Shown here piece by piece: positions 1 to 37,661 of a stretch of 37,661 nt of DNA. The notes below the pieces were generated by a model, which did not search any database, had not been told where the DNA came from, and was given only the letters and a program-made list of their open reading frames with translations. Made by a program: the position numbers and the translations under genes. The stretch spans positions 1 through 37,661 of the IMG/VR virus record IMGVR_UViG_2526164599_000009; one strand, 5' to 3'. This stretch comes from a virus. Lineage: Duplodnaviria; Heunggongvirae; Uroviricota; Caudoviricetes. Numbering within the stretch: position 1 is the stretch's first letter; every line of letters begins with the position of its first letter.

Positions 1-1002
1 TTACCCTCTATTGTCAAAAGGGTTCAATTCAACAGCAGCCTCTAAATGACCTGGAGCAAAATGCGCATAACGCATAGTCATTTTTATATCGCTATGCCCC
101 AGTATTTTTTGCAACACAAGAATATTTCCGCCCCGCATCATAAAATGACTGGCAAACGTGTGACGTAGCACATGAGTTAATTGCCCATCAGGAAGCTCGA
201 TCTTCGCTCTCTTAATTGCAGCGTCAAAAGCCTCATAACATGGTGAAAATAGCGCTCCTCGTTTTTTAGGAAGCATAGCCTGCAATTGAGGTGAAATCGG
301 TACAGTGCGGTTCTTCTTTCCTTTAGTTTTAACAAATGTGATTCGACCGGGCAGTACTTGAGATTGCTTTAATCCTTCTGCTTCACTCCACCGAGCACCC
401 GTCGCAAGCCCAATACGGACAACAACCCCCAAATCTTTATTCCGTGACTCATCACACGCAATCAGAAGGCGCTCAATCTCATCTACATACAGAAACGCCA
501 GTTCCTTTTCTTCCTCACGAAACTTGCGAATACCAGTCAGGGGGTTTTCACCAGACCACTCCCCAAGGCGCTTCAGTTCGGCAAAAACAGCATGTAGATA
601 TGACTGCTCGCGATTAACGGTTGCTTCACTAAGTTTTTTCTTCCCCTTGGGATTCCATTCTCCAGATAGCCTTCTTTCCCGATAAGTAGCAAACATATTT
701 TTGTCAAACTGAGAAGCAAATGGATCTCCCAGCCTGGAACAAATCGCCTCAAGTTTGACTTTGCGCTCTGCACCAGAGGACAAGGTTTTACCGTACATCT
801 CAAACCAACGAGCAATCAACTCAGAAAGACGAGGACCAGAACCATCTTGAAACTCGTCTCCAACTCTACTATTCATTAAACGGCGCTCATAAGAGAGCGC
901 CTCACTTTTTGTCGCAAACTGTTTACGTATGCGTTTTCCCGATGCCCCGTAGGGATAACATTCGCAAAGCCATTTACCTGATGGAATCTTACGAACCGAC
1001 AT
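1..1002 (-). CDS. int: Phage integrase, tyrosine recombinase (P2/186-type)
   Basis: 333-aa ORF with C-terminal catalytic region HVLRHTFASHF...LGHSDIKMTMRYAH typical of tyrosine recombinases; recalled resemblance to phage 186 Int; stop codon at bases 1-3. Confidence 0.9.
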   Translation of the reverse strand: MSVRKIPSGKWLCECYPYGASGKRIRKQFATKSEALSYERRLMNSRVGDEFQDGSGPRLSELIARWFEMYGKTLSSGAERKVKLEAICSRLGDPFASQFDKNMFATYRERRLSGEWNPKGKKKLSEATVNREQSYLHAVFAELKRLGEWSGENPLTGIRKFREEEKELAFLYVDEIERLLIACDESRNKDLGVVVRIGLATGARWSEAEGLKQSQVLPGRITFVKTKGKKNRTVPISPQLQAMLPKKRGALFSPCYEAFDAAIKRAKIELPDGQLTHVLRHTFASHFMMRGGNILVLQKILGHSDIKMTMRYAHFAPGHLEAAVELNPFDNRG

Positions 1003-1007
1003 TTTAG

Positions 1008-1355
1008 TTACTTATCACATAAATCAAATGCAGCCTTAGTGACATCCCCCAGACTCTTTTTTAACCCTGGGGCGGCATCATTATCTAGCCAAAATGGATT
1101 ATTGTTATCTAACGGTAACGCACCAAATGTTTTACCTTTTATTCGAGCCAAACCTGTAAGCGCATATAACTTATTATCGTCAAAATTCATCACATAAGGA
1201 TTACCATCAAGACACTGTAATTGAACCTCATCAGTATTAAATGGCCATACCCCATTGAAACTCTCACGTTCAATAGTTTTAAAAGGCATTGCGAGGGCGG
1301 AAAAAGAAAACATAGATAAAAAAGTAACTAATAGTTGAACCTTTTTTACTTTCAT
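1008..1355 (-). CDS. Small secreted/periplasmic protein, family unassigned (tentatively YebY/DUF2511-like)
   Basis: 115-aa ORF with N-terminal signal peptide (MKVKKVQLLVTFLSMFSFSALA) and two Cys in the mature part; sits between int and the repressor operon; family call is from memory only. Confidence 0.55.
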   Translation of the reverse strand: MKVKKVQLLVTFLSMFSFSALAMPFKTIERESFNGVWPFNTDEVQLQCLDGNPYVMNFDDNKLYALTGLARIKGKTFGALPLDNNNPFWLDNDAAPGLKKSLGDVTKAAFDLCDK

Positions 1356-1384
1356 ATCATTACCTCAATTTAGCTCAAGTAAGA

Positions 1385-2035
1385 TTACAAATTAAAAAAC
1401 GCCCTAGAAATGACACCGCCTACCAAAACCCCTACGCAGATAAAGAATATTATTTCTTTTGGATAAAGTCGGATTAATTCTGAAGCACGAAGTCGGACTT
1501 CTGGTAAGGTCGAACTCTCTGTGTGGCTTGATGCCGATTGTTGCTCTAACCACGACAATGCAGACTGTAACTGAGAACGAGTAAGATCGTTTAAACGTCC
1601 TGTACCGAAATTGATATGGCAATACCGCAGAAGTTTTTGTCGAAGTCCACAGTCTTCACTGTTACGTAGTAATAAACTTACAAGAGCCTTACAGGCATCA
1701 TGATCTTTACATCGCTCAAGCATTGCATGCAGAAAACTCTCCGCTGTTTTATATTGATTTACTGTCATATCATCAATACCAGCTACACCAATCTCCGCAT
1801 GTACTTTTTGCCAAATAATAAACGCTTCAGTATTGCTAGCTTCTGCAATAGCAGCAACCAAGCTATTTAGCTCCTTACGCTGAGCCTTAAGCAAAGGGCG
1901 ATCGTCATCATCATTATTCGAAGGGATTGCGATATTGACGGTCTGAGAACCATCATATCGCTCTATCTGAATATTCTTTTCGTGAAAATCACGCCCAGCA
2001 ACGCGATTGTTTGAACCGTTTGAGTTGACGGCCAT
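1385..2035 (-). CDS. Hypothetical protein with C-terminal transmembrane anchor
   Basis: 216-aa ORF; hydrophobic C-terminal helix IIFFICVGVLVGGVISRAFF; N-terminus NNRVAGRDFHE repeats the C-terminal motif of the upstream HTH protein; 15-bp gap to next gene. Confidence 0.6.
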   Translation of the reverse strand: MAVNSNGSNNRVAGRDFHEKNIQIERYDGSQTVNIAIPSNNDDDDRPLLKAQRKELNSLVAAIAEASNTEAFIIWQKVHAEIGVAGIDDMTVNQYKTAESFLHAMLERCKDHDACKALVSLLLRNSEDCGLRQKLLRYCHINFGTGRLNDLTRSQLQSALSWLEQQSASSHTESSTLPEVRLRASELIRLYPKEIIFFICVGVLVGGVISRAFFNL

Positions 2036-2050
2036 GTCACCTCCCTACTA

Positions 2051-2455
2051 TCACCTACCCTTAGTTTCGTTATAGTCACGACCAGCGATACGGTTTTTAC
2101 CACCAGAAATATTTAACTCACGTCCTGATGGCTGAGTTTCCTTTTCACTGATCGCACCTTTTAAAGCCCCAATCACCGCGTTTTTCACATCTAACGAAGC
2201 TGCTCGAAAGCGAGTAATCAACTCCTGCTCATCATCGTTATAAGTTTCAGGTGAGTGAATTCCCAACACAACATACTGAACATCAAGGCCAAAACGAGAC
2301 AGCGCTGCCAAATACGCAGCATCAGGAAAGCTATCTCCTTTCTCATATCTAAGCTGAGTTAGCTTTTTGACTCCACCAATGTCGCTCATGGCAACTTGAC
2401 TAAGTCCCAATCTTTCCCTTTCCTCACGCAACCGCTGACCAATATCATTTTTCAT
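2051..2455 (-). CDS. HTH (XRE-family) transcriptional regulator, probable immunity repressor
   Basis: 134-aa ORF; N-terminal helix-turn-helix (QRLREERERLGLSQVAMSDIGGVKKLTQLRYEKG); divergent from the early genes as for P2 C / 186 cI; C-terminal tail GGKNRIAGRDYNE. Confidence 0.7.
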   Translation of the reverse strand: MKNDIGQRLREERERLGLSQVAMSDIGGVKKLTQLRYEKGDSFPDAAYLAALSRFGLDVQYVVLGIHSPETYNDDEQELITRFRAASLDVKNAVIGALKGAISEKETQPSGRELNISGGKNRIAGRDYNETKGR

Positions 2456-2530
2456 ACAAAAACCTTGACAGGTATCTTTTTTGATACCAAAATGATTTCA
2501 CGAGCTATTAGATGATCACAATATACCACT
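2456..2530. promoter_or_regulatory. Divergent early/repressor control region with candidate operator palindrome
   Basis: TTGACA at 2465-2470, about 17 bp spacer, CAAAAT at 2488-2493; perfect palindrome GGTATC-N6-GATACC at 2471-2488 overlapping the spacer. Confidence 0.35.
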
Positions 2531-2737
2531 ATGAAACAAGTTCTTCACGATACCAGATCACGCATTCCGCGTAACACCGCCACAGGTCCAAGACTGGCAC
2601 TTCGGCTGTCCCTCGAGGAGCGAGCCGTCATTGATGAAATGGCAGCTAAAGAACAACGCTCATCCTCTAACATGGCGCGCATGATCTTCCTTCGCGGCCT
2701 AGAGCTAACCCAGAAAGAACAAAACAAATCTTCCTGA
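2531..2737 (+). CDS. Small ribbon-helix-helix-like regulator (putative)
   Basis: 68-aa ORF, first rightward early gene; beta-strand then two helices pattern (RLALRLSLEERAVIDEMAAKE...MARMIFLRGLE). Confidence 0.45.
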   Translation: MKQVLHDTRSRIPRNTATGPRLALRLSLEERAVIDEMAAKEQRSSSNMARMIFLRGLELTQKEQNKSS

Positions 2738-2753
2738 TCAGGAGGCTAGTGGG

Positions 2754-2957
2754 ATGTCAGGTATAACCATCAATATCAATGTGAATGCCCCCTATGTATC
2801 CCTGCAGAAATATGCAGAGATAACAGGTATCCCTCTTAATACATGCAAAAAGATGTTGGCTGACGGTCGAATTATTATCCGCCCCAAACGCGCCAAAATG
2901 GAAAAGCCTGAAGTAAACCTTGTGGCGATGTTAAAAGACGCTTTGGCTAACAGCTAA
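2754..2957 (+). CDS. Cox/Apl-like small DNA-binding protein (putative excisionase/transcription regulator)
   Basis: 67-aa ORF; segment YVSLQKYAEITGIPLNTCKKMLADGRIIIRP matches the P2 Cox pattern as recalled; RBS GGAGG upstream. Confidence 0.5.
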   Translation: MSGITININVNAPYVSLQKYAEITGIPLNTCKKMLADGRIIIRPKRAKMEKPEVNLVAMLKDALANS

Positions 2958-2978
2958 AACAATGAACAGAGCACCATC

Positions 2979-3329
2979 ATGAAAAAAAACGCTAATAATC
3001 CATACTCCAAATTTCGTAATGGCGTAGAACGCCATGTACACCACGTCGCTACCAGTGCATCACGTAGTAACAGTCGCTATAACCTGAACGAGACGCACGC
3101 AACACCGGATGGCCACGCTGTAAAACAAATCGGCGAGCATGCCTGGCTGATTGAGAAAGCTGGAATCGTGGTCCACAAATGCCCACGCAATCCGTTTACC
3201 GGAAACCGCATTTTTGCATTGAACTGCGGCGACAATCACTTCGGGCAGGATTTCACATTATACGAAGCACTTCGCACGGTTGATCGTCTGCTTCGCGGGC
3301 AAAGTTTTATTAAACAGGCTGATTTATAA
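2979..3329 (+). CDS. Hypothetical early protein
   Basis: 116-aa ORF in the rightward early operon; no recognised motif. Confidence 0.5.
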   Translation: MKKNANNPYSKFRNGVERHVHHVATSASRSNSRYNLNETHATPDGHAVKQIGEHAWLIEKAGIVVHKCPRNPFTGNRIFALNCGDNHFGQDFTLYEALRTVDRLLRGQSFIKQADL

Positions 3330-3339
3330 CAGGTGCTTT

Positions 3340-3618
3340 ATGACCAAAGAGCATGCACAAGGTGTATTTATCCGTTTTATTGATTTTCGCGGTGAACTGT
3401 TATTACGCGCATCAGCCATTGACGGAGTTGTTCCATCCGAAAAAAACGCAGCTACTTACGTTTATCTGAACGGTACGCGCCTGACTGTGGAGCTTCCGTA
3501 CCAGACCGTACGAGAAATCATTAGCGAAGCTGAAAAGGCACGTCAGGTTAATGGCGATGAACCCTATATCGAAATTATTTGTATGGATTCAGAAGCTGAA
3601 ATTCAGAAAGCAGATTAA
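3340..3618 (+). CDS. Hypothetical early protein
   Basis: ATG at 3340 preceded by AGGTG; the track ORF from 3280 overlaps the previous gene, so the later start is preferred. Confidence 0.5.
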   Translation: MTKEHAQGVFIRFIDFRGELLLRASAIDGVVPSEKNAATYVYLNGTRLTVELPYQTVREIISEAEKARQVNGDEPYIEIICMDSEAEIQKAD

Positions 3619-3629
3619 AGGGCGTTGCG

Positions 3630-3872
3630 ATGGGCAAAGAATATAAAACTCTCATTAACAAAGCACTTGAACGATTTTATTTTCGCTTAAGTGCATCAGG
3701 CGCTCATGCTGAACATGCAGCCCGTGACTCATTGACCAGGGCAATCCGGAGTTTGTATGACGTTGCTTTTTACGCTGATGATCTGGATGCACTGAACGAA
3801 CTTTCCGAGCTGATCTGTGCCGCAGAATGCGGGGAACACATTGAACCGTATAAGCTGGGGAATATCGCATGA
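3630..3872 (+). CDS. Hypothetical early protein
   Basis: 80-aa ORF, tightly packed in the operon. Confidence 0.5.
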   Translation: MGKEYKTLINKALERFYFRLSASGAHAEHAARDSLTRAIRSLYDVAFYADDLDALNELSELICAAECGEHIEPYKLGNIA

Positions 3873-3982
3873 GTATATTTATCTCATGGCTTGTTCTGAT
3901 TATTTCGGTGGCCTGCGCCATTGGGATTATGCGAATTATTCATTCAGTAAAAAAGATTGAACGCTTTTTCACTGACAAATAA
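3869..3982 (+). CDS. Small hydrophobic peptide (37 aa), putative membrane peptide
   Basis: ATGA start/stop overlap with upstream gene; MSIFISWLVLIISVACAIGIMRII is a single predicted TM helix; below the ORF-track length cutoff. Confidence 0.3.
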   Translation: MSIFISWLVLIISVACAIGIMRIIHSVKKIERFFTDK

Positions 3983-4115
3983 TAGCTTAAACAAAACACC
4001 AGATTAAACCCGAAAACCTGAAAACTATCCGCATTCGCGGAGGTATTCGCACACGTAAATAACGGAGATATAAAATGAACGCAAAAGAAAAAATATTATC
4101 AATACATTAAAAATA

Positions 4116-4490
4116 GTGTCAGCAGAGCAAGACAAGCTGTCCAGGGCAGCCCAGAAAGATAATCAACATATGGCAGCGCTTTACGCACTGACCATCGCAA
4201 TAGCCACCTCTGAAGCAGCCAAAATTATTGAGGAACAGGGCAAAGAAATCGACACTCTTAAAACACAGTCAACAGTTGCAGCCATGAATCCGTCCAGCAT
4301 TGGACGCCGCATTTACATTCTTGGTTCGGCAATAATGACGCAATACACCATTATTGCCGAACTGCACGGCAACTACCTGATAACGCCTTACCACACAAAA
4401 GAGTCAGAGCTTCTGACAAATCTCCGCCTGATAGAACGATCTCAAGCTGTATTCATTGATGACGCGCAACGTGCCGTATTTCACGCATAG
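4116..4490 (+). CDS. Hypothetical early protein (start uncertain)
   Basis: 124-aa ORF from GTG 4116; alternative ATG at 4171. Confidence 0.45.
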   Translation: MSAEQDKLSRAAQKDNQHMAALYALTIAIATSEAAKIIEEQGKEIDTLKTQSTVAAMNPSSIGRRIYILGSAIMTQYTIIAELHGNYLITPYHTKESELLTNLRLIERSQAVFIDDAQRAVFHA

Positions 4491-4513
4491 GGTTACTGGA
4501 CAAAGGGGGCGCA

Positions 4514-4717
4514 ATGGCAATTAAGCATTTTCCCATCATTCGCTTTACCTCCAGAGGGCGCGAATACGAGGTCGACGAACGCCTGATTACCACTATCGAC
4601 AAACATCGTTCGGAAAAGGATGCACACCACATCTACCTCACTGACGGCACTTACTTCTGCGCCACCAACGTGGCGCGGGTGAATCTTATCCGACAGGTAC
4701 AGGAGCCACGCAAATGA
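4514..4717 (+). CDS. Hypothetical early protein
   Basis: 67-aa ORF with strong RBS AAAGGGGG. Confidence 0.5.
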   Translation: MAIKHFPIIRFTSRGREYEVDERLITTIDKHRSEKDAHHIYLTDGTYFCATNVARVNLIRQVQEPRK

Positions 4718-4980
4718 CCATTCTGGACTACATCACTACACATCCGGGTTGTAGCGGCGGAGAAATCGCCGCAGCACTGAACACCCCAACCACAGCTATT
4801 AATGCTGAGTTACGCCGACTTTGGCGCAGCGGCTTAGTCATCAGAACAAACCGCAGCACAGGTGGTCGCGCTCGCAAAACTGGAGGCCAGGCTTCTTACC
4901 ACGTAAACCCGATGCCGTTCGGGTGTAGCAATCCACTTACTCACATGTTTAACCAGCTACTGAAGGAAGCCAGAACATGA
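4714..4980 (+). CDS. Hypothetical protein, possible winged-helix DNA-binding
   Basis: 88-aa ORF, 4-bp overlap with neighbours; HTH-like segment GCSGGEIAAALNTPTTAINAELRRLWRSGLV. Confidence 0.45.
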   Translation: MTILDYITTHPGCSGGEIAAALNTPTTAINAELRRLWRSGLVIRTNRSTGGRARKTGGQASYHVNPMPFGCSNPLTHMFNQLLKEART

Positions 4981-5276
4981 GCACCATCAACCACCAGAAG
5001 CTACGCGAACTGGCATTTGCCCTGCAACGAATGGCAACGCCTCAAAAATTACTGGCATTTCGCGCAATGCTCTCGCCGTCTGCCGTGCTGGCACTGCTGG
5101 ATGAGCTGGAGCACGCCAGAACCACGGCTCCTGCCATTCGCCTGACGCTCCATCATGAAATCGCTGATTTCTGCGCGACGTTGAAGGCGCCAGGCGAACC
5201 GGAAACACCGGAAGCAATACAGCAAGAGCTGCTGCAACGCATTGACAAGGTTTTTGATTTTTTTCTGAACCAGTAA
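4977..5276 (+). CDS. Hypothetical early protein
   Basis: 99-aa ORF, overlap-coupled to previous gene. Confidence 0.5.
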   Translation: MSTINHQKLRELAFALQRMATPQKLLAFRAMLSPSAVLALLDELEHARTTAPAIRLTLHHEIADFCATLKAPGEPETPEAIQQELLQRIDKVFDFFLNQ

Positions 5277-5398
5277 GAAACCAGAACATGCACACACAAA
5301 AAAACCGCTTGCCATGCCGCAATCAGTCAGGTTACATTTCCGCTGCACCTCACAAAACGGGTGTCGGGTTTCGCAGCCTGCTGACTACACAAGCGCAC

Positions 5399-5420
5399 AA
5401 CCGCGCCAGCGGTTTTTTTG
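5399..5420 (+). terminator. Candidate intrinsic terminator
   Basis: stem AACCGC / GCGGTT with loop GCCA followed by TTTTTTT. Confidence 0.4.
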
Positions 5421-5598
5421 TGCGTACTGTATTGCCACGTTTTTTTCGCGTCAGAATTATGGCGGGGCGTACGGGGCCGACTTCGGTCGGGCCGGGTTCT
5501 TGTGTAGCCGGTACTGCGAACCTCGTACGTCTCGCCACCCACAGTTTCGCAGCTCTGGATGGTGAGTTTTCACAACTTACTACACAAGGGGCCACACC

Positions 5599-5829
5599 AT
5601 GGCAAACCGCAAACCACACCGCGCTATCGCGGAGCGTCGTCACATCCAGACTGAAATCAACCGCAGACTTTCCCGCGCATCACGCGTCGCGCAAATCATG
5701 CACATCAATATGCTGCATGAGCGCAGCCACGCACTATCAAACATTTATTCCGCCTCTGTTTTCAGCTATCTGGCGGATGATCTGCACGAGCTTCAACAGC
5801 TCATCCAGCAGCAAAACAAACTCCATTAA
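5599..5829 (+). CDS. Hypothetical small basic protein
   Basis: 76-aa ORF after a roughly 320-bp non-coding stretch; weak RBS. Confidence 0.4.
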   Translation: MANRKPHRAIAERRHIQTEINRRLSRASRVAQIMHINMLHERSHALSNIYSASVFSYLADDLHELQQLIQQQNKLH

Positions 5830-5901
5830 TTCCTGTTCCGGGCCTTTCCTGCACCTTGCGGCGGGAGGCCTTCGCACATCTGTAACAAGAGGATTGCCGC
5901 A

Positions 5902-6267
5902 ATGATTCTCGCCAACGACTTTCTTGAATACCTGCTCAACACAGAACGTGATCTTGCCGCTCGCGTGCGTGATCGTTATGACATGTACCAGAAATCCCTG
6001 CCTGTACCGCAGCTCGCTGACGGAAAGATTGTTATTGATGGTCGCTACATGATTGACAGCCACGAGGGAAATTACAGGCTTTACCGCATTGAAGGTGGCA
6101 CCCCGTCCGTTATTGGCATTTACCAGCGCCCATCCTCTGCAATCGTCGATGTGATTGCCGACAGCATCCGCATCACACATCGCCATGCCGACACAGAAGA
6201 CACCGTGCTGGAAATTCAGCGGCTGGCTACAGCCTGCCGCGACACCCTGAATGGCATGACGAAGTAA
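5902..6267 (+). CDS. Hypothetical protein upstream of replication gene
   Basis: 121-aa ORF with RBS AGAGGA; immediately precedes gene A. Confidence 0.5.
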   Translation: MILANDFLEYLLNTERDLAARVRDRYDMYQKSLPVPQLADGKIVIDGRYMIDSHEGNYRLYRIEGGTPSVIGIYQRPSSAIVDVIADSIRITHRHADTEDTVLEIQRLATACRDTLNGMTK

Positions 6268-6273
6268 ATCACT

Positions 6274-9096
6274 ATGACGGCAGAGTACATCAGGGACTGG
6301 CAACAACCGCGCCACGCAGTGGGGCGTGAAGGAACGGGGATCCCCGCTCCTGAATCCGCGCTTTCCTCCTGGCTGGATGCCTACCGGGTAGAGAACGAGC
6401 GCCGCCAGGAAATGGCTGATGCGGCGTTCTCCGCAACGCCGCTGGGCAACCTGATTAATAAAAGCCTGGACGCACAGGAAAAACAGGACAAAACCATCAC
6501 ACTGGCAGGAGACGCCAGAAAACAGGCACGCGGTGCGGTGGATGAAGCCATGGCCTCGCTGCGCCTGCTGCCGTCCTATCTGCGCGATCCGCTTATTCGC
6601 CACCTCTCCTTCCTGCGCAAAAAACAGGAAGCCGATCGTCAGAAAGGCAAAAAGAGCTGGCAGGCTGAACGCTACGCGCGCGGAAACCTGCGCAAAATAT
6701 TCGAACGTCTGGAGCGCACCGATCACCGCTGGCTGACACAGGGTTATCGCTCCCTTGCCGGACGCGAACGCCTGGACGATTTGCTTTACCTGCCGCAGCT
6801 CAACAAACACCAGATACAGACGCTGGCCACCATGACGGCGGCGATGTTCAGCAGCACCTTCGAAAAACTCTGCGATGGCTTTGGCGCGACCGATGGCGAA
6901 CTGACCATGGATGTAACGCTGAAGGCGTATCAGATGCTGGCCCGCATGGCGTTACACCTGCACGCCATGCCTCCACATTATGACGCACTGACAACAGACA
7001 AAGACCGGAGGAACGAACCGGACACGGAGCTGCTGCCGGGCGCAATCCTTCGCCTGACCTGTGCGGAATGGTGGAAACGCAAACTGTGGCTGTTACGTTG
7101 CGAGTGGAGAGAAGAACAACTCCGCGCCGCCTGTCTGGTTTCCAGAAAAACATCGCCCTATCTGAGCCAGGACGCGTTAAGCGAGTTTCGCGCACAGCGC
7201 GAGAAAACACGCGATTTCCTGAAAAGTTTCATGCTGGAAAACGAAGACGGGTTCACGATTGATCTCGAGACAGTGTATTACGCGGGAGTAAGTAACCCGG
7301 TTCACCGTAAGGCAGAAATGATGGCCACCATGAAGGGGCTGGAACTTCTGGCCGAAGCCCGTGGCGACAAAGCGGTGTTTCTGACTGTCACCTGCCCGTC
7401 AAAATACCACGCTACAACAGAGAACGGTCATCCGAATCCCAAATGGAACGGGGCCACCATGCGCGACTCCAGCGATTACCTGGTTAACACGTTTTTTGCG
7501 GCGGTCCGCAAGAAACTGAACCGCGACGGCCTGCGCTGGTATGGCATCCGCACGGTGGAGCCTCACCATGACGGCACCGTGCACTGGCATATGATGGTCT
7601 TTGCTCATCCGGAAGAAATCGACACCATTGTGTCCCACACCCGCGATATTGCCATTCAGGAAGATCGTCACGAGCTGGGCGATGATATTACTCCGCGCTT
7701 TAAGGCGGAGTATGTCGACGGCTCAAAAGGCACGCCAACCAGCTACATCGCCACCTACATCGGAAAAAACCTGGACAGCCGCGCCGTGGATGGCATCGAC
7801 CCGAAAACAGGCAAACCACGCGTTGACCACGAAACCGGAAAATCAATGACCGAGAGCGTGGAACGCGCCATTGGCTGGGCGCGCCTTCACCGGGTCCGCC
7901 AGTTCCAGTTCTTTGGCATCCCCTCCCGTCAGGTGTGGCGTGAACTGCGTCGCCTTGCCAGCCAGATGGCACGCAACCCGGAAGGCCCGCAACGGCTGAA
8001 GGATGACGCAATGGATGCGGTTCTTGCTGCCGCTGATGCCGGATGTTTTGCCACCTACATTGAGAAACAGGGCGGCGTACTTGTTCCACGCAAAGACTAC
8101 CTGATTCGCACCGCCTACGACCTCGCCGATGAGCTGAACGATTACGGCGAACAGAGCGTACAGATTTACGGGATCTGGTCACCACTCATCGGGGAATCCT
8201 CCCGTGTGTGCACGCATCCGGATAACTGGAAGCTGGTAAGACGCAAACCGGAAGCGGAAGACAGCGCCCGCGAAAATGGTTTTGACCTTCAGGGCGGCCC
8301 TGCCGCCCCTTGGACTCGTGGCAATAACTGTCCCCGTGTACAGGAAACAGACAACAACGGGACAGAACAGCCGGAAGAACGGCCAGCACCGTGGCCGCAG
8401 CTCCCTGACGGCGTTGAAGTGAACGAATGGATGCGCTCACTGAAACGGCACGAACGCCGGGCGCTGATGCGTTCGCTTCGTGACAAACAGGCAAAAAACA
8501 GCCGTGATGAAATGCAGAGCTGGACACAGAGCCGCAAACAGCAGCGGCCTTTGCCTGATAACCACGAATTACTCGCTAAAGAATGGCGGGAGTCTGCTGA
8601 ATCTCTCGGCCTGCATATCGGTGAACAGCAGATGCAGCACCTGTTACGGGGCGGCAGTCTGTACGTTGACGGCAGCATCATTGCACCGCAGGGATTTGAA
8701 ATTGTACGCAAACCGGATACCCGACCGGACAGCCGGATCACGCAGCTCTGGCAGCGCCTGAGCCGTAACCACGGCGTAAGCAGCACGGAGATCCGCCATA
8801 ACCCGGTCGCCAGCTATCTGGAACAGCTGGGGGCATCAGACCCCGAAGCCGCCGCACGCCTGGCATCCACACTTCAGCAAGACCAGAACACCATGAAAAC
8901 ACCCGTTACCGTGCTTTCTGACATGCTGCGCGCCATCCGCGACGCAGAGCACGCACAGAGAATCAGTGAAACCACTGAACGCGCCCACCGCAAAGCAGAC
9001 CTGCTGCGGGGTGGCCTGACCAGTGGAAACAAAAAACAGACAGAAACGGGATTCACAAATCCCGTAAATGAGCAAAAAACGCGCCGCGATATATGA
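6274..9096 (+). CDS. A: Rolling-circle replication initiator (P2 gpA-like, HUH endonuclease)
   Basis: 940-aa ORF; HUH-type motif HWHMMVF and tyrosine motif YIATYIGKNLD; position matches P2 A; about 180 aa longer than P2 A as recalled. Confidence 0.85.
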   Translation: MTAEYIRDWQQPRHAVGREGTGIPAPESALSSWLDAYRVENERRQEMADAAFSATPLGNLINKSLDAQEKQDKTITLAGDARKQARGAVDEAMASLRLLPSYLRDPLIRHLSFLRKKQEADRQKGKKSWQAERYARGNLRKIFERLERTDHRWLTQGYRSLAGRERLDDLLYLPQLNKHQIQTLATMTAAMFSSTFEKLCDGFGATDGELTMDVTLKAYQMLARMALHLHAMPPHYDALTTDKDRRNEPDTELLPGAILRLTCAEWWKRKLWLLRCEWREEQLRAACLVSRKTSPYLSQDALSEFRAQREKTRDFLKSFMLENEDGFTIDLETVYYAGVSNPVHRKAEMMATMKGLELLAEARGDKAVFLTVTCPSKYHATTENGHPNPKWNGATMRDSSDYLVNTFFAAVRKKLNRDGLRWYGIRTVEPHHDGTVHWHMMVFAHPEEIDTIVSHTRDIAIQEDRHELGDDITPRFKAEYVDGSKGTPTSYIATYIGKNLDSRAVDGIDPKTGKPRVDHETGKSMTESVERAIGWARLHRVRQFQFFGIPSRQVWRELRRLASQMARNPEGPQRLKDDAMDAVLAAADAGCFATYIEKQGGVLVPRKDYLIRTAYDLADELNDYGEQSVQIYGIWSPLIGESSRVCTHPDNWKLVRRKPEAEDSARENGFDLQGGPAAPWTRGNNCPRVQETDNNGTEQPEERPAPWPQLPDGVEVNEWMRSLKRHERRALMRSLRDKQAKNSRDEMQSWTQSRKQQRPLPDNHELLAKEWRESAESLGLHIGEQQMQHLLRGGSLYVDGSIIAPQGFEIVRKPDTRPDSRITQLWQRLSRNHGVSSTEIRHNPVASYLEQLGASDPEAAARLASTLQQDQNTMKTPVTVLSDMLRAIRDAEHAQRISETTERAHRKADLLRGGLTSGNKKQTETGFTNPVNEQKTRRDI

Positions 9097-9144
9097 AGCG
9101 CGCATAAAACAGGCAAAAACGGGATTTCAGAATCCCGTAAACGA
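9041..9144. repeat. Two copies of a palindrome-containing repeat (candidate parC-like centromere/operator)
   Basis: ACGGGATT-N6-AATCCCGT palindrome at 9046-9067 (inside the 3' end of A) and again at 9119-9140, 73 bp apart, just upstream of the parM-like start. Confidence 0.35.
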
Positions 9145-9172
9145 TTAATTAATCAACATAAGGAAAAGCGAC

Positions 9173-10132
9173 ATGAAAATTTGTATCGATGACGGCTCCA
9201 CCAACATCAAGCTGGCATGGACTGAGAACGGCGAACGCCGCAACGCCATCAGCCCGAACAGCTTCAAGTCGGAATGGTCTGCGCCGTTCGGTGGCACGCA
9301 GCCCGCGAACTACATGCTTGATGGCGTGCGCTATGGTTTTGATCCGGTCAGCGATCGCTTTGTCCAGACGACCGACACGCAATACCAGTACAGCGATGTG
9401 AATGTCATTGCCATTCATCACGCGCTGGTCAAATCAGGCATCACACCACAGGAAGTGGATGTGGTTGTCACCCTGCCACTGAGCGAATATTTCGACACAA
9501 ACGCACAGCCGGACATGCCCAACATCAACCGCAAAAAAGCGAACGTTATGCGCCCGGTGGAGTACCAGAACGGCGAAGCATTCACTATCCGTAACGTGCG
9601 GGTTATGCCTGAATCCATTCCGGCTGGCTTTAAGGCACTGGCTGACATGAGTCCGTTTGAATCCCTGCTGATTGTGGATTTGGGCGGAACCACGCTGGAT
9701 GTGGCAAAGGTTCAGGGGCAACTGGCAGGTATCAGCCAGGTGTTTTGCGACCCACACGTAGGCGTTTCTCTGATGGCCGATGCCGTACTGTCGGTGATGG
9801 CCACTAACGGTATGCGCACCAGTCACCACATCGCCAATACCATTATCGAACATCGCCATGATGAAGCCTGGCTGCGCCAGCACATCCACAATGACGCGCA
9901 TTACGCCAGCCTGATGGCGGTTATTCGTGAAAAGGAAGAAACACTGAAACAACGCGTGATCCGCGCGCTGGCGGGTTTTTCGGGTTACGGGCGGGTGATG
10001 GTTGTCGGTGGCGGGGCGGAGATTGTGGCACCCGCTATCCGCGAAGCCTGCGGAGTTAATGCGACTTTCATCGCGGACGGGGTGCCACAGTTTGCTCTGG
10101 TTAATGGGCTGTACGCAATGGACAAGGAGTAA
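9173..10132 (+). CDS. parM: ParM/StbA-family actin-like segregation ATPase
   Basis: 319-aa ORF; MKICIDDGSTNIKLAW, SDVNVIAIHHAL, VMPESIPAG, LIVDLGGTTLD and MVVGGGAE match the plasmid R1 ParM signature as recalled. Confidence 0.85.
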   Translation: MKICIDDGSTNIKLAWTENGERRNAISPNSFKSEWSAPFGGTQPANYMLDGVRYGFDPVSDRFVQTTDTQYQYSDVNVIAIHHALVKSGITPQEVDVVVTLPLSEYFDTNAQPDMPNINRKKANVMRPVEYQNGEAFTIRNVRVMPESIPAGFKALADMSPFESLLIVDLGGTTLDVAKVQGQLAGISQVFCDPHVGVSLMADAVLSVMATNGMRTSHHIANTIIEHRHDEAWLRQHIHNDAHYASLMAVIREKEETLKQRVIRALAGFSGYGRVMVVGGGAEIVAPAIREACGVNATFIADGVPQFALVNGLYAMDKE

Positions 10133-10136
10133 ACCA

Positions 10137-10448
10137 ATGACGACACCAACCAGACGAATAAGTTTCTATCTGAAGCCCGCCGCCGTCAAGAACGAAGGCG
10201 AAGCATGCGCCTGGCTGGACAGCCTTACACCAGAAGCCCGCAAAAGCGGCCAACGTGTGGCTTTTCTGGCCGGGCTGGCACTTCTGAAAATGAATCCGGC
10301 AGAGGCTTACCGACTGGCTGCATGGGCTGATGATGAAGCGTTATCAGTGACACAAACCAGGACAGAACGCCCCGCATCACAGCCAGTATCAACCGCACAG
10401 ATAACCAGTCAGATGGCCGGAAATATCCGGGCGTTATTTCCCGAATAA
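10137..10448 (+). CDS. parR: ParR-like centromere-binding adaptor (putative)
   Basis: ATG 10137 after RBS AGGAG; RRISFYLKP...LDSLTPEARKSGQRVAFLAGLALL...IRALFPE parallels R1 ParR as recalled; directly downstream of parM. Confidence 0.65.
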   Translation: MTTPTRRISFYLKPAAVKNEGEACAWLDSLTPEARKSGQRVAFLAGLALLKMNPAEAYRLAAWADDEALSVTQTRTERPASQPVSTAQITSQMAGNIRALFPE

Positions 10449-10511
10449 TACAACATCAGGGCGCATCCGCCCTGATGACTTTAATCCGGGAACACAAACA
10501 AAGGGGACACA

Positions 10512-10844
10512 ATGCAACACATTGACAGAGAAAAAGCGCAGCGACTGATTGAGCGGATGGAAGCGCTGGCGAAAGAAGAAAATGTCAACATCCAAAAAAT
10601 AGCTGAATGTGGCCAGATAGTTCTTCGTCGTGAAAAAGACCTCAAACAACTGATGTCTGGCGAAACCAGCAAAACATGGACTTCAGGCGAGGAAACGATT
10701 TATTGCAGCTTCTGCAATAAATCCCAGTACGAAGTCACAAAGGTGATTGCTGGACCGTCTGTTTACATCTGCAATGAGTGCGTGGATTTGTGCAATGAAA
10801 TTATCAGGAGAGAAGTGGCAGACAAAAAGGGAAAAAACACATGA
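10512..10844 (+). CDS. Small protein with ClpX-type C4 zinc-binding domain
   Basis: [38 protein letters not shown] is near-identical in pattern to the ClpX N-terminal zinc finger; about 65-aa helical N-terminal region; no AAA+ module. Confidence 0.75.
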
Positions 10845-11155
10845 ACAGAAAACAAAAACAAGAGTTGAAATACTTTTTACGTAAAGAAATTGCCAGGCTT
10901 GAAGATGCAGAATCACGATCATCAGAAATTCCGTTCGGAATGGATATCAACGACGCCCGTATGCTCCAGGCATACCGTATAGCTCAGGCTGTACTACAGG
11001 CAAAACCGTCAGATGGACTGGTTAGAGCAGTACGTTTCTATGAACTGGTAAAACGTGAGAATCCGCCAACCGAAACCGGAGCATGGAAAGACGCTGTTGA
11101 CTGGGTGCTCAAAGAGGCTTGCCAAGCTGTAAACATTGACATCAAAGGAGAGTGA
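10841..11155 (+). CDS. Hypothetical protein
   Basis: 104-aa ORF overlapping the upstream stop by 4 bp. Confidence 0.5.
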
Positions 11156-11156
11156 T

Positions 11157-11444
11157 ATGGCAACTTTGCAGGAATTAATCGACCTGACGCCAGAACAGGA
11201 AAAAGCGTGGAATCGCCTTGTGAAGGCTGTAAAGGATTTCAGGGCAGCCGGAGGAAAGTTTTATAGCGTCCTGGACACGCTGAGCGCATACAACGGCGAG
11301 CACGTTGCCAGCATTGATAACGATAAGGGCTACCACACTGCAAGCGTTTATATGCCTAGCATTGATGCGCCAGGGCTAACCAGTTGGGCTGATGATTGGC
11401 ACGGCATCACGCTGAAAGATGGCGTTGAAGTGGATGAGGACTAA
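11157..11444 (+). CDS. Hypothetical acidic protein
   Basis: ATG 11157 after RBS AAAGGAG. Confidence 0.5.
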   Translation: MATLQELIDLTPEQEKAWNRLVKAVKDFRAAGGKFYSVLDTLSAYNGEHVASIDNDKGYHTASVYMPSIDAPGLTSWADDWHGITLKDGVEVDED

Positions 11445-11447
11445 CAC

Positions 11448-11708
11448 ATGACAACTTTCACCGACAAAGAACTGATTAAAGAAATCAAAGAGCGCATAGG
11501 CAGCTTGGACGTTCGAGACAATATTGAGCGCCGTGCTTATGAAATTGCACTGGCATCACTGGAAGCAGAGCCAGTAGCATGGATGCATGTAAATAACGGC
11601 ATCGGAATACCAGCAATAACAAGGAGTAAAGAGGTTGCAGAGAGTTGGTTATCAAAAGGCTGGTATGTCCAACCCTTGCATCTGGCCCAGCCTGCATCAA
11701 AGCTATAG
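11448..11708 (+). CDS. Hypothetical protein
   Basis: 86-aa ORF 3 bp after previous stop; last gene of the operon. Confidence 0.5.
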   Translation: MTTFTDKELIKEIKERIGSLDVRDNIERRAYEIALASLEAEPVAWMHVNNGIGIPAITRSKEVAESWLSKGWYVQPLHLAQPASKL

Positions 11709-11717
11709 AAATAAGCC

Positions 11718-11746
11718 AAAACGCCCTCTTCCTGGGCGTTTATTTT
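11718..11746 (+). terminator. Intrinsic terminator ending the accessory operon
   Basis: stem AACGCCC / GGGCGTT (11720-11740) with 7-nt loop, followed by TATTTT. Confidence 0.55.
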
Positions 11747-11748
11747 AA

Positions 11749-11847
11749 TGCACAATAGTGCACAAATTTGCACAATTTTTTTGAACGACTTTTTACCCTT
11801 CCGACCCCCGTGGCGGCTGGATCCGTCAAGGATCCGTGCGTGCACAA
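11749..11847. repeat. Phased TGCACAA heptamer repeats in the predicted cos-proximal region
   Basis: TGCACAA at 11749, 11759 and 11769 (exact 10-bp phasing), fourth copy at 11841; GGATCCGT direct repeat at 11819-11838. Confidence 0.3.
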
Positions 11848-12148
11848 AAAAACGCGTTTTTTCTGCGCGCAGGTGACGGGGGAACAGCCCGCGTTTCAGG
11901 GGGTAAATAGCGTTCCCTTAACGATGTCGCAGCGACACGACAGAATGGCCGTATTTCTCACGCTGAGCGTGAAAAATACGTGAGGGATTCTGGTTTGATG
12001 GGGTGAAAGGTAAGGCCGTCAAAATCGCACTGAGGCGGCGAGAACATGCAGTCAGCGCAGTGGGATTGCGTAAGAGTCTGACCGTCGATGATGGCAATAA
12101 GCAGGAAAGCGTCGTGAAATTATCTGACTGATACAGGAGCTGGAGAGT

Positions 12149-12173
12149 CGGGGCATAAATTTTTTATGCCCCG
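12149..12173 (-). terminator. Hairpin downstream of the portal gene (candidate terminator)
   Basis: inverted repeat CGGGGCATAAA / TTTATGCCCCG just 3' of the minus-strand Q stop; no clear U-tract. Confidence 0.3.
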
Positions 12174-12199
12174 GCGAAGCAGCAGACAAGCGAAGCGCG

Positions 12200-13246
12200 T
12201 CAGGATGTGGGCTGGGTATCTAACAGTGCGTAAGGGTTAAAGCGGATCACCTCTTCGCCAAGCCAGTCATTGATATGCTTCATGGCCTCCATGACGGGCA
12301 TCAGCTCGTTAATTGCGTAAACCCGCGCGGCCTTCTCCACATCACCAAACGCACTTTTTTCGCCCGGCATCGCCCCCATCAGTTGCGGCGGAACGCGGTG
12401 CGCAGCCAGCACATCATCACGGGATGCCGCCTTAACATTCATGAACTCATCTTTTGCGGTGATCTGCTGGAACGGCAAAATTTGCACCCCCTCTTTGCCC
12501 CCGTTGGGCGCATGAATGAGCACGTTTTTAAACGCACCACCACCACGTGCCCCCTGTAGCGTTTCTTTCAGGGAGTCCATGCTTTCGCGGTTTACCTGCG
12601 CTGCACCGATGTAGATGATGCACCCGGCGTGGGATCCGTTGTCGTAGTACAGTTTTCTGAACATGTCCGCCGAATGAGAAAGGCTGGCCGAGAGTAATGC
12701 GCCAAGATATTCCGGCATGCCGTAAATTTCCTGGTTAATGTCCGGATTCATCAGGTGGCACACTTTGCCAGGGCGAAACTGAAACGCGTCCTTGCCATCC
12801 TGCACATACCACCATGATTCAAGATCGCTTCCGCGTCGCACGTATTTCGCCAGTGCGTGCCGTAATTTAAGTGGTTCGCCGAGCATATTACTCCGAAGCT
12901 CAAGGAATGCGTTACCGAACACAAACCAGTCCAGCGCCAGCGCCGAGAAATCCTGCCGGGAAAGCAGCGGGTGCGGGATGTAGCAACCGAGCAATACATT
13001 GCGCTTAAAGTAAAGCGCAGACTGATGCCAGGACGTTTGCCGGGCGGCTCTTGCCAGACCGTACCAGTCCACCGGGGTTTCATACCACCGCCCGTTATCA
13101 GCACAGTACATATTGTCCAGCAGGTCATGCCCGGTCAGGCGATAAGGACCATCAAATGTGAATGCACTGAGCGATGATTCTTTCCTGAGCGCATCAGCGA
13201 GATCAATGCGTGAACTCATGCGCACTTTTTTATTTTTTCTGCTCAT
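12200..13246 (-). CDS. Q: Portal protein (P2 gpQ-like)
   Basis: 348-aa ORF, size and position as P2 Q; downstream of and overlapping the terminase large subunit gene. Confidence 0.85.
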   Translation of the reverse strand: MSRKNKKVRMSSRIDLADALRKESSLSAFTFDGPYRLTGHDLLDNMYCADNGRWYETPVDWYGLARAARQTSWHQSALYFKRNVLLGCYIPHPLLSRQDFSALALDWFVFGNAFLELRSNMLGEPLKLRHALAKYVRRGSDLESWWYVQDGKDAFQFRPGKVCHLMNPDINQEIYGMPEYLGALLSASLSHSADMFRKLYYDNGSHAGCIIYIGAAQVNRESMDSLKETLQGARGGGAFKNVLIHAPNGGKEGVQILPFQQITAKDEFMNVKAASRDDVLAAHRVPPQLMGAMPGEKSAFGDVEKAARVYAINELMPVMEAMKHINDWLGEEVIRFNPYALLDTQPTS

Positions 13247-14997
13247 CAGAACTCCATAACCGTGAAACGCTCGTTTTCTCCTTCGCCGCCAATTGGTTCG
13301 TTAATGACAGCAAGCATGGTTGCCCACGCAAGGTCGCCGTGGCTGATCCCCCTCGCGCGGTCCGTTTCGTAAGTGATAAAGCCGCCCGGTGTTTTCACCT
13401 TACGCACGGCGTTAAAGGCCGCGACCAGCTCGCGTTCGGCGCGATCGTATTCCCACCGTCCGGCACGCATTATTTGCAGCATTTTCAGTACCAGCGACCG
13501 TTTGGATGACAGCGTGAAGGTGTACGGAATAGCAGCAGGGAAAAACCGCTTCACTATCTGATAAACAGCCTCCCCGTTCCCGCCCGTCACATCAATGCCG
13601 ATGTGTTCCACGTTGTAGCTACACGTGAACTCTTCAATGACTCTGGCCTGTTCTTCAAACTCCAGCCCCTGAACGCGTCGCGTCTCCACCGTTCGAAAAC
13701 GGCCACCAGGAACAGCCGGAGGAACCACCACGGACACAGCGCCGCTGTCGCCGTTGCCACTGCTGCCGTTTGCGTCATACCCAATCCATACCGGACGATT
13801 CCCCATCGGGCGGGGAGCAAAAGGTTTCCAGTCTTTCCAGTCGTCGTATCCGTCAACACCGCAGCCAATCAGGATATTCAGGTTAAATGCCGATTCCCCT
13901 TCGCGGACAAACTCACACATATAGAGATTGCGGAACTCGTCTTCGGTGTTTTCATCACGAATTTCGTCAATATCGGTGTGTTTCCAGCCGTGATTAACCA
14001 CATCTTCCAGCGTGACAATTTGCCGCCACGTCCGGTCAGGGCAGATAAGCCCGTTATGCAGCGTTTTCCAGTCCACAGAAAAACGCTGGCGTTTATGCGT
14101 GGCCTTTTTCTCGTTCCAGCGGTCGCCGTTCCAGTAGGCGTATGCCTCGTGCGTTTCGGTGGATGGCGTGGAGAAGTAGGTGCGCCGCAGTCCGCTGAGG
14201 GTTGCCATAGCGCCAGCCACCTTGCGCAGTTCAGCAAAGCGGCTGACCCAGAAAAATTCATCAAAATAAAAATTGCCCGTGTAGGACTGTGCCGTCGCAG
14301 CAGAAGTACCAAGAAAATGCAGCTCTGCACCGTTGGAGAGGATGATTTTATCGCCCCCTTTCAGCTCCACATCAACTTCAGATGCAGCCTTCTGAATAAT
14401 GCTTTTAAACTGGAACGCCTGACGACGCGACGCAGACAAAAAAATCTGGTTACGCTGGTAAGGTTGCGTCACATCGTCACGCAGCGCCATCAGCAGTGCT
14501 TCCTGTGCAAAATACCAGGTCGCCCCAATCTGTCGGGATTTCAGGATCATCCTGTTACGTATCCCGGCTTCCCTGCAAAGGGTCAGGGAGTCAAACCAGC
14601 CCCGCTGATGCCACTCCAGCCTGCTGATGATTTTTTCCCGCAGTGCGGCAATCTGTTCCGGCGTGAAATGATTTTTGAGTTTTTTCGCCCGGCCTTTCTT
14701 TCCTGCGGCCATCACATCCGGCTGGCCATCATGCAGCTTTTTAAGCTGCCGGGTCAGCAGGTCTATTTCCTTAAAGTCACCGCCTGTTTTATTCTGTTTT
14801 TCAGTAAGCTGGATGAGGCGCGCATCGATGGACTGCGTGACACGCTGCACGGGTGGCGTTTCATCCCACTGGTCGCGTTTTTTCCACGCATAAATCGTGT
14901 TCGGGTTTATTCCCATCAGACGTGATATTTCTGCGGGCGGATAACCCTGCCAGTAAAGTTGCCGCGCACGTTGGCGCACAAAAGCGTCCTGAATCAT
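13246..14997 (-). CDS. P: Terminase large (ATPase) subunit (P2 gpP-like)
   Basis: 583-aa ORF; N-terminus MIQDAFVRQRARQLYWQGY and size match P2 P as recalled. Confidence 0.9.
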   Translation of the reverse strand: MIQDAFVRQRARQLYWQGYPPAEISRLMGINPNTIYAWKKRDQWDETPPVQRVTQSIDARLIQLTEKQNKTGGDFKEIDLLTRQLKKLHDGQPDVMAAGKKGRAKKLKNHFTPEQIAALREKIISRLEWHQRGWFDSLTLCREAGIRNRMILKSRQIGATWYFAQEALLMALRDDVTQPYQRNQIFLSASRRQAFQFKSIIQKAASEVDVELKGGDKIILSNGAELHFLGTSAATAQSYTGNFYFDEFFWVSRFAELRKVAGAMATLSGLRRTYFSTPSTETHEAYAYWNGDRWNEKKATHKRQRFSVDWKTLHNGLICPDRTWRQIVTLEDVVNHGWKHTDIDEIRDENTEDEFRNLYMCEFVREGESAFNLNILIGCGVDGYDDWKDWKPFAPRPMGNRPVWIGYDANGSSGNGDSGAVSVVVPPAVPGGRFRTVETRRVQGLEFEEQARVIEEFTCSYNVEHIGIDVTGGNGEAVYQIVKRFFPAAIPYTFTLSSKRSLVLKMLQIMRAGRWEYDRAERELVAAFNAVRKVKTPGGFITYETDRARGISHGDLAWATMLAVINEPIGGEGENERFTVMEF

Positions 14998-15152
14998 TGC
15001 TCCCCCTGAGTAATTACAGGAAGATTACCCGCGCGCGAAACCGTTCTCCTTAACCCCCTGTTCTGGCCGTTTTCTTACAACAAAAGCCCTTTGTATCAGC
15101 CTGTTACGCTTTGCCATCATGACTGAAGAACCAGTCAGAGGGGCAAAAAACT
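14998..15152. promoter_or_regulatory. Divergent late promoter region (P and O operons)
   Basis: intergenic region between divergent packaging/head operons as in P2; TGT-N11-ACG near-match to the recalled Ogr dyad, exact site not resolved. Confidence 0.3.
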
Positions 15153-15989
15153 ATGGCTAATGAAAAAAAGACATCCCGCAAAAAGTTTCGCGTGGCTGTC
15201 TCTGGATCAACTGTTGATGGCCGTGAAATCAGTCCGGTGCATCTGCGTGAAGCCGCCGAGAACTTCAATCCGGATGTTTACGCTGCCCGCGTGAACGTTG
15301 AGCACTATCTCTCGCCATGCCCGTCAAGCGAATTTTCCGCAATGGGCGATGTCACCGCACTGAGTACGGAAGACATTACGGAAGGTCCGCTGGCCGGACG
15401 TACTGCGCTGTATGCAGAAATCGAACCGACCGAGCGCATGAAGCAGCTTGTCGCGGACGGCAAGAAAATCTATTCCAGTATCGAACTGCACCCGCAGTTC
15501 TCCGTTAACGGGCGCGCCTATCTGGTCGGGCTGGCGATGACCGACACCCCGGCAAGCCTGGGCACTGAGCGCCTGAAATTTACGGCACAGCAACGTCAGG
15601 CGGTAATGACGTTCAACAGTGTCCAGGGTGAAGCACCGCTTATCTCCGAAGCCATCGAGTCTGAAATCATCGAAATGGCAGAACAACGCCAGGAAGAAGG
15701 CACCCAGTGGTTTAACCGCGTAATGGGGATTATTGGTCGTGGCCGCAAAGCGGATGACGCCAGTTTCTCCCGTATTCAGGAAGCGCTGGAAGGCGTCGCA
15801 ACGTCACAGGCCGACATTATCGACCGTTTTAATGTGCTGGAAACCCGCCATCAGCAGGACAGCCAGAAAATCACGTCACTGACCACAGAGCTGACAGCAC
15901 TGAAGGAAAAACTGCGCACGCAGGACGGCGATCCGCAGAACCGGTTCACCGCAACAGGTGCAGCCTCCGACCAGCTGGCTGACTTCTGA
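15153..15989 (+). CDS. O: Capsid scaffold protein (P2 gpO-like)
   Basis: 278-aa ORF at the P2 O position. Confidence 0.8.
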   Translation: MANEKKTSRKKFRVAVSGSTVDGREISPVHLREAAENFNPDVYAARVNVEHYLSPCPSSEFSAMGDVTALSTEDITEGPLAGRTALYAEIEPTERMKQLVADGKKIYSSIELHPQFSVNGRAYLVGLAMTDTPASLGTERLKFTAQQRQAVMTFNSVQGEAPLISEAIESEIIEMAEQRQEEGTQWFNRVMGIIGRGRKADDASFSRIQEALEGVATSQADIIDRFNVLETRHQQDSQKITSLTTELTALKEKLRTQDGDPQNRFTATGAASDQLADF

Positions 15990-16012
15990 TAAGACAAAGG
16001 AGCAAATTTTTT

Positions 16013-17065
16013 ATGAATCTGGTGATGTCAGATATTACCCGCAACAAGCTGGGTTGCTATATGGCGCAGCAGGCGTCGCTTAACAATATCCCGGTATCTG
16101 CACTGGTATCGCGATTTACCGTGGAACCCTCGGTGCAGCAGCGTTTTGAAAACGCAGTAAAGGAGAGCACTGAATTTACAAAAAAAATTAACGTGTTCGG
16201 TGTGACCGACCAGAAAGGCGAAAAAATCCTCCTGGACACCACCGGGCCGATTGCGCGCACGAATACCAGTTATGACGGCACAAAACGCCGTAACCCGAAT
16301 AACGTGGTTGATCTGAAAAACCGCAAATACCAGTGCGAACAGGTGAACTACGACACGTTTATTTCGTATCCGCAGCTTGATGCCTGGGCGGCACACCCTG
16401 ATTTTCAGTCCCGCGTCAGCACACAGATTGCCCGGCAGGTGGCGCTTGACCGCATCATGATCGGTTTCAACGGCACGTCTCACGCAGATGAGTCCAACTT
16501 CAGCACTAACAAGCTGCTTCAGGACGTTAACGTGGGGTGGCTGGAGCACATCAGAACCGACGCCAGCGAGCGCGTTATGAATGACGTGACGCTGACCTCC
16601 CGCAACATGGACAACACAGTGGCGCACGCGGGTAAGTATGCGAACGCTGATGCACTGGTACAGGACGCGCGCTCATCCCTGCTGGATGAATGGCACAAGG
16701 AAGCTGACGACCTCGTGGTGATTATGGGGCGCAACCTGTTTAACTCGCTGCGTCTGCCCGTGCTGAACAGCATCAGCGGCCAGAATCCCAATGCGGAATT
16801 ACTTGCCGGACAGCTCATCCTGTCATCGCGCGCCATTGGCGGGCTGGATGTATTCCTTGCGCCATTCTTCCCGGATGCAACGATGCTGATCACCTCGTTC
16901 AACAACCTGTCAATTTACTGGCAGAAAGGAACAATGCGTCGCCTGATGAAAGACGAGCCGGAATACAACCGCATCGCCACCTACCAGTCCATCAATGACG
17001 CTTATGTCGTTGAAGACTATGGCAAGTGCGCGATGGTCACTGGCCTGAAGTTCGCCGACAGCTAA
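16013..17065 (+). CDS. N: Major capsid protein (P2 gpN-like)
   Basis: 350-aa ORF; KFTVEPSV, MIGFNG, LQDVNVGWL, PFFPDATMLIT and YVVEDY match P2 N as recalled. Confidence 0.9.
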   Translation: MNLVMSDITRNKLGCYMAQQASLNNIPVSALVSRFTVEPSVQQRFENAVKESTEFTKKINVFGVTDQKGEKILLDTTGPIARTNTSYDGTKRRNPNNVVDLKNRKYQCEQVNYDTFISYPQLDAWAAHPDFQSRVSTQIARQVALDRIMIGFNGTSHADESNFSTNKLLQDVNVGWLEHIRTDASERVMNDVTLTSRNMDNTVAHAGKYANADALVQDARSSLLDEWHKEADDLVVIMGRNLFNSLRLPVLNSISGQNPNAELLAGQLILSSRAIGGLDVFLAPFFPDATMLITSFNNLSIYWQKGTMRRLMKDEPEYNRIATYQSINDAYVVEDYGKCAMVTGLKFADS

Positions 17066-17110
17066 TCAACTCACGGCGGGCATCATGCCCGCCTGTAACG
17101 GAGAGAAAAA

Positions 17111-17911
17111 ATGATTACTCCTGCACAACAACACTGGCAGAACGTGATGGCACAGCGCGCAGGCCGGGCGAATGAAGGCGTGGACCACGCCGCGCGTACC
17201 GCGCATGAAGAGGTGCTGTATCGTCTGCGTCTGGCGCAGACCCGGCTTAAGGGCGTACAGGCCAGAAGCGCGAAAGCCGCCATCAAAAAAGAGTTGTTGC
17301 CGGACTTTTCTGGCTGGATTGAGGGAACGCTGGAGGCTGACGGCGGGCAACAGGACGAAGTGATTGCCACGCTGATGGTGTGGGCGATTGACTGCGGCGA
17401 TCTTCCGCTTGCGCTGCGTATTGGTGCGTATGTGGTCCGTCACAACCTCATCATGCCGGATAACTTTGGCCGTACTGCTGCCACGGTACTGACCGAAGAA
17501 ATCTGTAATCCGGTACTGACGCAGGCCGGGACGGATGCCGACGCGGATTTGTCCGCCTTTATCGAACCACTGGACACCCTCCGGGAGATTGTCACCGACC
17601 AGGACATGCCGGACGAAGTGCGCGCCAAATTATGCAAGGCGTGCGCCTTTGCCCGCCGTGGCCTGAGTGATGCGGACAGCATGGCCCTGTCACTGAAGCT
17701 GCTGCGCGAAGCGATGCACCTGACCCCGAACGCAGGTGTGAAACGCGAGATTGCAACCCTTTCCCGCGCCCTGAAAAAAGCCGATTCCGCAGCCGCACCA
17801 GAAGATGCCAGCACACCGCAGGCGCAGGACGAAAGCAGCAAAAGTAAAAAGACAACGCGGAAGCCTGCAACACGAAAAACCACCGCGACGCAGAAGGCGA
17901 AGCGCGGTTAA
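17111..17911 (+). CDS. M: Terminase small/endonuclease subunit (P2 gpM-like)
   Basis: 266-aa ORF; MPDEVRAKL motif and basic Lys/Arg-rich C-terminus as in P2 M. Confidence 0.8.
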   Translation: MITPAQQHWQNVMAQRAGRANEGVDHAARTAHEEVLYRLRLAQTRLKGVQARSAKAAIKKELLPDFSGWIEGTLEADGGQQDEVIATLMVWAIDCGDLPLALRIGAYVVRHNLIMPDNFGRTAATVLTEEICNPVLTQAGTDADADLSAFIEPLDTLREIVTDQDMPDEVRAKLCKACAFARRGLSDADSMALSLKLLREAMHLTPNAGVKREIATLSRALKKADSAAAPEDASTPQAQDESSKSKKTTRKPATRKTTATQKAKRG

Positions 17912-18012
17912 CGACTGACCCCGTCAGCGGGCGGCGTGCGCGGTGTTCCGGTTTGACTCCGTGACCGTTTACACCGCACACCCACCGCCCGATTTTTTCA
18001 GGAGTGAACACC

Positions 18013-18507
18013 ATGAGTATGGTTGCCAGAACCAACCCCGGCCCCGCAGAGGACGACATCACCGATACCGATGATGGTGATACCCGTATTTCAGCGGGCG
18101 CATTCTGGCCGGATATTGTGCTGCGTGAGCTGCGTCTGGCGATACGACTGCCGGGCCGTGTGACCACCTCCCGCCTGCTGCATACCGCCACCGGGGCCGT
18201 GGCACACGTTACCCGCGAGCTGGAAGCGTGGCAGCAGGAACAGCAGGCGGCTGGCCATCAGACGCTGGCCGATGTTCCGGCACCCGTAATTAACGGAGAA
18301 AGCGTCAATCTCTGGCACTGGCGCAATGCTGTTTATACCGCCACGCGCGCCCTGATTCTGGAGCGTTATCGTGATGCAGACACAACGGACAAGGGCGACC
18401 GCCGGGCGGACGCTCTGGATATACAGACATCGGATTTGTGGCGTGATGTGAGCTGGGCCATCTCTGACATTCTGTGCCGCCCGCGAATCTTTGCGGAGTT
18501 GTGCTGA
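18013..18507 (+). CDS. L: Head completion/stabilisation protein (P2 gpL-like)
   Basis: ATG 18013 with RBS AGGAG about 9 bp upstream; size and position as P2 L. Confidence 0.75.
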   Translation: MSMVARTNPGPAEDDITDTDDGDTRISAGAFWPDIVLRELRLAIRLPGRVTTSRLLHTATGAVAHVTRELEAWQQEQQAAGHQTLADVPAPVINGESVNLWHWRNAVYTATRALILERYRDADTTDKGDRRADALDIQTSDLWRDVSWAISDILCRPRIFAELC

Positions 18508-18707
18508 TGAAAGTGAAGGCACTGGAAGGCGACACCGTGGATTCGCTCTGTTTCCGGCACTACGGCACGACGCAGGGCGTCACCGAAAAGGTGCTGGATG
18601 CCAACCCCGGACTTTGTCAGCAGGTATTTCTGGACGCCGGGCAGGAAGTGGAGATGCCGGAGCCGGAGAAGAAGAAACGAGAAATGATTCAGTTGTGGGG
18701 GGAGTAG
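18507..18707 (+). CDS. X: Tail protein X (P2 gpX-like)
   Basis: MKVKALEGDTVDSLCFRHYG...LDANPGL pattern matches P2 X as recalled. Confidence 0.75.
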   Translation: MKVKALEGDTVDSLCFRHYGTTQGVTEKVLDANPGLCQQVFLDAGQEVEMPEPEKKKREMIQLWGE

Positions 18708-18709
18708 CA

Positions 18710-19033
18710 GTGAGCACCATTCAAACAGGGATCACAGAGCAGGTTATTGCATGGCTCTTTGACCACCTGCCAACGGTGTATGCAGTAGGCGCGGCGGTCA
18801 GCATTTCCGCGCTGATGAGTCTTTATGACGGACGAACACTGGTTCAGACCGTAACGGGATCGCTGGCGTGCGGCGTTCTTGCCATGGCTGTGGCCGGGTC
18901 GTTGCGCTTCTTCGGTTTTCCTGAAGATGCCGTGACGTTTATCGGCGCATCAATCGGTTTTATGGGGGCAGAGAAAGCACGCGATAAGGTTATTGCGGCC
19001 TTTAATCGCAGGGTGAAGGAGAAGGACGAATGA
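18710..19033 (+). CDS. Holin (putative)
   Basis: GTG start after RBS GGGGGAG; 107 aa with hydrophobic helices; precedes the endolysin. Confidence 0.55.
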   Translation: MSTIQTGITEQVIAWLFDHLPTVYAVGAAVSISALMSLYDGRTLVQTVTGSLACGVLAMAVAGSLRFFGFPEDAVTFIGASIGFMGAEKARDKVIAAFNRRVKEKDE

Positions 19034-19422
19034 GCAACACATTTAAATTCAGCAGCCGGAGCGAAAAGAATTTGCAGGGCGTAAATCCTGATCTGGTGAA
19101 AGTGACCCGACGGGCACTGGAAATTTCGGAAGTGGATTTTGGTATCACCGAAGGGTTGCGCAGTCGTTACCGCCAGAAGCAACTTGTGGCCACAGGTAAG
19201 AGCCAGACCATGAACAGCCGCCACCTTACGGGACATGCCGTGGATGTTGTGGCTTATATCGGCAGCCAAGTGTCATGGGAATGGCCGCTGTACGAAAAAA
19301 TCGCAGCCGCATTCAGACAGGCCAGCCGGGAACTGAATATTCCGGTGGAATGGGGCGGCGACTGGAAGACTCTGAAAGACGGACCGCATTTTCAGTTACC
19401 ACACGGAGCCTATCCGGCATGA
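19030..19422 (+). CDS. Endolysin, peptidase M15-type
   Basis: 130-aa ORF; SRHLTGHAVDV region reads as an M15 zinc-peptidase motif; ATGA overlap with the holin stop. Confidence 0.7.
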   Translation: MSNTFKFSSRSEKNLQGVNPDLVKVTRRALEISEVDFGITEGLRSRYRQKQLVATGKSQTMNSRHLTGHAVDVVAYIGSQVSWEWPLYEKIAAAFRQASRELNIPVEWGGDWKTLKDGPHFQLPHGAYPA

Positions 19423-19826
19423 AGCTCTGGCCCACGCTTGGCGTCGCTTTCCTTCTGATTGCCGGATGGGGAACATCCATGCGTCTGTCGTGGTCGCTGG
19501 GCCGGGAGAACGCCAGAAACGAAGCGCAGGCCAGCACCCTGAAAAGTACCGCCGACACCCTGAATATCATCAGCGCCGGGGTACAGGATATGCAGCAGGT
19601 GCTGGCGCAACTCCGCGTGGAAAATCAGCAACGCAATCAGGACGGAGAGGTAAGACGTGAACAGCTACGCAACGATATTGCAAAAGATGAATGCGCCCAC
19701 GCTTTGCCTGACGCTCGTTTTACTGACAGGCTGCGCAGGCACGCAGAACGCGCCACTGCCAGCGCCGTCAGTCCGGCTTATACCGCAGACGCTGACCATA
19801 CCGGTAACGCCTCCCCCCTTCCCTGA
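19419..19826 (+). CDS. Inner-membrane spanin (Rz/LysB-like)
   Basis: 135-aa ORF with N-terminal TM helix (LWPTLGVAFLLIAGWG) and coiled-coil-like middle; ATGA overlap with the endolysin stop. Confidence 0.6.
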   Translation: MKLWPTLGVAFLLIAGWGTSMRLSWSLGRENARNEAQASTLKSTADTLNIISAGVQDMQQVLAQLRVENQQRNQDGEVRREQLRNDIAKDECAHALPDARFTDRLRRHAERATASAVSPAYTADADHTGNASPLP

Positions 19827-19977
19827 TACTCCCACATGGGGAAATCTCGGTATATGGGGCGACCGCCTTCTGGATGCACTGGAAACCTGTAACGCGGATA
19901 AACGGGCCATTGAATTACTGGAACAGCGCAGGCTGCAACGACTGAACAACGAGGATAACAACCATGCTGAAAACTGA
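19657..19977 (+). CDS. Outer-membrane lipoprotein spanin (Rz1/LysC-like)
   Basis: 106-aa ORF in another frame overlapping the i-spanin 3' end; signal peptide with lipobox LTGC; Pro-rich. Confidence 0.6.
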   Translation: MNSYATILQKMNAPTLCLTLVLLTGCAGTQNAPLPAPSVRLIPQTLTIPVTPPPFPDTPTWGNLGIWGDRLLDALETCNADKRAIELLEQRRLQRLNNEDNNHAEN

Positions 19978-20431
19978 TTCCCTGCGTGAAGCCATGACCC
20001 GTTCATGCCGATGGTGTCAGGCCAACCCGGAAAAATTCACCATTTTCGTGGAGAGCGGCAACATTGAAACGACCGGAGAAACGCCCTCGTTTGTTTACCG
20101 CTATCAGATGGTGATGTTTGTCATGGATTACGCCGGGGAGCTGGACGACCTCACGCTGCCGCTGCTGGCGTGGTTATCCGAAAATCAGCCACAGTTGTTG
20201 CTCAACCCTGAGCGTAATCAGGACATCAAATTCTCCGCCGTTATCAATGACGATGACAGCGCCGATCTCCTGTTTACGCTCCCCCTGCGGGAACGCGTTC
20301 GCATCACGCGCAGCAGTCAGGGCACACCGCAGGCAGAACACCTGCCGGAGCCAAAACCCCGCCTGCCATCTTCCGAAGGCGACTGGTCGCATGTATTCCA
20401 GGATGTGACGTGGGGTGAAAGCGATGGATAA
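19964..20431 (+). CDS. R: Tail completion protein (P2 gpR-like)
   Basis: 155-aa ORF at the P2 R position. Confidence 0.75.
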   Translation: MLKTDSLREAMTRSCRWCQANPEKFTIFVESGNIETTGETPSFVYRYQMVMFVMDYAGELDDLTLPLLAWLSENQPQLLLNPERNQDIKFSAVINDDDSADLLFTLPLRERVRITRSSQGTPQAEHLPEPKPRLPSSEGDWSHVFQDVTWGESDG

Positions 20432-21059
20432 GGCATTCACCCGCGTGGATGAAACCTTTGAGGCCATCCGCGACAGCCTGAATCAGCAGGCCATCAATAA
20501 CATCGCCAGAAAGCTGGCACAGGATTTACGCCGCGCCCAGCAGGCGCGTATCCGGTCACAGAAAGCGCCGGACGGGACCGCGTGGACACCACGCAGACGC
20601 CGCGTAACCCGGATACAGGAACGCATTCGCTTTATCTGGAATAACGAAGCACGCACGCTGAAAAACTGGCATCACGACACGGGGAAATACGGGCGAACCA
20701 TTACCGGGTGGGATGAGGATAAAAACAATATCCGCACGTTTTACCGGGATGACATCGACCGTTTTCTGGAAATACGCACCCGGCGCATCAACCAGGACAG
20801 CACAAAGCGCGTCCCCATGTTCGTAAAACTGCGCACCACCCGTTACCTGAAAGCCCGCGCGGATGCCTCCGGTGTGACGGTGGGTTACAGCGGCGTGGCC
20901 GCACGTATTGCACGCGTTCATCAGTTCGGCGAGCGCGATCAGGTTGCGCCGGGCATTTTCACCGATTACCCGGTACGTGAGCTGCTGGGTATCAGTCAGG
21001 CAGATGAACGCCTGATTTATAACACGGTGCTGGGCCGGATTGCGGAGGCTGTACGGTGA
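20424..21059 (+). CDS. S: Tail completion protein (P2 gpS-like)
   Basis: ATG 20424 (or GTG 20415) overlapping R stop; about 211 aa. Confidence 0.75.
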   Translation: MDKAFTRVDETFEAIRDSLNQQAINNIARKLAQDLRRAQQARIRSQKAPDGTAWTPRRRRVTRIQERIRFIWNNEARTLKNWHHDTGKYGRTITGWDEDKNNIRTFYRDDIDRFLEIRTRRINQDSTKRVPMFVKLRTTRYLKARADASGVTVGYSGVAARIARVHQFGERDQVAPGIFTDYPVRELLGISQADERLIYNTVLGRIAEAVR

Positions 21060-21637
21060 GCGCAGAACTCATGCGACTGCTGAGCAACATCATCCGCACC
21101 GGGATCATCTCTGAAGTTGACGAGGAATCCTGGTGCGTGCGCGTTCGCAGCGGCGAACTGGAAACAGGCTGGCTGCGCTGGAACACCACACGCGCGGGAG
21201 CCTTCAACGTGTGGCTTCCGCCATCACCCGGCGAACAGGTGGTAATTGCCTGCATCGGCGGCAATCCGGAAACCGCCATGATAATTGGCAGTCTGTGGAG
21301 TGATGCCAGTCCGGCACCCGGCAAAAGCCTGAAAGAAATCGTGGTCAGCGCGCCGGATGGCGCGGTGTTCCGCTACGACGCAGACGCTGGCGCACTGAGC
21401 GCCAGCGGCATGAAAACAGCCACCCTGCAGGCATCCGTCAGCGTGACACTGGATACGCCCGTCGTGGAATGCACAAACCTTCTGAGAACAGCGACGCTTG
21501 ACGTCACAAAAGGAGGAAAGATGAGCGGCAATATCACGCACAGCGGCGGCAGCTTCACCTCAAACGGCATTACCGTGCATACGCATACACACGGTGGCGT
21601 GAAAGGCGGCAGCGATTCGACAGGAGGCCCGCAGTGA
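21056..21637 (+). CDS. V: Baseplate spike/assembly protein (P2 gpV-like)
   Basis: 193-aa ORF at the P2 V position; GTG start overlapping S stop. Confidence 0.8.
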   Translation: MSAELMRLLSNIIRTGIISEVDEESWCVRVRSGELETGWLRWNTTRAGAFNVWLPPSPGEQVVIACIGGNPETAMIIGSLWSDASPAPGKSLKEIVVSAPDGAVFRYDADAGALSASGMKTATLQASVSVTLDTPVVECTNLLRTATLDVTKGGKMSGNITHSGGSFTSNGITVHTHTHGGVKGGSDSTGGPQ

Positions 21638-21984
21638 CAACCCGCTACACAGGAATGAATCCGGACGGGACGGGAAACCTGAACGATATGGAGCACCTGA
21701 AACAGTCAGTCAGGGACATCCTGACCACCCCGCTGGCAAGCCGGGTTATGCGACGGGAATATGGCAGCCTTGTGCCTGATTTGATTGACGAACCCATGAA
21801 TAACACCACGCGTCTGCAATGCATGAGTGCTGCCGTGATTGCGCTGACACGATGGGAACCCCGCATTGCCCTGGATGCCATCGACGTTGTCTGGAAAGCG
21901 GGAGGCCGCGCCGGGGTGACGTTGTCGGGCACTGTCATGCAGACCATGCAGAATGTTGAATTAACCATCACGCTGAGGGAGTAA
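21634..21984 (+). CDS. W: Baseplate wedge protein (P2 gpW-like)
   Basis: 116-aa ORF after RBS CAGGAGG. Confidence 0.8.
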   Translation: MTTRYTGMNPDGTGNLNDMEHLKQSVRDILTTPLASRVMRREYGSLVPDLIDEPMNNTTRLQCMSAAVIALTRWEPRIALDAIDVVWKAGGRAGVTLSGTVMQTMQNVELTITLRE

Positions 21985-21986
21985 TC

Positions 21987-22883
21987 ATGCCTGCCGTTGA
22001 CCTTTCCCAGTTACCGGAACCCGCCATCATCGCGGAGCCTGATTTTGAGGCAATTCTGGCTGATACAAAGGCCATGATGATTGCGGCTTATCCCGCCGAA
22101 CAGCGTGAAGCCGTTTCCGCCGCGCTGGAGCTGGAATCGGAACCCCTGAACGTTATCGCCCAGACAACAGCGTTTCGTGAAATGCTGTTACGCCAGCGGG
22201 TCAATGAGGGGGCACGCGCCTGCATGTTAAGCCACAGCGCCGGGACAGACCTGGACAACCTCGCGGGCAATATGAACACAAAGCGCCTGACCATCACTCC
22301 GGCAACGGATACCACCGACGCGGTGATGGAGAGCGACACCTCGCTGAGATTGCGGGCGCAGCGGGCGTACGACGGCCTGAGTGTTGCTGGCCCGTCAGGC
22401 GCATACGAGTATTTTGCCCGCAGCGCCAGCGGTCTGGTGCGTGATGCGCGGGCTATCAGTCCGTCTCCGGCAAATGTGACGGTTTCCATTCTGTCCACTG
22501 AAGGCGACGGCACAGCAACGGAGGCGTTGCTTAATACCGTTCGCGCCGTTCTGAATGCAGAGGATACCCGCCCGGTGGCCGACCGCCTGACCGTACAGAG
22601 CGCCAGAATCGTGACATGGCGGCTGAATGCAAAACTGTACTTTTACCCCGGCCCGGAATCCGAACCTATTCTGGCCGCGGCTGAATCGTCGTTCAGGAAG
22701 TGGCTGGCTGAGCAGGGGCTTATCGGTCAGGACGTGGCGTTGTCCGCCATTGCTGCCGCACTGCATGTGCACGGTGTGCAACGCGTGGAGATAATCGAAC
22801 CCACACAGAATATGGCCATCAGCGACATACAGGCGGCGCGCTGTGAGTCATTCACCATCAGCGAAGGTGGGCGCAATGAGTAA
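21987..22883 (+). CDS. J: Baseplate protein (P2 gpJ-like)
   Basis: 298-aa ORF at the P2 J position. Confidence 0.8.
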   Translation: MPAVDLSQLPEPAIIAEPDFEAILADTKAMMIAAYPAEQREAVSAALELESEPLNVIAQTTAFREMLLRQRVNEGARACMLSHSAGTDLDNLAGNMNTKRLTITPATDTTDAVMESDTSLRLRAQRAYDGLSVAGPSGAYEYFARSASGLVRDARAISPSPANVTVSILSTEGDGTATEALLNTVRAVLNAEDTRPVADRLTVQSARIVTWRLNAKLYFYPGPESEPILAAAESSFRKWLAEQGLIGQDVALSAIAAALHVHGVQRVEIIEPTQNMAISDIQAARCESFTISEGGRNE

Positions 22884-23484
22884 TTCGTTGTTACCACCAT
22901 CAGCCAGCAATTTCATGCGTTGTGCCGAAGCCGTCGGAACACGCATTACAGACATTCCGGTAGACCTCAACACGCTGTGGTCGCCGGACACCTGCCCGGT
23001 GCATCTGCTGCCTTATCTCGCCTGGGCGTTTTCCGTTGACCGCTGGGATCGCAACTGGCCGGAAGAGACAAAGCGACAGGTGATTCGTGATGCATGGCTG
23101 ATACACCGACACAAAGGGACCATCAGCGCACTGCGAAGAGCCGTGGAGCCTCTCGGTTACCTGATTGAAGTAAAGGAGTGGTGGCAACTCAACGAGGAGC
23201 CGGGAACATTTCGCATTGTTGTCGGAGTACTTGATCAGGGCATCACCAATGAAATGTATCAGGAACTTGAGCGCCTTATTGCGGATGCAAAACCAGTAAG
23301 TCGCCATCTGACGGGGCTGGCGATCAGCCTGAGTGTGAACGGAAAGATTTTCGTTGGTACGGGATGCTATCACGGCGATGCCCTGACGGTTTATCCCTAC
23401 ACCCCGGAGTCCATTATTGTCGAAGGGGACTATTTCCCTGCCCCGGCCATTCATTTAATTGATAATCTGAGAGTAAACGCATGA
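22876..23484 (+). CDS. I: Baseplate protein (P2 gpI-like)
   Basis: ATG 22876 overlapping J stop; about 202 aa. Confidence 0.75.
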   Translation: MSNSLLPPSASNFMRCAEAVGTRITDIPVDLNTLWSPDTCPVHLLPYLAWAFSVDRWDRNWPEETKRQVIRDAWLIHRHKGTISALRRAVEPLGYLIEVKEWWQLNEEPGTFRIVVGVLDQGITNEMYQELERLIADAKPVSRHLTGLAISLSVNGKIFVGTGCYHGDALTVYPYTPESIIVEGDYFPAPAIHLIDNLRVNA

Positions 23485-25124
23485 CAGTGAAATACTACGC
23501 CATTCTGACTAATCAGGGCGCGGCACGACTGGCTAACGCGACGATGCTCGGCAGTAAGCTGAATCTGACGCAAATGGCCGTTGGTGATGCAAATGGTGTG
23601 TTACCAACACCAGACCCTGCACAAACAAAACTGATTAACCAGAAACGCATTGCACCGCTGAATCTTCTGAGTGTTGACCCTAACAATCAGAGCCAGATTA
23701 TTGCGGAGCAAATCATCCCTGAAAACGAGGGAGGATTCTGGATCCGTGAGATTGGTCTTTATGATGATGAAGGTGTACTCATTGCGGTGGCAAACTGCCC
23801 GGAAACGTACAAACCGCAGTTGCAGGAAGGCAGTGGACGCACCCAGACTATCCGCATGATTCTGGTTGTCACGAACACCGAAGCCATCACGCTGAAAATC
23901 GACCCGTCTGTGGTTCTGGCAACCCGCAAATATGTGGATGATAAAATATCAGAGCACGAACAATCACGACGTCACCCGGACGCCTCGCTGACCGTAAAAG
24001 GTTTTACTCAGTTAAGCAGTGCAATTAACAGTGAATCAGAAACACTGGCCGCAACACCGAAAGCGGTTAAGGCTGCATATGACCTGGCTAACGGGAAATA
24101 TACCGCCCAGAACGCCACCACTACACAAAAAGGGATTGTTCAGCTCAGTAGCGCCACGAACAGCACGTCTGAAACGCTGGCAGCGACACCAAAAGCTGTT
24201 AAGGTGGTAATGGATGAAACGAACAAGAAAGCACCATTAAACAGCCCGGCACTGACCGGAACGCCAACAACACCAACAGCGCCACAGGGGACTAATAATA
24301 CCCAGATCGCAAGCACAGCTTTCGTTATGGCCGCGATTGCCGCACTTGTAGATTCGTCACCTGATGCACTGAACACGCTGAACGAACTGGCTGCGGCGCT
24401 GGGCAATGACCCGAATTTTGCGACCACCATGACTAACGCGCTTGCGGGTAAGCAACCGAAGGATGCCATCCTGACGGCGCTGGCGAAGCTTGCTACATCA
24501 GCAGATAAACTCCCATATTTTACAGGGGCAGATCGTGCCGCGTTAACCGCGTTGACAAGTGTTGGACGTGCCATTCTTGGTAAAACCAGCACTCAGGGCG
24601 TTCTTGATTACCTTGGTTTGGGGGAAGGTTCTGCGCTGCCTGTTGGTGTGCCCGTTCCGTGGCCCTCAGCAACACCACCAACGGGCTGGCTGAAATGTAA
24701 CGGCGCAGCATTTTCTTCTGAAATGTATCCCGGACTGGCAAAGGCTTACCCCACCAATAAATTACCGGATTTACGGGGTGAATTTATTCGTGGCTGGGAT
24801 GATGGACGTAGTGCGGATGCGGGGAGAACAATATTATCCGCTCAAGGTGATGCCATACGTAATATCTATGGTGAGTTCAAGACTGTAAACACTGAAAATT
24901 ATTCAATATGGGAATCAGTAGGCTCGTTTAAGGGGGCAGTGGTGCCTTTAAATTCCTCAACAAACAATAGTTATTTCTCCTTAGTCAGAAGTATGGTGAC
25001 AGAAAGGACAGACGGCGCTGTTTACCCAAAAGTGATTGGCCTTGATGCTTCAAAAATTGTTCCAACTGCAAACGAAAACCGCCCACGCAACATTGCGTTT
25101 AATTACATCGTAAGGGCAGCATGA
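23481..25124 (+). CDS. H: Tail fibre protein (P2 gpH-like), constant part fused to variable cassette 1
   Basis: 547-aa ORF; tandem repeats LSSA(I/T)NS(E/T)SETLAATPKAVK; C-terminal 170 aa from the crossover site at about 24613 form an exchangeable cassette. Confidence 0.85.
   Translation: MTVKYYAILTNQGAARLANATMLGSKLNLTQMAVGDANGVLPTPDPAQTKLINQKRIAPLNLLSVDPNNQSQIIAEQIIPENEGGFWIREIGLYDDEGVLIAVANCPETYKPQLQEGSGRTQTIRMILVVTNTEAITLKIDPSVVLATRKYVDDKISEHEQSRRHPDASLTVKGFTQLSSAINSESETLAATPKAVKAAYDLANGKYTAQNATTTQKGIVQLSSATNSTSETLAATPKAVKVVMDETNKKAPLNSPALTGTPTTPTAPQGTNNTQIASTAFVMAAIAALVDSSPDALNTLNELAAALGNDPNFATTMTNALAGKQPKDAILTALAKLATSADKLPYFTGADRAALTALTSVGRAILGKTSTQGVLDYLGLGEGSALPVGVPVPWPSATPPTGWLKCNGAAFSSEMYPGLAKAYPTNKLPDLRGEFIRGWDDGRSADAGRTILSAQGDAIRNIYGEFKTVNTENYSIWESVGSFKGAVVPLNSSTNNSYFSLVRSMVTERTDGAVYPKVIGLDASKIVPTANENRPRNIAFNYIVRAA
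24613..24635 (+). other. Invertase crossover site 1 (hix/gix-like), inside H
   Basis: TTGGTTTGGGGGAAGG shared with five other sites; left half-site differs here (GATTACC instead of GAAAACG). Confidence 0.55.
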
Positions 25125-25146
25125 AAACGTTGGTTTGGGGGAAGGT
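25124..25146 (+). other. Invertase crossover site 2
   Basis: GAAAACGTTGGTTTGGGGGAAGG; resembles the Hin hixL core as recalled. Confidence 0.6.
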
Positions 25147-25638
25147 TCTGCGCTGCCTGTTGGTGTGCCCGTTCCATGGCCCTCAGCCACACCACCAACG
25201 GGCTGGCTGAAATGCAATGGTGCAGCATTTTCTTCTGAAATGTACCCCAAACTGGCAAAAGCCTACCCCGCAAATAAATTACCGGATTTACGGGGAGAAT
25301 TTATTCGCGGCTGGGATGATGGGCGCGGGGTGGATGCTGGCCGCGCTTTGCTTAATTGGCAGCCACACACAATTTTGGATCATGCACACTATATGGAATT
25401 ATGGACCGGGAACGGACTTGCCGTGGAAAGTGCACGGGAAGGATTAAACCCTGGAATACTGGCTACATACGGGGACGGGGGAATAGTTAAAACAGACGAA
25501 CCCGGTTTAAGGGTGCCTTCCTCACTACGAGCCATTAGCTCTCGTAATGTAAAACGGTTTGGTGAAATTAGTGGAAATGTAGGTACAGAAACTCGCCCTC
25601 GCAACGTTGCATTCAATTACATCGTAAGAGCCGCATGA
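25135..25638 (+). CDS. Promoterless tail-fibre C-terminal cassette 2
   Basis: 167 aa; shares the first roughly 60 aa (GEGSALPVGVPVPWPSATPPTGWLKCNGAAF...) and last roughly 15 aa (RPRN[IV]AFNYIVRAA) with the H C-terminus. Confidence 0.6.
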   Translation: MGEGSALPVGVPVPWPSATPPTGWLKCNGAAFSSEMYPKLAKAYPANKLPDLRGEFIRGWDDGRGVDAGRALLNWQPHTILDHAHYMELWTGNGLAVESAREGLNPGILATYGDGGIVKTDEPGLRVPSSLRAISSRNVKRFGEISGNVGTETRPRNVAFNYIVRAA

Positions 25639-25655
25639 AAACGTTGGTTTGGGGG
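25637..25655 (+). other. Invertase crossover site 3
   Basis: GAAAACGTTGGTTTGGGGG. Confidence 0.6.
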
Positions 25656-26125
25656 AAGGCTCTGCACTGCCCGTTGGTGTGCCTGTTCCATGGCCCTCAG
25701 CCACACCACCAACGGGCTGGCTGAAATGTAACGGTGCAGCATTTTCTTCTGAAATGTATCCCGGACTGGCAAAGGCTTACCCCACAAATAAATTACCGGA
25801 TTTACGCGGAGAATTTATCCGTGGCTGGGATGATGGGCGAGGAATTGATGCGGCACGCGCTTTATTGAGCATTCAAAACGGGATGTTGGAAAAACACCGC
25901 CATATTGTTGTAGCTAACGATGGATATGACACAAAAGATGAATGGGAGTTGGCTACGATTTTCAAAAAAACATATACACAAGGCAGGGGACTTGATGCCA
26001 CAAATACAGGAGGGAGTTTGATTCCATCACCAACGCTTCATTCACGAGGAAGTATTGGTAACACAGGTGGTAGTGAAACCCGCCCCCGCAATATTGCATT
26101 TAACTATATCGTGAGGGCGGCTTAG
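25649..26125 (+). CDS. Promoterless tail-fibre C-terminal cassette 3
   Basis: 158 aa; conserved N- and C-terminal ends, unique middle. Confidence 0.6.
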   Translation: MGEGSALPVGVPVPWPSATPPTGWLKCNGAAFSSEMYPGLAKAYPTNKLPDLRGEFIRGWDDGRGIDAARALLSIQNGMLEKHRHIVVANDGYDTKDEWELATIFKKTYTQGRGLDATNTGGSLIPSPTLHSRGSIGNTGGSETRPRNIAFNYIVRAA

Positions 26126-26131
26126 TTATAT

Positions 26132-26743
26132 TCAACTGGCTGATGCCAGTGGTATTTCCGGCAAGTTGATATCTGGTGCCATGTTTATATCCATTGCGTT
26201 CAGCGCGTCTATATAATCCAGCACGGCATTAAGCCGGGTGGTTTCTGCCTGCGTCAACTTCCGCCCGGCCCGCAACTTCAACTGAATCAGACTTATGGAA
26301 TCCATTGCCGCATCAGCCAGTGACTGGCGCTTGGTTTCTGCCGCTTCTACTGCGGCACGATGTTGTACCTCAGTATCTGTCACCCATTTTTCACCATCCC
26401 ATTTATCGTATGGTGTTAACGGGGCGATAGTGGTTGTATTTTTCGGGTAGTCACCCAGCGCCGTGATTTCTTCGGTGTTTCCCGTGTCAGTGCTATAGAC
26501 GGTTTCACCACGATGGTCTGGCGCATACTCCCATGAATTTAAATCCTCCGAACGGCGAATAGCATAGCCAGATTTATGTGCGCCTGGGGCATCTAAACAG
26601 GAATTAGCCGGAATACCAACACCCACAGCAAGATATTCAGTTGATTCGGAAATATATTCCCGTGTCTCACCATCATAGTTATAAACGACGATGTTTCCTG
26701 CCTGTACGGCAATAAGGTCATCATTTAATATCGCGTTATTCAT
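26132..26743 (-). CDS. Tail fibre assembly chaperone (Tfa/gpG-like)
   Basis: 203-aa ORF starting 1 nt inside the stop of minus-strand cassette 4 (TAATG); typical position for a fibre chaperone. Confidence 0.7.
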   Translation of the reverse strand: MNNAILNDDLIAVQAGNIVVYNYDGETREYISESTEYLAVGVGIPANSCLDAPGAHKSGYAIRRSEDLNSWEYAPDHRGETVYSTDTGNTEEITALGDYPKNTTTIAPLTPYDKWDGEKWVTDTEVQHRAAVEAAETKRQSLADAAMDSISLIQLKLRAGRKLTQAETTRLNAVLDYIDALNAMDINMAPDINLPEIPLASAS

Positions 26744-27205
26744 TATGCGGTTCTCACAATATAATTGAAGGCAATATTGCGTGGGCGGGCTTCATTCCCC
26801 CCTGAGGATTCCGTTCTGTATTGACTGGTAAATCTACCGTTAATTGCACCTTGCCGGACGGCGTTATCTGTCGACAACAGACTATCCCCTCCTTTGTCAT
26901 TTGGCACCAGTACCGTGTTATCCCACGCGTCCCATGACCGAATATTATGATAATGACTTCCTGTTAACCACCCCTGCATGCTTAAGATGCCCCTTCCGGC
27001 ATCCACCCCGCGCCCATCATCCCAGCCACGGATAAATTCACCGCGTAAGTCTGGTAATTTATTGGTGGGGTAAGCCATTGCCAGTCTGGGATACATTTCA
27101 GAAGAAAATGCTGCGCCGTTACATTTCAGCCAGCCCGTTGGTGGTGTTGCTGAGGGCCACGGAACAGGCACACCAACGGGCAGTGCAGAACCTTCTCCTA
27201 AACCA
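26743..27205 (-). CDS. Promoterless tail-fibre C-terminal cassette 4 (inverted)
   Basis: reads GLGEGSALPVGVPVPW... in frame upstream of the track GTG start at 27171; unique middle, conserved ends; directly followed by the Tfa gene. Confidence 0.6.
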
Positions 27206-27214
27206 ACGTTTTCA
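27190..27214 (-). other. Invertase crossover site 4 (inverted)
   Basis: reverse complement reads GAAAACGTTGGTTTAGGAGAAGG. Confidence 0.55.
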
Positions 27215-27715
27215 TGCGGCTCTTACGATGTAATTGAATGCAACGTTGCGAGGGCGAGTTTCTGTACCTACATTTCCACTAATTTCACCAAACCGTTTTA
27301 CATTACGAGAGCTAATGGCTCGTAGTGAGGAAGGCACCCTTAAACCGGGTTCGTCTGTTTTAACTATTCCCCCGTCCCCGTATGTAGCCAGTATTCCAGG
27401 GTTTAATCCTTCCCGTGCACTTTCCACGGCAAGTCCGTTCCCGGTCCATAATTCCATATAGTGTGCATGATCCAAAATTGTGTGTGGCTGCCAATTAAGC
27501 AAAGCGCGGCCAGCATCCACCCCGCGCCCATCATCCCAGCCGCGAATAAATTCTCCCCGTAAATCCGGTAATTTATTTGCGGGGTAGGCTTTTGCCAGTC
27601 CGGGATACATTTCAGAAGAAAATGCTGCACCATTGCATTTCAGCCAGCCCGTTGGTGGTGTGGCTGAGGGCCATGGAACGGGCACACCAACAGGCAGCGC
27701 AGAACCTTCCCCCAA
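27212..27715 (-). CDS. Promoterless tail-fibre C-terminal cassette 5 (inverted near-identical copy of cassette 2)
   Basis: 167 aa, differs from cassette 2 by one residue (G for K). Confidence 0.6.
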   Translation of the reverse strand: MGEGSALPVGVPVPWPSATPPTGWLKCNGAAFSSEMYPGLAKAYPANKLPDLRGEFIRGWDDGRGVDAGRALLNWQPHTILDHAHYMELWTGNGLAVESAREGLNPGILATYGDGGIVKTDEPGLRVPSSLRAISSRNVKRFGEISGNVGTETRPRNVAFNYIVRAA

Positions 27716-27727
27716 ACCAACGTTTTC
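27705..27727 (-). other. Invertase crossover site 5 (inverted)
   Basis: reverse complement reads GAAAACGTTGGTTTGGGGGAAGG. Confidence 0.6.
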
Positions 27728-28289
27728 ATGCTGCCCTTACGATGTAATTAAACGCAATGTTGCGTGGGCGGTTTTCGTTTGCAGTTGGAACAATTTTTGA
27801 AGCATCAAGGCCAATCACTTTTGGGTAAACAGCGCCGTCTGTCCTTTCTGTCACCATACTTCTGACTAAGGAGAAATAACTATTGTTTGTTGAGGAATTT
27901 AAAGGCACCACTGCCCCCTTAAACGAGCCTACTGATTCCCATATTGAATAATTTTCAGTGTTTACAGTCTTGAACTCACCATAGATATTACGTATGGCAT
28001 CACCTTGAGCGGATAATATTGTTCTCCCCGCATCCGCACTACGTCCATCATCCCAGCCACGAATAAATTCACCCCGTAAATCCGGTAATTTATTGGTGGG
28101 GTAAGCCTTTGCCAGTCCGGGATACATTTCAGAAGAAAATGCTGCGCCGTTACATTTCAGCCAGCCCGTTGGTGGTGTTGCTGAGGGCCACGGAACGGGC
28201 ACACCAACAGGCAGCGCAGAACCTTCCCCCAAACCAACGTTTTCGTTTTTATCCCTACCTATACCAACTATGTATTTTTCACGAAACAA
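27726..28289 (-). CDS. Promoterless tail-fibre C-terminal cassette 6 (inverted copy of the H C-terminus)
   Basis: from GEGSALPV onward identical in protein and DNA to H residues about 378-547; the N-terminal 17 codons of the track ORF are outside the cassette. Confidence 0.6.
   Translation of the reverse strand: MFREKYIVGIGRDKNENVGLGEGSALPVGVPVPWPSATPPTGWLKCNGAAFSSEMYPGLAKAYPTNKLPDLRGEFIRGWDDGRSADAGRTILSAQGDAIRNIYGEFKTVNTENYSIWESVGSFKGAVVPLNSSTNNSYFSLVRSMVTERTDGAVYPKVIGLDASKIVPTANENRPRNIAFNYIVRAA
28222..28245 (-). other. Invertase crossover site 6 (inverted)
   Basis: reverse complement reads GAAAACGTTGGTTTGGGGGAAGG; about 60 bp from the invertase start. Confidence 0.6.
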
Positions 28290-28303
28290 AGAGGATGTTT
28301 TTT

Positions 28304-28903
28304 ATGCAAATTGGCTATATTCGTGTGTCAACAAATGACCAGAACACGGATTTACAACGCAATGCACTGAACTGCGCAGGATGTGAACTGATTTTTGAAG
28401 ATAAAATCAGCGGAACGAAATCAGCCAGACCGGGATTGAAAAAACTGCTCAGAACGCTATCAGAAGGAGATACGCTGGTTGTCTGGAAGCTGGACAGACT
28501 GGGCAGAAGTATGAAACACCTGATCACGCTTATTGAGGAATTGCGGGAAAAAGGTGTTAATTTCCGTAGTCTGACGGACAGCATTGACACATCAACACCC
28601 ATGGGGCGTTTCTTTTTTCACGTCATGGGGGCTTTAGCCGAAATGGAACGTGAATTAATTGTAGAGCGTACACTGGCCGGGCTGGCAGCAGCACGCGCAC
28701 AAGGACGCATTGGCGGACGTCGCCCGAAGTTGACAAAAGAACAACACGAGCAAATAGCGAGGCTGATTAAAAACGGTCATGACAGGAAACAACTGGCGAT
28801 CATTTACGACATCGGCATATCGACGATTTATCGTTATCACCCTGTAGGCGATATACAGGCTGAAGAAACAACCAGGCAGACTCAGGAAAATGAAAACCGC
28901 TAA
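28304..28903 (+). CDS. Serine DNA invertase (Hin/Gin/Cin/Pin family)
   Basis: ATG 28304; N-terminus MQIGYIRVSTNDQNTDLQRNAL with catalytic Ser in the RVST context; C-terminal HTH (GISTIYRY); 199 aa. Confidence 0.9.
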   Translation: MQIGYIRVSTNDQNTDLQRNALNCAGCELIFEDKISGTKSARPGLKKLLRTLSEGDTLVVWKLDRLGRSMKHLITLIEELREKGVNFRSLTDSIDTSTPMGRFFFHVMGALAEMERELIVERTLAGLAAARAQGRIGGRRPKLTKEQHEQIARLIKNGHDRKQLAIIYDIGISTIYRYHPVGDIQAEETTRQTQENENR

Positions 28904-28921
28904 TCTGACCATTAGCGGTTT
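28893..28921. terminator. Bidirectional hairpin between convergent invertase and gpU genes
   Basis: perfect stem ACCGCTAAT / ATTAGCGGT with loop CTGACC, flanked by A-run upstream and TTTTG downstream; overlaps the invertase stop. Confidence 0.5.
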
Positions 28922-28929
28922 TGCGTTAA

Positions 28930-29424
28930 TCAAAACAGCCCTTTAACGGAGCTGGCCGCGCTGTTAAGGGATGATGTGACCTTATCTTTGAAGCCGGACA
29001 GCATATCACTGAACGATGAGGATTGCAGGCGCTCCCGCAAATCCTCATCACAGCGTTCAAGAGTCAGTGAAAATTCTATCTTTTTCGCCTTACCGTAGCG
29101 ATCAAACTCGGAGCGGGTCGTATTCGTTCCGGTCAGGACATACATGCCGTAAATCTGCCCGACACCATCAATCAGAGGCCAGGGGCGTCCTGTATATGCC
29201 TGCGAGGTCAGCAACGAAAGCGACACTTCGCCACCTGTAATTTCAGGATAAAGCACACCAGAAAGAACGATGCGATCATCGCCTGCCCCGATATACTGCC
29301 AGCTTGCTGAACGGTTAACGCGTTCATTTTTCACATGCCGCCAGCTTTTGTTTTGCTGTAACTGCTGATGCGGCAACGTGCGCAGCTCAAAAACAAACAT
29401 GCCATAGATCATCATCATGGCCAT
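28930..29424 (-). CDS. U: Tail protein (P2 gpU-like)
   Basis: 164-aa ORF with RBS GAGGAG; WPLIDG...IYGMYV pattern as in P2 U as recalled. Confidence 0.75.
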   Translation of the reverse strand: MAMMMIYGMFVFELRTLPHQQLQQNKSWRHVKNERVNRSASWQYIGAGDDRIVLSGVLYPEITGGEVSLSLLTSQAYTGRPWPLIDGVGQIYGMYVLTGTNTTRSEFDRYGKAKKIEFSLTLERCDEDLRERLQSSSFSDMLSGFKDKVTSSLNSAASSVKGLF

Positions 29425-29430
29425 GACTCC

Positions 29431-32238
29431 TCAATCTTTATCGTAAAAACTGCCACGCCCGGCACGGGCGCGCCGTTCCATCTCTGCCCTGACCATTTCA
29501 CCGACCAGTTTCGCCAGTTCGCGGGGATTCTGTGTAACAACGTTATGCAGATGAACATGAATTTCACCACCAAATCCGGAGGCAACAGGCTCCCGGTTAC
29601 GGGAAGTTACAGGAACTGATGCCACTGGAGATCGTATGGCCTCCGCCACCGGGCGGGAGCTGGCCGCAACAACAGGGACCAGCGCCGGAGGCAGCGGAGC
29701 CGGGACCACGGGTGTGATATTAATTGCGGGGGCAGGCTTACTGGCCTGCGCAATCTTCCGCTCCTGCCACTCCCCACGAACAGCAAGTGCTCGGGGCAGG
29801 TTTTTAAAGACAATATCGCCGGGGCCAATGCGTTTTTTCGTCTCCTCAACCAGCTTACCTGTGTTATCAGCAATTTTGCTGAGTCTGCGTAGCGTCCCGG
29901 TATTGCTGTCTGTGAGCGGTTTGTTGTCTTTGGGTTTATCACCTCCGGTGCCATTGCCATTTTCCACAGGCTTCGGCGGATTGATTTTCGCCAGGTCCCC
30001 TTGAAGTAAGGCAACCTTGTCCTGAAGAATGGCCGCACGCTGTGCGTCTTCGATTTTCTTTCTCGCCCTTTCCGCTTCATCCGGAAGAACACCGAGTTTT
30101 TCAAGTATCCACGCCAGCGTATCCAGCAACATTTTTGCAGGCGTCAGAACAAGCTGTAACGCGCCACCAAGAACGTTACCGAATATCTCGCCAGCACTGG
30201 TACATTTATCCAGCGTTTCCTTGCTGGACTCCATCGGTGACAGCAGCGATTTAAACCAGTTAAACACCTGGCTGATCCCGCTTCCGATTGCGTCAAAAAC
30301 AGGGCCAAACCGTTCAAAGGTTTCACGCAACGGGTTCAGCCTTTCCATAATCCCGCTGAACACCCCGGCAAAAAATGCCCTGATGGGATCCCAGTATTTC
30401 CAGATAAGAACGGCAGCGCCGGCAAGCGCAGCCACGATAAGACTAACCGGACTGAACAGCGCCCCGATAGCTCCTCCCAGCAAAGAAACAGAACCCGTCA
30501 CCATTCCCCACAGCGCAGGCAACACCCTGATGACATTCATTGACCGGGTAAGAATGTCGAAACCAAGACGCAAGGTGGCCAGCTTCCCGTAAAGCACCCC
30601 AATAACCAGCGACAACGAGCCAATCGTTGCAGTCATTGCCAGCAACGCACCGCTTGCTATCAGTAGCTGGCGCGTCAGTACCGGATGGGCCTGCGCCAGC
30701 GAGGTGATTTTTTCAAGCACCCGCGTGAGCCACTGCGTGACAGAACGCAGCGGACCGTCAACCAGATCACTGATGCGAATACGAAGACCTTCCCATGCGC
30801 TGTCGAGATTTTTCAGGTCTCCATCAAGATTATCGGCCATTACTTTTGCAACGCGATCGGCCTCTCCCCTTGCCCCCTGCAATTCTCTGGTCAGTTTTTG
30901 CAGTTCTCCTGAACCAGCCGCCGCAACAAGCGTCTGCAAACCAACGAACGCCTCTTCTCCGGCGATGTCCTTGAAGAAGGAGACCTGGTCCACCTGTCCG
31001 TATTTTTGTGTCGCCTTATAGAGATCAAGCAGCACATCCTCCATCGGGCGCATTTTGCCTCTGGCGTCAGCAACTGACACCCCCTGCTCTTTCAGTGCAT
31101 CAGCCGCAGCTTTTGGCGGTGATGCAAGGCGGGACAGACTTGCGCGCATGGCCGTACCAGCATCGCTTCCGCGAAGACCATTATTGGCAAGCATCCCGGC
31201 CATGGCCGCCGCTTCTTCAAGACTGATACCAAGTTTTGCGGCAACCGGACCGGTATACTTCATGGTTTCGCCCAGCGCGCGTAAATCAGTATTGGTCCGG
31301 GTGAATGCTGCTGTCAGCGTATCGCCAACCCGGTCCATTTGATCGGCTGTCAGGTTGAACTGTGTGAGGATATTGGAGCCTATATCAGCCGTCTCGCCGA
31401 GTTCGACGCCACCTGCCAGCGCCATATTAAGAACACCGGGCAATGCGGCCTGAATGGCCTGCGGAGTAAAACCAGCCATTGCCAGAAAGCTCTGCCCACT
31501 GGCGGCATCACTCGCAGTAAACTGTGTTTCAGAACCAAGTTTTAACGCCTGCTCACGCAGCGCCTTAAACTGCGGGCTGTTTTTGTCGATTCGCGTCAGT
31601 GCCTGAACGCGGGACATCTCTTTGCCGAACCCGATCGCAGGCTGCAAAAAACGCCCGGCAGCATAGCCGCCAGCCGCTGCAGCACCAATTGCCAGCGCAC
31701 CACCTGTTTTCAGTTTTCCCGCGGTTTCCTGCGCGCGCGAATACCGCTCACGCGCCCGCGTTACACGCGCAAGCGCCTGCCGTTCGCGTTCAAGCTGGTT
31801 GTTGTACTGTTCGGTGCGTCTGATGGCCTGCTGGATGGTGTTATCGCTGCCTGTCAGGGAAATGCCGTGGCGTTTCAGCTCTCCGCCAAGTTCCCGCATT
31901 TTCTGAATTTCCCGTGTGCGCGATTCATTCAGGCGTTCAAGCCGGCTGCTTAACTGCTGCATCAGCTTTTGTTGTTTTTCGCTGAGCACTGTACCCGTGC
32001 GTTGTAACTGATTAAGGGCGTTAAGCTGGCGTCGTGCTTTCACGATACCCGCATCCGCTTTACTGACAGCGTCGCGGGCGCGCTCAAATGAACGCGCCTG
32101 ACGCTCGAGATTTTTGATCGCCCCCTGCGTTCGCTGGATGGAGTCACCAAACTGCCCCATCAGGCGGCGGGCGTTTTCGGCAGGCCGGGTCAGCCTGTCA
32201 ACGGCGCTGAAAGCGACCCGGATATCAAGAGTCTTCAT
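29431..32238 (-). CDS. T: Tail tape measure protein (P2 gpT-like)
   Basis: roughly 935-aa ORF from ATG 32238 (RBS GGGAG) or 947 aa from GTG 32274; coiled-coil N-terminus, Gly/Ala-rich hydrophobic middle. Confidence 0.85.
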   Translation of the reverse strand: MKTLDIRVAFSAVDRLTRPAENARRLMGQFGDSIQRTQGAIKNLERQARSFERARDAVSKADAGIVKARRQLNALNQLQRTGTVLSEKQQKLMQQLSSRLERLNESRTREIQKMRELGGELKRHGISLTGSDNTIQQAIRRTEQYNNQLERERQALARVTRARERYSRAQETAGKLKTGGALAIGAAAAGGYAAGRFLQPAIGFGKEMSRVQALTRIDKNSPQFKALREQALKLGSETQFTASDAASGQSFLAMAGFTPQAIQAALPGVLNMALAGGVELGETADIGSNILTQFNLTADQMDRVGDTLTAAFTRTNTDLRALGETMKYTGPVAAKLGISLEEAAAMAGMLANNGLRGSDAGTAMRASLSRLASPPKAAADALKEQGVSVADARGKMRPMEDVLLDLYKATQKYGQVDQVSFFKDIAGEEAFVGLQTLVAAAGSGELQKLTRELQGARGEADRVAKVMADNLDGDLKNLDSAWEGLRIRISDLVDGPLRSVTQWLTRVLEKITSLAQAHPVLTRQLLIASGALLAMTATIGSLSLVIGVLYGKLATLRLGFDILTRSMNVIRVLPALWGMVTGSVSLLGGAIGALFSPVSLIVAALAGAAVLIWKYWDPIRAFFAGVFSGIMERLNPLRETFERFGPVFDAIGSGISQVFNWFKSLLSPMESSKETLDKCTSAGEIFGNVLGGALQLVLTPAKMLLDTLAWILEKLGVLPDEAERARKKIEDAQRAAILQDKVALLQGDLAKINPPKPVENGNGTGGDKPKDNKPLTDSNTGTLRRLSKIADNTGKLVEETKKRIGPGDIVFKNLPRALAVRGEWQERKIAQASKPAPAINITPVVPAPLPPALVPVVAASSRPVAEAIRSPVASVPVTSRNREPVASGFGGEIHVHLHNVVTQNPRELAKLVGEMVRAEMERRARAGRGSFYDKD

Positions 32239-32461
32239 TGTCTGCACTCCCGCTGCGAAGTGCCGCCCGCTCACGCCAGCTAACCACTTCGCCGGGCGTC
32301 ATCATGAAGATTTCGGCGGGCGACCAGTTAAAAATAACGGCAATATCTGCCACAAAGTCTTCTATGTGCTCAAAGCACACAATCGTGATCAGGCTTCCGT
32401 CGCCTGTTCGTTCTTCCCGCCAGAGTCCGCACCGCTCAAAAAATTTACGGCAACCGCACAT
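32225..32461 (-). CDS. E' extension, expressed as E+E' by -1 frameshift
   Basis: -1 frame ORF continuing from AAT TTT TTG (forward 32438-32446) to 32225; overlaps the T start; analogous to P2 E/E' and lambda G/GT. Confidence 0.6.
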   Translation of the reverse strand: MCGCRKFFERCGLWREERTGDGSLITIVCFEHIEDFVADIAVIFNWSPAEIFMMTPGEVVSWRERAALRSGSADNEDS

Positions 32462-32754
32462 AACTGAATAAAGTCACGGGATGCCATTTTTTTGATCGTC
32501 ACTTCATCCAGTCGCGGTGATGTCACGCGTGACAGCAGCGTAAACATGGATTCCGCTTTCAGATTCAGCACATCAGACAGCGACAAATCTCGCAGAGATC
32601 CAGCCTGCTCAATAGCTCCGGTGATCTCCACATACGTGATTTTTTCGCCGCCTCGCTCAATTGGTTGGGTAAGTTTTACGCCACGCTCACTGGTTTCTTT
32701 CACAGTGTCAGCAACGACCGTGTTTTCGGTATCGATGTTTTTCGTCTCTTTCAT
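32389..32754 (-). CDS. E: Tail assembly chaperone (P2 gpE-like)
   Basis: 121-aa ORF with RBS AAGGAG; contains slippery TTTTTTG near its 3' end. Confidence 0.7.
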   Translation of the reverse strand: MKETKNIDTENTVVADTVKETSERGVKLTQPIERGGEKITYVEITGAIEQAGSLRDLSLSDVLNLKAESMFTLLSRVTSPRLDEVTIKKMASRDFIQLCAVAVNFLSGADSGGKNEQATEA

Positions 32755-32808
32755 CAGGAAACTCCTTTCAGTCAGAGGCGACGCACTGCGCCGCCTGCAT
32801 ATTACTTA

Positions 32809-33321
32809 TCAGCCAAGCCCAAGCGCGGAACGGATGCGATCGGGCACAATGTCCTTGCCGTCCTTCCGGTAAATGAAGTTCAGCAGGTCAATCTCCCACA
32901 ACGGGCGATCGTTAACACTCAGCTTGTAGTAGGTGTTTTTAATGGCGTAAGTGTGTGATGTGGCTTCGCCCTGTTTGGCTTCCCCCATATCAATTTCCGT
33001 CACACGTCCGCGCATCTCGATTTCATACAGATCGCTTTCTGCATCGGTGTAGTATTCACCCGCAAAACGCAGCAGCGTGCCGTCAATCGTGCCGCCATAT
33101 TTAAGGAACAGCGCACGAACAGCTCCCCCCATAACAAAACTCGCATCAAGCGCGGAGTCGTCCAGACCGAGATCAATACTTACCGCCCCCATCATGCCAC
33201 CACCACGATAGCTGTCGGTTTTGCGCGTCAGTTTAGGCAGGGTGACGGACGTCACCTTACCCACTTCGTTTTCACCATCCACAAACAGCGTAAAAAAGCG
33301 AAGATGTTTTGGTACAGCCAT
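32809..33321 (-). CDS. FII: Tail tube protein (P2 gpFII-like)
   Basis: 170-aa ORF immediately downstream of the sheath gene. Confidence 0.85.
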   Translation of the reverse strand: MAVPKHLRFFTLFVDGENEVGKVTSVTLPKLTRKTDSYRGGGMMGAVSIDLGLDDSALDASFVMGGAVRALFLKYGGTIDGTLLRFAGEYYTDAESDLYEIEMRGRVTEIDMGEAKQGEATSHTYAIKNTYYKLSVNDRPLWEIDLLNFIYRKDGKDIVPDRIRSALGLG

Positions 33322-34505
33322 CAGACACCTCCCAGCACCGCAAATGCGGGACCAAAGAATTCATCAGTAAACGACTGGTAAAGCTCCATGTCTTCCAGCG
33401 GGGGAACAGGCGTATATTTGTAGCGAATACGCACACGCCCCTGACGTAAATTCGTGGTGCCGTTATCCACCACGTCATACCAGCACGACGCCCCAATCAG
33501 TTTCCCGGCAGTAACCAGTGAATCCAGTTTTGCCCTGATGGCACTGATAACATCTTTCACGTTCGCAGGCGTCAGTGGACTGTCGATGGTTTCAAACTGC
33601 GCTTCCGCAATTGAATCAGCCAGCACCTGTGCGGTTCGGGTATACACCTCAAAGATGTAGGCGTTCGTTTCCGGTGTGCGGTTGCCCCAGAAGCGGAACC
33701 CGTTGCGACGAATAATGGTCGTGATTTCTTTGTTGTTGAGGCTGTTGGCATCGCTGTCTTCGGCCTGCAACGACCAGAACACATGCCTGGACATCCCCAG
33801 CACATTTTTAACCGGAACGTTGGACAGTGATTTGTGCCATCCCTGCTCATGGTCAATGTACGCACGAAGGCCGCACGCATAGGCAGGCGCGGGGAACGTT
33901 TCGTTTTTGCCACTTTTCGGGTTGTAGGCGATGAAGTCCGGCCATAAGAGCATCACCTCACGTTCGTTGAATTTCTGGCGGTAGGTAATCACCTCAGCCA
34001 TCGTGTTACAGCCGTGACATGAGGCATACACAAACGCGCGCAGTTTACCCGCAATCACGCACAGGGATTTTGTCACCGCCTCCGTGTCCAGCTCCGGCGC
34101 GGCCAGAATACGCGGACGGTATCCGATGCTTTCATCCTGCTCTGCAACAAGCAGCGCATACATCCCCGTATAGCTGCCGTCAGATTCAGAACCACCGATA
34201 ACCAGTTGATCCTGCGTCTTTCCGTCTTCTTCTTTGTGTTCAGCCACGCGAACGACGATCACCTTTGTGCTCACCTGGTCTGCGATGGCCTTAAGCGCAC
34301 GATAAAGCGTCCCCGTTGTCCCGCATTTTCCCAGCACGTCATTGACGCGGGTCAGCAGTGTGGGCTTGTTCAGCGGGAACAGCTTCGCGTCCGCATCATC
34401 CGCCGTTGCCACGATACCGATAACGCTGGAATCAACATCGTTAATCGCTGTTACCAGGTCGGTATTTTCCGTAACACGGGCACCATGAAAACGAGTTTCA
34501 CTCAT
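33321..34505 (-). CDS. FI: Tail sheath protein (P2 gpFI-like)
   Basis: 394-aa ORF with RBS AAGGGG; size and context as P2 FI. Confidence 0.9.
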   Translation of the reverse strand: MSETRFHGARVTENTDLVTAINDVDSSVIGIVATADDADAKLFPLNKPTLLTRVNDVLGKCGTTGTLYRALKAIADQVSTKVIVVRVAEHKEEDGKTQDQLVIGGSESDGSYTGMYALLVAEQDESIGYRPRILAAPELDTEAVTKSLCVIAGKLRAFVYASCHGCNTMAEVITYRQKFNEREVMLLWPDFIAYNPKSGKNETFPAPAYACGLRAYIDHEQGWHKSLSNVPVKNVLGMSRHVFWSLQAEDSDANSLNNKEITTIIRRNGFRFWGNRTPETNAYIFEVYTRTAQVLADSIAEAQFETIDSPLTPANVKDVISAIRAKLDSLVTAGKLIGASCWYDVVDNGTTNLRQGRVRIRYKYTPVPPLEDMELYQSFTDEFFGPAFAVLGGV

Positions 34506-34662
34506 AGCTTTAGCCCCTTGTATCCGTTAAATGATTCGGCAACAATCATCACCCACCACGCGCGTAATCTCACCCCTGTGCCGTTCTCCCGATCCGGCGA
34601 CAACAAAAAGCAGTAACCCCCTCCGCACGCACATGCGACCATGCCGCACAGGGAGGGAACAG
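34506..34662. promoter_or_regulatory. Divergent promoter region between FI operon and D
   Basis: 157-bp intergenic region between divergent late genes; promoter elements not resolved. Confidence 0.3.
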
Positions 34663-35772
34663 ATGACCGATACCACCATGCAATTGCTCAGTCAGGGCAC
34701 AGACCCCGTGAAAATGCCGGATTTTGATATTCTCGCGGAGGGTAAAACGCTGTCAGGCGTGGCAGAGCGCCTGATGAGCCTGTCACTGACCGACAACCGG
34801 GGATTTGACGCGGACCAGCTCACCATCACGCTGGATGATGCGGATGGTCAGTTGCAGCTACCGCCACGGGGCGCGCGCCTGACGGTTCTCATTGGCTGGA
34901 AAGGAGAACCGCTGACAGAAAAAGGCACTTACATTGTTGATGAAATCGCTCACGAAGGACCGCCGGACAGGCTGACTGTTTCAGCCAGAAGCGCAGATTT
35001 TCGGGATGAATTTAACGTTAAACGTGAGGTGTCCTGGCATGATGTGACCGTTGAGCGTGTGGTATCCGCCATCGCTCATCGGTATGGTCTGAAACCGCAA
35101 ATCAGCGAAATGCTGATGGATATCGAAATCGACCACGCCGACCAGACCGAAGAAAGCGACATGTCCTTCCTTACGCGCATGGCGGAAATGCTGGGCGCAA
35201 TCACCACGGTAAAAAGCGGTAATCTGTTATTCATTATGCCAGGCGGTGGCGTGAACGCACAGGGCCAGCCGTTGCCATCGTTCGCCATCACGCGCAGCAG
35301 TGGCGATCGCCATCAGTTCCGCATTGCTGACCGCGAAGCGTATACGGGGGTACGCGCTTACTGGCTTGATCTTAATTACGGGAAAAAGAAAAAAGTCAGC
35401 GTGAAACACCGCAAACCGCCAAAACCCAAAAAGGAGAAAAGCAGCAGCCGCGAAGGTGATTATATGGAAGGCGCGGAAGGCAATGTGTTTGTGTTACGCA
35501 AGACTTATCAGAACGAGCAGGCAGCAAGACGCGCAGCGGCGGCAAAGTGGCAGCAGCTACAACGCGGAGCCGCATCATTCTCCATCACGCTGGCATGTGG
35601 TCGTGCAGAACTCTACCCCGAAATGCATGGCACGGTAACAGGATTTAAAAGCGAGATTGATAATCAGGACTGGATTATTGCAAAAGCCGAGCACACCATC
35701 GATAACAGCGGCTTTACCACGCAGCTTGAGCTTGAGGCAAAAATCCCGGAATGGATAGCAGAAACAGAGTGA
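34663..35772 (+). CDS. D: Tail protein D (P2 gpD-like)
   Basis: ATG 34663 after RBS GGGAGGG; 369 aa; the track ORF from 34531 has no RBS and is probably over-extended. Confidence 0.85.
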   Translation: MTDTTMQLLSQGTDPVKMPDFDILAEGKTLSGVAERLMSLSLTDNRGFDADQLTITLDDADGQLQLPPRGARLTVLIGWKGEPLTEKGTYIVDEIAHEGPPDRLTVSARSADFRDEFNVKREVSWHDVTVERVVSAIAHRYGLKPQISEMLMDIEIDHADQTEESDMSFLTRMAEMLGAITTVKSGNLLFIMPGGGVNAQGQPLPSFAITRSSGDRHQFRIADREAYTGVRAYWLDLNYGKKKKVSVKHRKPPKPKKEKSSSREGDYMEGAEGNVFVLRKTYQNEQAARRAAAAKWQQLQRGAASFSITLACGRAELYPEMHGTVTGFKSEIDNQDWIIAKAEHTIDNSGFTTQLELEAKIPEWIAETE

Positions 35773-35814
35773 GCAACTTAGAATAGCAGCAGCACCACGT
35801 TAAGGGAGGTCGCT

Positions 35815-36075
35815 ATGTTCCGTTGTCCGCTTTGTGGCGCATCTGCCCGTATCCGCACCAGTCGTCCGGAAAATGATTCAAACACCGTGCGGCAAAAGTA
35901 TTACCAGTGTAACAACCTGGAATGCGGCGTATGCTTCTCAACACTGGAAGCTTTCCATAAATTCACATCAAAACACACCTCCGGCGTTCACTCTTCAGAA
36001 GGTATCCCGTGGCATGAGCTGCCAGCTTCACACAGGGGAAACAATCAGATGAGTTTGCCTTTACCTCAGAATTAA
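35815..36075 (+). CDS. ogr: Ogr/Delta-family zinc-finger late transcription activator
   Basis: MFRCPLCGASARIRTSR...YYQCNNLECGVCFSTLE has the C-x2-C...C-x4-C arrangement of P2 Ogr; RBS GGGAGG; last prophage gene. Confidence 0.8.
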   Translation: MFRCPLCGASARIRTSRPENDSNTVRQKYYQCNNLECGVCFSTLEAFHKFTSKHTSGVHSSEGIPWHELPASHRGNNQMSLPLPQN

Positions 36076-36266
36076 CAGGCAGAATTGCCGGAGTAACAAA
36101 AAAGCGATAGATTACGCGCGGGTGCCTTTCGGCTGATGGTCGGAGGGAATACCCGAAGGCCAGATGTGGAAAGGCCCCGGAAAACATTTCTGTTTAACCG
36201 AGGCCCTAACATATCTACCTTAAGCAAGTGATAGGTTAGCGCCTCTCCAACAAAGGAGCAAGCGCT

Positions 36267-36393
36267 ATGTCGCAAAAATCGCTTACGGCCATCACGTTCT
36301 GCGTGACGGTAATCCTCATCATCTGGATGCTACACGGTTCGCTGTGTGAAATACGGATGAGCTTCTGGGGAGCGGAGTTTGCGGCGTTCTTAC
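36267..36393 (+). pseudogene. Small hydrophobic ORF interrupted by IS insertion
   Basis: ATG 36267 with RBS AAGGAG; MSQKSLTAITFCVTVILIIWMLHGSLCEI... runs straight into the IS left end at about 36394. Confidence 0.3.
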
Positions 36394-36447
36394 TGAACCG
36401 CCCCGGGAATCCTGGAGACTAAACTCCCTGAGAAAGAGGTAAACAGG

Positions 36448-36774
36448 ATGACTAAAAATACTCGTTTTTCCCCCGAAGTCCGTCAGAGGGCGATTCGTAT
36501 GGTTCTGGAAAGTCAGGGCGAATATGACTCACAGTGGGCGGCAATTTGTTCCATTGCCCCAAAGATTGACTGTACACCGGAGACTCTGCGTGTCTGGGTA
36601 CGCCAGCATGAGCGGGATACCGGAGGCGGTGATGGCGGGCTCACCACCGCTGAACGTCAGCGTCTGAAAGAGCTGGAACGTGAAAATCGTGAACTGCGCC
36701 GCAGTAACGATATCCTTCGCCAGGCTTCCGCTTATTTTGCGAAGGCGGAGTTCGACCGCCTCTGGAAAAAGTGA
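36448..36774 (+). CDS. IS3-family transposase OrfA (HTH, leucine zipper)
   Basis: [22 protein letters not shown]...[29 protein letters not shown] matches IS629-group OrfA as recalled. Confidence 0.85.
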
Positions 36775-37661
36775 TGCCACTGCTGGATAAGCTGCGTAAG
36801 CTGTACGGGGTCGGACCGGTATGCAGTGAACTACATATTGCCCCGTCAACGTATTACCACTGTCAGCAACAGCGACATCATCCTGATAAACGCAGTGCCC
36901 GTGCGCAGCGCGATGACTGGCTGAAGAAAGAGATACTGCGCGTATACGATGGGAATCATCAGGTATACGGTGTGCGTAAAGTCTGGCGTCAGTTGTTACG
37001 GGAAGGAATCAGGGTAGCCAGATGTACAGTGGCGCGCCTCATGGCGGTTATGGGACTTGCCGGTGTTCTCCGGGGTAAAAAGGTCCGCACTACCGTCAGC
37101 CGGAAAGCCGTTGCCGCAGGCGACCGCGTAAACCGTCAGTTTGTGGCAGAACGTCCTGACCAGTTGTGGGTGGCTGATTTTACTTACGTCAGCACATGGC
37201 AGGGGGTCGTCTATGTGGCGTTCATCATTGATGTGTTTGCCGGATACATCGTGGGGTGGCGGGTCTCATCGTCTATGGAAACGACATTCGTGCTGGATGC
37301 TCTGGAGCAGGCGTTATGGGCCCGTCGACCGTCCGGCACAGTCCATCACAGTGATAAAGGTTCTCAGTATGTATCGCTGGCCTACACACAGCGGCTTAAG
37401 GAAGCCGGATTACTGGCATCAACAGGAAGTACTGGTGACTCGTATGACAACGCGATGGCGGAGAGCATCAATGGCCTTTACAAAGCGGAGGTAATACACC
37501 GTAAGAGCTGGAAAAACCGGACAGAAGTGGAGCTGGCCACACTCACGTGGGTGGACTGGTATAACAATCGACGATTGCTGGGAAGGCTGGGCCATACTCC
37601 TCCGGCAGAAGCAGAAAAAGCTTATTATGCTTCCATCGGAAACGATGATCTGGCAGCCTGA
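36771..37661 (+). CDS. IS3-family transposase OrfB (DDE catalytic domain)
   Basis: -1 frame relative to orf[18 protein letters not shown] and [13 protein letters not shown] motifs; stop at the last 3 bases of the window. Confidence 0.85.

What the first reader, a model, noticed from the sequence alone, without database searches (positions are those of the whole stretch)
26132..27205. Only one tail-fibre chaperone gene, attached to an inverted cassette, while the expressed H fusion has none downstream
In Mu, P1 and P2 each fibre variant is followed by its own assembly chaperone. Here the single Tfa gene is co-oriented with cassette 4 on the minus strand (1-nt stop/start overlap) and the in-frame H-cassette 1 fusion is followed only by promoterless cassettes. 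Either cassettes 1-3 fold without a chaperone, Tfa is expressed from its own promoter in any orientation, or the observed orientation is a fibre-defective or alternative phase.
Basis: inference. Interest (0 to 1): 0.5.

Follow-up and report, generated by a model that had tools for sequence, protein, structure and literature searches.

The report
One shared chaperone in tail-fibre shufflon
A P2-like E. coli prophage swaps the tip of its tail fibre by DNA inversion among six cassettes (four distinct) but keeps one assembly-chaperone gene, which looks like a general chaperone shared by all tips and is turned round by every inversion; the switch type is known, but how the chaperone is supplied when it faces the wrong way is not.

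Summary
The window has one Tfa gene (26132-26743, minus). Its ATG overlaps the stop of cassette D (TAATG). The in-frame H fusion on the plus strand is followed only by start-less cassettes.

The locus is a Min/Pin-type multiple-inversion switch in a P88-like prophage. It has six crossover sites, a serine invertase and six collar-type cassettes. Only four cassettes are distinct, because A and B are mirrored in a near-perfect 1.04-kb inverted duplication.

Three results change the reading:
- **The layout is family-wide.** All 33 related single-Tfa arrays place Tfa behind D (17 antisense, 16 sense to H). A 34th array carries two Tfa genes, through duplication of the central segment.
- **Tfa is not specific to D.** Elsewhere, A-, B- and C-type cassettes (79-97% identical) each carry their own coupled Tfa. 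Those Tfas are 78-97% alike although the tips are only 17-47% alike.
- **Every inversion flips the central segment** (C> <tfa <D). All nine single inversions from this state put tfa downstream of H, and seven keep the same fibre.

Cassettes without their own Tfa are under purifying selection (dN/dS 0.06-0.18), including C, which can never be co-oriented with tfa. How Tfa reaches H-C fibres is unresolved; I found no convincing promoter.

Known kind of system, moderate interest.

The parts
23481..24612 (+). Constant 5' part of tail-fibre gene H (P2 gpH-type N-terminus and fibre repeats)
   Evidence: Pfam Phage_tail_fib 1.6e-62 and Phage_fiber_2 2.4e-41. It is 98-99% identical in E. coli relatives.
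24601..24626 (+). Crossover site 1 (TTCTTGATTACC TT GGTTTGGGGGAA), inside the H reading frame
   Evidence: Pattern search and sequence reading
24613..25124 (+). Cassette A, currently fused in frame to H (collar domain plus variable tip)
   Evidence: Continuous ORF. Pfam Collar. PDB matches 9cuy at 2.7e-25 and T4 gp37 (2xgf) at 8.6e-17.
25118..25143 (+). Crossover site 2 (GCATGAAAACG TT GGTTTGGGGGAA)
25132..25638 (+). Cassette B, silent (no ATG, no promoter)
   Evidence: Elsewhere B-type cassettes (89-91% identical) carry their own Tfa.
25632..25657 (+). Crossover site 3
25646..26125 (+). Cassette C, one head of the two-headed central segment; convergent with tfa
   Evidence: dN/dS among C copies without their own Tfa is 0.06.
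26132..26743 (-). tfa, the only tail-fibre assembly chaperone gene in the window
   Evidence: Pfam Caudo_TAP 1e-30. PHROG 105 at 1e-90. It is the only hit in the window.
26743..27204 (-). Cassette D, the other head of the central segment; its TAA stop overlaps the tfa ATG
   Evidence: The D-tfa linkage is constant in all 33 single-Tfa arrays.
27193..27218 (-). Crossover site 4
27212..27718 (-). Cassette B', an inverted duplicate of B (3 mismatches)
27707..27732 (-). Crossover site 5
27726..28235 (-). Cassette A', an inverted duplicate of A (100% identical)
28224..28249 (-). Crossover site 6, next to the invertase
28250..28303 (.). Spacer between site 6 and the invertase ATG, containing an exact TGT-N12-ACA dyad at 28271-28288
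   Evidence: This spacer type is seen almost only in single-Tfa arrays. Its function is unknown.
28304..28903 (+). Serine DNA invertase (Hin/Gin/Cin/Pin/Min family), co-oriented with H
   Evidence: Pfam Resolvase 1.5e-51 and HTH_7 1.4e-12. The N-terminal 109 residues are 97% identical to the frameshifted invertase of a P1-like phage.
28893..28922 (.). Bidirectional terminator-like hairpin between the invertase stop and the gpU stop
   Evidence: It is also conserved in the two-Tfa phage P88.

Best explanation
**What the locus is (shown).** The 24.6-28.3 kb region is a Min/Pin-type multiple-inversion switch that exchanges the receptor-binding end of tail-fibre gene H. A serine invertase recombines six sites that lie inside the coding sequence. 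The constant part of H is thereby joined to one of six start-less cassettes. These are gp37/gp12-like collar domains with a variable tip; four are distinct and two are duplicated.

**How the chaperone relates to the cassettes (shown).** The single tfa gene sits in the one segment bounded by two cassette heads (C> <tfa <D). That segment lies between all plus-oriented and all minus-oriented sites. Every inversion therefore flips it, and tfa alternates between lying downstream in the H late operon and lying antisense to it. The window shows the antisense state. Tfa is a general chaperone for this class of tips, not D's private partner; the other cassettes descend from cassettes that each had their own copy.

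**My inference.** One copy suffices because Tfa acts in trans on whichever cassette is fused to H. In the sense state it is made from the H late transcript. In the antisense state, which is the only state possible for H-C, it must still be available. Possible sources are a transcript that does not depend on the H promoter, or sister genome copies in the other state during lytic replication. The route is not identified.
For: **Architecture.**
- Six sites, three in each orientation, with an invertase next to them.
- Enumeration gives 240 labelled (60 distinct) isomers. tfa is sense in exactly half. H-C is always antisense and H-D always sense. All nine single inversions from the observed state make tfa sense, and seven keep H-A.
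- Natural isomers: among 33 single-Tfa arrays, 17 are antisense and 16 sense. Examples include E. coli EC43 (H-B,E,S,D,tfa> <C) and P1-like plasmids.
- Inversion has been shown experimentally in the EPEC E2348/69 relative (three inverted repeats, four coexisting variants; PMC4272514), whose locus reads Hc-N,C,<tfa,<D,invertase.

**Tfa is generic.**
- A-type cassettes (83-93% identical), B-type (89-91%) and C-type (79-97%) occur elsewhere directly followed by their own Tfa, with stop/start overlap.
- Tfas that follow ten cassette types are 78-93% identical in the N-domain and 82-97% in the C-domain. The tips they follow are only 17-47% identical.
- Across 67 cassette-Tfa pairs, tip identity and Tfa N-domain identity correlate only weakly (rho 0.13).

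**One copy serves all.**
- Every one of the 33 arrays keeps exactly one Tfa, alongside 2-9 cassettes.
- Cassettes without their own Tfa are under purifying selection: C 0.06 (dS 0.50), A 0.16, B 0.16, E 0.18, against 0.15 for D.

**Fold.** The cassettes share the collar and the C-terminal NIAFNYIVR motif with T4 gp37. From memory, gp37 assembly can be assisted by lambda Tfa.
Against: - No convincing promoter for tfa was found. Sigma-70-like hits are at chance level (8 found, 8.6 expected).
- tfa has only a weak Shine-Dalgarno sequence (GAGA) and a TAATG overlap. That suggests its translation is coupled to translation of D.
- In the antisense state the strong H late transcript runs antisense across tfa, with no terminator in between.
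- Read-through from the convergent tail operon must pass a hairpin terminator that the two-Tfa phage P88 also has. P1-like carriers of the same module have no convergent operon at all.
- Classical systems (Mu, P1, P88 and the relatives where each cassette keeps its own Tfa) retain two tfa copies. That argues an antisense copy is normally not enough.
- A few collar-tipped fibres have no Tfa, for example L051, where H is followed directly by the sheath gene.
- The dN/dS pairs are not phylogenetically independent.
Confidence: 0.5

Rival explanations
1. Cassettes without their own Tfa (A, B, C) fold without it, or with host chaperones. Only D needs Tfa, and tfa is made only in the H-D state through translational coupling.
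For: - The TAATG overlap and weak Shine-Dalgarno sequence fit expression coupled to D.
- C is selected yet never co-oriented with tfa.
- Collar-tipped fibres with no Tfa exist: L051, Xenorhabdus and Yersinia remnants, and a Tfa-less convergent cassette pair in L040.
- From memory, T4 gp12 has the same collar domain and does not use a gp38/Tfa-type chaperone.
Against: - Near-identical A-, B- and C-type cassettes elsewhere keep a coupled Tfa.
- That Tfa does not vary with tip type, so nothing marks D as special.
- Overall, 75 of 128 collar cassettes across Enterobacterales are directly followed by a Tfa.
Confidence: 0.3
2. tfa has orientation-independent transcription from a specific element. 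Candidates are a leftward promoter in the conserved spacer between site 6 and the invertase (the TGT-N12-ACA, P2 Ogr-type dyad at 28271-28288), a promoter inside D, or read-through of the convergent tail operon. This is one specific route within the best explanation.
For: - The exact dyad is rare in the window: 3 matches against 9.5 expected.
- If leftward, it sits about 55 bp from a start point just inside the first cassette. That matches the geometry at the window's P/O and FI/D late-promoter regions.
- This spacer type goes with single-Tfa arrays. Arrays where each cassette has its own Tfa carry a different spacer.
- The tail operon converges on the switch.
Against: - The sequence at the expected -10 position is poor (my reading).
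- The dyad is also kept in a P1-like phage, which uses a different late activator. The association may only reflect shared ancestry with this invertase subtype.
- The terminator hairpin between gpU and the invertase is conserved in two-Tfa P88 as well.
- Convergent H transcription would interfere.
Confidence: 0.2
3. The antisense isomers, including the one in this window, are fibre-defective phases. Only isomers with tfa in the H operon give infectious particles, and every inversion toggles infectivity on or off.
For: - tfa orientation toggles at every inversion.
- There is no promoter or co-oriented chaperone in this state.
- Classical systems keep a tfa for each orientation.
Against: - C can only ever be expressed in an antisense state, yet it has dN/dS 0.06 at dS 0.50.
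- Two-cassette relatives such as STEC1590 would lose half of their output.
- The module is widespread: 142 E. coli genomes and 74 plasmids.
Confidence: 0.15
4. The six-cassette palindromic arrangement is an assembly artefact of a mixed-orientation population, and the true locus has four cassettes.
For: - A and A' are 100% identical, and B and B' differ at 3 bases.
- The exact H-A protein is recorded on only one contig, from the E. coli DEC13D draft genome.
Against: - Cassette duplications on both sides of the central segment occur in independent assemblies (L092, L113, L114; the module itself is duplicated in L095).
- One unequal homologous crossover between two isomers produces exactly this structure, and its reciprocal is the two-cassette form seen in STEC1590.
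- Even if true, the single-Tfa observation is unaffected.
Confidence: 0.07

Closest known systems
Min multiple-inversion system of plasmid p15B (Sandmeier, Iida, Arber 1990-1992; details from memory, papers not held)
   Same: - A serine invertase and six crossover sites inside a tail-fibre gene.
- A constant 5' part fused to alternative short 3' cassettes.
- 240 isomers, the same number I obtain by enumeration.
- P1-like phage-plasmids carry the same D-tfa module and cassette types. One P1-like phage has an invertase 97% identical over the N-terminal 109 residues.
   Different: Here the system sits in a P2/P88-like prophage, between the H operon and a convergent tail operon. Two of the cassettes are inverted duplicates. 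I could not read the p15B papers to see whether the single tfa was noted.
Shufflon in a P2-like prophage of EPEC E2348/69 (Goldberg et al. 2014, PMC4272514)
   Same: Same prophage backbone, invertase, central C> <tfa <D segment and single tfa. Coexisting inversion variants were shown experimentally.
   Different: EPEC has three sites and three cassettes (four variants). The window has six sites. That paper does not discuss the chaperone.
Mu G segment / P1 C segment / phage P88 invertible fibre region
   Same: A Hin-family invertase switches the 3' end of the fibre gene, and a Tfa-family chaperone (U/U') lies downstream. P88 shares the whole backbone and gene order with the window.
   Different: Those systems have two sites and two variable ends, each with its own tfa. 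Here there are six sites, six cassettes and one tfa.
R64-type shufflon (PilV, Rci)
   Same: Multiple overlapping inversions select one of several C-terminal ends for a surface adhesin.
   Different: It uses a tyrosine recombinase (Rci), targets a pilus tip protein and involves no chaperone gene.
T4 gp37 tip with gp38, and lambda Stf with Tfa
   Same: The cassettes share the collar and the C-terminal NIAFNYIVR motif with gp37. From memory, a Tfa-type chaperone acting across different tips has a precedent: lambda Tfa can replace gp38.
   Different: No DNA inversion is involved. The chaperone is always co-transcribed with its fibre.

Membership tests
Hin/Gin/Cin/Pin/Min invertase-driven tail-fibre switch | An adjacent serine recombinase with a resolvase catalytic domain and a C-terminal HTH | tested here: met
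   Pfam Resolvase 1.5e-51 and HTH_7 1.4e-12 at 28304-28903
Hin/Gin/Cin/Pin/Min invertase-driven tail-fibre switch | Imperfect-dyad crossover sites of about 26 bp in inverted orientation, lying inside the fibre coding sequence | tested here: met
   Six sites...AAAACG TT GGTTTGGGGGAA, three on each strand. The comparison with the hix/gix consensus is from memory; a gix-like site is visible in P88.
Hin/Gin/Cin/Pin/Min invertase-driven tail-fibre switch | Inversion actually occurs | tested here: met
   17 antisense and 16 sense isomers among related assemblies. The EPEC relative was shown experimentally to vary (PMC4272514; locus). This was not tested in the source strain.
Hin/Gin/Cin/Pin/Min invertase-driven tail-fibre switch | A Fis-dependent recombinational enhancer in the 5' part of the invertase gene | not tested
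   No reliable sequence test is available with these tools
Min-type multiple-inversion system (p15B) | More than two sites, giving overlapping invertible segments and many isomers | tested here: met
   Four single-cassette segments plus one two-headed segment give 240 labelled isomers
Mu G / P1 C type two-state switch | Each alternative 3' end is followed by its own tfa (U, U') | tested here: not met
   One tfa for six cassettes
Tfa / Caudo_TAP tail-fibre assembly proteins (lambda Tfa, P2 gpG, Mu U) | Sequence membership, and a position directly downstream of the fibre 3' end | tested here: met
   PF02413 at 1e-30. PHROG 105 at 1e-90. TAATG overlap with cassette D.
Tfa / Caudo_TAP tail-fibre assembly proteins (lambda Tfa, P2 gpG, Mu U) | A variable, fibre-specific N-domain and a conserved C-domain (Mu Tfa model, as summarised in PMC9608196) | tested here: inconclusive
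   Within this clade the N-domain is almost as conserved as the C-domain (78-93% against 82-97%) and does not track the tip type
Tfa / Caudo_TAP tail-fibre assembly proteins (lambda Tfa, P2 gpG, Mu U) | Chaperone activity on the fibre trimer | not testable with these tools
   Needs co-expression or genetics
gp37/gp12-type collar receptor-binding tips | A Collar domain with a C-terminal strand that returns to the collar | tested here: met
   PF07484 in all cassettes. PDB matches 2xgf at 8.6e-17 including NIAFNYIVR, 9cuy at 2.7e-25, and 1ocy.
R64-type shufflon | A tyrosine recombinase, Rci | tested here: not met
   The recombinase here is a serine invertase

The most novel reading that the evidence does not exclude
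Because every inversion flips the tfa-bearing segment, tfa orientation acts as a parity switch layered on the cassette choice. Each tip (A, B) would exist in a 'with Tfa' and a 'without Tfa' form. If Tfa stays bound to the tip, as reported for Mu, that would give two functional fibre states per cassette, or an infectivity on/off phase coupled to every inversion. C would have evolved to work only in the Tfa-less state.
Probability: 0.12. Interest if true: 0.7.

Novelty: new member of a known kind. Interest (0 to 1): 0.4.

Why it matters
Tail-fibre swapping for phage and tailocin engineering is usually assumed to need the matching chaperone for each tip. This natural system runs up to nine different tips on one chaperone gene. 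That suggests a general-purpose Tfa for gp37-like collar tips, which would be a useful part.

It also raises a concrete question that can be tested. A cassette under strong selection (C) can never be co-transcribed with the only chaperone gene, so how does it fold? The two-cassette relatives (H-C | <tfa <D) are a simple system in which to answer this.

Tried and rejected
- **Second chaperone.** tblastn and a profile HMM over all frames found none. The only plus-strand ORF inside tfa is a 51-codon antisense ORF; I did not test it further.
- **Own sigma-70 promoter.** The consensus scan is at chance level and finds nothing upstream of tfa within D. A 'CTGGCA-17-TAAATT' match in the conserved cassette head scores only 8 of 12 and is explained by the coding sequence.
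- **P2 late-promoter dyad.** There is an exact TGT-N12-ACA in the invertase spacer, but the expected -10 is poor and the dyad is conserved in a P1-like phage too. I keep it only as a lead.
- **Read-through from the convergent tail operon.** It is blocked by a hairpin that two-Tfa P88 also has, and no convergent operon exists in the P1-like carriers. It is not a general solution.
- **RNA element.** There is no Rfam match in 23-30 kb at E up to 1.
- **Solved structure for Tfa.** phmmer finds no PDB hit. I did not run structure prediction because complexes cannot be submitted.
- **p15B papers.** PMID 1534556 and PMC206102 are not held, so all p15B details are from memory.
- **L005.** I first counted the P1-like phage 813R1 as a single-Tfa array. 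The profile HMM shows a second, divergent Tfa, so I excluded it.

Full report
**1. What is in the sequence**

The window is a P2-like prophage with the gene order of Escherichia phage P88 (Xuanwuvirus). Baseplate genes V, W, J and I and fibre gene H lie on the plus strand. An invertible region and a serine invertase follow. The tail genes U, T, E, FII and FI then lie on the minus strand, converging on the switch.

H (23481-25124) is one ORF of 547 aa. It has a P2-type N-terminus, fibre repeats and a C-terminal Collar domain. Downstream lie five more collar cassettes: B and C on the plus strand, and D, B' and A' on the minus strand.

Each cassette begins at a conserved crossover site (...AAAACG TT GGTTTGGGGGAAGG). 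Three sites are on each strand. The invertase (28304-28903) has Resolvase and HTH_7 domains.

The only Tfa gene is 26132-26743 on the minus strand (Caudo_TAP 1e-30; PHROG 105 at 1e-90). Its ATG overlaps the TAA stop of cassette D. Neither tblastn nor a Tfa profile HMM finds another copy in the window.

**2. A correction: only four distinct cassettes**

A' is 100% identical to A, and B' differs from B at three bases. Together they form a 1.04-kb inverted duplication, 24613-25650 against 27200-28237. The layout is palindromic: Hc A B [C> <tfa <D] <B' <A' invertase.

One unequal homologous crossover inside the central segment would produce exactly this. The parents would be two isomers of a four-cassette ancestor, 'Hc A B [C<T<D]' and 'Hc [C<T<D] <B <A'. 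The reciprocal product, 'Hc [C<T<D]', is what E. coli STEC1590 carries.

Cassette duplications recur in independent assemblies (L092, L113, L114; the module itself is duplicated in L095). I therefore treat the duplication as real. The source may be a draft genome, since the exact H-A protein is recorded only for E. coli DEC13D.

**3. Topology**

Four segments carry one cassette each, with a head at one end and a tail at the other. The central segment has a cassette head at both ends. Any legal arrangement is a chain of plus-oriented single cassettes, then the central segment in either orientation, then minus-oriented single cassettes.

That gives 4! x 5 x 2 = 240 arrangements. From memory, this is the number published for the Min system of plasmid p15B. 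A breadth-first enumeration confirms the following:
- There are 240 labelled isomers, 60 of them sequence-distinct.
- tfa is co-oriented with H in exactly half.
- H-C always has tfa antisense, and H-D always has it directly downstream.
- H-A and H-B occur equally in both states.

Every inversion pairs a plus site left of the central segment with a minus site right of it. Every inversion therefore flips tfa. From the observed isomer, all nine single inversions place tfa downstream of H, and seven of them keep the H-A fibre. 'No chaperone downstream' is thus a property of this snapshot for cassettes A and B. It is intrinsic only to C.

**4. The layout is family-wide and the switch is active**

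The C> <tfa <D module is intact in 142 of 5426 complete E. coli genomes. It is also in 74 plasmids of 92-100 kb; those examined or listed are P1-like phage-plasmids.

I examined 33 single-Tfa arrays with 2-9 cassettes. In all of them tfa sits behind D. A 34th array (L095) has two tfa genes because the central segment is duplicated. tfa is antisense to H in 17 arrays and sense in 16.

Examples with tfa in the H operon behind silent cassettes are E. coli EC43 and two P1-like plasmids.

The EPEC E2348/69 locus reads Hc-N, C, <tfa, <D, invertase. This matches the P2-like prophage shufflon with three inverted repeats and four coexisting variants that Goldberg et al. demonstrated by sequencing and PCR (PMC4272514).

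**5. Tfa is a general chaperone, not D's private partner**

In a second group of relatives, every cassette is directly followed by its own Tfa with stop/start overlap. This group includes A-type cassettes (variable part 83-93% identical to the window's), B-type (89-91%) and C-type (79-97%).

| Comparison across ten cassette types | Identity |
|---|---|
| Tfa N-terminal domain | 78-93% |
| Tfa C-terminal domain | 82-97% |
| Variable tips they follow | 17-47% |

Over 67 non-redundant cassette-Tfa pairs, tip identity and Tfa N-domain identity correlate only weakly (rho 0.13). Of 117 pairs with N-domains at least 70% identical, 81 have tips no more than 35% identical.

The conserved parts of the cassettes are homologous to the collar of the T4 gp37 tip (2xgf, 8.6e-17, including the C-terminal NIAFNYIVR), to gp12, and to a short tail fibre (9cuy, 2.7e-25). 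From memory, lambda Tfa can replace gp38 in gp37 assembly, which is a precedent for a Tfa that is not tip-specific.

The general Tfa model has a fibre-specific N-domain and a conserved C-domain (summarised in PMC9608196). That model does not describe the variation seen within this clade.

**6. Cassettes without their own Tfa are functional**

| Cassette | dN/dS | Note |
|---|---|---|
| C (no own Tfa) | 0.06 | 103 pairs, mean dS 0.50 |
| A (no own Tfa) | 0.16 | |
| B (no own Tfa) | 0.16 | |
| E (no own Tfa) | 0.18 | |
| D (own Tfa) | 0.15 | |
| A, B and C types with own Tfa | 0.12-0.38 | |

These are Nei-Gojobori estimates. The pairs are not phylogenetically independent, and exchange with copies that have their own Tfa could contribute. 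Still, copies of a cassette type that lack their own Tfa are closer to each other than to copies that have one.

These cassettes have no start codon or promoter, so selection can act on them only when they are fused to H. For C that always means tfa is antisense.

**7. How it most likely works**

Shown: this is a Min-type switch with a single generic Tfa, an orientation that toggles at every inversion, and functional cassettes that lack their own Tfa.

Inferred: one copy suffices because Tfa acts in trans on whichever tip is fused to H. In the sense state it is made from the H late transcript. No terminator-like site lies on the plus strand between H and the hairpin beyond the invertase, apart from a weak 5-bp stem inside tfa.

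For the antisense state I cannot identify the route:
- Sigma-70-like hits are at chance level, and none lies upstream of tfa.
- tfa has a weak Shine-Dalgarno sequence and looks translationally coupled to D.
- The hairpin between gpU and the invertase is also present in two-Tfa P88.
- P1-like carriers have no convergent operon.
- An exact TGT-N12-ACA dyad (P2 late-activator type) lies in the spacer next to the invertase at 28271-28288. It has the right geometry for a leftward start, and this spacer type is seen almost only in single-Tfa arrays. However, the expected -10 is poor and a P1-like phage also keeps the dyad.
- Supply from sister genome copies that invert during lytic replication is possible, because the invertase is downstream in the late transcript. 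This is untested.

My estimates for the antisense state:

| Possibility | Estimate |
|---|---|
| Tfa is still available | about 0.45-0.5 |
| Cassettes without their own Tfa do not need it | about 0.3 |
| Fibre-defective phase | about 0.15 |

**8. Comparison and novelty**

The locus meets every tested defining feature of Hin-family fibre switches and of the Min-type multiple-inversion variant. It fails the Mu/P1 feature 'one tfa per variable end', and it is not an Rci shufflon.

The same system has been described in p15B and in EPEC, so this is a new member of a known kind. What is apparently not discussed in the papers I could read is the one-chaperone-for-many-tips design and the parity toggling. 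Those give a concrete, testable question and a possibly useful general chaperone. I rate interest as moderate.

Noticed in passing
window 24613-25650 vs 27200-28237: A near-perfect 1.04-kb inverted duplication of cassettes A and B makes the switch palindromic. It can be explained by one unequal crossover between two isomers, whose reciprocal product is the two-cassette form in E. coli STEC1590 (L001).
   Followed up: yes
window 28271-28288: An exact TGT-N12-ACA dyad (P2 Ogr-type) lies between crossover site 6 and the invertase ATG. This spacer type goes with single-Tfa arrays, while arrays where each cassette has its own Tfa carry a different spacer. Near-consensus dyads followed by ACAAAAGC/ACAAAAAGC sit at the expected late-promoter regions, 15062-15079 and 34585-34602.
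   Followed up: partly
window 25118-25131, 25632-25645 (and mirror copies): The tails of single cassettes read GCAGCATGAAAACG, with an ATG overlapping the cassette stop. This resembles the cassette-to-tfa junction GCATAATGAATAACG. It looks like the remnant of a deleted tfa start, and it opens a 29-codon out-of-frame ORF.
   Followed up: no
window 28893-28922: A bidirectional terminator-like hairpin (AAAACCGCTAAT...ATTAGCGGTTTT) lies between the convergent invertase and gpU stops. It is conserved in phage P88.
   Followed up: yes
window 24810-25121 vs other cassettes: Cassette A lacks the H-x-H motif present just after the collar in B (HAH), C (HRH) and D (HYH). It has GDAIRNI instead, as in the solved short tail fibre 9cuy. 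The tips may therefore fall into two structural subtypes.
   Followed up: no
L095 (IMG/VR contig), about 4500-6700: One relative carries the central segment twice, head to head (H N C <tfa <D D> tfa> <C). It is the only array with two tfa genes.
   Followed up: no
L051 6702-9863 (Pluralibacter MAG): A P2-like prophage whose collar-tipped H gene is followed directly by the tail sheath gene, with no Tfa gene at all.
   Followed up: partly
window 36448-36774: An IS transposase fragment (PHROG 151) lies just beyond gene D, near the right end of the prophage.
   Followed up: no

What the first reader, a model, noticed from the sequence alone, without database searches (positions are those of the whole stretch)
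28904..34662. FI-FII-E-T-U tail block is inverted relative to canonical P2 synteny
In P2 the order H-G-(Z/fun)-FI-FII-E-T-U-D is co-directional. Here FI-FII-E/E'-T-U lie on the minus strand, convergent with the invertase and divergent from D, so D and ogr are separated from their usual operon. The inversion breakpoints coincide with the invertase/U hairpin at about 28.9 kb and the 157-bp FI/D intergenic region. This may be a genuine rearrangement, possibly invertase-mediated, or a different lineage architecture.
Basis: partly seen in the sequence, partly recalled or inferred. Interest (0 to 1): 0.5.

Follow-up and report, generated by a model that had tools for sequence, protein, structure and literature searches.

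The report
Fixed tail-gene inversion of P88-like phages
The tail sheath-to-U gene block really does run backwards compared with phage P2, but this is the normal, anciently fixed layout of a whole branch of P2-like phages (P88, SEN4 and relatives), not a fresh or invertase-driven rearrangement.

Summary
FI, FII, E/E', T and U lie on the minus strand (28930-34505). They converge on a serine invertase at a bidirectional terminator hairpin (28893-28922) and diverge from D-ogr across a 157-bp spacer. P2 gene order was recalled correctly.

It is not a recent or invertase-mediated event:
- The same layout occurs in the functional phages P88, PhiSM, SEN4, 3LV2017 and KSP20.
- The real FI/D junction is contiguous in 1358 of 1381 matching complete E. 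coli records. A synthetic "flipped" junction is found in 0 of 1572.
- 141 of 164 surveyed loci, from more than 20 enterobacterial genera, are inverted, and most of them have no invertase.
- No crossover-like site or inverted repeat flanks the block.
- Inverted loci are monophyletic in D and FI trees, and the outgroups are co-directional. This fits one ancient inversion.

Inferred mechanism: the FI promoter and its Ogr-type activator site, T(G/C)T-N12-ACA at 34585-34602, moved with the block. The site now sits midway between FI and D, with symmetric -10-like hexamers 44-49 bp on each side. That resembles P2's shared P/O promoter node, so D probably has its own late promoter. Ordinary lineage architecture; low interest.

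The parts
28304..28903 (+). Serine (Din-family-like) DNA invertase. It belongs to the neighbouring tail-fibre cassette region, not to the inverted block.
   Evidence: Pfam Resolvase plus HTH_7. gix-like sites occur only at 24.6-28.25 kb.
28893..28922 (.). Hairpin with an A-run on one side and a T-run on the other. Probable bidirectional intrinsic terminator for the convergent invertase and U transcripts. Marks the left edge of the inverted block.
   Evidence: Sequence. Terminator scan finds a 12-bp stem. Non-homologous hairpins follow U in many related loci.
28930..29424 (-). gpU homologue (tail protein)
   Evidence: PF06995, E 2.6e-38. 46% identity to P2 U.
29431..32274 (-). gpT homologue (tape measure). 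This is the longest ORF; the annotated relative starts at the equivalent of 32238.
   Evidence: PF10145. 33% identity to P2 T. Relative's annotation.
32225..32754 (-). gpE (32389-32754) and the E' frameshift extension (32225-32380), the tail assembly chaperones
   Evidence: phrog_103 and phrog_1756. 32% identity to P2 E. 'GpE family' annotation in strain AR_0013.
32809..33321 (-). gpFII homologue (tail tube)
   Evidence: PF04985, E 2e-46. 42% identity to P2 FII.
33321..34505 (-). gpFI homologue (tail sheath)
   Evidence: Sheath Pfam domains. 46% identity to P2 FI.
34506..34662 (.). 157-bp FI/D divergent intergenic region. Right edge of the inverted block and proposed bidirectional late-promoter node.
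   Evidence: Sequence. Spacers are short in all distinct relatives: typically 125-198 bp, with one 398-bp outlier where the FI start was not resolved.
34585..34602 (.). TCT-N12-ACA dyad (TCTCCCGATCCGGCGACA). Candidate Ogr-type activator binding site, centred 89 nt from the FI ATG and 69 nt from the D ATG.
   Evidence: Conserved position with variable spacer in about 100 of 108 distinct intergenic regions; exact TGT-N12-ACA in 33 of 108 versus 1.9% of control windows. Same geometry upstream of FI in co-directional relatives. TST-N12-ACAAC occurs only here and in the P/O spacer.
34545..34550 (-). Predicted -10 hexamer GATGAT of the leftward FI promoter. Predicted transcription start near 34538.
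   Evidence: Conserved xAxxAT at -44 to -49 from the site centre in 37 non-redundant relatives. Inference only; no transcript data.
34637..34642 (+). Predicted -10 hexamer GACCAT of a rightward D promoter. Predicted transcription start near 34649.
   Evidence: Conserved A at +45 and T at +49 from the site centre, mirroring the left side. Inference only.
34663..35772 (+). gpD homologue (baseplate hub, 'late control D'), full length
   Evidence: PF05954. 50% identity to P2 D. Full-length alignment with D from both layout classes.
35815..36075 (+). Ogr/Delta-type zinc-finger late activator
   Evidence: PF04606. 42% identity to P2 Ogr.
15062..15081 (.). Matching site TCT-N12-ACAAC in the P/O divergent spacer, the other late-promoter node of this prophage
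   Evidence: Identical in P88.

Best explanation
The window carries a P88-like (Xuanwuvirus-level) P2-family prophage. In this lineage the segment [FI promoter and its activator site - FI - FII - E/E' - T - U] was inverted once, long ago, and the inversion became fixed.

The left breakpoint lies between the tail-fibre (and, where present, invertase) module and what had been the upstream end of the F operon. The right breakpoint lies at the old U/D boundary. The block is now transcribed leftward from the FI/D spacer and ends at a bidirectional terminator facing the invertase.

The inversion cut D off from the F operon. D (with ogr downstream) is most likely transcribed rightward from a new promoter that uses the same dyad-symmetric Ogr-type site, T(G/C)T-N12-ACA, which came along with the FI promoter. 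That would make the 157-bp spacer a bidirectional late-promoter node with the geometry of P2's shared P/O node.

Shown: the layout, its fixation, its phylogenetic distribution, the lack of recombination sites, and the conserved site with its symmetric hexamers.
Inferred: that the site binds the Ogr homologue, and that both hexamers are active promoters.
For: Layout:
- Searches confirm gene identities and strands in the window.
- The same layout is seen in phage P88, SEN4, 3LV2017 and KSP20.
- P88, PhiSM and SEN4 are active temperate phages (PMC5285337, PMC6456863, PMC5261728).

Fixation in E. coli:
- 1105 E. coli records (1103 genomes) are colinear over at least 80% of 28000-36200.
- The real FI/D junction is contiguous in 1358 of 1381 matching records.
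- A synthetic invertase-to-FI flipped junction is found in 0 of 1572 records.

Breadth:
- 141 of 164 loci are inverted.
- This includes every locus whose D is at least 61% identical to the window's D.
- They come from more than 20 enterobacterial genera.

Single origin and polarity:
- The inverted class is monophyletic in neighbour-joining trees of D (121 tips) and FI (112 tips).
- P2, Fels-2, Pseudomonas phage Dobby, Mannheimia phage PHL101 and Vibrio phage MAR are all co-directional, with U abutting D.

No invertase role:
- gix-like cores occur only at 25125, 25639, 27200, 27714 and 28231, plus a degenerate one near 24608.
- No inverted repeat pairs 28.9 kb with 34.5 kb.
- Most inverted loci lack an invertase.

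Promoter model:
- A T(G/C)T-N12-ACA site sits 76-89 nt from the FI ATG and mostly 64-80 nt from the D ATG in almost all of 108 distinct spacers.
- The half-sites are conserved while the 12-nt spacer varies.
- Co-directional relatives have the site 79-86 nt upstream of FI.
- Symmetric xAxxAT hexamers lie at +/-44-49 from the site centre.
- The P2 record annotates one activator site at 3057-3087, between the P transcription start (3016) and the O start (3127).
- The TGT-N12-ACA consensus and Ogr dependence of P2 late promoters are stated in PMC3931495.
- The only other TST-N12-ACAAC in the window is in the P/O spacer.
Against: - There are no transcript or binding data. In the E. coli group the left half-site is TCT, not TGT, and a one-mismatch match alone is not significant in a single 157-bp sequence.
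- The -10-like hexamers are weak (GATGAT, GACCAT), and the rightward one is only moderately conserved (information about 0.9-1.2 bits).
- The trees are neighbour-joining without bootstrap, on loci chosen by similarity to D, so sampling is limited to Enterobacterales plus four outgroups.
- One locus, L095, shows a different rearrangement with a breakpoint inside T, so rearrangements in this region do occur occasionally.
Confidence: 0.88

Rival explanations
1. The FI-U block is a recent or ongoing inversion catalysed by the adjacent serine invertase, acting as a switchable segment.
For: An invertase gene abuts the block, and one boundary carries a palindromic hairpin. One IMG/VR contig, L095, has an aberrant inversion that includes the invertase and part of T.
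Against: - No gix-like site (at most 1 mismatch in the 12-nt core, or at most 3 in the 26-mer) lies outside 24.6-28.25 kb.
- No inverted repeat pairs the two boundaries.
- 0 of 1572 E. coli records hold the flipped junction, while 1358 hold the observed one.
- The inverted layout is present in many genera and in phages without any invertase, such as SEN4 and 3LV2017.
- Fels-2 has an invertase in the same slot with a co-directional block.
Confidence: 0.02
2. The orientation is an assembly or scaffolding artefact of this window.
For: The neighbouring fibre region contains 1.27-kb inverted repeats that could confuse short-read assemblers.
Against: Both junctions are reproduced in more than 1100 complete genomes and in independently sequenced phage genomes. 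The repeats do not flank the FI-U block.
Confidence: 0.01
3. The block was not inverted in place. An ancestor replaced its FI-U module with a cassette acquired from another phage, and the cassette was inserted in the opposite orientation.
For: Phage genomes are mosaic, and gene order alone cannot distinguish in-place inversion from replacement.
Against: - Divergence from P2 is similar inside the block (FI 46%, FII 42%, U 46%) and outside it (D 50%, V 46%, W 44%, Q 47%).
- D and FI trees both recover the same monophyletic inverted class.
- The FI promoter and site geometry is the same as in co-directional relatives.
Confidence: 0.07
4. The divergent FI/D layout is ancestral, and the co-directional P2 layout is the derived one.
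For: Polarity rests on a handful of outgroups.
Against: All outgroups examined are co-directional with U abutting or overlapping D: Pseudomonas Citexvirus, Mannheimia Baylorvirus, Vibrio Vhmlvirus, and Fels-2. The inverted class is nested as one clade when the tree is rooted on the Vibrio phage.
Confidence: 0.02

Closest known systems
Escherichia phage P88 and genus Xuanwuvirus (Peduoviridae); also Citrobacter phage PhiSM
   Same: Colinear over the whole prophage. P88 covers 77.5% of window 1-36447 at 95.2% identity. Gene order is identical: invertase (+), then U-T-E'-E-FII-FI (-), then D (+). The 157-bp FI/D spacer and the P/O spacer site are the same.
   Different: The immunity and integrase region (1-3 kb) and the tail-fibre cassettes (24.5-28.3 kb) differ. 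The window also carries an IS3-family element downstream of ogr.
Phage P2 F operon (FI-FII-E/E'-T-U-D) with its Ogr-dependent PF promoter
   Same: All six gene products are homologous at 32-50% identity. The activator-type site sits about 83-89 nt upstream of FI in both. ogr follows D in both.
   Different: In P2 the six genes form one co-directional operon and U overlaps D. Here FI-U is reversed and D is transcriptionally separate. There is also no separate V promoter region here, because S and V overlap.
P2 PP/PO divergent late promoters sharing one activator site
   Same: One dyad site lies roughly 55 bp from each of two divergent starts. P2 is annotated with the site at 3057-3087 and starts at 3016 and 3127. 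In the window, the site centre is at 34593/4 and -10-like hexamers lie at +/-44-49.
   Different: For the FI/D node the transcription starts and the Ogr dependence are predictions only.
Din-family invertible segments (Mu Gin/G, P1 Cin/C, p15B Min)
   Same: A homologous serine invertase lies next door, and the fibre cassettes to its left carry gix-like crossover sites.
   Different: The FI-U block has no crossover sites, is never seen in the other orientation, and is inverted in phages that lack an invertase.

Membership tests
P2-like phage (Peduoviridae) tail/late module | Homologues of FI, FII, E/E', T, U, D and an Ogr-type zinc-finger activator | tested here: met
   Pfam and PHROG hits. tblastn with P2 proteins gives 32-50% identity.
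P2-like phage (Peduoviridae) tail/late module | FI-FII-E-T-U-D organised as one co-directional operon, as in P2 | tested here: not met
   FI-U are on the minus strand and D on the plus strand. This is a feature of P2 itself, not of the family: three ICTV Peduoviridae genera share the divergent layout.
P2-like phage (Peduoviridae) tail/late module | Late promoters with a TGT-N12-ACA activator site about 55 bp upstream of the start | tested here: inconclusive
   TCT-N12-ACA lies at the expected distance from FI and is conserved across relatives; many relatives have an exact TGT-N12-ACA. Transcription starts and binding were not measured.
Genus Xuanwuvirus (P88-like) | At least about 70% nucleotide similarity over the genome to the type phage, with colinear genomes. 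The ICTV genus criterion is recalled from general knowledge. | tested here: met
   77.5% coverage multiplied by 95.2% identity gives about 74% versus P88, all colinear.
Din-type invertible DNA segment | Inverted pair of about 26-bp crossover sites flanking the segment | tested here: not met
   No site lies at 28.9 kb or at 34.5-34.7 kb.
Din-type invertible DNA segment | Both orientations found among closely related genomes or within populations | tested here: not met
   0 of 1572 records hold the flipped junction versus 1358 with the observed junction. Within-culture heterogeneity is not testable with these tools.
Bidirectional Ogr-dependent promoter node (P2 PP/PO type) | Single dyad site equidistant from two divergent -10 elements | tested here: met
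   Site centre at 34593/4. Conserved xAxxAT at -44 to -49 and +44 to +49 in 37 non-redundant relatives.
Bidirectional Ogr-dependent promoter node (P2 PP/PO type) | Transcription from both sides depends on the Ogr-type activator | not testable with these tools
   Needs reporter assays or 5'-end mapping.

The most novel reading that the evidence does not exclude
The ancient inversion turned the unidirectional FI promoter into a second bidirectional Ogr-dependent node. If so, P88-like phages would run the late genes considered here from just two symmetric divergent spacers (P/O and FI/D), and the baseplate hub gene D would have its own promoter, uncoupled from sheath and tube. No such node is described in the papers I could search.
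Probability: 0.55. Interest if true: 0.3.

Novelty: already known. Interest (0 to 1): 0.15.

Why it matters
Mostly as a caution. P2 is not the template for all P2-like prophages. The divergent FI/D layout is normal for a large and very common clade, present in about a quarter of complete E. coli genomes, so it should not be flagged as a rearrangement or as invertase activity.

A secondary point is that the clade offers a natural example of how an operon-breaking inversion can be tolerated. A dyad-symmetric activator site carried with the block could immediately serve the orphaned gene on its other side. This is cheap to test experimentally.

The survey also suggests that automated annotation often mis-calls the 5' end of D in this clade.

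Tried and rejected
- **Inverted repeats, 23.0-36.2 kb.** The only long repeats are the fibre-cassette arms. Nothing links 28.9 kb with 34.5 kb.
- **gix/hix-type patterns.** Hits fall only in the fibre region.
- **Exact TGT-N12-ACA in the window.** Three hits, at 4117, 11925 and 28271. This is fewer than the chance expectation and none is in a late spacer. The relevant sites have TCT in the left half, so the site was established by comparison with relatives rather than by consensus matching.
- **Sigma-70 promoter scan.** No hit inside the FI/D spacer; the nearest is a minus-strand match at 34756-34729, just inside D. Activator-dependent promoters lack a -35 element.
- **U C-terminus and D N-terminus as breakpoint scars.** These termini vary in all lineages and both proteins are full length, so they give no usable signal.
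- **Terminator conservation downstream of U.** Hairpins are frequent but not homologous and not universal, so this is only weak support.
- **Literature.** Papers on P88, PhiSM, SEN4 and P2-like virus diversity do not mention the inversion. I found no paper that describes it, but the library is incomplete.
- **Locus L095, the single 'mixed' layout.** It is a different inversion, with a breakpoint inside T. It is irrelevant to the boundaries of this finding.
Full report
**What is in the window**

The window is a P2-family prophage. The ORF map, a tblastn of every P2 protein against the window and Pfam/PHROG scans give this order:
- int (1-1002, minus) and the early/replication genes
- Q and P (12200-14997, minus)
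- a continuous rightward run from O to the tail-fibre gene H (15153-25124)
- a fibre-cassette region (24.6-28.3 kb)
- a serine invertase (28304-28903, plus)
- U (28930-29424), T (29431-32274), E' and E (32225-32754), FII (32809-33321) and FI (33321-34505), all on the minus strand
- D (34663-35772) and an Ogr-type zinc-finger gene (35815-36075) on the plus strand
- an IS3-family element running to the end of the window

Only the five-gene FI-U block is reversed here.

The FI/D spacer is exactly 157 bp. A 12-bp-stem hairpin with an A-run on one side and a T-run on the other lies between the invertase and U stops (28893-28922).

**Is it a fresh rearrangement, an artefact, or a lineage trait?**

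- Megablast of 28000-36200 against 5426 complete E. coli genomes finds one colinear match covering at least 80% of the query in 1105 records, from 1103 genomes.
- A 957-bp probe spanning the FI/D junction is contiguous in 1358 of 1381 matching records.
- A synthetic probe joining the invertase 3' end to the FI 5' end, which is the junction that would exist if the block were flipped to P2 orientation, is not found as a single place in any of 1572 matching records.
- The same order and strands are annotated in phage P88 (genus Xuanwuvirus), and the block is colinear in phages 500465-2, P884B11 and Citrobacter phage Shae_phiSM.
- P88 and PhiSM are active temperate phages (PMC5285337; PMC6456863).
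- Overall the window is 77.5% covered by P88 at 95.2% identity, all colinear. That is genus-level relatedness.

An assembly artefact and a strain-specific event are therefore excluded.

**How far does the layout extend?**

I used a D-protein alignment to fetch 160 loci from species-representative bacterial genomes and IMG/VR. I then located FI, FII, T, U, D, ogr, H, I, J and invertase homologues in each by tblastn. After adding the annotated phage records, 141 of 164 classifiable loci have FI-U opposite to D and 23 are co-directional.

Every locus whose D is at least 61% identical to the window's D is inverted. These come from Escherichia, Salmonella, Klebsiella, Citrobacter, Enterobacter, Kosakonia, Serratia, Erwinia, Pantoea, Pectobacterium, Brenneria, Edwardsiella, Hafnia, Yersinia, Providencia, Morganella, Xenorhabdus, Photorhabdus and others. 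Every locus closer to P2's D is co-directional.

Named phages with the inverted layout include Salmonella phage SEN4 (Senquatrovirus), Klebsiella phage 3LV2017 (Reginaelenavirus) and Serratia phage KSP20.

The outgroups all have FI to U to D co-directional, with U abutting D: Fels-2, Pseudomonas phage Dobby, Mannheimia phage PHL101 and Vibrio phage vB_VpaM_MAR.

In neighbour-joining trees of D (143 unique sequences) and FI (134), rooted on the Vibrio phage, the inverted class is monophyletic with no co-directional intruder. The simplest reading is one ancient inversion in an ancestor of this enterobacterial clade. The caveats are that the trees are neighbour-joining without support values and that the sample was chosen by similarity to D.

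**Was the invertase responsible?**

The evidence says no.
- gix-like cores (AAACGTTGGTTT) occur only at 25125 and 25639 (plus) and at 27200, 27714 and 28231 (minus), with a degenerate one near 24608. All are inside the fibre-cassette region.
- No inverted repeat pairs the two block boundaries.
- Most inverted loci in other genera, including SEN4 and 3LV2017, have no invertase gene.
- Fels-2 has an invertase in the same slot but a co-directional FI-D operon.

The invertase is an accessory of the fibre module that happens to sit next to the left breakpoint.

**How the inverted layout most likely works**

In P2 the four late promoters depend on Ogr and share a TGT-N12-ACA element (PMC3931495). 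The P2 record annotates a single activator site (3057-3087) between the divergent P and O transcription starts (3016 and 3127), about 55 bp from each.

In the window, the FI/D spacer contains TCT-N12-ACA at 34585-34602. A single one-mismatch match would mean little on its own. The comparative evidence is what carries the argument:
- Among 108 distinct FI/D spacers from relatives, almost all carry T(G/C)T-N12-ACA at the same place, centred 76-89 nt from the FI ATG and mostly 64-80 nt from the D ATG.
- The half-sites are conserved while the 12-nt spacer varies freely.
- 33 of 108 carry an exact TGT-N12-ACA, against 1.9% of random windows of equal length.
- Co-directional relatives, including P2 and Fels-2, have the site 79-86 nt upstream of FI. 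The FI promoter and its site therefore travelled with the block.
- Anchoring 37 non-redundant spacers on the site centre reveals mirror-image conserved positions that fit an xAxxAT -10 hexamer at -44 to -49 and at +44 to +49.
- In the window these hexamers are GATGAT (34550-34545, minus strand) and GACCAT (34637-34642, plus strand). They predict starts near 34538 (minus) and 34649 (plus), about 55 bp either side of the site.
- The extended pattern TST-N12-ACAAC occurs only twice in the whole window, both strands counted: here and in the P/O spacer at 15062-15081.

I therefore propose that the FI/D spacer is a second bidirectional Ogr-dependent node like P2's P/O node. The dyad symmetry of the site that came with the FI promoter would have let the orphaned D gene acquire late expression.

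The leftward transcript ends at the hairpin at 28893-28922, which also faces the invertase. Non-homologous hairpins follow U in many relatives.

The conserved sequence features are shown. Binding by the Ogr homologue and activity of both promoters are inferred.

**Alternatives considered**
- Invertase-mediated switching, about 2%.
- Assembly artefact, about 1%.
- Replacement of the module by a foreign cassette inserted backwards, about 7%. This is disfavoured because identity to P2 is similar inside and outside the block and the FI and D trees agree.
- Reversed polarity, with the divergent layout ancestral, about 2%. This is contradicted by all the outgroups.

**Novelty and verdict**

The layout is the norm for at least three ICTV genera and is visible in many annotated public records. 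None of the papers I could search comments on it.

The finding is a correct observation of an ordinary, already-documented lineage architecture. The invertase idea is wrong. The only mildly new element is the inferred bidirectional FI/D late-promoter node, which is a variation on the known P2 P/O arrangement and is easily testable. Interest is low.

Noticed in passing
window 24606-28249: Multi-cassette invertible tail-fibre region. Six alternative H C-terminal cassettes, each starting GLGEGSALPVGVPVPWP and ending RPRN(I/V)AFNYIVRAA, lie three on each strand. Each is preceded by a gix-like site. Two pairs are near-identical, which gives 1266-nt inverted arms at 98% identity. A single tail-fibre-assembly-like gene (26132-26743) sits in the centre on the minus strand. 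It resembles a Min/shufflon-type multiple-inversion system more than a simple Mu G segment.
   Followed up: partly
L095 (IMGVR_UViG_2654587728_000014) 493-3212 versus 6284-11110: The one relative with a 'mixed' layout. A segment carrying the invertase, U and the 3' half of T is inverted relative to the 5' half of T, FI and D. The breakpoints correspond to about window 30850-30946 (inside T) and about 28137. It is either a defective prophage or a mis-assembly.
   Followed up: partly
window 36448-37661: IS3-family (IS629-like) element, with OrfA at 36448-36774 and OrfB from 36771 to the window end. It is inserted just beyond ogr and the hok-like region at the right end of the prophage.
   Followed up: no
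window 34506-34972 and relatives: Automated annotation often mis-handles the 5' end of D in this clade. In strain AR_0013, which is 100% identical across the junction, D is called as a 266-aa protein plus a pseudo 'hypothetical protein'. Many E. coli records, and P88 itself, list a small 'hypothetical protein' in or over the FI/D spacer. The window's D ORF is intact at 369 aa.
   Followed up: partly
E. coli O157:H7 genomes (for example NZ_CP066753), equivalent to window about 34930: In several O157:H7 genomes the match to the FI/D probe stops at query position 825, inside D. This suggests a shared truncation or insertion in D in that lineage.
   Followed up: no
window 20415-21637: The S-like and V genes overlap (20415-21059 and 21056-21637). 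There is no orf30-type gap and no room for a separate V promoter as in P2. The head, lysis, baseplate and fibre genes appear to form one long rightward operon from the P/O node.
   Followed up: no
window 28271-28288: An exact TGT-N12-ACA (TGTATTTTTCACGAAACA) lies 16 nt upstream of the invertase start codon. It may be chance, since exact sites in the window are fewer than expected, or it may link invertase expression to the late activator.
   Followed up: no
window 9173-10448: By colinearity with P88 annotation, ParM-like segregation and partition genes lie in the early region of this integrating P2-like prophage.
   Followed up: no
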